NCBI GenBank assembly: GCA_001695645.1
Contig: LVZN01000012.1
Span: 30,001-62,000 of the forward strand
Reading direction: 5' to 3'
DNA: 32,000 bases
Source: Erysipelotrichaceae bacterium MTC7
GTDB lineage: Bacteria; Bacillota_I; Bacilli_A; Erysipelotrichales; Erysipelotrichaceae
Within the stretch, counting starts at the first letter, position 1. The number at the start of each line of letters is the position of its first letter. This document shows positions 1 through 32,000 of the stretch, in pieces. The notes below the pieces were generated by a model. The model ran no database searches. It was given only the letters and a program-made list of their open reading frames with translations, and had not been told where the DNA came from. The position numbers and the translations under genes are program-made.

Positions 1-1263
1 ATGGCGTTTGCTGTTGGAGTTGCATATGGATTGAGTGACGGAAACAAAGGTGTGAGTGCATTTGGTGGTTTGTTTGTATTTCTAATTATTATTCATGTGC
101 TTGCACAAGAGCGTATCGATTTACACAATTTACCTGTTTTGAATGAAAATGCTCCATTTGAACATATTGACAACCAGTTTATTGGAATTTTATCAGGAGT
201 ACTTGGGGCTGTCAGTCACAATCGTTTAAGACGCTTACACCTATCAAGCAGCAATGAAATGGTGCTGTTGCTTGTACTTTTGGTTTTTGTTTCGCTGTGC
301 ATGTGTGGAATTTTGGTGTTTGTGTGGCCGTTTGTTTATAATTTGCTCATTCGCTTTGGTAATTTCATTAGTGCTTTAGGACCGGTGGGTGCAGGCATCT
401 ATGCATTTTTCAATCGCTTATTGATACCCATTGGGATGCACCATCCACTGAACTCTGTCTTTTGGTTTGATGTAGTTGGAATCAACGATATTGGAAACTT
501 CTGGTCAAGTCAGGGAGTCTATGGACAAACAGGAATGTACCAAGCCGGTTTCTTTCCGATGATGATGTTTGGTTTACCAGCTGCTGGTTTAGCTATGCTG
601 CATACTGCTTATCCACAAAACAAAAAGAAAGTTCGTGCGTTTTTGATTTCGGCTGCATTTGCCTCTTTTTTCACTGGTTTGACTGAACCGTTAGAATTTT
701 CATTTATGTTTATCGCCCCTCAGTTATACCTACTGCACGCGATAATTACGGGTATATCTGTATTTGTTGCAGCACAATTTCAGTGGATTGCCGGGTTTAG
801 CTTTAGTGGTGGTTTTATTGATTATATACTAAGTTTAAAAATGCCATACGCAAAAACACCATTGATGTTGGTTGTGATGGGGCTAGTTTTAGCTGCTGTG
901 TATTACGTTAGTTTTGTTTATGTAATTAAACGAAAAAACTTACATACCTTAGGTAGGGAAGTTGAAACCCACGCAGTAACCAATACTTTAGAAATTAATG
1001 AACTCGAAAACATATGTACCGCACTTATGTATGCTACTGGTGGACTGCACAACATAACATCCATTGATTGCTGTATTACACGTGTACGCTTTCATTTAAA
1101 AAATCCAAATTTGTTCAACTTTGATCTAGTTAAGGAAACCGGTGCTATCGAGTTTATGCAGTTCGGTGATGAAATTCAAATCGTTTATGGACCGAATGCC
1201 GGTGCAATCGTGGAACGCTTTGAGCAAATATTAGGGATGAACAAAGATGACAAAGACCAGTGA
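1..1263 (+). CDS. PTS sugar transporter, fused EIIC-EIIB (glucose/N-acetylglucosamine/maltose superfamily), 5'-truncated by the window edge
   Basis: Open frame from nt 1 without a start. Polytopic EIIC core with family motifs FNRLLIPIGMHHPLN and TEPLEFSFMF. C-terminal soluble EIIB with phospho-cysteine motif SIDCCITRVRF (compare CxTRLR). Sugar specificity is not readable from the sequence. Confidence 0.85.
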   Translation: MAFAVGVAYGLSDGNKGVSAFGGLFVFLIIIHVLAQERIDLHNLPVLNENAPFEHIDNQFIGILSGVLGAVSHNRLRRLHLSSSNEMVLLLVLLVFVSLCMCGILVFVWPFVYNLLIRFGNFISALGPVGAGIYAFFNRLLIPIGMHHPLNSVFWFDVVGINDIGNFWSSQGVYGQTGMYQAGFFPMMMFGLPAAGLAMLHTAYPQNKKKVRAFLISAAFASFFTGLTEPLEFSFMFIAPQLYLLHAIITGISVFVAAQFQWIAGFSFSGGFIDYILSLKMPYAKTPLMLVVMGLVLAAVYYVSFVYVIKRKNLHTLGREVETHAVTNTLEINELENICTALMYATGGLHNITSIDCCITRVRFHLKNPNLFNFDLVKETGAIEFMQFGDEIQIVYGPNAGAIVERFEQILGMNKDDKDQ

Positions 1264-1394
1264 TGCACATCATCATGGTCTTCTTAACTGACTGAGTATA
1301 GTTAATAATTATTATGAAACATTGACAATGGATAAAGAATTGTTTAAAATGAAATCACAACTAAATCGATACGGTTAGATTGTTACTAGAAATA

Positions 1395-1448
1395 GGCAAG
1401 ACTTACGAAATCACGTTACAACGGATTTTCATCGTCTTGTCTTTTTTA
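1395..1448 (+). terminator. Candidate rho-independent terminator after the PTS gene
   Basis: ggcaagac (1395-1402) pairs with gtcttgtc (1434-1441, one G-U). An inner gaaatc/gattttc helix lies in the loop. A T6 run follows at 1442-1447. The large interrupted loop lowers confidence. Confidence 0.5.
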
Positions 1449-1624
1449 TTAGCAAATAAATCGATCGATAAGCAAACATTTAAATCTTACAATTTGCTCA
1501 AAATATGCCCTGAAAAAATTTTGAGTTTTTTAGCATTTCAGTCGATAAATAAAGGATTTATGAAAGCTTCATTTTCTCTTGAAATAATTATTTACAATAA
1601 TCATTATGCATGATAACATATCGC

Positions 1625-1638
1625 TGTAATCGTTTTCA
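1625..1638. promoter_or_regulatory. cre (CcpA/catabolite-responsive element) upstream of the first GH84 gene
   Basis: tgtaatcgttttca matches the consensus TGWAANCGNTNWCA at all 14 positions. A degenerate half-site, aaaaagcgcttaca, abuts it at 1638-1651. Confidence 0.5.
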
Positions 1639-1777
1639 AAAAGCGCTTACAACATTTGTATTTTAATGATCATACGATACTTTGTGGGGAATCAAGAGAC
1701 AGGTCAACTACATAAGTAACAAGGTTGGGGAAGCCAGTATGCATGATTGAAATACATCGTTAAAAAAGGAGAGACAA

Positions 1778-4700
1778 ATGATTAAATTGATGAAGTCACT
1801 GTTATGTGCAGGGGTTGCTATTGTTTCCACAAGCACATATATGCCTAATGTGACATTCCAAAAGAACGAATTACAAAGTGATGTACAAACGGAAAATGAA
1901 ATATTTCCACAACAGCCTAAAGAGGTAAGTTTAGATGGAACTGCACTGCAAGTAAGTAACATTACGTTACATAAAGCAGCTACAATGAACCAAGATACTT
2001 TAGAAAACCTAACAACTTGGTTTATAGAAAGTGGGATTTCTATTGTCGAAGATGCTGCAGCTGTACAAGTATACGTAGCAACTAGCGGTGATGAAATTAG
2101 TACATACTTAAAAGAAAATCAACTCATAACTACGGATGTAACTGCTCTTGAAGCAGAAGGATATACACTACATGTAGATACAAAGAACAAAACGATTGTG
2201 ATTGAAGGAAAAGATGATGATGGTTTATTCTACGGTATTCAAACATTAAAAACAATTGCGACAAACACAGAAACTGGAATAAGCGTATTAGGAACATCAA
2301 TCGTTGATGAACCAAGTATGTCTGTGCGTGGATCAATTGAAGGTTTCTATGGTACACCATGGACGCATCAAGATCGTTTGGATCAAATCAAATTCTACGG
2401 AGAAAACAAACTTAATACATATATTTATGCACCAAAGGATGATCCATACCACCGTGAAAACTGGCGTGAACCATACCCAGAATCTGAAATGGATTGTATG
2501 TTAGATTTAATCAACACTTCAAAGGAAAACAAAGTTGATTTTGTCTTTGCATTATCACCAGGAAATGACATTCGCTTTGGTGGAACAGCAGGAGAAGAAG
2601 ACTTCCAAGCGCTGATGAACAAATGTGAATCATTATACCAAATGGGTGTTAGAAGCTTTGCCATTTTCTTTGATGATATTAAAAACACAGATGGAGTTGC
2701 CCAAGCTAGCGTACTTAACCGTTTTAATGAAGAGTTTGTAAAAGCAAAAGGTGACGTAACACCATTATATACAGTACCTACCAGTTACTGGACAAATGGA
2801 ATGAATGATCAATATACAAAGGATTTCGCTGCGACACTTAGCAATGATATCGTCGTATATTGGACAGGAGCTGCAGTAGTCCCAGAAGGAATTGACATGG
2901 ACAATGTTGATTTGATGAAAAACTACTTTAGCGGTAAAGAAGTAGGTATTTGGTGGAACTACCCAACGACCGACTATATTACAGACAAATTAGCTCTTGG
3001 TCCAATTTCAGGACTTACAAGTGATTTAAGTTCAGAAGTTGACATGGTGGTATATAACCCAATGGAACATGCTTCATTGTCTAAGATTTCCTTAGCATCA
3101 GGAGCTGACTATGGATGGAACACAGAAAACTATAGTGAAGACCGTTCATTCCATGCTTCAATCAACAGTTTATATACAGGCGAAGCACGTGAAGCAATGA
3201 CTATCTTTGCCAACCATTCAACAAGAATGGAACAAGGATGGGCCTCAACAGGACGTGAAGATGCTCCAGAGATGAAGATCTTAATGGATCAATTGATTAA
3301 AGAAATTGCGATGGGTGTTGATACAACAGCTACTAAAACACAATTACTTTCTGATTTTGATGCCATGATTGCAGCAGCGGATTATTTGTTAGCAAATCTA
3401 TCGGAAGAAGAATTGTCACACTGTCGTGCACAATTACAAAAAATGAAAGATCTAGCAACAAATGATATTCTTGCAGTTCAAGTATTCGAAGCAAGAATGA
3501 ACCAAGAGGATGCTTCTGAACTTGAAGCAACATTGTCAAAAAACCTAACGAGTTTAGAAAAAGGTGCACGTGTTTCTGAAAAGGTTGCACTTGCATTCAT
3601 TAAACAAGCATTATCATTTGATCCTATGCCTGCTGCTGACTTTAGCGTAAGTTCAAGTTTTGTTGCTCCAGGACAAGCAGTACAAATGATTCAAAACAGC
3701 TCAGTTTCTAGTGTTGACTTTGAATGGCAATTTCCAGGTGCCGTGACAGAAACAAGTACTGAAGCAAATCCAGTTGTAACATACACACGTGAAGGTTTAT
3801 ATACAGCAAAATTAATTGCTAAAAACAAAAATGGGGAAAGCACACTAGTTCGAGAAAACTTAATTGCTGTTTCTAATGATGCAGAAGTCCAAACAATCAA
3901 TCTATCACTTGAAGATGGAACTAAAGCAACAGCATCTAGTCAAGTAAGTTCAACACAAACACCAATGCATGCCATTGATGGTGATACAAGTACAAAATGG
4001 TGTACGGAACGTACAGGAGAACAATGGATTCGTATTGATTTGGGTGCGACAAAGACAATCACAAATGTGCAAATGCTTCACGCAGAAATGGGTGGAGAAG
4101 GAAAAGGGCTGAACACTGCAGCGTACCGTATTGGATACAGTGAAGACGGTTCTACTTTTAAAGATATTTTAACAATTTCCAACAATACAGCAGGAACAAC
4201 AAACGATGCACTTCCTGTATTCCAAGCACGTTATGTTCAAATAACAATTACAAAAGCTGCGGTTAACGGAAATAAAGCAATTCGTCTTCCTGAAGTTGAA
4301 GTTTATGGATTAAATGAAACTATCGATCTTCCAGAAAAATTTGAAGCTGCAAATAAAACACTATTAAACTCTTTAGTGGAAATTGCAAGTGAAATTACAG
4401 CTGAGGAGTTAGAAAATGTAATTCCAGTTGTTGTTGAAGAATTTAATGCTGCACTTGAAGAAGCAACTACAATTCTTGCAGACAATGCTGCAAATCAAAA
4501 TGAGGTAGATGCATCATTTAGCCGTCTAAGTACAGTTATGCAAAAATTAGAGTTTGTGAAAGGTGATAAAACAAACTTAGAAAAATTGATTACAACTGTA
4601 TCTGGATTGAATGAAAAAGACTATCGTCCAAGTACATGGAAAGACTTTAGTAAAGCCTTAAAAGAAGCAAAAGTTGTAGTAAAAGATGAAAATGCAATGC

Positions 4701-5116
4701 AAGAAGAAGTGAATACTTCTTACGAAACATTGGTGCGCGCATTTGCAAATCTACGTTTAATCCCAGACAAATCAAAGTTAGAAGGGTTGTTACAACAAGC
4801 AGATGCATTCAAAGCAAATGACTACACAAAAGAATCGTTTGCAGTATTAAAGGATGCAAAAAAAGAAGCGAAGAAAATCATCAATGATAAAGATGCTTCG
4901 CAAGAACAAGTTACTGCTAGTGAAGCAAACCTAACCAATGCAATGAAACAATTGGAACCAACTTCACTTCCAAGTATTGCACCTGGTGATGACAGTAATG
5001 GTGGTGTTAACTCTGGAGATCACACATCAGTAGGTGGCTTGCTAGCGCTTGCAGGTGTTGCAGCTGTTGCTGGAACATTCACTCTCGTAAATAAAAAAAG
5101 AAGAGAAATGAAATAA
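1778..5116 (+). CDS. Secreted, wall-anchored GH84 beta-N-acetylglucosaminidase (O-GlcNAcase / NagH-NagJ type), multidomain, 1112 aa
   Basis: SD aaggagag sits 6 nt before the ATG, followed by an N-terminal signal peptide. GH84 catalytic block GSIEGFYGTPWTHQDRL...NTYIYAPKDDPYHR...SFAIFFDDI (Asp-Asp pair)...WWNYP. Then a PKD-like domain (FEWQFPG...YTAKLIAKNKNGES), an F5/8-type-C/CBM32-like domain (HAIDGDTSTKW...WIRIDLG...EVEVYG) and FIVAR-like helical repeats. C-terminal sorting-signal architecture: VNSGD, hydrophobic helix, KKRREMK. Confidence 0.9.
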   Translation: MIKLMKSLLCAGVAIVSTSTYMPNVTFQKNELQSDVQTENEIFPQQPKEVSLDGTALQVSNITLHKAATMNQDTLENLTTWFIESGISIVEDAAAVQVYVATSGDEISTYLKENQLITTDVTALEAEGYTLHVDTKNKTIVIEGKDDDGLFYGIQTLKTIATNTETGISVLGTSIVDEPSMSVRGSIEGFYGTPWTHQDRLDQIKFYGENKLNTYIYAPKDDPYHRENWREPYPESEMDCMLDLINTSKENKVDFVFALSPGNDIRFGGTAGEEDFQALMNKCESLYQMGVRSFAIFFDDIKNTDGVAQASVLNRFNEEFVKAKGDVTPLYTVPTSYWTNGMNDQYTKDFAATLSNDIVVYWTGAAVVPEGIDMDNVDLMKNYFSGKEVGIWWNYPTTDYITDKLALGPISGLTSDLSSEVDMVVYNPMEHASLSKISLASGADYGWNTENYSEDRSFHASINSLYTGEAREAMTIFANHSTRMEQGWASTGREDAPEMKILMDQLIKEIAMGVDTTATKTQLLSDFDAMIAAADYLLANLSEEELSHCRAQLQKMKDLATNDILAVQVFEARMNQEDASELEATLSKNLTSLEKGARVSEKVALAFIKQALSFDPMPAADFSVSSSFVAPGQAVQMIQNSSVSSVDFEWQFPGAVTETSTEANPVVTYTREGLYTAKLIAKNKNGESTLVRENLIAVSNDAEVQTINLSLEDGTKATASSQVSSTQTPMHAIDGDTSTKWCTERTGEQWIRIDLGATKTITNVQMLHAEMGGEGKGLNTAAYRIGYSEDGSTFKDILTISNNTAGTTNDALPVFQARYVQITITKAAVNGNKAIRLPEVEVYGLNETIDLPEKFEAANKTLLNSLVEIASEITAEELENVIPVVVEEFNAALEEATTILADNAANQNEVDASFSRLSTVMQKLEFVKGDKTNLEKLITTVSGLNEKDYRPSTWKDFSKALKEAKVVVKDENAMQEEVNTSYETLVRAFANLRLIPDKSKLEGLLQQADAFKANDYTKESFAVLKDAKKEAKKIINDKDASQEQVTASEANLTNAMKQLEPTSLPSIAPGDDSNGGVNSGDHTSVGGLLALAGVAAVAGTFTLVNKKRREMK
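4381..5103 (+). repeat. Copy 1 of a ~720-nt dispersed direct repeat (3' module shared by the two GH84 genes)
   Basis: Collinear with 8545-9267 at a constant offset of 4164 nt, with no indels seen. The core 4796-5031 versus 8960-9195 shows only 4 mismatches in 236 nt by my count; flanks are visibly more diverged. Confidence 0.9.
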
Positions 5117-5233
5117 TAAATAAAGGAAGGCATAACCTAACGTTTTGCTTTCCTATATCTCATATGTAAAAACGTGTGTTTAGGGTTAGATTGAAATTGG
5201 GATGTAATGAAACTACAAGAAAGAGGAGAATCT

Positions 5234-8200
5234 ATGCATCAGACAAAACACAAACTAGTCATAGGAAGTATTGTGCTAGCATTTGCATTATCACTTGTTA
5301 TGCCTGTTTCATCTAACACACCTGTGTTGTATAAAAACGCAGTGGATGTAGTAGAAGCGAAAGTGGATATTTATCCAAAAGTACAAAAACAAACCTACAT
5401 ATCTGAAGAAGGTATGAAAATGGAATCAACTGTAAATGTAGTGGTTGATGAACTTGATAATGAAGCTGCGATGAACCGTTTAGTAAATATACTAAACGAA
5501 AAACAAGTGGTATTTGAAATTTCAGATACGGTAAAAGATAATGTGGCAAACATTATTGTTTCAAATAAAGGAGTTGATAGTAAGTATCTTTCATATGTTC
5601 ATGAAAGTGAAGCACTTAGCAAAGAACAAGGTTACGTACTTGATTCTTCAAATGACGTTAATGAACATGGAAACATTGCAATTGTCGCAAATGATAAAGA
5701 AGGAGCTTTCTACGGGATTGAGTCATTGGAACAAATGCTTGATCAAGTAAATGAAGTAGGCTATATTGCAGAAATATCGATTGATGATTTCCCAAGTATC
5801 GTATCTCGTGGATATGTAGAAGGATTTTATGGATTTCCATGGACATTTGAACAACGTGCACAAATGCTACAAGATGTTGGTCAATTAAAAATGAACACAT
5901 ACATCTATGCACCAAAAGATGATCCATACCATAAAGATAACTGGAAAACGTTATATCCAGAAAAAGAAGCAGAAGAAATCCGTCAACTTGCAGCAATTGC
6001 AGCTGAGAATAACGTAAGTTTTACTTGGTCAATTCACCCAGGTACTGGATTTGATTATGCAGATGATACGGATTACAATGCAATTATTACAAAATTCGAA
6101 CAACTATATTCTTTAGGTGTTCGTCAGTTTGGGATTTCTTATGATGATTTAGAAGGGTCTGTAAAAGGAGAAGATCACGCGAATATCATCAATCGTGTAA
6201 ATGACGAGTGGGTGAAAACAAAAGGCGATGTCAAACCATTAATCGTTGTTGCAACACGTTACTGTAATGGTTGGGGACCAAGCCCTACAACATACCTAAA
6301 ACCATTTTTACAAGCATTAGAAAACTCTGATGTAATTGTAATGTGGACAGGTAATAACACAATGTCACCAATTAAAAAAGAATACTTTGAAGTACCAAAA
6401 CAACAGGCAGGAACGACAAGAGATTTAGCTGCGTGGTGGAACTACCCAGTTAATGACTACAGTGATGCTAACTTAAACATGGCACCTCTAGAAGTTGTTG
6501 ATACTGATGTTGATAACCTTGCAGGATTTTATGTAAATCCAATGCCACAGGCGGAAGCTAGTAAAGTTGCTATCTTTAGTTGTGCTGATTACTCATGGAA
6601 TGTTGAACAATTCGATTACATGAGTTCATGGAAAACTGCGATTCAAAAAATCACGCCAGATGCGACTGAAGCATTTGAACGCTTTGCAGACAATACATCG
6701 TACTTAAATGTTGGGGTTGTCTTTGATGAATCAAGATATCTTGTTGAGAAGATTAATGAATTCAATAAAGCACTTGAAAGTGGAGAATATCTAGCTGAAA
6801 ATGCAGCTATTATGAAAGCTGAATTTGATACAATGCTACAAGATGTTGAAACTATACGCAATATGGAAAATACTGGTATGATAAAAGACATTGAGAACCA
6901 CTTAAAGGCATATGAATTAACAGCACAAGCTGGTTTATTAAGTATGAACGCATTAGAAGCAGCTTTGTCGAAAGACATTAATGCTACACTAGATGCAGTA
7001 CAACTAACTCGAGATAAATTGAATGAAGCAAACAAAGTAACAATCACAAGTCTTGAACCAACTGGTGAAAAACAAACGGTAGTACGTGTTGGTGAAAAAA
7101 GAGTTAAACCAATGATCACTTCAATTCTAGATCAAGCTGATAGTATTTTATATGGGCAGTTTTATCAAGTGAAAAATCCATATGCATTTGGTGATATAGA
7201 AAACATTGATGATGCAGCTGTTATTGACTCAGAAGGCAAATTAGCACTTACAGGTGTAACAGAAGTTAATGAAGGAAACAGTGTCGGTATTGCATTTGGT
7301 GAATTAACAACTGTGTTTAATGTTCAAGTGACTAGTAGTCAATGCAGTGATTTAAAACTAGAGTACTCAATAAACGGAATTGACTGGGATGATGTAAATA
7401 CGACAGTAAATGGAAATGTAATGACTGGAATAATTCCAGATGCATTTGTTAGTGTTCGTATAAAAGCAACTAAGAATATTGTATTAGATGACTTCCATAT
7501 TACAACTTTACAAGAAGTGACAAAGGGAAGTGTAATGACAAGTATGCCAAGCTATGAAGACAATGTAATTAAAAACTCATTCGATAATGACTTAGACACA
7601 AGATTCTACTCTAGTAGTGGTTCGAAAAAAGGTGATGCATTTTATCTTACACTTGATCAAGCAACGAATGTTTATGATGCATCAATCATTTTTGGTGGAA
7701 ATCCTAAAGGAATTGCTGAAGGTATCGATGGGTTTGCAGAAACTAAGTTATCATACTCAGTTGATGGAAGAACTTGGACAGAAGTTGGTATCGTAAATAT
7801 GTCAGATTATAAAGAATCTAGATTTGGTGGAACTGTTTTATGTTCAGCAGACTTTAACCTTAAAGGTGCAAATGTTAGACACCTTAAATTTGAAGCAACG
7901 AAGTCACACAGCAACTGGGTTCAAGTTTATGAATTTGATGTAAATGTTGGAAGCAAACAAAGTTTAGATTTAGTCACTACAGACATCACAAGTGGAAATA
8001 GTGCAAATTTATATGACCACAGCTTTTCTTCTCTATATGCACCAACGACTGTTGTTGCAGGAGATACATTGACATATAAATTAACAACAATCACAAACGT
8101 ATCGGATATTCTTATTTTGCAAGATCGCGATGTTATGTCAAATGCAAAAGTCGAAATTCAATTAACAAATGGTCAATGGGAAGAGTTGGGTATTTTAGAT

Positions 8201-9280
8201 GAACAAATGACAACACTTCATGCAAATACAAAAGCAACGAATGTACGTTTAACATTTACAGATGTTCAACCAAAAATTGCTGAAATCATGGTATGTGAAC
8301 GTACCGAAGATACAGACAATTTCCAAGCGCTTCGTCAACTTGTAAAAGAAGCAAATACGATTGATGCATCATTGTATACACCTATATCAGCTGCAAACTT
8401 TACCGACGCACGCACTGCTGCTAAAGAAGGTATTGCTAGTGGGGTAAATGAAGCAACTGCAAAAACACTGCATCAAGATCTTGAACAAGCAATGGCAAAG
8501 TTAATTTTAAATCCAAACAAGGATCTATTAGGATCACTTGTTGCAATTGCAAATGAAATTACAGATGAAGATATCGAAAATGTAATTCCAGTAGTAAAAG
8601 AAGAGTTTATTGAAGCAAGAACAGAAGCCAATGATTTGTTTGAAAATACAGAATCAAGTCAAAGTGAAGTAGATGCATCATTTGCACGATTGAGTCAAGC
8701 AATGCAAAAACTAGAGTTTGTGAAAGGTGATAAAACAAACTTAGAAAAACTAATCACATCAGTATCTGGATTGAACGAAAAAGAATACCGTCCAAGTACG
8801 TGGAAAGACTTTAGCAAAGCATTAAAAGAAGCTAAAGTTGTATTACATGATGAAAATGCAATGCAAGAAGAAGTGAATGCTTCTTATGAGACATTAATGA
8901 AGGCATTTGCAAATTTACGTTTGATTCCTGATAAATCGATGTTAGAAGGATTGTTAGAACAAGCAGATGCATTCAAAGCAAATGACTACACAAAAGAATC
9001 GTTTGCAGTATTAAAAGATGCAAAAAAAGAAGCGAAGAAAATCATCAATGATAAAGATGCTTCGCAAGAACAAGTTACTGCTAGTGAAGCAAACTTAACC
9101 AATGCAATCAAACAGTTGGAACCAACTTCACTTCCAAGTATTGCACCTGGTGATGACAGTAATGGTGGTGTTAACTCTGGAGATCACACATCAGTTGGAG
9201 GTTTATTAGCACTTGCAGGTATTGCAGCTGTTGCTGGAACATTAACTTGCGCAAATAAAAAAAGAAGAATGCAAAAATAA
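5234..9280 (+). CDS. Second secreted, wall-anchored GH84 beta-N-acetylglucosaminidase paralog, 1348 aa
   Basis: ORF opens at 5207, but SD gaaagaggag precedes the ATG at 5234, giving MHQTKHKLVIGSIVLAFALSL (signal peptide). GH84 block GYVEGFYGFPWTFEQR...NTYIYAPKDDPYHKDNW...QFGISYDDLEG...WWNYP. Three beta-sandwich/F5/8-C (CBM32-like) regions and FIVAR-like repeats follow. The C-terminal ~240 aa are paralogous to GH84-1, including the same VNSGD sorting signal. Confidence 0.9.
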   Translation: MHQTKHKLVIGSIVLAFALSLVMPVSSNTPVLYKNAVDVVEAKVDIYPKVQKQTYISEEGMKMESTVNVVVDELDNEAAMNRLVNILNEKQVVFEISDTVKDNVANIIVSNKGVDSKYLSYVHESEALSKEQGYVLDSSNDVNEHGNIAIVANDKEGAFYGIESLEQMLDQVNEVGYIAEISIDDFPSIVSRGYVEGFYGFPWTFEQRAQMLQDVGQLKMNTYIYAPKDDPYHKDNWKTLYPEKEAEEIRQLAAIAAENNVSFTWSIHPGTGFDYADDTDYNAIITKFEQLYSLGVRQFGISYDDLEGSVKGEDHANIINRVNDEWVKTKGDVKPLIVVATRYCNGWGPSPTTYLKPFLQALENSDVIVMWTGNNTMSPIKKEYFEVPKQQAGTTRDLAAWWNYPVNDYSDANLNMAPLEVVDTDVDNLAGFYVNPMPQAEASKVAIFSCADYSWNVEQFDYMSSWKTAIQKITPDATEAFERFADNTSYLNVGVVFDESRYLVEKINEFNKALESGEYLAENAAIMKAEFDTMLQDVETIRNMENTGMIKDIENHLKAYELTAQAGLLSMNALEAALSKDINATLDAVQLTRDKLNEANKVTITSLEPTGEKQTVVRVGEKRVKPMITSILDQADSILYGQFYQVKNPYAFGDIENIDDAAVIDSEGKLALTGVTEVNEGNSVGIAFGELTTVFNVQVTSSQCSDLKLEYSINGIDWDDVNTTVNGNVMTGIIPDAFVSVRIKATKNIVLDDFHITTLQEVTKGSVMTSMPSYEDNVIKNSFDNDLDTRFYSSSGSKKGDAFYLTLDQATNVYDASIIFGGNPKGIAEGIDGFAETKLSYSVDGRTWTEVGIVNMSDYKESRFGGTVLCSADFNLKGANVRHLKFEATKSHSNWVQVYEFDVNVGSKQSLDLVTTDITSGNSANLYDHSFSSLYAPTTVVAGDTLTYKLTTITNVSDILILQDRDVMSNAKVEIQLTNGQWEELGILDEQMTTLHANTKATNVRLTFTDVQPKIAEIMVCERTEDTDNFQALRQLVKEANTIDASLYTPISAANFTDARTAAKEGIASGVNEATAKTLHQDLEQAMAKLILNPNKDLLGSLVAIANEITDEDIENVIPVVKEEFIEARTEANDLFENTESSQSEVDASFARLSQAMQKLEFVKGDKTNLEKLITSVSGLNEKEYRPSTWKDFSKALKEAKVVLHDENAMQEEVNASYETLMKAFANLRLIPDKSMLEGLLEQADAFKANDYTKESFAVLKDAKKEAKKIINDKDASQEQVTASEANLTNAIKQLEPTSLPSIAPGDDSNGGVNSGDHTSVGGLLALAGIAAVAGTLTCANKKRRMQK
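8545..9267 (+). repeat. Copy 2 of the ~720-nt dispersed direct repeat
   Basis: See copy 1 (4381-5103). Confidence 0.9.
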
Positions 9281-9315
9281 AATATCATATATTTCATTGA
9301 TATAAGAAGGTAAGA

Positions 9316-9356
9316 AATGAGCACTAAGCATGAAAAATGCATGGTGCTCATTTTCA
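9316..9356 (+). terminator. Candidate terminator after GH84-2
   Basis: Perfect 9-bp stem aatgagcac (9316-9324) / gtgctcatt (9344-9352) with an inner gcat/atgc helix. The U-tail is short (ttttcac). Confidence 0.55.
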
Positions 9357-9426
9357 CATATACGTATGAAAACACAGAAAATATGACAATTGTAACGATA
9401 ATTCATGACAAAGGTCAAGTGTAATT

Positions 9427-9447
9427 GTAAAGCGCTTTCATTATAAT
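9427..9447 (+). promoter_or_regulatory. cre-like palindrome abutting a TATAAT -10 box upstream of the GH32 gene
   Basis: gtaaagcgctttca (9427-9440) matches the cre consensus at 12/14 positions; the right half is perfect and the left TG is displaced by 1 nt. tataat lies at 9442-9447, about 15 nt upstream of SD aaggagg. Confidence 0.35.
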
Positions 9448-9474
9448 GTGAATGTGTTTACAAAGGAGGAGTAT

Positions 9475-12400
9475 ATGATAAAATCGTTACACAAAAAAGT
9501 TTTTTGTCTATTCATGTGTACCTTAATGTTATTGAGTATGTTGCAACCAACGAACTATACCTTATTGGCACCAGAGACTAATGATGAGACAAATGAACAA
9601 GTACCTGCAGGGACATTTGATAATGAAATTGTAGGGGAAACATTGCAAGATTTTGATGCAATTCATGGGGGAGTTGAACAATCAGATGAACACTTAATAC
9701 TAAGCAATAGTGGGGGAGACAACTTTGCTATGTATAGTTCTGAGCAAACGTACAAAAGTTTTATCTATCAAGCAGATATTGAATTGCTTGAAGGTAGAAG
9801 TGCAGCTTTATTGATTGGTGTAGAAAATAAAGAAAATCCATCATCTCAAGTTTGGTATGGAGCCAATTTTGACGTTGAAGAAAATGAAAATTGCGCACGA
9901 TTATTTCGTGTAAATGGAGATCATCCAGGGAATGTTTTTGCTGTAGCTAAAGATGATACAAACGTTGATTTCTCACAAAAGTTGCGTTTGACTATTGAAA
10001 TTATGGAAGACGGTCAATTTGTTTATCAGCTAAAAAATACAGATGTTGAAGACAGTGGCTTTACACGCTCTGGATATGTTGATGGCTGGACTGGAGGTTC
10101 CATTGGGTTGTTGACATTTTGTAGTAAGGCAAAGTTTTCAAATATAACCTTACTTGATACATCCATAAATAACACGCAAGATCTTTTGCATACTAATGCT
10201 GGAAGCATCACAACGACAAGTGGTGCGTTTGCCATTGACAACAATGGACTACATTCCAATAATGAAGGAGATTCCTTTGCATTAATGGAGACCGCATATG
10301 AGGACTTCGTATATACAACGGATGTTAAATTTAACGAACGTAAAAATTCTTGTGCATCAATTGTATTTCGTGCAAGTGATGACTTAAATCAAAAAAATAT
10401 GTATGTAGCGAATCTGAATGGTGAAACTGGAGAAGTTCGACTGTTTAAATTCCAAAACAATGCAGCACTTGATTTAGTTGATTCACAAACCATTTCTCTT
10501 ACAGATAGTAATGAATACCATTTTAAAGTAACAGCAATTGGGAAACACTTTGTTTTCCATGTGAATGGTGAGCTAGCTTTAAATAGTGCAGATTATACAA
10601 TGGGAGGTATAAAAGGGCAAAACGATGCTTTTTACGCTGGATATGTTGGTGTGTTGACCTGGAATGGAAATGTTTCCTATCAAAACATTAATGTTTCACC
10701 TCTTACAGATGAAAACAATCCACAACTAAATGCGTTAACGCTGAATCAGACAAAACTGAACGAGAATGTAGTTAAAGATTTTGTCTTTCAAGAAGATCAG
10801 TACATTTATATTGGGTATGTGAAACATACGGCATCAAGCATCGATGTTACAGCTTCATTAAAAAGTGAACATACAAAGCTTGTTATAACAAATGAAGCAA
10901 ATGAAGAAGTGAATCTTGATAATTTACCATTACATGTTGGTAAAAATATTTATACAATTACAGCAAAAAATGGAACAGCTACAGTAGTATACCGTATGCT
11001 TATCCATCGTATGCAACCAGAAGAAACGCTATATAACGAGGACTATCGCGGGCAATATCACTATTCCGTGCAAGATGGATGGGCAAACGATCCAAATGGA
11101 ATGGTATATTACAATGGAACCTATCATTTGTTTTATCAATTTTATAACGATACCGTTTGGGGTCCAATGCATTGGGCACATGCCACAAGTACAGATTTGA
11201 TTCACTGGGAGGAGCAACCAATTGAATTTTATCCAGATGAGTATGGAACGATGTTCTCAGGTTGTGCCGTAGTTGATGCGAATAACGATTCGGGTTTATT
11301 TGAAGGAAATGAAGGAGGAATTGTTGCCTTAATTACCACTGATGGGAATGGACAGCGAATTATTGGAGCATATAGTCAAGATGGAGTAAATTGGAAAAAG
11401 ACTGATAATGTATTGATTGACTGGACAGAGGATGCACTACAATCTGATGCATTTAGAGATCCTAAAGTATTTCGTTATGAAAACAAATGGTTTATGGTCA
11501 TTGCCGGAGGACCGTTACGTATCTACTCTTCCGATAATTTATTGGATTGGAAAGTAGAATCGACATATGCGAATCTTCATACCGAATGTCCTGACTTATA
11601 TCCACTTGAAGTTTATGAAAATGGGCAGAAAACAAACGAAATAAAATGGGTTCTTGATCGTGGAGGACGTCAATATAAAATTGGTGATTTCAAGGAAGTC
11701 GATGGACATTGGTCATTTGTGCCTGATTCTGCCTATGCAAGCAATGACCATAACGGTATGGGAGGCATCGAAAATGATGGAATTATGAATTTTGGAAAAG
11801 ATTCATATGCAGCTATGACCTACTATATTGATGATTTTGGGACATCAGCAAACTTAAATCCACAAAGAATCATTGCGATTAATTGGATGAATACATGGGA
11901 TGATTATTGTAATAAAGTTGCTGACATCTCAGGTGTTGATACCTTTAATGGAACATTTAATTTACAACTTGAACTGTCAGTTGTCAAAGATAAAAATGGT
12001 CGATATGCATTAAAACAAACACCAATCAAAGAATATGAAGATTTACGAGATGAAGCATTGAGCTTAACAAATGAAACAATAGCAAACGAAAATCAATTGC
12101 TTTCTGACTTTGTTGGTGACTCTTATGAAATTGTGGCTAACGTTAGACCAAATGTAGAAACAAAAGAAGTTGGCTTTAAAGTTCGTGTTGGTGAAGATGA
12201 AGAAACCATTGTTTTCTATAATTTTGAAACTCAAACGGTTGGAATCAATCGTGCAAACTCTGGATTAATCCCACCAAATTCAAATGTATTTACCAATGTA
12301 GACCAACAATATGTTACGACAATTGAAGATGGTTCAGTCGATTTGCACATCTTTGTTGATCGCGCAAGTGTTGAGGTTTTCACAAAGAATGACACAGTCA

Positions 12401-14793
12401 CAGGAGCGAATCAAATCTTTGCCAATCCATTGAGTTTGGGTCTAGAAGTGTACAGCATTGGTGAAGCACCAAAGGCGGACATTACCATTTATAATTTGGC
12501 GTCGATATGGACGAACAAAGTTAACACAACAGATCCTGTAAGCGTTGGTGTATCCAAAGCAAGTCAAACCCTTTATGTTGGCGAAAGTTTTGAATTGAGA
12601 AGTTGGGTAAGCCCAGTAACTGCAAGCCAAGATGTCATTTATGAATATGATGACACATATTTGGAAATGAATGAGATAGCAGCGAACAAAAAGACGTTTG
12701 TGGCCAAACAAACAGGTCAAACAACCATTACCGTGCGCAGTGCAAATAATCCAGAGGTAAAAAAGGAATGTGTTGTCCAAATCTTTGAAGATAATTTTAA
12801 AACAAACTTAACGAATTATAGCTCAGTCAGCGGAAATTGGTATGTCGATGGGGAACTTATGATTGGTTCAAGTAACGACAATGCCTTTACCTTTGCAAAG
12901 GAGCGCATTGCAGGGGACTTCACCTATGAATTTGACCTTGTCTATACAGAAGGAATCGTTAATGCAATCTTTGCATCACAGGATACAAATGTGTGGAATG
13001 GATGTTATGCATTACAAATTCGCGAACAACAATTACGACTGTTTGACTTTAAAAATGATAAAACAATTGCTACGGCAACAACAAATGACAATAGAAATAG
13101 GACATTACATTTTGCAATACAAAGAACGGGAAATATACTTACCGTATTTGCAGATGACACACAAGTTCTTGAAGTGGATGTAGAACAAAGTGATGTTCCA
13201 TTATATACAGGCGGGTTGTTCGGTTTAGGAATCTATAATACAACAGCAAAATTTGCAAATGTATTCGTTAGCACAAGTAGTATGGCAACTGCAATTGTCG
13301 AAGATATTCAACCAGTATACTTGATTGAAAACTCTACCATTGAACAAATGTTACAATTGTTACCAGAAAGTGTCTCAGTGATTGGAGAAGATGGTATAAT
13401 CAAGCAACAAAAGGAAAGTATAACTTGGGATGTTGCATCTGTTGATTTGACAACTCCAAGTACCTACACAATCGTAGGTACAAGTTCATCAAACCTTACA
13501 ATTGAGGTACGTGTTGAGATAACTGTTAATATTGAAGTATTAAAAGAGGCACTAAAATCGGTTCTTGATAAAGCAAATAGCTTAGATATAAACGATTATG
13601 ATGCAATCGAATTTACTTGGTTTACCTTCGAAGTTGATGCAGCACAAGCTGTATATGACAATACAGAAGCAACAGCCCAAGAAATACAAGATGCAACATT
13701 ACAATTACAAACAGCGATGGATCAGTTAGTTAAAAAGTCACCAGTAGAAGTTGATAAAACATTACTGCAGCAAGCTCTAGCGTACGTGCGCATGTATATC
13801 GAAAATGGAACGGTTGATACACTTATTGATCAAGCAAAAAGGACGATTAATGAAGCATATGAAAATGGATTGACAATTTTTGAAAATGAACAAGCAACGC
13901 AAGCAGAGGTGGATGCGGCTTATCAAGAAATCATTCGTGCAACAGCATATCTTAACTTCGTTAACGGGGATACAACAAACCTAACAAGATTATATGAGAA
14001 TATGTTACTTGTCGATACAACACTATACTATGCTACGGGTGTTGACGCATTTAACTCTATCTTACAAGAAGTAGGGGTGCTTCTTGACACACCGGGAGGA
14101 CTACTGGTTGCGGAAGTTGAGCAAGCAACCGATCAGTTAATGAATGCGTATCGTGCAATGATTCGAAAGGCGGACAAGTCCTTGTTGGAAACGCTTATTG
14201 GGATAGCAAAAGGAAAACAAGCGCAAGAAACTTACTATGAATCTGCTAGCTATGAATCACTTATGAGTGAGCTTGCTTTAGCGATAGTTGTATATGATGA
14301 CAGTGAGGCTAGTGCACAAGAGATTCAAGAACGTATCGATGGACTAAACCAAGCATTGCTTGCACTGCGCTTGAAAGTTGATCGTGCCTACCTTAGTGCG
14401 CAGATTGCACTAATCAAAAAAATGGACATGACGCTGTACACCGGAAATTCAGTTCTTGTATTCATGGATAACGTACGTGAAATTGAAGCTTTCTTATTGA
14501 CACCAGACCAAGGTATGGAAATAGAAAAAGAAGTCTTATTGTCATATGCAATGCAACTGCAAGATGCAAAAGACAAACTGGAGTTAAAGGAACCAAAACC
14601 AAATACACCAGATGCAAATGACAACATGAAAGATAAACCAAGTAATTTGGATAAACTACCAGCACTTGACAGTCATAGCAAAAAACAAGCAGGAGTAGCA
14701 ACTGCTGATACTACAAATGCGCGAGCATTCTTACTGTTGTGTATAGCAGGAGGAATCATTATTTTACGAAGAGTCAAACGTAAAAAAATCTAA
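9475..14793 (+). CDS. Secreted, wall-anchored GH32 beta-fructosidase (FruA/levanase-inulinase type), multidomain, 1772 aa
   Basis: ORF opens with GTG at 9448, but SD aaggagg (9463-9469) serves the ATG at 9475, giving MIKSLHKKVFCLFMCTLMLL (signal peptide). GH32 catalytic triad motifs: WANDPNGMVYYNGTYHLFYQFY, FRDPKVF, ECPDLYPLE. It is flanked by concanavalin/LamG-like (DUF1080-like) modules, a Big_2-like domain and helical FIVAR-like repeats. C-terminus: VATAD, hydrophobic helix, RRVKRKKI. Confidence 0.9.
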   Translation: MIKSLHKKVFCLFMCTLMLLSMLQPTNYTLLAPETNDETNEQVPAGTFDNEIVGETLQDFDAIHGGVEQSDEHLILSNSGGDNFAMYSSEQTYKSFIYQADIELLEGRSAALLIGVENKENPSSQVWYGANFDVEENENCARLFRVNGDHPGNVFAVAKDDTNVDFSQKLRLTIEIMEDGQFVYQLKNTDVEDSGFTRSGYVDGWTGGSIGLLTFCSKAKFSNITLLDTSINNTQDLLHTNAGSITTTSGAFAIDNNGLHSNNEGDSFALMETAYEDFVYTTDVKFNERKNSCASIVFRASDDLNQKNMYVANLNGETGEVRLFKFQNNAALDLVDSQTISLTDSNEYHFKVTAIGKHFVFHVNGELALNSADYTMGGIKGQNDAFYAGYVGVLTWNGNVSYQNINVSPLTDENNPQLNALTLNQTKLNENVVKDFVFQEDQYIYIGYVKHTASSIDVTASLKSEHTKLVITNEANEEVNLDNLPLHVGKNIYTITAKNGTATVVYRMLIHRMQPEETLYNEDYRGQYHYSVQDGWANDPNGMVYYNGTYHLFYQFYNDTVWGPMHWAHATSTDLIHWEEQPIEFYPDEYGTMFSGCAVVDANNDSGLFEGNEGGIVALITTDGNGQRIIGAYSQDGVNWKKTDNVLIDWTEDALQSDAFRDPKVFRYENKWFMVIAGGPLRIYSSDNLLDWKVESTYANLHTECPDLYPLEVYENGQKTNEIKWVLDRGGRQYKIGDFKEVDGHWSFVPDSAYASNDHNGMGGIENDGIMNFGKDSYAAMTYYIDDFGTSANLNPQRIIAINWMNTWDDYCNKVADISGVDTFNGTFNLQLELSVVKDKNGRYALKQTPIKEYEDLRDEALSLTNETIANENQLLSDFVGDSYEIVANVRPNVETKEVGFKVRVGEDEETIVFYNFETQTVGINRANSGLIPPNSNVFTNVDQQYVTTIEDGSVDLHIFVDRASVEVFTKNDTVTGANQIFANPLSLGLEVYSIGEAPKADITIYNLASIWTNKVNTTDPVSVGVSKASQTLYVGESFELRSWVSPVTASQDVIYEYDDTYLEMNEIAANKKTFVAKQTGQTTITVRSANNPEVKKECVVQIFEDNFKTNLTNYSSVSGNWYVDGELMIGSSNDNAFTFAKERIAGDFTYEFDLVYTEGIVNAIFASQDTNVWNGCYALQIREQQLRLFDFKNDKTIATATTNDNRNRTLHFAIQRTGNILTVFADDTQVLEVDVEQSDVPLYTGGLFGLGIYNTTAKFANVFVSTSSMATAIVEDIQPVYLIENSTIEQMLQLLPESVSVIGEDGIIKQQKESITWDVASVDLTTPSTYTIVGTSSSNLTIEVRVEITVNIEVLKEALKSVLDKANSLDINDYDAIEFTWFTFEVDAAQAVYDNTEATAQEIQDATLQLQTAMDQLVKKSPVEVDKTLLQQALAYVRMYIENGTVDTLIDQAKRTINEAYENGLTIFENEQATQAEVDAAYQEIIRATAYLNFVNGDTTNLTRLYENMLLVDTTLYYATGVDAFNSILQEVGVLLDTPGGLLVAEVEQATDQLMNAYRAMIRKADKSLLETLIGIAKGKQAQETYYESASYESLMSELALAIVVYDDSEASAQEIQERIDGLNQALLALRLKVDRAYLSAQIALIKKMDMTLYTGNSVLVFMDNVREIEAFLLTPDQGMEIEKEVLLSYAMQLQDAKDKLELKEPKPNTPDANDNMKDKPSNLDKLPALDSHSKKQAGVATADTTNARAFLLLCIAGGIIILRRVKRKKI

Positions 14794-14804
14794 TTATACA
14801 AAGA

Positions 14805-14833
14805 TGGAGTTTCGCTATAGAAATTCCATTTTT
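14805..14833 (+). terminator. Rho-independent terminator after the GH32 gene
   Basis: 9-bp stem tggagtttc/gaaattcca (one G-U), 6-nt loop, then tttttgttt. Confidence 0.75.
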
Positions 14834-14901
14834 GTTTACAAAACGAACATCATATTTTGCTAATTAGATTTGCACTACCGACTAAAACATAAGAGGTGGA
14901 T

Positions 14902-14961
14902 ATGAATAAACAAAGGTGTAAATGGGTAAACTTACAAAATCCACGCTATATCCTTTTTTAA
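14902..14961 (+). pseudogene. Relic 5' fragment (19 codons) of a DNA-3-methyladenine glycosylase I (tag) gene
   Basis: SD aagaggtgg, then ATG, encoding MNKQRCKWVNLQNPRYILF*. This aligns with the N-terminus of the intact Tag at 19309 (MGLNKKRCRWVNLNNENYVKYHD) and with the E. coli Tag N-terminus as I recall it (RCGWV..DPLYIAYHD). The frame ends after 19 codons. Confidence 0.6.
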
Positions 14962-14962
14962 T

Positions 14963-14977
14963 GAAAACGCTATAATT
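14963..14977 (+). promoter_or_regulatory. cre-like site overlapping a TATAAT box upstream of the RpiR-family gene
   Basis: tgaaaacgctataa matches the cre consensus at 13/14 positions. tataat lies at 14972-14977. No good -35 was seen. Confidence 0.35.
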
Positions 14978-15023
14978 CGTGCAACATCAACATATTTGGC
15001 TTATAATTAAGTTAGAGGGTCAT

Positions 15024-15746
15024 ATGAATATAAATAAAACGAATTTAAACGATACAGAAAATTTAATCATGAATACCATTTGGAAGTATATCGAACAAAA
15101 TGAAAAGGTAAATGTTGTAAAAATTGCTGAAGAGTGTTTCGTTTCAAAAGCCACGGTTATCAAATTAAGTAAAAAACTTGGATATAGCGGATATAGTGAA
15201 ATGTATTACATGATGCTTGCAAGCAAGAAAAATCAATATTCACCTGAAGTGTTTGAGATTTCATCGCTTGAGAAGGATGGGTCTAGTTCGCAGTACATTC
15301 CAAATGTTGCTGAATTATTGCACTATTATCGAAATGATAAAATATTGGTAGATTCCTTAGGATATGTAGATGCTGCTAGAGATTATATTATTCAAAAATT
15401 ACTCGTTTTTAATTTTAATGCTAATTTTTGTTATCACTATGAAGCATTTGCCAACACAACTTTTAAAAAGGGATTATTTATTGTAATGTCAAATTCGGGA
15501 GCAAGAGGAGAAATTCTTGAACGAATACGTGAAGCAAAGGAAAATGGATTTAATGTTCTTGTTTTTAGTTCAGACTTAAACTCACCAGCTGGAAAACTTG
15601 CACATACAAGTATTCAGATTGATTCAATTAAAAGTACGAAAGATCATTACCAGGCGGATTTCTTTACAGCGAAGATTATTGTATTCTTTGAAATGGTCCT
15701 TGAGGAATATTCGAAAACATTCTGGGATAAATCAAATGAGAAATAA
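15024..15746 (+). CDS. RpiR/MurR-family transcriptional regulator (HTH_6 + SIS domain), GlvR-like, 240 aa
   Basis: ORF opens at 14979 (GTG), but SD agaggg precedes the ATG at 15024. N-terminal HTH VKIAEECFVSKATVIKLSKKLGYSGYSEM and a C-terminal SIS-like fold (FIVMSNSGARGEI...VLVFSS). It lies directly upstream of an alpha-glucoside PTS operon. Confidence 0.85.
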   Translation: MNINKTNLNDTENLIMNTIWKYIEQNEKVNVVKIAEECFVSKATVIKLSKKLGYSGYSEMYYMMLASKKNQYSPEVFEISSLEKDGSSSQYIPNVAELLHYYRNDKILVDSLGYVDAARDYIIQKLLVFNFNANFCYHYEAFANTTFKKGLFIVMSNSGARGEILERIREAKENGFNVLVFSSDLNSPAGKLAHTSIQIDSIKSTKDHYQADFFTAKIIVFFEMVLEEYSKTFWDKSNEK

Positions 15747-15747
15747 A

Positions 15748-15773
15748 GTCATCTATCGAAAGATGGCTTTTTT
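15748..15773 (+). terminator. Rho-independent terminator after the regulator gene
   Basis: 7-bp stem gtcatct/agatggc (one G-U), loop atcgaa, T6 run. Confidence 0.7.
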
Positions 15774-15824
15774 AGTAACTTTTGTCACAATGTGGTGACC
15801 TTTTTCACCATCCAACGTAAATAC

Positions 15825-15853
15825 TTGTATCAAGGATTTCATCTCGCTATACT
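15825..15853 (+). promoter_or_regulatory. Sigma-A-type promoter of the PTS/GH4 operon
   Basis: ttgtat (-35), 17-nt spacer, tatact (-10), about 60 nt upstream of SD aaggag. Confidence 0.5.
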
Positions 15854-15916
15854 TTGTTTGTACAAGGGTCGACACGTTGTATATCATAAAGGGAATTTAA
15901 AAAGGAGAACAAGACA

Positions 15917-17452
15917 ATGAAAGAAAAGCTTATCAAGTTAATGAATAAGTTCTCTAGATCTATGACAGGTATAGTAATGTTCTTGGCGATTATGGGAACT
16001 GTTATAGCTTTAGCAACAATTATGAAATTAGAGTTTATGCCTGAACCAATCGTGGCATTTGGAGGACTTATTTCATCTATGATGGATGCAATGCTAAATA
16101 ACTTATCGTTAATCTTCTGTGTAGGATTAACAACAACAATGGCAAAAAATAAGAAGGTGGATGCTGCACTGGTTGCAACTATTTCATATTTAATGTTTCT
16201 TGCTGTAAACAACGCTTGGTTAACAAGTCAGGGAATGTTAGCTGAACCAGGAGAAATGGGTTTATTTGGGACAGGACAAGCAATTGTTTTAGGATTTCAA
16301 GTAAGTGATATGGGTGTGTTCTTAGGGATGATCCTAGGATGTATTACTGCATTCGTATTCAATAAATTTGCAAATGTTGAATTTAGTGACATGTTTAAAA
16401 TCTACGGTGGATCACGTTTAGCATTCGCAGTTATGATTCCTGTTGTGTTAGTTCTTGGAGTTGGAGTTACTTATATTTGGCCAACTGTAAACGATGGAAT
16501 TGATGCAACTACAGAATTTATGAAAGATGCAGGACCTGGAGGAGTATTTGCATACGCATTTGGAAATCGTTTCTTGATTCCTACAGGATTACACCACATG
16601 TTATGGATGCCTTTCTGTTTCACTGGTTTTGGTGGAGTAACTGAAATTGCTGGAAATGCATACTCCGGAGCTGCAAACATCTTCTATGCGGAAATGGCAA
16701 ACCCAGGAGCAATTAGTGCAATTCATGAATCTGTTCGTTTCGCTACATTTGGATTTGCAAAAGCATTTGGAGTACTTGGAGCATTCTTAGCATTCATAAA
16801 AACCGCGAAGCCAGAACGTCGCAAACAAGTTATTAGTATGTTATTACCAAGTGTGTTCGTTGCAATGGTTGCGGGTATTACAGAACCATTTGACTTCATG
16901 TTCTTATTTGCATCACCACTATTATGGTTGGTACACGGACTATTAACTGGATTATTTGAAATGTTACTTTGGTTACTTGGATCAAGAACATACATGATTT
17001 ATGGTTTATTAGATATGGTAATTTGTAACTTACCTTTACCAATTGAACTTACAAAGATTCACATCTTCTTTATCGTTGGAATTATTGCAGTCATTGTATG
17101 GTTTATTGTATTCCAATTCATGATTAAGAAAATGGATTTAAAAACACCAGGACGTGAACTTGTAATGGCAGGCGGTGCTAATGAAGGACAAATTGGAAAT
17201 AGTGATTGGGATGCAGACATTCAAGTATTCGTACAAGCAGTGGGTGGAGTCGACAATATCGAAAGTATCGAAAATTGTTTTACTAGATTACGTATTGATG
17301 TTAAAGACGTCTCAAAAGTAGATGAAAAAATTATTGAGCAAACACAAGCAAAGGGATCAGTTGTGAAGGGTAATAATGTTCAAATTATTATCGGAATGAA
17401 AGTACAGGAAGTTTGCGAAGCATTTAAAGCAAGTGTAAACTGGGAGGAATAA
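15917..17452 (+). CDS. PTS alpha-glucoside/maltose-family transporter EIICB (GlvC/MalP-like), 511 aa
   Basis: EIIC motifs GNRFLIPTGLHHMLW and ITEPFDFMFLF. C-terminal EIIB with canonical IENCFTRLRIDV. Operon context with the GH4 enzyme. Confidence 0.9.
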   Translation: MKEKLIKLMNKFSRSMTGIVMFLAIMGTVIALATIMKLEFMPEPIVAFGGLISSMMDAMLNNLSLIFCVGLTTTMAKNKKVDAALVATISYLMFLAVNNAWLTSQGMLAEPGEMGLFGTGQAIVLGFQVSDMGVFLGMILGCITAFVFNKFANVEFSDMFKIYGGSRLAFAVMIPVVLVLGVGVTYIWPTVNDGIDATTEFMKDAGPGGVFAYAFGNRFLIPTGLHHMLWMPFCFTGFGGVTEIAGNAYSGAANIFYAEMANPGAISAIHESVRFATFGFAKAFGVLGAFLAFIKTAKPERRKQVISMLLPSVFVAMVAGITEPFDFMFLFASPLLWLVHGLLTGLFEMLLWLLGSRTYMIYGLLDMVICNLPLPIELTKIHIFFIVGIIAVIVWFIVFQFMIKKMDLKTPGRELVMAGGANEGQIGNSDWDADIQVFVQAVGGVDNIESIENCFTRLRIDVKDVSKVDEKIIEQTQAKGSVVKGNNVQIIIGMKVQEVCEAFKASVNWEE

Positions 17453-17453
17453 A

Positions 17454-18788
17454 ATGAAAAAGTACACAATTTGTATCGTTGGTGGAGGTAGTCGGTATAC
17501 ACCAGATATGCTTACTATGTTATGTAACCAAAAAGAACGTTTTCCATTAGAGAAAATTGTATTTTATGATAATGAAGCAGAGCGACAAGAACTAGTCGGA
17601 AAATATGCTGAAATACTATTTAATGAATACTATCCTGGAGTTGAAGTTGTATATACGACAGAACCAGAAGAGGCATATACAGATATCGACTTTGCATTGA
17701 TGCAAATTCGTGCTGGTCGATTAGAGATGCGCGCATCAGATGAAAAGATTGCAATTAAACATGGTTGTCTAGGACAAGAAACATGTGGAGCAGGTGGTTT
17801 TGCTTATGGGATGCGTAGTGTTCCTGCGGTAATTGATATTATTAAAGACATTCGTAAATATTCTCCAGAAGCTTGGATTTTAAATTATTCGAATCCAGCA
17901 GCGATCGTAGCACAAGCTACAGAAAAAGTGTTTCCAGAAGATCACCGCATTATTAATATTTGTGATATGCCAATTGCAATCATGGATATGTATGCAAATG
18001 TTCTTGGTAAAAAGCGTAAAGATTTCGAACCTCGTTATTTTGGATTAAATCACTTTGGGTGGTTTACAAATATCTATGATGTAGAAACTGGTCATGATTA
18101 TCTTCCAGAGTTACGTAATATTCTAAATACACCAAATGAATTCAAAACAGAGAAACTATTTGAGGAACCATCATGGAAAGCTACATTTGACTTTATGAGT
18201 TCAATGATAAGTGATTATGATGAATATTTACCAAATACATATTTGCAATATTACCTATATCCACAAAAAATGTTTAAAAAGCAAGACATCAATCATACAA
18301 GAGCTGATGAGGTTATGGAAGGTAATGAAAAAGAAGTATATGAAATGCTTGAAGCAGTTATCAAACTTGGAAAAATCAAAGGAACTGCATATGAACCAGA
18401 AGAAAATGCGGGATGTCATGCGGAGTATATTGTAGATTTAGCAACTGCTTTAGCAAATAATACCAATGAAATTTTCTTAATTATGACAAAAAATAATGGT
18501 ACGTGTTCAAACTTAGATCCAGATATGATGGTTGAAGTACCTTGTCGAGTTGGAACTAATGGAGTTGAAGCGATTAGTGTTGGGGAAATTCCAACTTTTT
18601 ACAAAGGACTTATCGAGAACCAACATGCGTATGAAAAACTAACAGCAGAAGCTGCACTTGAAGGTAACTATATGAAAGCATTAAAGGCGCTAGTATTAAA
18701 CCGTACTGTAGTAAATACAGATGTGGCAAAAGCATTACTTGATGACTACATTGAAGCTAATAAAGGTTACTGGACTGAGCTAAAATAA
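17454..18788 (+). CDS. glvA: GH4 6-phospho-alpha-glucosidase (NAD+/Mn2+-dependent; GlvA/MalH type), 444 aa
   Basis: N-terminal Rossmann ICIVGGGSRYTP. Matches remembered B. subtilis GlvA blocks: GQETCGAGGFAYGMRS, LNYSNPAAIVA, NICDMP, GLNHFGWF, LPNTYLQYYLYP, HTRADEVMEG. It clearly resembles GlvA more than the beta-specific LicH/CelF. Confidence 0.88.
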   Translation: MKKYTICIVGGGSRYTPDMLTMLCNQKERFPLEKIVFYDNEAERQELVGKYAEILFNEYYPGVEVVYTTEPEEAYTDIDFALMQIRAGRLEMRASDEKIAIKHGCLGQETCGAGGFAYGMRSVPAVIDIIKDIRKYSPEAWILNYSNPAAIVAQATEKVFPEDHRIINICDMPIAIMDMYANVLGKKRKDFEPRYFGLNHFGWFTNIYDVETGHDYLPELRNILNTPNEFKTEKLFEEPSWKATFDFMSSMISDYDEYLPNTYLQYYLYPQKMFKKQDINHTRADEVMEGNEKEVYEMLEAVIKLGKIKGTAYEPEENAGCHAEYIVDLATALANNTNEIFLIMTKNNGTCSNLDPDMMVEVPCRVGTNGVEAISVGEIPTFYKGLIENQHAYEKLTAEAALEGNYMKALKALVLNRTVVNTDVAKALLDDYIEANKGYWTELK

Positions 18789-19246
18789 TGGGACTCTTTA
18801 AAAAGAAACAAGTATTTTGTGCACCTTGTTCAGGAAGCATAATTCCATTATGTGAAGTTAGTGATGTAGTATTTGCAAGTGAAACCTTAGGACCTGGTTT
18901 TGCGATTATTCCAAGTATTGGTGAACTTTATGCACCTAAGAATGGAGTAATTTCAGCTATCTTTCCTACAAAACATGCAGTAGGAATGACTTTCGAAGAT
19001 GGAAGTGAAGTGTTATTCCATATCGGGATTGATACAGTCAATCTACAAGGAGAAGGATTTTCCACTTTCGTTAATAGCGGAGATAAAGTAAAGCAAGGAA
19101 GTAAATTAGTAGATTTTGATTTACCTTTTCTTGAAAGTAAGTCAATTGATTCCACAGTGATGGTTGTATTCACTAAACACAAAGAAGTCTCAATAGAACC
19201 AAAAACGGTTCAGGCAAATGAGGTTTTGGATATTACATGTGAGTAA
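18788..19246 (+). CDS. PTS EIIA (glucose-family, Crr-like), 152 aa
   Basis: The start overlaps the glvA stop by 1 nt (taATGg). Motifs KHAVGM...LFHIGIDTVNLQGEGF are typical of EIIA-Glc, with its two active-site His. Confidence 0.9.
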   Translation: MGLFKKKQVFCAPCSGSIIPLCEVSDVVFASETLGPGFAIIPSIGELYAPKNGVISAIFPTKHAVGMTFEDGSEVLFHIGIDTVNLQGEGFSTFVNSGDKVKQGSKLVDFDLPFLESKSIDSTVMVVFTKHKEVSIEPKTVQANEVLDITCE

Positions 19247-19250
19247 AATG

Positions 19251-19277
19251 GAAAAGGACAGAGTCCTTTTCTTTATA
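19251..19277 (+). terminator. Rho-independent terminator closing the PTS/GH4 operon
   Basis: Perfect 9-bp stem gaaaaggac/gtccttttc, 3-nt loop, then tttatat. Confidence 0.8.
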
Positions 19278-19308
19278 TAAATCGCCGTATTTATGGTAAA
19301 GTACAGTT

Positions 19309-19860
19309 ATGGGCTTAAATAAAAAAAGATGTCGTTGGGTAAATCTCAATAATGAAAATTATGTAAAATATCATGATCATGTGTGGGGACAAGCAACACA
19401 TGATGATAAAGAACTATTTGAAATGTTAGTACTTGAATCATTCCAAGCAGGTTTGTCTTGGGAATGTATTTTGAATAAACAACAGTCATTTCAGAATGCA
19501 TTTGATCAATTTGATGTAATTACTGTAAGTCATTATACAAATGAGAAAGTAGAAGCTCTTATGCAAGATGCATCCATTGTGCGAAATCGTCGAAAAATAC
19601 TAGCAACTATTCAAAATGCAAAAGTGTTTCAAAAGATTCAAAAAGAATATGGAACATTTGATGCATATATTTGGAGTTTTACAGAAGGAAAAACGATTTA
19701 CGAAGTAGATCAAGGATCTTCAAATTTGTCTAAACAAATCTCGAAAGATTTGAAGAAAAGAGGAATGAATTTTGTTGGGCCAACAATTGTCTATTCGTTT
19801 TTACAAGCCATTGGAATCTTGGATTGTCATGAACCGGATTGTTATTTATATCAAAAATAA
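19309..19860 (+). CDS. tag: DNA-3-methyladenine glycosylase I
   Basis: RCRWVNL..NYVKYHDHVWG...ELFEMLVLESFQAGLSWECILNK...RNRRKI...GPTIVYSFLQAIG...H..DC parallels E. coli Tag throughout, including the C-terminal Zn-ligand region. Weak SD. Confidence 0.9.
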   Translation: MGLNKKRCRWVNLNNENYVKYHDHVWGQATHDDKELFEMLVLESFQAGLSWECILNKQQSFQNAFDQFDVITVSHYTNEKVEALMQDASIVRNRRKILATIQNAKVFQKIQKEYGTFDAYIWSFTEGKTIYEVDQGSSNLSKQISKDLKKRGMNFVGPTIVYSFLQAIGILDCHEPDCYLYQK

Positions 19861-19870
19861 AAAGGAGAAC

Positions 19871-20848
19871 TTAGCGTTTTCCTTTTTTGTAGTCGACAAG
19901 TGCTTTGTTGAGAATGAAAATCATATCATCGCGTAATTCAACTGGTTTAACAATTTGACAATATTTTGCATATTGCAGTGCCCAGTATAAAATGCCTTGT
20001 TTGGTTGATTTAATTTTTGCTTCGAATGTATGACTACCTAGATCCTTGATTTGAATGTTTGTGCCAAAGGTGTCAATGATATCATCAAGAATGGATGCTT
20101 CACAGTGTAAGGTAATGTATAGTTCATCACCAGAATACATGTAAATTTTATTTGCTATATAGTCATATGGGTTTAACTCATCTTTTCGTTCAAATGACTC
20201 ATCTGTAAGTTTTAAATCCTGGATTTTATCAATGCGGTAATGTGATAAACTATTATGTTTTTCGTTGTAGCTGATAAGGTAGTAACGCTCGTTACTATAT
20301 ACAAGTTCGTAAGGGCATAACTCATATCTTTTTTCTCGACGGGCGATGAGTTTTTTATGATAATCGTATTTGGTGTAAATAAAGGTTACTTTTTTTCGAC
20401 TTTGAATGGCTTCAAGTAAAAGTTCAACATTGAGAAAAAATTCTCGATTTGCTGATTTCTTGTAATTGGTTGTATACACGCGCTCACGAAACGCTTTAGC
20501 TTGGTATTTACTTTGTGTTTTAAGTAGAGCATCAATCAAGTGTTTGCTTTCCGCTTCAGGAATGATTGCAGAAGCGTGAATGGAATGACAAATGAGATTG
20601 ACTTCACTTGGCTCAAATGCGCGTTCAAGTAAGTAATAACCTTGTTTGTTTTGCTCGTATGTTGATATATCGTAACCAAAGTCTTGAAGCATCTGTATAT
20701 TTGCATACAGTGTCCGTCGTTCTGCACGTAAACCATAACGAGCTTCCAGTAGTTCTTGTAACTGCACCCGTGTTAAGGGATGTTGTTCATCACTATCATT
20801 ACGTAAAATTTCCAATAAAGCTAATGGGATTGATTTCTTTTGGTCCAT
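19871..20848 (-). CDS. WYL-domain transcriptional regulator (N-terminal wHTH, WYL, C-terminal extension), 325 aa
   Basis: ORF opens at 20914, but SD gaaagagg precedes the ATG at 20848 (MDQKKSIPLALLEILRN...). wHTH: LTRVQLQELLEARYGLRAERRTLYANIQML. WYL-type SH3-like block: VTFIYTKYDYHKKLIARREKRYELCPYELVYSNERYYLISYN...HYRIDKI. Confidence 0.8.
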   Translation of the reverse strand: MDQKKSIPLALLEILRNDSDEQHPLTRVQLQELLEARYGLRAERRTLYANIQMLQDFGYDISTYEQNKQGYYLLERAFEPSEVNLICHSIHASAIIPEAESKHLIDALLKTQSKYQAKAFRERVYTTNYKKSANREFFLNVELLLEAIQSRKKVTFIYTKYDYHKKLIARREKRYELCPYELVYSNERYYLISYNEKHNSLSHYRIDKIQDLKLTDESFERKDELNPYDYIANKIYMYSGDELYITLHCEASILDDIIDTFGTNIQIKDLGSHTFEAKIKSTKQGILYWALQYAKYCQIVKPVELRDDMIFILNKALVDYKKGKR

Positions 20849-20938
20849 AAGATACCTCTTTCCTATATGTATCATATCATGTGTCAGTTTTTTTGCACTA
20901 GTGATTTGATACATTATTGATGTAAGGAGGATGTGAAA
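20849..20938. promoter_or_regulatory. Divergent control region between the WYL regulator and the HIRAN/SNF2 genes, with candidate operators
   Basis: 8-bp inverted repeat atgtatca (20867-20874) / tgatacat (20907-20914). Perfect palindrome cactagtg (20896-20903). On the minus strand, an extended -10 tgatatgat lies upstream of the regulator's SD. The function of these elements is inferred only. Confidence 0.35.
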
Positions 20939-21265
20939 ATGGAAAAACTTGCAATTACGATATTAAATATGTGCCAAAGATCCTATGCAACAATTAAAGT
21001 GGGGACAGTGTTAACCTTGGTAAAAGACACAAACAACCATTTTGATGATGAAGCAATCGAGGTCCTTGATGGGGATGAAGAAGAAGTTGGGTTTGTTGCT
21101 AACAGTGTTTCAACGGTGATTCGTGGAACCTATAGTGCAGGAAGAATCTACGATAAAATCGATGACCATCAAAAAGTGGTTGTTAAATATGTACATCATA
21201 ATTCGAAGGTTATTGCAGAAATTGAATGGACAGATCAAAAACTTCAAAAGGATCACGAACAATAA
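20939..21265 (+). CDS. Small stand-alone HIRAN-like domain protein, 108 aa
   Basis: SD aaggagg lies 8 nt before the ATG at 20939; the GTG at 20933 is too close. Core VGTVLTLVKDTNNHFDDEAIEVLDGDEEEVGFVANSVS...AGRIYDKID follows the HIRAN pattern (h.L.REP.NpyD.nAI.V....g..vGyv......l..l.d) seen in HLTF/Rad5. Confidence 0.55.
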   Translation: MEKLAITILNMCQRSYATIKVGTVLTLVKDTNNHFDDEAIEVLDGDEEEVGFVANSVSTVIRGTYSAGRIYDKIDDHQKVVVKYVHHNSKVIAEIEWTDQKLQKDHEQ

Positions 21266-21298
21266 AGCCTGCATTGGTTGTATTAGTCTAGTCGAATG

Positions 21299-21328
21299 AA
21301 GAGAGAAATAAATACACTCTCTTTTTTT
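21299..21328 (+). terminator. Intrinsic terminator/attenuator between the HIRAN and SNF2 genes
   Basis: Perfect 7-bp stem aagagag (21299-21305) / ctctctt (21317-21323), 11-nt loop, T5 tail. A possible extended -10, tgttaaaat, follows downstream. Confidence 0.6.
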
Positions 21329-21388
21329 GATTCGTATGATTGTAGTACAAGATGTGTTAAAATAAAGGGATACAAAGGAGTATGTGCC

Positions 21389-24300
21389 ATGTACTTAAGC
21401 GACGAAAAAATTAAAGAAATTGTAAAGAAACCGGGGAACTTTAATTGGGCTAAACGCCACCAAGGAGAAGATGACCTTTTTCTTGCATACGATGTTTTAC
21501 CTGGTGAGTCAGGGCAAGATATACTAGCAACTGTACTGTACCAAGGGTATGAGAGTGATGTAAGAATTCGTCTCAATACTTTTGATTCGGTTGTATCGCA
21601 CGAATGTAACTGTCGTTTTCATACTCCTTCATCCGCATGTGGTCATGTGGGACTGGCATTGTTTAAATATCGTAATGATTACCAACAAGGAGAAGCACAA
21701 ACACCAGGACTACGAAGTGTACAGGCATTACAACGTGCCCAAGAAGTGCAAGAAAGAAGAGATGAGATTGAGCGAGCTAAGGAACTAAGACGCAAGGAAA
21801 TTCAGGCAAGTTACTATGTTCAAGAAGCAACAGAATTCTTACAAAAAATGCAGGAGAAAGAAAAACAAACACTGATTGCTGAATATGACGATCATCAGTA
21901 TCATTTAGAGTTTACCTTTGAAAGACAAAAGGGGTATTACTATTACAATTACGCTAATGATTTCACTTTGAGTGCCAAAATTGGCTACGACAAAACATAT
22001 GTGGTTAAAAACTTACATCAATTGATTGAACATATTCAAAATGAAAGTTTTGTGACATATGGAAAATTCCTTGCATTTCGACATCGCTTGGATTCTTTTG
22101 ATGAATCTAGTATGCAAGCCATTGCATTTTTGGAACGTTCGCTAAGGGCACCAAATCACTATAGTGATGACCGCTATTTAACAATTGATACTGAGAATAT
22201 TGATCAATTCTTTGATGTTTTTAGCAATATACCAGGCCTGATTAATATTCAATTTTCACAGGAAGATTTAATTGTTGATGTACATGTTAGAGAACTTGGT
22301 GATTACTACTTGCTAGAACTTCAACATGAAGACATTCACAATTATCTAGAAGGGGCCCAACATTATTATCAATTTAGTAAGCATACACTTACGCGTTATG
22401 CAATTCACGATGATCCTATGGTCCATGATTTTATTAAGCAGATTATGTATGATCAGTTTTATATTAAAAAAACAGAACTTCAAAAAACGTTGAATTACTT
22501 GCTTAGTGTGTTTGAAAACACCATCGTTTTTCACGGAGTGGATATTGATCAAAGTTATGAAGACCGTATAACGCTTTATGCAGATATTCAAGATGAACAT
22601 GTAATCGTTAAAGTCTTGCTTAGTTGGGAAGATGGATTTTCAAAAAGTTTGTTTGAACAAGATAATCGAGCAATTTCTCATAATGCAAACAACCTAAAAT
22701 TCATACTTGAATCATATGACTTTCATGAAAACAAAGAGAAAAAAGAACTTACCAAAAACTTTCATGATCAAGATACCATTTTCTTCATTGAACAAGTGTT
22801 ACCAAGTTTAAAAACGTATGCCGAAGTATTCATTAGTGATGCCATTAAGCATTTTGATAAAAACAAGTCCATTGGTATCCAAGTAGGTGTTCGTATTCAA
22901 AACAATCTGTTGTCAATTGATGTATCCAGCGTGAATTGCAACCCTGAAGAGTTAAAAGATATTTTGAAGGATTTCCGTAAAAAACGAAAATACCATCGTT
23001 TAAAGAATGGTGAAATCATTTCCTTGGAAGGAGAAAGTATTGCAGAGTTTGATCGCATGATGGAAGATATGCATATGGATCTCAAGGATATTGATTCAAC
23101 GATGAATGTACCTGTACATTACGCATTTCAAATGGATGATGCCATTCACAATTTCCAACAAATCACGGGAAAAGAAGAAACTAGTTTTAAAGAATTTTTA
23201 CATTCATTTGAACAGATTGATCCAACAAAACTAGAAATTGCCCCTACATATGAAGCACTGTTAAAAGACTATCAGAAACATGGAGTTCGTTGGATGATGC
23301 TTTTAAGTATGTATGGTCTTGGTGGTATTCTTGCAGATGATATGGGTCTTGGAAAAACACTACAAGCAATTGCACTATTAGAAACAAAACATGAGCCAGG
23401 AACGACGAGTCTAATTGTGACACCGGCATCGTTGATGCTGAACTGGCAAGATGAATTTGTGAAGTTTGATTCAAAGTTATCCTATTTGTGTATTTATGGA
23501 GATGCGCAAACACGTAATAGAATGATTGAGGAAAGTAAGAACTACGATGTGATTATTACGACTTATGACTATCTAAAGCGTGACATTGATGCATATGAGT
23601 CGATGCACTTTGACTATTTGATTATCGATGAAGCACAATATATAAAAAACCAAACAACAAAAGCCGCAAAAAGTGTAAAACGATTACACAGTCGCGTGCG
23701 CTTTGCCTTAACAGGGACACCAATTGAAAACAGCTTAGCGGAACTATGGAGTATCTTTGATTTCTTAATGCCTACCTATCTTTACAGTTATCGTTACTTT
23801 AAGCAACAATTTGAAAGTCCAATTGTGCTAGAAAACGATGAGAAAAAACAAGCGACTTTAAAGCGAAGAATCGAACCGTTTTTATTGCGTCGTCGTAAAG
23901 AAGATGTACTTAAGGAACTACCAAGTAAAATTGAAAAGAACCTTCGCTTCAACTTTGACTTAGAAGAAGAAAAACTCTATGTTGCAAAACTTTCACAAGT
24001 AAATGAAGACTTACAAGCTTTTATGCAAAGTGAAGAAAATCACCAAATAGAAATCTTGAAGTTATTGATGCAATTACGTCAAATTTGTTGCGAACCACGT
24101 ATGTTATTTGATTCCATTGATCATCCTTCAAGCAAGTTGCGTGGATGTATGGAAATTGTGGAGTCACTAAAAGAAAGTAAACAAAAAGTATTGATTTTCT
24201 CATCCTTTACCACCATTCTTGATTTCATTGCAGAAGAGTTAGATGCGCGTAATATGAGTTACTTAAAGTTGACTGGAGAAGTCAATAAGACAAAACGTAA

Positions 24301-24646
24301 AGAGTTGGTTCAACGCTTTCAAGCAAATGAAGTTGATGTATTCTTAATTTCACTAAAAGCAGGTGGAGTTGGATTAAACTTAACCAATGCGCAAGCGGTG
24401 ATTCATTATGACCCGTGGTGGAACTTATCCGCACAAAACCAAGCAACTGACCGTGCACATCGTATTGGTCAAGAACACGAGGTGACAGTGTTTAACTTAA
24501 TTATGAAAAATTCAATTGAAGAGAAAATATTAGAATTGCAATCAAAGAAGAAAGAGATTGCAGATACATTTGTTGAAAACTCTGAAGGAAGTATCACTCG
24601 AATGTCCGCTTCAGATATTATGGGTTTGTTGCAAAGAACAGAGTAA
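21389..24646 (+). CDS. SNF2-family DEAD/H-box ATPase/helicase with N-terminal SWIM zinc finger (YwqA-like architecture), 1085 aa
   Basis: ORF opens at 21296 across the terminator, but SD aaaggag precedes the ATG at 21389. SWIM CxCx8CxH: ECNCRFHTPSSACGHV (21605-21646). A long middle region follows. SNF2 motifs: I ILADDMGLGKTLQ, II LIIDEAQYIKN, III LTGTPIENSL. The Helicase_C region carries LISLKAGGVGLNLT and QATDRAHRIGQ. Confidence 0.9.
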   Translation: MYLSDEKIKEIVKKPGNFNWAKRHQGEDDLFLAYDVLPGESGQDILATVLYQGYESDVRIRLNTFDSVVSHECNCRFHTPSSACGHVGLALFKYRNDYQQGEAQTPGLRSVQALQRAQEVQERRDEIERAKELRRKEIQASYYVQEATEFLQKMQEKEKQTLIAEYDDHQYHLEFTFERQKGYYYYNYANDFTLSAKIGYDKTYVVKNLHQLIEHIQNESFVTYGKFLAFRHRLDSFDESSMQAIAFLERSLRAPNHYSDDRYLTIDTENIDQFFDVFSNIPGLINIQFSQEDLIVDVHVRELGDYYLLELQHEDIHNYLEGAQHYYQFSKHTLTRYAIHDDPMVHDFIKQIMYDQFYIKKTELQKTLNYLLSVFENTIVFHGVDIDQSYEDRITLYADIQDEHVIVKVLLSWEDGFSKSLFEQDNRAISHNANNLKFILESYDFHENKEKKELTKNFHDQDTIFFIEQVLPSLKTYAEVFISDAIKHFDKNKSIGIQVGVRIQNNLLSIDVSSVNCNPEELKDILKDFRKKRKYHRLKNGEIISLEGESIAEFDRMMEDMHMDLKDIDSTMNVPVHYAFQMDDAIHNFQQITGKEETSFKEFLHSFEQIDPTKLEIAPTYEALLKDYQKHGVRWMMLLSMYGLGGILADDMGLGKTLQAIALLETKHEPGTTSLIVTPASLMLNWQDEFVKFDSKLSYLCIYGDAQTRNRMIEESKNYDVIITTYDYLKRDIDAYESMHFDYLIIDEAQYIKNQTTKAAKSVKRLHSRVRFALTGTPIENSLAELWSIFDFLMPTYLYSYRYFKQQFESPIVLENDEKKQATLKRRIEPFLLRRRKEDVLKELPSKIEKNLRFNFDLEEEKLYVAKLSQVNEDLQAFMQSEENHQIEILKLLMQLRQICCEPRMLFDSIDHPSSKLRGCMEIVESLKESKQKVLIFSSFTTILDFIAEELDARNMSYLKLTGEVNKTKRKELVQRFQANEVDVFLISLKAGGVGLNLTNAQAVIHYDPWWNLSAQNQATDRAHRIGQEHEVTVFNLIMKNSIEEKILELQSKKKEIADTFVENSEGSITRMSASDIMGLLQRTE

Positions 24647-24663
24647 AAGAAAGGAAGACGGGT

Positions 24664-26124
24664 TTATTCGTCATCCTTTTTAAGTTCATCAAATTTTGCT
24701 TTCATCGTCGGATTTTTACGTGTTAGTTTTTTGACGGTTAAGTCATTTGCTTTATTATTAGCAAGACGTAAATTATCTTCTGAGGAAAGTAATGCTGCTT
24801 TTGTTTTTTCTAACTGCTTAATGGTTTTATCGATTCCTTCAACAGCTTCTTTGAACCGCCTACTTGCAAGGTCATAGTTTTTACCAAATGCTTTTTTGAA
24901 TGCATCAAGTTCGTGTTCAAAGTTGGTTATATCGATGTTTTGTGCTCGCATTTGTGCAACCTCTTGTTTATAGGTGAGCGTATTCATGGCTGCATTTCGA
25001 AGCAATCCAATGAGTGGGATAAAAAACTGAGGGCGAATAATGTACATCTTTGGATATTCATAAGACATGTCAACGATTCCGTTGTTGTAGAAATCATTAT
25101 CCATTTCAAGCATTGATACAAGGACTGCATATTCGCAGTTCTTTTTCTTTCGATCACTATCAAGCTTCTTTAAATGATCACTGTTTCGCTTCTTTGTTGT
25201 TGTTTCATCTGCTTCGTTTTTCATTTCAAACATGATGGAGATAATTTCGTTTTGCTCATGATCATATTCACGATAAATATAGTCTCCTTTAGTTCCTTCA
25301 ACGGCAATGTTATCTTTTCCAAACTGTGCGTTAGGGAAGGCAGTTGTGCGAATTTTATTAAATTCATTTTCACAATATTGTTCTAACGACTCCCCAATCA
25401 TTTTTGTCGATTGACGTGCTTTGAAGTCTTTATACGTTTCTACCTCTTCTTGTTTTAAACGCAATTGCAATTCGTATGTCTCTTTCAATGTTTGCTTTTC
25501 AAGTTCGCTTTCACGTTCTTTAAGTGCAACTTCATGTTCTACACGTTCAAGTTTGTTTTGATTCTCTAGGGCAAGCGACTGAAGCTTGTTTTGCAATTCG
25601 AGTAGTTCTTTATCTTTTTCACTGAGTGCATCCTTGATTGCATACGCTTTTTCTTGATCCAAAGCTTCAGCTTTAGCAACCAGTTGTGCAATTTTTGCTT
25701 CCTTGGTAGCTAGTTGGGTTTGAAGTTCTTGTTCAGCTTTACTCACAGCTAACTCTTTTTCTTGGTCCAAAGCTTCAACTTTAGCAACTAGTTGTGCAAT
25801 TTTTGCTTCCTTGGTAGCCAGTTGCGTTTGAAGTTCTTGTTCGGCTTTACGAACCGCCAATTCTTTCTCTTGATTACTAGCTTCAATTTTTGCTTCCAAT
25901 TGAGCAAGTTCTTGTTCTTTTTTAGCAAGTTCGTTTGCTAAGTTTCCTTTTGCTTTTTCATTAGCCAACGCTAAATCCTTTTGATGTTGAACCTCTAATT
26001 GTTCAAGTTTCGTATGAAGTTCTTGATCAAATTCCTTTGTTTTTACTTGTTTAAGTATATCAGCGTATCCAGCATCGTCTAAAGTAAAGGTCTTGTGACA
26101 ATGAGGACATTGAATGTTATGCAT
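24664..26124 (-). CDS. DUF2130-type protein: N-terminal CxxC knuckle, long coiled coil, C-terminal PD-(D/E)xK-like nuclease fold (RmuC-like organisation), 486 aa
   Basis: SD aggagg. N-terminus [27 protein letters not shown] is typical of DUF2130 as I remember it. About 200 aa of heptad-rich E/K/Q/L/A sequence follow. C-terminal putative nuclease motif: E(QYCENEF)...GTKGDYIY...[10 protein letters not shown] (D281, E300, K302; nt 25219-25284). Confidence 0.75.
25648..25869 (-). repeat. In-frame tandem duplication (2 x 108 nt = 2 x 36 aa, plus the start of a third unit) in the coiled-coil region
   Basis: [36 protein letters not shown] / [36 protein letters not shown]. The nucleotide units are offset by exactly 108 nt, with about 11 mismatches per unit by eye. 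Confidence 0.9.
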
Positions 26125-26182
26125 ATGTATACCTCCTACTATAAGGTATTATACCATCATTCATGGCAGTTTATTTGTACTA

Positions 26183-26229
26183 TAAATAAAAAGAAAACAG
26201 GATATTTATAATTGGGAGATATCCTGTTT
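26183..26229 (-). terminator. Orphan minus-strand rho-independent terminator upstream of the DUF2130 promoter
   Basis: 11-bp perfect stem aaacaggatat (26195-26205) / atatcctgttt (26219-26229). The U-rich tail exists only on the minus strand (ttctttttattta). No annotated minus-strand gene lies upstream of it. Confidence 0.5.
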
Positions 26230-26310
26230 CTTATAAGTCAATAAAATATGATTCAACTATATGTCTGCGTTGGTTTCAAGCCGCAATTAGGAGTTTATCT
26301 TTATTGACTC

Positions 26311-26417
26311 TTGTAGTATTTGTTTGCAAGGATGTAAGTTTCTATCTATATTGTTCTTCTATAGCCTGTATGATAGATGGTACATATAAATACAAACAAG
26401 AGAAACAAATACTACAA
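26311..26417. repeat. 15-bp perfect inverted repeat with a 77-nt spacer in the non-coding region
   Basis: ttgtagtatttgttt (26311-26325) versus aaacaaatactacaa (26403-26417). The spacer contains further imperfect self-complementarity (ctatctata / tatgatag). Function unknown. Confidence 0.6.
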
Positions 26418-26544
26418 AAACCAATAAAAAAACAAGGCTGCAAAAAAAATCGCGTAGAGATTTCGTCAGTCTTGCCTAATGTAATAGTAACAATCCAACC
26501 GTATCATATTCGGTATATTTGTATCATAAATGAGGAGCAAACAA

Positions 26545-26577
26545 ATGTCAAATGCTTTTCTATTTTGTCTGATGTAA
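26545..26577 (+). CDS. Candidate 10-codon leader peptide ORF (MSNAFLFCLM) upstream of the MATE gene
   Basis: SD gaggag (26532-26537) lies 7 nt before the ATG. The ORF RNA (cttttc..ttttgtct, 26555-26570) can pair with 26611-26628 (aggacaaaa..gaaaag). A weak AU-rich hairpin plus T-run follows at 26638-26673. Speculative. Confidence 0.25.
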   Translation: MSNAFLFCLM

Positions 26578-26711
26578 GTAAAGAAACAGGAAAGTGATGA
26601 TCTTAGAAGTAGGACAAAACGTGAAAAGGATTTTGTTAAATACAAATCTCGTGGTCGCTGTATGTATTTTTTTGATACAATAATAAGCAAGAAAAGATTG
26701 GGGATGAATAT

Positions 26712-28073
26712 ATGAATGTTTTATCCAAGCGTGAATCGACGTCCATGACAGATGGTTCCATTTGGAAAAAAATTGTATTCTTTGCGATGCCATTGTTTTT
26801 AGGGAATACATTTCAACAATTATACAATGCAGCTGACTCGTTGATTGTTGGTAATTTTTTAGGGTCAAGTGCACTTGCTGCGGTGAGCTCTTCAGGAAAT
26901 TTGATTTTTCTAATGGTTGGATTCTTTAATGGGATTGCCATGGGTGCAGGGGTTGTTATTGCTCGCTATTTTGGGGCAAAAGATTATGAAAATATGTCAA
27001 AAGCCATTCATACAACGATTGCTTTTGGTTTGGTTGCTGGCGTGCTTCTAACAATCATCGGAACATGGTTGGCTCCAATTATGTTGGATTTGATGGGGAC
27101 TCCAGAAAACGTTATGCCGCAAAGTATTGAATACTTTCGTATTTACTTTATTGGTTCACTGGGGCTAGTGATGTACAACATCTTTGTTGGTATTTTACAA
27201 GCGATTGGAGATAGCAAACATCCACTGTATTATTTGATTGTTTCATCTTTGATTAATGTGGTCTTGGATCTGTTTTTTATTGGTGTACTAGGCATGGGAG
27301 TTGGTAGTGCAGCGATTGCGACGATCATTGCACAGTTTGTTAGTGCCATCTTATGTTTAACGCGCTTGCTTCGTACCGATGATGTATATAAAGTAACGCT
27401 TCGTCATGTGCGTTTTCATAAAGACTCATTTAAGCTGATAATTGATTATGGTTTGCCATCAGGTTTTCAAAACTCGATTATTGCAATTGCAAATGTTGTT
27501 GTACAATCCAACATCAACTTCTTCGGTGAAAATGCAATGGCAGGATGTGGAGCATTCTCGCGTATTGAAGGATTTGCCTTTTTACCGATTTCTAGTTTTA
27601 CAATGGCACTTACAACATTCGTGGGGCAAAATCTTGGTGCTGAGAATTATGAACGAACAAAAAAAGGTGCACGTTTTGGGATGATTTGTTCTGTTGTGCT
27701 AGCAGAGATTATCGGATTGTTAGTCTTTGTGTTTGCACCGATGTTAATCAGTTTGTTTAATAGTGAACCAGAGGTAGTAGCCTTTGGAACCGATCGCGCA
27801 AGAACTGCGAGTTTGTTTTTCTGTTTGCTAGCTTATTCGCACTGTATATCTGCAATTTTACGTGGGGCAGGAAAGAGCTTTGTGCCAATGATTGTTATGA
27901 TGGTCTGTTGGTGTTTGATTCGTGTTAGTTTTTTAACAATCACAGGATATTTCTTTGAAAGTATTGTCAGTGTATATTGGGTATATCCCTTAACATGGGG
28001 ATTAAGCAGTCTTTGTTTCTTCGTGTATTATCACAAGATGGATTGGATGCATAGTTTTACAAAACAAGCATAA
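26712..28073 (+). CDS. MATE-family multidrug/toxic-compound efflux transporter, 453 aa
   Basis: 12-TM profile with a typical MATE N-terminus: IWKKIVFFAMPLFLGNTFQQLYNAADSLIVGNFLG. The internal repeat of the two 6-TM halves is visible (DYGLPSGFQNSIIAIANVVVQS). Confidence 0.9.
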   Translation: MNVLSKRESTSMTDGSIWKKIVFFAMPLFLGNTFQQLYNAADSLIVGNFLGSSALAAVSSSGNLIFLMVGFFNGIAMGAGVVIARYFGAKDYENMSKAIHTTIAFGLVAGVLLTIIGTWLAPIMLDLMGTPENVMPQSIEYFRIYFIGSLGLVMYNIFVGILQAIGDSKHPLYYLIVSSLINVVLDLFFIGVLGMGVGSAAIATIIAQFVSAILCLTRLLRTDDVYKVTLRHVRFHKDSFKLIIDYGLPSGFQNSIIAIANVVVQSNINFFGENAMAGCGAFSRIEGFAFLPISSFTMALTTFVGQNLGAENYERTKKGARFGMICSVVLAEIIGLLVFVFAPMLISLFNSEPEVVAFGTDRARTASLFFCLLAYSHCISAILRGAGKSFVPMIVMMVCWCLIRVSFLTITGYFFESIVSVYWVYPLTWGLSSLCFFVYYHKMDWMHSFTKQA

Positions 28074-28167
28074 TTTCTTGAATTGTTGTAAAGGACTAGA
28101 AACGTATGCAAATCGTGTTATACTAAAATTAAAGAATGAGAAAGCATTTTGAAAAGGAGGTATAATC

Positions 28168-28584
28168 ATGCAAATTTCAAAAGATGAGCTACTCAAAGCA
28201 TTTTGTGAGATCGACGATGTTGAAAATATGTACTATAACACGGATGATGAAACGATTATGATTGATGATGGTGATGGGCTCTTTTACGATGATGAGGTGT
28301 ATACAGTAGAAGATTTTGTGAATCAATATGGAGATGTTTTGATTCCACTTCCAAGTGCTCGTGAAATGAATGAAGCAAGCGTCGCTCGTGCATTTATCAA
28401 ACAAGAACACGATGAAAAAAATCGCCAAATGTTAGTTGATGCATATAACAACGGTGGATTGACTGGATTTTTATCAAAGTTACATGAATACAAAATGCAA
28501 AACTTATATCTTGAATTCAAGCAACAAATTCAAAAAGACGAAGCGGTTGAGTGGGCAAAAGACAACGACATCGACGTAATTTAA
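28168..28584 (+). CDS. Small acidic hypothetical protein, UPF0158-like, 138 aa
   Basis: Strong SD aaaggagg and its own terminator. D/E-rich N-terminal half. The C-terminal half (LIPLPS...FI...RQML.DAYNNGG..GF...L.......EF.....E.AVEWAKDNDI) resembles the UPF0158 pattern as I remember it. The family call is tentative. Confidence 0.45.
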   Translation: MQISKDELLKAFCEIDDVENMYYNTDDETIMIDDGDGLFYDDEVYTVEDFVNQYGDVLIPLPSAREMNEASVARAFIKQEHDEKNRQMLVDAYNNGGLTGFLSKLHEYKMQNLYLEFKQQIQKDEAVEWAKDNDIDVI

Positions 28585-28587
28585 TAA

Positions 28588-28617
28588 GTTCACATCGTTA
28601 AGATGTTGAACTTTTTT
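28588..28617 (+). terminator. Rho-independent terminator after the UPF0158-like gene
   Basis: gttcacatc/gatgttgaac stem (one bulged U), 5-nt loop, T6. Confidence 0.65.
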
Positions 28618-28655
28618 ATAAAAGATAAGAAAGAAAATAGAGATGAGGGAAACAA

Positions 28656-29831
28656 ATGAAGCGTACATCAAAAAACAAGCAACAGGAAATATTTGAAGAG
28701 GCTGTTGGCTTTTATGAACACGGGTTAGTTACATTTAAAGGTCAAAAAGAAGGTGTTCTTCATTTTGAAGTAGATGGAAAGCAAGTGGTGATTCATGCAG
28801 AAACCGAAGAGGTTTTGCACTGCGATTGTAAGGACTGTACACCGTATGCAGATTGTGTACATGCAGTAGCCGCACTTATGTATTTAGGTGAATTGCAGGC
28901 CGAGGATGAAGAGGAAGAAGATCAAGAATTCGTTGATCCTGAGATTATTGATTTGGTTGATGAAACGGACTATGAATTTGTGAAACAATTTGCTTGTGCT
29001 ATCTTGCATGACAGTCCAGAGCTATTAGAAATGTTTAAACAAATGCGAGCAGAACGTGATGAACAACTGGAAGATATCGCTGGAACTAGTTTTATGCATA
29101 CGCTACGAGTCTTGTTTGCTCGTTACAGTAATATGGATAATGGATATTACAATGTCGATGGTTTATTGGATGATCTTGATGCAATTGTGGATGAAGAAGC
29201 AAGAGATTTACAAACAGAAGAACAAATGATTTCAATTTTGGATATGATGAGTGTCGTGCACATCTATTTACAAGCTTTAGATGAAAACTACATGGAACGA
29301 ATCAATATGTCGTATAACCATATGTTAGATTATGTTAGAAAGTTCTCACGTAAACTCAAAGGTGAAGACAAAGACCAATTGTTTGCACAACTCAAAGAGA
29401 TTGTTTCTGAGTATATGTTTGGAGCTTATACCCATCTAGCAGAAGATGTATTTGTGGAAGAATTTTCAGAAGCAAAATACTTAGAAGATAAAATAGATGT
29501 ATGTTATGAAAAATTAAATGAGCGAAACTTCTTGGATGATGGGGAAATGAGTGATTTACTCTATTCTAGATGGATGAGTAGTATTGTTACATTATTCTTA
29601 CAGGCTGGTCATTCCTTAGAGTATATAAAGGACCGGATTGAAGATGAATATGATGAAGTTGCTGCTAGAGCCATTTTAATTGAAGTGGGAAAATATCAAA
29701 AAGAGTATACATTTGTAAGAGAAGTATTAAATGATTCAATGAAACTAGATCAAGCACATCCGTATTTGGTCAAAAAATACGAAAAAGAATTGGTGAAGAT
29801 TAAAAAAATGACAGAGACACATTTGAATTAA
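28656..29831 (+). CDS. SWIM zinc-finger protein with acidic linker and a C-terminal all-helical domain of unknown function, 391 aa
   Basis: SWIM CxCx8CxH: LHCDCKDCTPYADCVHAVAALMYL, preceded by beta-strand-like FEVDGKQVVIH. An EDEEEEDQE linker follows, then about 290 aa of helical sequence with no motif I recognise. Confidence 0.75.
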   Translation: MKRTSKNKQQEIFEEAVGFYEHGLVTFKGQKEGVLHFEVDGKQVVIHAETEEVLHCDCKDCTPYADCVHAVAALMYLGELQAEDEEEEDQEFVDPEIIDLVDETDYEFVKQFACAILHDSPELLEMFKQMRAERDEQLEDIAGTSFMHTLRVLFARYSNMDNGYYNVDGLLDDLDAIVDEEARDLQTEEQMISILDMMSVVHIYLQALDENYMERINMSYNHMLDYVRKFSRKLKGEDKDQLFAQLKEIVSEYMFGAYTHLAEDVFVEEFSEAKYLEDKIDVCYEKLNERNFLDDGEMSDLLYSRWMSSIVTLFLQAGHSLEYIKDRIEDEYDEVAARAILIEVGKYQKEYTFVREVLNDSMKLDQAHPYLVKKYEKELVKIKKMTETHLN

Positions 29832-29860
29832 GAGTGATAGGAAGTTAAGAGGAAACTGCA

Positions 29861-30367
29861 ATGATTACAGAGAAGTTAGAGTTGGATGGGTATGAAATTT
29901 TTCAGGGTAAAAATGTCTTATTAACCGCTGGAGTTAGTAACCACTTTAATATGATGACCATTAGTTGGGGTACAGTGGGGATTGTTTGGAATAAAAAGGT
30001 TGCAACCACGTATGTAAGAAGAAATCGTTACACGCACAGTTTTATGTTAGCAAATGATTACTTCACGATCAGTACATTTTCTAGAGAGTACGATGAAGAT
30101 TTGATGTATTTAGGACAAGTATCAGGGAAAGATGAAGACAAGCTTGCTCATACCTCTTTGCATGCTTATGCATATAAAGAAGGTGTCATGGTTTATGAGG
30201 AGGCGGAATTAACCTTAATTTGTAGAAAGATTCATTATCAAGACTTACAAATTGCAAATCATGAGATTTACAATGCATTTTATGAAAGTGAACCTATGCA
30301 TACAGTTATTGTTGGTGAAGTTGTCGAAGTCATTGATCATCGCAAGAAGAAGGATTCAAAGCTGTAA
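29861..30367 (+). CDS. Flavin-reductase-like (FMN-binding split-barrel) family protein, 168 aa
   Basis: SD aagagga. NMMTISWGTVGIVWNKKVATTYVRRNRYTHSFM..NDYFTIS is typical of the small clostridial flavin reductase-like family. It lies 29 nt after the SWIM gene with no terminator between them. Confidence 0.7.
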   Translation: MITEKLELDGYEIFQGKNVLLTAGVSNHFNMMTISWGTVGIVWNKKVATTYVRRNRYTHSFMLANDYFTISTFSREYDEDLMYLGQVSGKDEDKLAHTSLHAYAYKEGVMVYEEAELTLICRKIHYQDLQIANHEIYNAFYESEPMHTVIVGEVVEVIDHRKKKDSKL

Positions 30368-30427
30368 ATAACAAGCTGTTGCACTTTAAAAGATAATTGA
30401 AGTGAACAATAAATTGTAATTTAGTGC

Positions 30428-30455
30428 TTGTATTTCATAAATAAAGTGATATAAT
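30428..30455 (+). promoter_or_regulatory. Sigma-A promoter with extended -10 driving the riboswitch leader
   Basis: ttgtat (-35), 16-nt spacer, tgatataat (TGn + TATAAT, 30447-30455). Confidence 0.55.
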
Positions 30456-30477
30456 CACATCAACAATCAAATATTTT

Positions 30478-30631
30478 GATAGAGGTTGCAAACCTTAAGA
30501 ATTTGTAAGTAGAAGGCATTCATTGACTTACAACGGGCGAAGTTTTGCCGAATAAAATGGATAGGCATATGCATTTTATGGGGATATGGCGAAGAACCAT
30601 ATCACTGTTTACGTAATGTAAAAGCGCTATC
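30478..30631 (+). promoter_or_regulatory. Lysine riboswitch (L-box, Rfam RF00168 class)
   Basis: Five-helix junction readable by eye. P1 gatag/ctatc. Conserved GAUAGAGGUUGC...AAGAAUU as in B. subtilis lysC (GAUAGAGGUGCG..AAGAGUA). P2 gcaaac/guuuugc and uuguaagu/acuuacaa. Conserved GCCGAA. P3 auaaaaug/cauuuuau. P4 gauaugg/ccauauc. Conserved CACUGU. P5 uuuac/guaaa. Confidence 0.8.
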
Positions 30632-30645
30632 TACTTTTCATATCT

Positions 30646-30683
30646 ATGGCAGTAGGACTTTGTGCTTTTACTGGCATTTTTTT
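30646..30683 (+). terminator. Riboswitch expression-platform terminator, with competing antiterminator
   Basis: 12-position stem atggcagtagga/ttttactggcat (one G.G mismatch, two G-U), 8-nt loop, T-run to 30683. gtaaaagc (30618-30625, P5/P1 side) is complementary to gcttttac (30664-30671), giving an antiterminator alternative. Confidence 0.7.
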
Positions 30684-30698
30684 ATGGGAGGAAATAGG

Positions 30699-32000
30699 AT
30701 GAAAAAATTTCGATTAGGAATAGTAAGTTTGTTTATGCTTGCAATGCTTGTAGGCTGTCAATCCAAGCAAGCAAGAGTGAACGATGACAATACATTTGTT
30801 GTAGGAATGGAGTGTAACTATACACCATTCAACTGGCAAACGATGGATGCATCTGATACAGCGGTATCCATTGGTGGTGCTGGATACTGTGATGGTTATG
30901 ATGTCATGATTGCCCAAGATCTAGCTGATCGCTTAGATCAAAAATTGGAAGTGAAAAAATTGGCTTGGGAAGGTTTACTTCCAGCACTTGAATCAGGAGA
31001 AATTGATGCCATTATTGCAGGTATGACCGCAGATGAAACACGTGAAAAAGGAATTGATTTCACAACACCTTATTATGAATCAGAAATGGTTATGATTACA
31101 CGTGCTAGTGGTGAAGAGGCTAGTTATGATGATATTCAACAGTTTGGTGGGAAGCATGTAATCGGCCAAAAAAGTACGAATTATGATACCGTGATTGATC
31201 AAATTGAAAATGTAAATCATGCAACACCAAAAGCAACCTATCCAGAAATGGTTGTTGCTTTACAAAAAATGGAAGTGGATGGAATTACGGCGGAACTTCC
31301 AGTTGCACAAGGTGTAGTTGCATCCAACCCGGATTTAACGATTGTTCATTTTGCACAAGATAAAGGATTTGACATCGATACAAGTGTTTCCATTGGTTTA
31401 AAAGAAGGAAGTCGTGGCACAGAATTCTTTGAAGAAGTGCAACAGGCACTGGATGATATTAGCGAAGATCAACGTAATAGTTATATGGATCGTGCACGTG
31501 AAAACTCACCTGAAACGGGGGAACCAACCGACGGAGTAGCGGTTAAAGACCAAGGCTTCTTCACAAAAGTCACAAATATTGCAAAACAATATTGGCCACT
31601 ATTTGCGTATGGTGTACAAATCACTTTGATTTTAGCTTTTGTGGGTACGATCTTTGGACTGTTAATTGGTTTGTTACTTGGTACTTTGCGTAGTTTTACC
31701 ATTGAAGAAAGTGATGCAAAACTTGTGAAGGTACTCAAAAGAATAGCACATGGATTTGTTGGTCTATATGTTTGGGTATTGCGTGGAACACCAATGATGG
31801 TACAAGCGTTCTTTATTTACTACTTACTAAAACCAATCGTTCACTGGAATCCACTGACTGCAGGAATGATTATTATTTCTGTAAATACTGGAGCTTATAT
31901 GGCTGAAATTATTCGCGCAGGAATCCAATCGATTGATAAAGGGCAAACGGAAGGTGCGCGAAGCATTGGGATGTCTAATTTACAAACGATGTTCTTTATC
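30699..32000 (+). CDS. Amino-acid ABC transporter, fused lipoprotein substrate-binding domain + permease (GlnP-like architecture), 3'-truncated by the window edge; probable lysine/basic amino-acid importer
   Basis: Not in the supplied ORF track (no stop within the window). My translation: MKKFRLGIVSLFMLAMLVGCQS (lipobox LVGC), then a family-3 SBP (FVVGMECNYTPFNW...LLPALESGEIDAIIAGMT...IDFTTPYY), then TM segments and the permease EAA loop IRAGIQSIDKGQTEGARSIGMS. The frame is open for all 434 codons. SD gggagg. Confidence 0.9.
   Translation, partial: MKKFRLGIVSLFMLAMLVGCQSKQARVNDDNTFVVGMECNYTPFNWQTMDASDTAVSIGGAGYCDGYDVMIAQDLADRLDQKLEVKKLAWEGLLPALESGEIDAIIAGMTADETREKGIDFTTPYYESEMVMITRASGEEASYDDIQQFGGKHVIGQKSTNYDTVIDQIENVNHATPKATYPEMVVALQKMEVDGITAELPVAQGVVASNPDLTIVHFAQDKGFDIDTSVSIGLKEGSRGTEFFEEVQQALDDISEDQRNSYMDRARENSPETGEPTDGVAVKDQGFFTKVTNIAKQYWPLFAYGVQITLILAFVGTIFGLLIGLLLGTLRSFTIEESDAKLVKVLKRIAHGFVGLYVWVLRGTPMMVQAFFIYYLLKPIVHWNPLTAGMIIISVNTGAYMAEIIRAGIQSIDKGQTEGARSIGMSNLQTMFFI

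Follow-up and report, generated by a model that had tools for sequence, protein, structure and literature searches.

In Erysipelotrichaceae bacterium MTC7, the gene for a WYL-domain regulator diverges from that for a small HIRAN protein, which is followed by a SNF2 ATPase gene and a convergent DUF2130 gene. The question is whether these neighbours form one machine, a "split" HLTF/Rad5 as a sequence-only reading had proposed, or a composite. The window analysed is a stretch of 32,000 nucleotides (contig LVZN01000012.1, positions 30,001 to 62,000). The genes, sizes and spacings described in that reading are borne out at their coordinates, and its domain assignments (wHTH-WYL, HIRAN, SWIM/SNF2, DUF2130 and Tag) are correct. 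A 183-aa Tag 3-methyladenine glycosylase (19309–19860, plus strand; Pfam Adenine_glyco, E 1.5e-68) ends 10 nt from the stop of the 325-aa wHTH-WYL-WCX transcription factor (19871–20848, minus strand; Pfam WYL, E 4e-12), whose start was placed at the conserved ATG, the mechanical ORF extending to 20914. Across a divergent control region of 90 bp (20849–20938) lie the stand-alone 108-aa HIRAN protein (20939–21265, plus strand) and the 1085-aa SWIM/SNF2_assoc/SNF2 ATPase (21389–24646, plus strand), the start of which agrees with the NCBI and Breznakia gene models. The DUF2130 gene (486 aa; 24664–26124, minus strand; Pfam DUF2130, E 1.3e-85) converges on the SNF2 gene with a gap of 17 nt. The remaining genes are those of a carbohydrate-utilisation region, and neither defence-island or mobile-element marks nor other defence genes were found in the window. 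PADLOC returned generic SNF2-core matches only (DpdE, ZorD and DrmD) and none of the companion genes of these systems.

We examined about 55 non-redundant loci centred on the WYL gene, many of them on short metagenomic contigs. At eight non-redundant loci (the MTC7 window; L089/L090 of Breznakia sp. PF5-3; L091 of Amedibacillus; L093/L094; L096; L098; L144; and L191), a small divergent HIRAN ORF lies directly upstream of the WYL gene, with spacers of 45–180 bp and WYL proteins that are 39–70% identical. The divergent pair, first noticed in MTC7, is thus a genuine conserved association, and it is this pair that constitutes the conserved unit. The genes beyond HIRAN differ between loci and are not homologous to each other: a type I-C set (Cas3-Cas5d-Csd1-Cas7-Cas4-Cas1) in L191, Cas9-Cas1-Cas2 in L091 and L144, and Wadjet JetA/B/C/D in L093/L094. 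In L089, a 46-repeat CRISPR array and Csn2-Cas2-Cas1-Cas9 (type II-A) adjoin the WYL gene. We found no published description of the pairing, and a HIRAN partner is unmentioned in the WYL-regulator literature searched. In a neighbour-joining tree, all HIRAN-positive loci fall within one WYL subclade. Because L089, which has HIRAN, is sister to MTC7 and its closest relative in Breznakia, HIRAN is most simply read as ancestral and then lost in the latter. The pairwise identities of the WYL and HIRAN proteins correlate weakly (rho 0.44, p 0.049). The same subclade also contains WYL loci without HIRAN (L092, L095 and L187–L189), so the regulator can do without it.

The AlphaFold2 (AF2) model of the WYL regulator (pLDDT 89.3) gave full-length Foldseek matches to DriD (E 1.6e-12), PafBC, CapW and BrxR, and the WCX domain is weak (18 bits, under the Pfam cut-off of 23.9). 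We read it as a DriD/CapW/BrxR-like regulator that, by analogy, probably senses single-stranded DNA (ssDNA), as do CapW, DriD and PafBC (PMC11662680, PMC10853764, PMC11804915). We collected 66 full-length homologues. Defence and mobile-element genes abound around members of the wider family (McrBC, PvuRts1I/SRA, PDDEXK_4, type I REase, PDC-S26 and nSTAND3), which agrees with the defence-rich neighbourhoods published for BrxR homologues (PMC9122601). Together with CRISPR-Cas and Wadjet, these neighbours uphold the proposed association of the WYL subfamily with defence systems.

The assignment of the 108-aa protein to HIRAN also holds. It scores 29.1 bits against a Pfam cut-off of 24.7, and its AF2 model (pLDDT 84.6) fits the HLTF HIRAN fold, the best Foldseek matches being 6kcs, 4s0n and 4xzg (TM 0.59, probability 1.0). 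Against PDB sequences, the HIRAN profile matched lp_0118 (3k2y) at 3e-7 and HLTF HIRAN at 0.008. The N-x-[YF]-D motif has an invariant aspartate, D36.

The SNF2 helicase is, by its sequence, a member of the YwqA/pneumococcal-Snf2 family. The motifs CNCRFHTPSSACGH, DDMGLGKT, DEAQ and QATDRAHRIGQ are visible, and Pfam reports SNF2-rel_dom (1.9e-75), SNF2_assoc (1.8e-38) and Helicase_C (3.2e-25). The Pfam SWIM model gave no match at E 0.01 or better in the MTC7 protein; the SWIM motif CxCx8CxH is present, and PF04434 is found in the homologues P0013, P0015 and P0023. The best NCBIfam match is pilus_reg_Snf2 (NF053675), which spans nearly the full length at 508 bits, the equivalog cut-off being 1100 bits. 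In the flanks of the SNF2 gene in 80 family genomes (1.43 Mb), there were no WYL-family or HIRAN-family HMM matches at E ≤ 1, and DUF2130, Tag and p391 were absent within 10 kb. No Pfam family occurred in more than 5 of 219 flanking genes, and the neighbours are varied housekeeping genes. The proposed linkage of SNF2 to WYL, HIRAN and DUF2130 is therefore unsupported, being found in 0 of 80 genomes with neighbours that vary freely, a pattern which the sequence-only reading had itself named as counting against its model.

The closest relative, in Breznakia, has an SNF2 orthologue that is 79% identical (all other relatives, 45% or less) and keeps the order Tag-WYL-SNF2-DUF2130-MatE, and the HIRAN gene is absent from this locus. 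The Breznakia SNF2 gene is under purifying selection (dN/dS approximately 0.07, with dS saturated). Adjacency of HIRAN and SNF2 was thus seen in MTC7 only, the nearest relatives having WYL-SNF2 without HIRAN, and the link is not conserved. Nor are the SNF2-DUF2130 and WYL-Tag links. Synteny of DUF2130 is confined to Breznakia, the gene being absent at the 80 SNF2 loci and all other WYL loci examined, and Tag lies beside a WYL gene elsewhere only in Breznakia L088. Their proposed membership of the module comes down to local, genus-level synteny. The DUF2130 protein has a CxxC, a coiled coil and, by eye, a C-terminal D...E.K-like motif; no sequence relative was found in the PDB.

In the control region, candidate extended −10 elements were located by eye for the WYL gene (20871–20879, minus strand, TGATATGAT) and the HIRAN gene (20907–20915, plus strand, TGATACATT); a consensus promoter scan did not flag these boxes in the 90 bp. 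About 75 bp adjoining the WYL start are conserved in Breznakia as well. No shared operator was found, and the single recurrent box looks like an extended −10. In the gap between HIRAN and SNF2, a hairpin with arms GAAGAGAG and CUCUCUUU and an 11-nt loop leads into a U7 tract (21298–21328, plus strand). The RNA fold of 21266–21345 has an energy of −19.8 kcal/mol (z −2.66 versus shuffles). A simple terminator scan missed this hairpin because its loop exceeds 8 nt. It is possibly a weak terminator or attenuator. A further candidate extended −10, picked by eye (21355–21363, plus strand, TGTTAAAAT; Breznakia equivalent, TGGTAGAAT), lies within a stretch of about 45 bp that leads up to the SNF2 start and is likewise conserved in the two genomes. 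Given the hairpin and the possible SNF2 promoter in this gap, and HIRAN-to-cargo gaps of 120–360 bp in several cassettes, any co-regulation of the cargo genes, SNF2 among them, is at most putative.

Taken together, we favour, with a probability of roughly 0.6, a composite locus rather than a four-gene machine, the unit being a two-gene WYL-HIRAN cassette that accompanies DNA-targeting systems. The cassette occurs in Erysipelotrichales and related gut Bacillota beside unrelated systems of this kind. In MTC7, the "cargo" position beside it is taken by a YwqA-type SWIM/SNF2 translocase, to which any functional link is at most putative. By analogy with DriD, PafBC and CapW, the regulator would bind the shared 90-bp control region, and its WYL domain would sense ssDNA arising from damage or from the processing of foreign DNA. 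This signal would switch the divergent promoter and with it HIRAN expression, and the downstream cargo may be switched too, by transcription reading through the weak hairpin or via a second operator. The HIRAN protein, which keeps the Asp/aromatic 3′-end pocket of HLTF HIRAN, would bind ssDNA 3′ ends; its probable role is to modulate that ssDNA signal, whether by feedback or as a co-sensor, and not to serve the SNF2 motor as a dedicated subunit.

A less probable reading, which we regard as doubtful, is that SNF2, perhaps with DUF2130 as a nuclease, is a defence or anti-plasmid cargo of the cassette that fills the CRISPR-Cas/Wadjet slot and is induced by the same switch. Its position and orientation relative to HIRAN match those of Cas3, Cas9 and JetABCD elsewhere, the WYL-SNF2-DUF2130 order is retained in Breznakia, and the D...E.K-like motif of DUF2130 points in the same direction. 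SNF2 helicases occur in DISARM, Zorya, Dpd and BREX variants, and PADLOC models match the core strongly. However, SNF2 proteins of this family occur widely, beside housekeeping-like neighbours that vary freely, and the members that have been characterised target transcription or RNA polymerase: YwqA of B. subtilis, a Swi2/Snf2 translocase described as poorly characterised, interacts with RNA polymerase (PMC7385302), and pneumococcal Snf2 is cited in PMC8465756 as repressing pilus genes. DUF2130 recurs at no other SNF2 or WYL locus examined, and the surrounding carbohydrate-utilisation region lacks other defence genes. Moreover, the synteny with Breznakia reaches MatE and beyond, so the close relatedness of the two genomes explains the gene order.

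We consider it improbable that the HIRAN and SNF2 proteins together make up an HLTF/Rad5-like fork remodeller, induced by the WYL sensor and aided by a DUF2130 nuclease and by Tag, in which HIRAN would capture a 3′ end and pass it to the SNF2 motor. The HIRAN fold with its conserved pocket Asp and the intact SNF2 ATPase directly downstream on the same strand are consistent with this model, as are the response of WYL relatives to ssDNA (PMC11662680, PMC10853764) and the requirement of HLTF for its HIRAN domain in acting on 3′ ends (PMC11237066). Against it, the adjacency was observed in a single genome, HIRAN was found at 0 of 80 other SNF2 loci, and the Breznakia SNF2 gene is under purifying selection without HIRAN. 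HIRAN accompanies the WYL gene regardless of the genes downstream, and the pair fronts Cas3, Cas9 or Wadjet genes in other gut bacteria, which leaves a "split HLTF" with SNF2 unsupported. Nearly all of the best 150 of 1160 HIRAN-family representatives are 80–280 aa long and the longest is 660 aa, so there is no fusion of SNF2 length among them. The SNF2 protein is of the SWIM/SNF2_assoc type with no RING domain reported by Pfam, and its gene is set apart from HIRAN by the hairpin with its U-tract and by what may be a promoter of its own.

The proteins most similar in sequence to the MTC7 HIRAN protein (approximately 60% identity) are encoded within phage-like replication modules (DnaB-79aa-HIRAN in L002; DUF1351/RNase_T on the L001 contig), with no WYL gene detectable near them, two contigs ending just upstream of HIRAN. 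These relatives, the family members on seven viral contigs and the HIRAN indel between MTC7 and Breznakia would suit a phage-derived mobile gene that has inserted time and again beside WYL genes, an insertion-site effect in a promoter-proximal gap without functional link, but this has little probability given the identical divergent layout at the eight loci, their grouping in one WYL subclade, a WYL-HIRAN pair on a viral contig (L181; co-directional, one gene between) and the implausibility of chance adjacency for a family of about 1160 representative clusters among 1.84 billion.

The composite reading can be compared with known systems. HLTF and Rad5 are eukaryotic fork remodellers in which HIRAN, SNF2 and RING are fused. 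The MTC7 locus resembles them in the HIRAN fold, the retained motif Asp and the SNF2 gene next door, whereas its HIRAN and SNF2 are separate polypeptides, the latter of a bacterial type, and their adjacency is unconserved. With YwqA and pneumococcal Snf2, the MTC7 SNF2 shares near full-length NF053675 homology, the SNF2_assoc domain and varying neighbours; it differs in its sub-equivalog score and in being preceded by a WYL (and HIRAN) cassette, which was seen with no other member. The HIRAN protein is a small stand-alone fold like lp_0118, and PADLOC PDC-M03B models match it weakly. Prokaryotic HIRAN domains are biochemically uncharacterised (PMC11090510). In bacteria, HIRAN appears as a sensor-like module in HipL and HipN, where it was proposed to sense the DNA ends of invading phage (PMC8262856); the MTC7 protein is not fused to HipS or a kinase and has a WYL regulator as its partner. 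A fusion with an XRE-HTH also exists (P0008). BrxR and CapW are wHTH-WYL-WCX repressors beside BREX, CBASS, restriction-modification, CRISPR-Cas, Wadjet and other defence systems. The MTC7 regulator shares their three-domain architecture (Foldseek probability 1.0 to CapW 9c5g/7tb6 and BrxR 7t8k/7qfz), and its family likewise adjoins varied defence systems (PMC9122601), but they are remote relatives (Foldseek E approximately 1e-6, no sequence match at E 0.01). It is structurally nearer to DriD of Caulobacter, its best PDB match in both structure and sequence (8tp8/9pfq; Foldseek E approximately 1e-12, profile E approximately 1e-6), which, like PafBC of mycobacteria (PafC profile E 0.0015), is an ssDNA-activated WYL activator of a DNA-damage regulon with the same wHTH-WYL-WCX layout. 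Identity to DriD and PafBC is approximately 16%, and a HIRAN partner is not described for them, whereas the MTC7 regulator has a conserved divergent one.

The source of the window is Erysipelotrichaceae bacterium MTC7, and every gene of the locus was found at the place and with the size proposed by the sequence-only reading. Tag (19309–19860, plus strand; 183 aa; Pfam Adenine_glyco, 1.5e-68) is followed by the WYL regulator gene (19871–20848, minus strand; 325 aa), which is separated by a 90-bp spacer (20849–20938) from the divergent HIRAN gene (20939–21265, plus strand; 108 aa). Beyond HIRAN lie the SNF2 gene (21389–24646, plus strand; 1085 aa) and, 17 nt from the SNF2 stop codon, the DUF2130 gene (24664–26124, minus strand; 486 aa). 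The WYL, HIRAN, and SNF2 proteins are 100% identical to NCBI A4S06_01445, A4S06_01450, and A4S06_01455, respectively. The remainder of the window holds GH84, GH32, GH4, PTS, and RpiR genes, among which no defence or mobile-element marks were found. Positions 1778–14793 encode three very large secreted-type glycosidases, followed by RpiR and a PTS/GH4 operon. Two of the glycosidases are GH84 beta-N-acetylglucosaminidases with F5/8-type-C, PKD, and FIVAR domains, and the third is a 1781-aa GH32 protein; the gene set is an ordinary one for host-glycan utilisation.

The 108-aa protein belongs to the HIRAN family. It matches the HIRAN profile (PF08797) with 29.1 bits, over the curated threshold of 24.7, although only across profile positions 7–62 of 96, and the profile of its family finds lp_0118, a stand-alone Lactobacillus protein, at 3e-7 and HLTF at 0.008. 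Its AF2 model (pLDDT 84.6, pTM 0.78) predicts the beta-barrel fold of the HLTF HIRAN domain: the 16 best Foldseek matches in the PDB are all HLTF HIRAN or lp_0118 (TM 0.5–0.6, about 0.59 for the top matches; probability 1.0). The original HIRAN call is thus supported by both the Pfam score and the model. Residues N33-H-F35-D36 align with N-P-Y-D of HLTF, in which we take Y93 and D94 to be the aromatic residue and the Asp of the 3′-OH pocket. N33 and D36 are invariant across the HIRAN family alignments, and the invariant Asp of the N-x-[YF]-D motif aligns with the 3′-OH-binding Asp of HLTF. By this alignment, the pocket (Asp and aromatic residue) appears to be conserved in the window protein.

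The small-HIRAN family comprises 1160 representative clusters. Among the best 150 of these, from which lengths were taken, nearly all proteins are 80–280 aa, the longest is 660 aa, and none is a HIRAN fusion of SNF2 length. SNF2 neighbours had been expected for the homologues, but the contexts turned out to be phage-like modules. Proteins nearest in sequence to the MTC7 one (about 60% identity) occur in such contexts, and no WYL gene was detectable there. One contig with a nearest relative (L001, 401–10724) carries DUF1351/RNase_T, and another (L002, 2–1715) has the order DnaB-like helicase, 79-aa gene, HIRAN, and 245-aa gene; the 245-aa gene 3′ of HIRAN is conserved in both. A 193-aa homologue from a JGI metagenome (P0008) combines an XRE-family HTH with a HIRAN domain of the same family in one fused chain, and HIRAN is therefore wired straight to the DNA-binding domain of a transcription factor.

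The regulator belongs to the wHTH-WYL-WCX class. Its WYL domain is recognised by Pfam (4e-12) and by the PADLOC WYL models (5.8e-26), and the WCX domain is weak at the sequence level (18 bits, under the Pfam cut-off of 23.9). The AlphaFold model (pLDDT 89.3) is that of a full wHTH-WYL-WCX protein, with a predicted N-terminal winged HTH and C-terminal WCX in one chain, and it aligns at full length, across about 345 columns, with DriD, PafBC, CapW, and BrxR. DriD is the best match, followed by the other three in that order. The Pfam match and the full-length model match confirm the assignment of a wHTH-WYL regulator that had been made from sequence. CapW (PMC11662680), DriD (PMC10853764), and PafBC (PMC11804915) bind ssDNA through their WYL domains and thereby switch transcription, and regulators of the BrxR family are co-localised with a wide range of defence systems, CRISPR-Cas and Wadjet among them (PMC9122601).

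The SNF2 protein is a member of the YwqA/pneumococcal 'pilus-regulating Snf2' family (SNF2_assoc). PF08455 (SNF2_assoc, 1.8e-38) is followed by an ATPase core (PF00176, SNF2-rel_dom, 1.9e-75; PF00271, Helicase_C, 3.2e-25) with motifs I, II, and VI visible, in agreement with the SNF2 core described earlier. NCBIfam NF053675 matches it over nearly the full length with 508 bits, under the equivalog cut-off. A candidate N-terminal SWIM motif (CxCx8CxH) is present, and its Cys/His columns are kept in the consensus of the homologue alignment; Pfam SWIM gives no match at E ≤ 0.01, and several homologues match PF04434. A second SWIM-like motif, CxCx9CxH (HCDCKDCTPYADCVH), occurs in a 391-aa protein (p391; 28656–29831, plus strand), which has no match in Pfam, NCBIfam, PADLOC, or PHROG and is preceded by a 138-aa ORF (p138; 28168–28584, plus strand). 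Breznakia has counterparts of both in synteny, of 388 and 138 aa, respectively.

The sequence-only reading had joined the WYL, HIRAN, SNF2, and DUF2130 genes, with Tag adjoining, into one candidate damage-tolerance or anti-phage module. With an alignment of SNF2_assoc-type homologues, 80 loci of different species were collected (30–45% identity), with flanks of up to 10 kb for each. Most belong to Lachnospiraceae, other Clostridia, Erysipelotrichaceae, and Collinsella. phmmer searches with the window proteins found no WYL, HIRAN, DUF2130, Tag, p138, or p391 in the 80 loci, and HMMs of the HIRAN and WYL families gave zero matches even at E ≤ 1 in the 1.43 Mb of flanks. A Pfam census of 219 flanking genes of the non-redundant SNF2 loci returned unrelated housekeeping genes, with no family occurring more than 5 times, and three metagenomic SNF2 homologues gave the same picture. 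The linkage of HIRAN and of DUF2130 to SNF2 (0/80 loci, with varying neighbours) is therefore not sustained, free variation of the neighbours being the result that the proposal itself had named as counting against it. Two further candidates were abandoned: p391 as a YwqB-like partner of SNF2, because it is absent from the 80 loci, and the SNF2-MatE adjacency as a marker of the ancestral position, because its occurrence in 7/84 loci does not clearly exceed what chance would give for so common a family.

The nearest orthologues are found in Breznakia species, with 79% identity for SNF2 as well as WYL. The Breznakia locus L088 is fully syntenic with the window (EIIA, Tag, WYL, SNF2, DUF2130, MatE, the 138-aa and 388-aa genes, and flavin reductase), except that the HIRAN gene is absent and the distance between WYL and SNF2 is 162 bp. 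The two genomes share conserved sequence over about 75 bp adjoining the WYL start and over about 45 bp preceding that of SNF2; roughly 430 bp with HIRAN and a hairpin in MTC7 stand against about 55 bp in Breznakia. The Breznakia SNF2 gene is intact without HIRAN at a low dN/dS (about 0.07, with saturated dS), indicating that retention of the helicase does not need HIRAN. DUF2130 and Tag, which are missing from the 80 SNF2 loci, are linked to the locus by no more than the synteny of close relatives, and this result gives no support to their proposed membership of the module. Tag (19309–19857, compared with 10992–11540 in L088) has a dS of about 0.37, whereas dS is saturated, at above 1.5, for SNF2, DUF2130, and MatE. 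The low value for Tag may reflect short-gene noise, codon constraint, or more recent exchange. The DUF2130 protein matches PF09903 at 1.3e-85 over profile positions 2–254 of 255 and shows, as read by eye, a D...E.K-like pattern that is a candidate nuclease motif. It has no PDB sequence relative and no PHROG match, and only weak coiled-coil matches to LmuB. Its coiled-coil region (25647–25937) contains a 108-bp (36-aa) tandem duplication in 2.1–2.7 copies, and the orthologue in Breznakia is shorter by 36 aa (450 vs 486 aa).

Across loci, HIRAN tracks the WYL gene instead of SNF2. The regulator has many full-length homologues, and context look-ups together with metagenome and viral scans yielded about 55 non-redundant WYL loci, a census of modest size with many metagenomic contigs, in which HIRAN ORFs were located by iterated HIRAN search and Pfam annotations. 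A small HIRAN ORF lies directly upstream of, and divergent from, the WYL gene in eight independent loci, including the window, where SNF2 lies beyond HIRAN. Breznakia sp. PF5-3 (L089/L090; WYL 55% and HIRAN 51% identical to the window proteins) has a 46-repeat CRISPR array, then Csn2-Cas2-Cas1-Cas9; the array begins about 100 bp past the WYL stop codon, beside WYL. Cas9-Cas1-Cas2 lies beyond HIRAN in Amedibacillus (L091; WYL 48%) and in L144 (WYL 43%), and Cas3-Cas5d-Csd1-Cas7-Cas4-Cas1 of type I-C in L191 (WYL 46%). L093/L094 (WYL 44%) carries a 155-aa gene, JetA (DUF2397), JetB (DUF2398), an SMC-like JetC, and JetD (DUF3323/DUF2399), which constitute Wadjet, and two loci have small genes at this position (L096 and L098; WYL 41% and 39%). 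No homology was found among the genes 3′ of HIRAN in different cassettes, and a conserved second gene after HIRAN was rejected because the 155-, 135-, 97-, and 263-aa proteins are mutually unrelated. On the viral contig L181, WYL, one intervening gene, and HIRAN are all co-directional.

HIRAN is absent from other WYL loci of the same subclade (L187, L188, L092, L095, and L189), and more distant WYL relatives are located amid restriction, McrBC, PD-(D/E)XK, and other defence or mobile-element genes. The HIRAN-less WYL homologues of L187 (8001–15637) and L188 (212–7188), with 51% and 48% identity, are immediately followed by two genes resembling AddAB (PDDEXK_1, about 860 aa; UvrD-helicase/PDDEXK_1, about 1120 aa). 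L187 also has ParA/ParB and a DnaD-like gene and therefore appears plasmid-like. In L091, a 103-aa ORF (9359–9667) with a Zn ribbon, similar to the N-terminus of an IS transposase, lies between WYL and HIRAN and extends the spacer to about 800 bp. The cassette adjoins SIS/PRD/PTS sugar genes in both L089 (3320–13781) and L191 (1–8972), joined to a type II-A locus (the 46-repeat array, Csn2, Cas2, Cas1, and Cas9) in the former and to the type I-C cas operon in the latter; this setting may be a chromosomal hotspot of CRISPR-type swapping.

In a neighbour-joining tree of the WYL proteins, every HIRAN-positive locus falls within one subclade, and L089, which has HIRAN, is sister to MTC7 and Breznakia. 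The simplest history would be an ancestral WYL-HIRAN pair with several losses of HIRAN, one of these at the SNF2-linked WYL copy of Breznakia. This polarity of the indel is taken from the WYL tree alone; sequence remnants in the Breznakia spacer gave no direction. Pairwise identities of WYL and HIRAN are weakly correlated (rho 0.44, p 0.049), which is unsurprising because HIRAN is about 95 aa.

No shared operator was identified when nine WYL-HIRAN spacers were compared. One box alone recurs, ATC[AG]TAACA, which many cassettes have at 16–35 nt from the start of the WYL gene; in the WYL orientation it takes the form of an extended −10 (TGnTA[TC]GAT; window copy at 20871–20879), and we make no claim for it as an operator. 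A consensus promoter and terminator scan gave sites no more numerous than in shuffled sequence, with none in the spacers. Read by eye, candidate extended −10-like boxes, both conserved in Breznakia, face HIRAN (20907–20915) and stand just before SNF2 (21355–21363), and a predicted hairpin leading into a U7 tract (21298–21328; −19.8 kcal/mol, z −2.66) lies between HIRAN and SNF2. Because of this hairpin and the candidate box just before the gene, SNF2 may be a separate transcription unit. The gaps of 200–360 bp from HIRAN to cas3 or cas9 in other cassettes are similar in look.

What is new here is the conserved pairing of WYL with HIRAN, placed in front of DNA-targeting systems of diverse kinds. 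No description of this pairing was found in the searchable literature, and works that name both the HIRAN domain and WYL regulators mention them, in the portions accessible, separately and never as a pair. Bacterial HIRAN modules of HipL and HipN have been proposed to be DNA-end sensors (PMC8262856), and the HIRAN domain of HLTF binds 3′ ends and is required for displacing Cas9 from cut DNA (PMC11237066). We tentatively consider WYL and HIRAN as a two-component nucleic-acid-sensing switch that gates type I-C or type II CRISPR-Cas, Wadjet, or a YwqA-type SNF2 translocase, with a probability of roughly one in three. In this switch, HIRAN would read or titrate free 3′ ends as a co-sensor or feedback brake. 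The most likely mechanism, by analogy with characterised relatives, would have the WYL protein respond to ssDNA and so control both divergent promoters. HIRAN would be the first regulated product and would bind 3′ ends; it could tune the same ssDNA signal or mark ends for the system downstream. SNF2 is about as likely as not to be a regulated target and is probably no dedicated partner of HIRAN, and the SNF2 and DUF2130 cargo may be a defence system. WYL regulators are emerging as a common on-switch of bacterial immune systems with ssDNA as a known cue, and a partner with a 3′-DNA-end fold heading CRISPR-Cas and Wadjet loci suggests an extra layer of sensing or feedback on that cue. If the switch reading is true, it would give a first assigned role, and a first functional handle, to prokaryotic stand-alone HIRAN proteins, a 2024 survey having listed prokaryotic HIRAN domains as still uncharacterised (PMC11090510).

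Among known systems, BREX, DISARM, Zorya, Druantia, and Dpd do not accommodate the locus because none of their companion genes lies beside SNF2, whose neighbours have no system-specific PADLOC matches and whose own matches are restricted to the generic helicase core; for the first four, this was anticipated from the sequence. The locus had also been proposed to be a split HLTF/Rad5-like machine. In HLTF/Rad5, HIRAN is coupled to an SNF2 ATPase into which a RING domain is inserted, whereas the linkage in the window is not conserved (HIRAN is absent from Breznakia and from all 80 SNF2 loci) and its SNF2 protein lacks a RING domain, Pfam giving only SNF2_assoc, SNF2-rel_dom, Helicase_C, and generic helicase/ATPase models. 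An HLTF/Rad5-like reading of the locus is therefore not supported: HIRAN goes with the WYL regulator, and its position beside SNF2 in one genome does not establish a bacterial HLTF.
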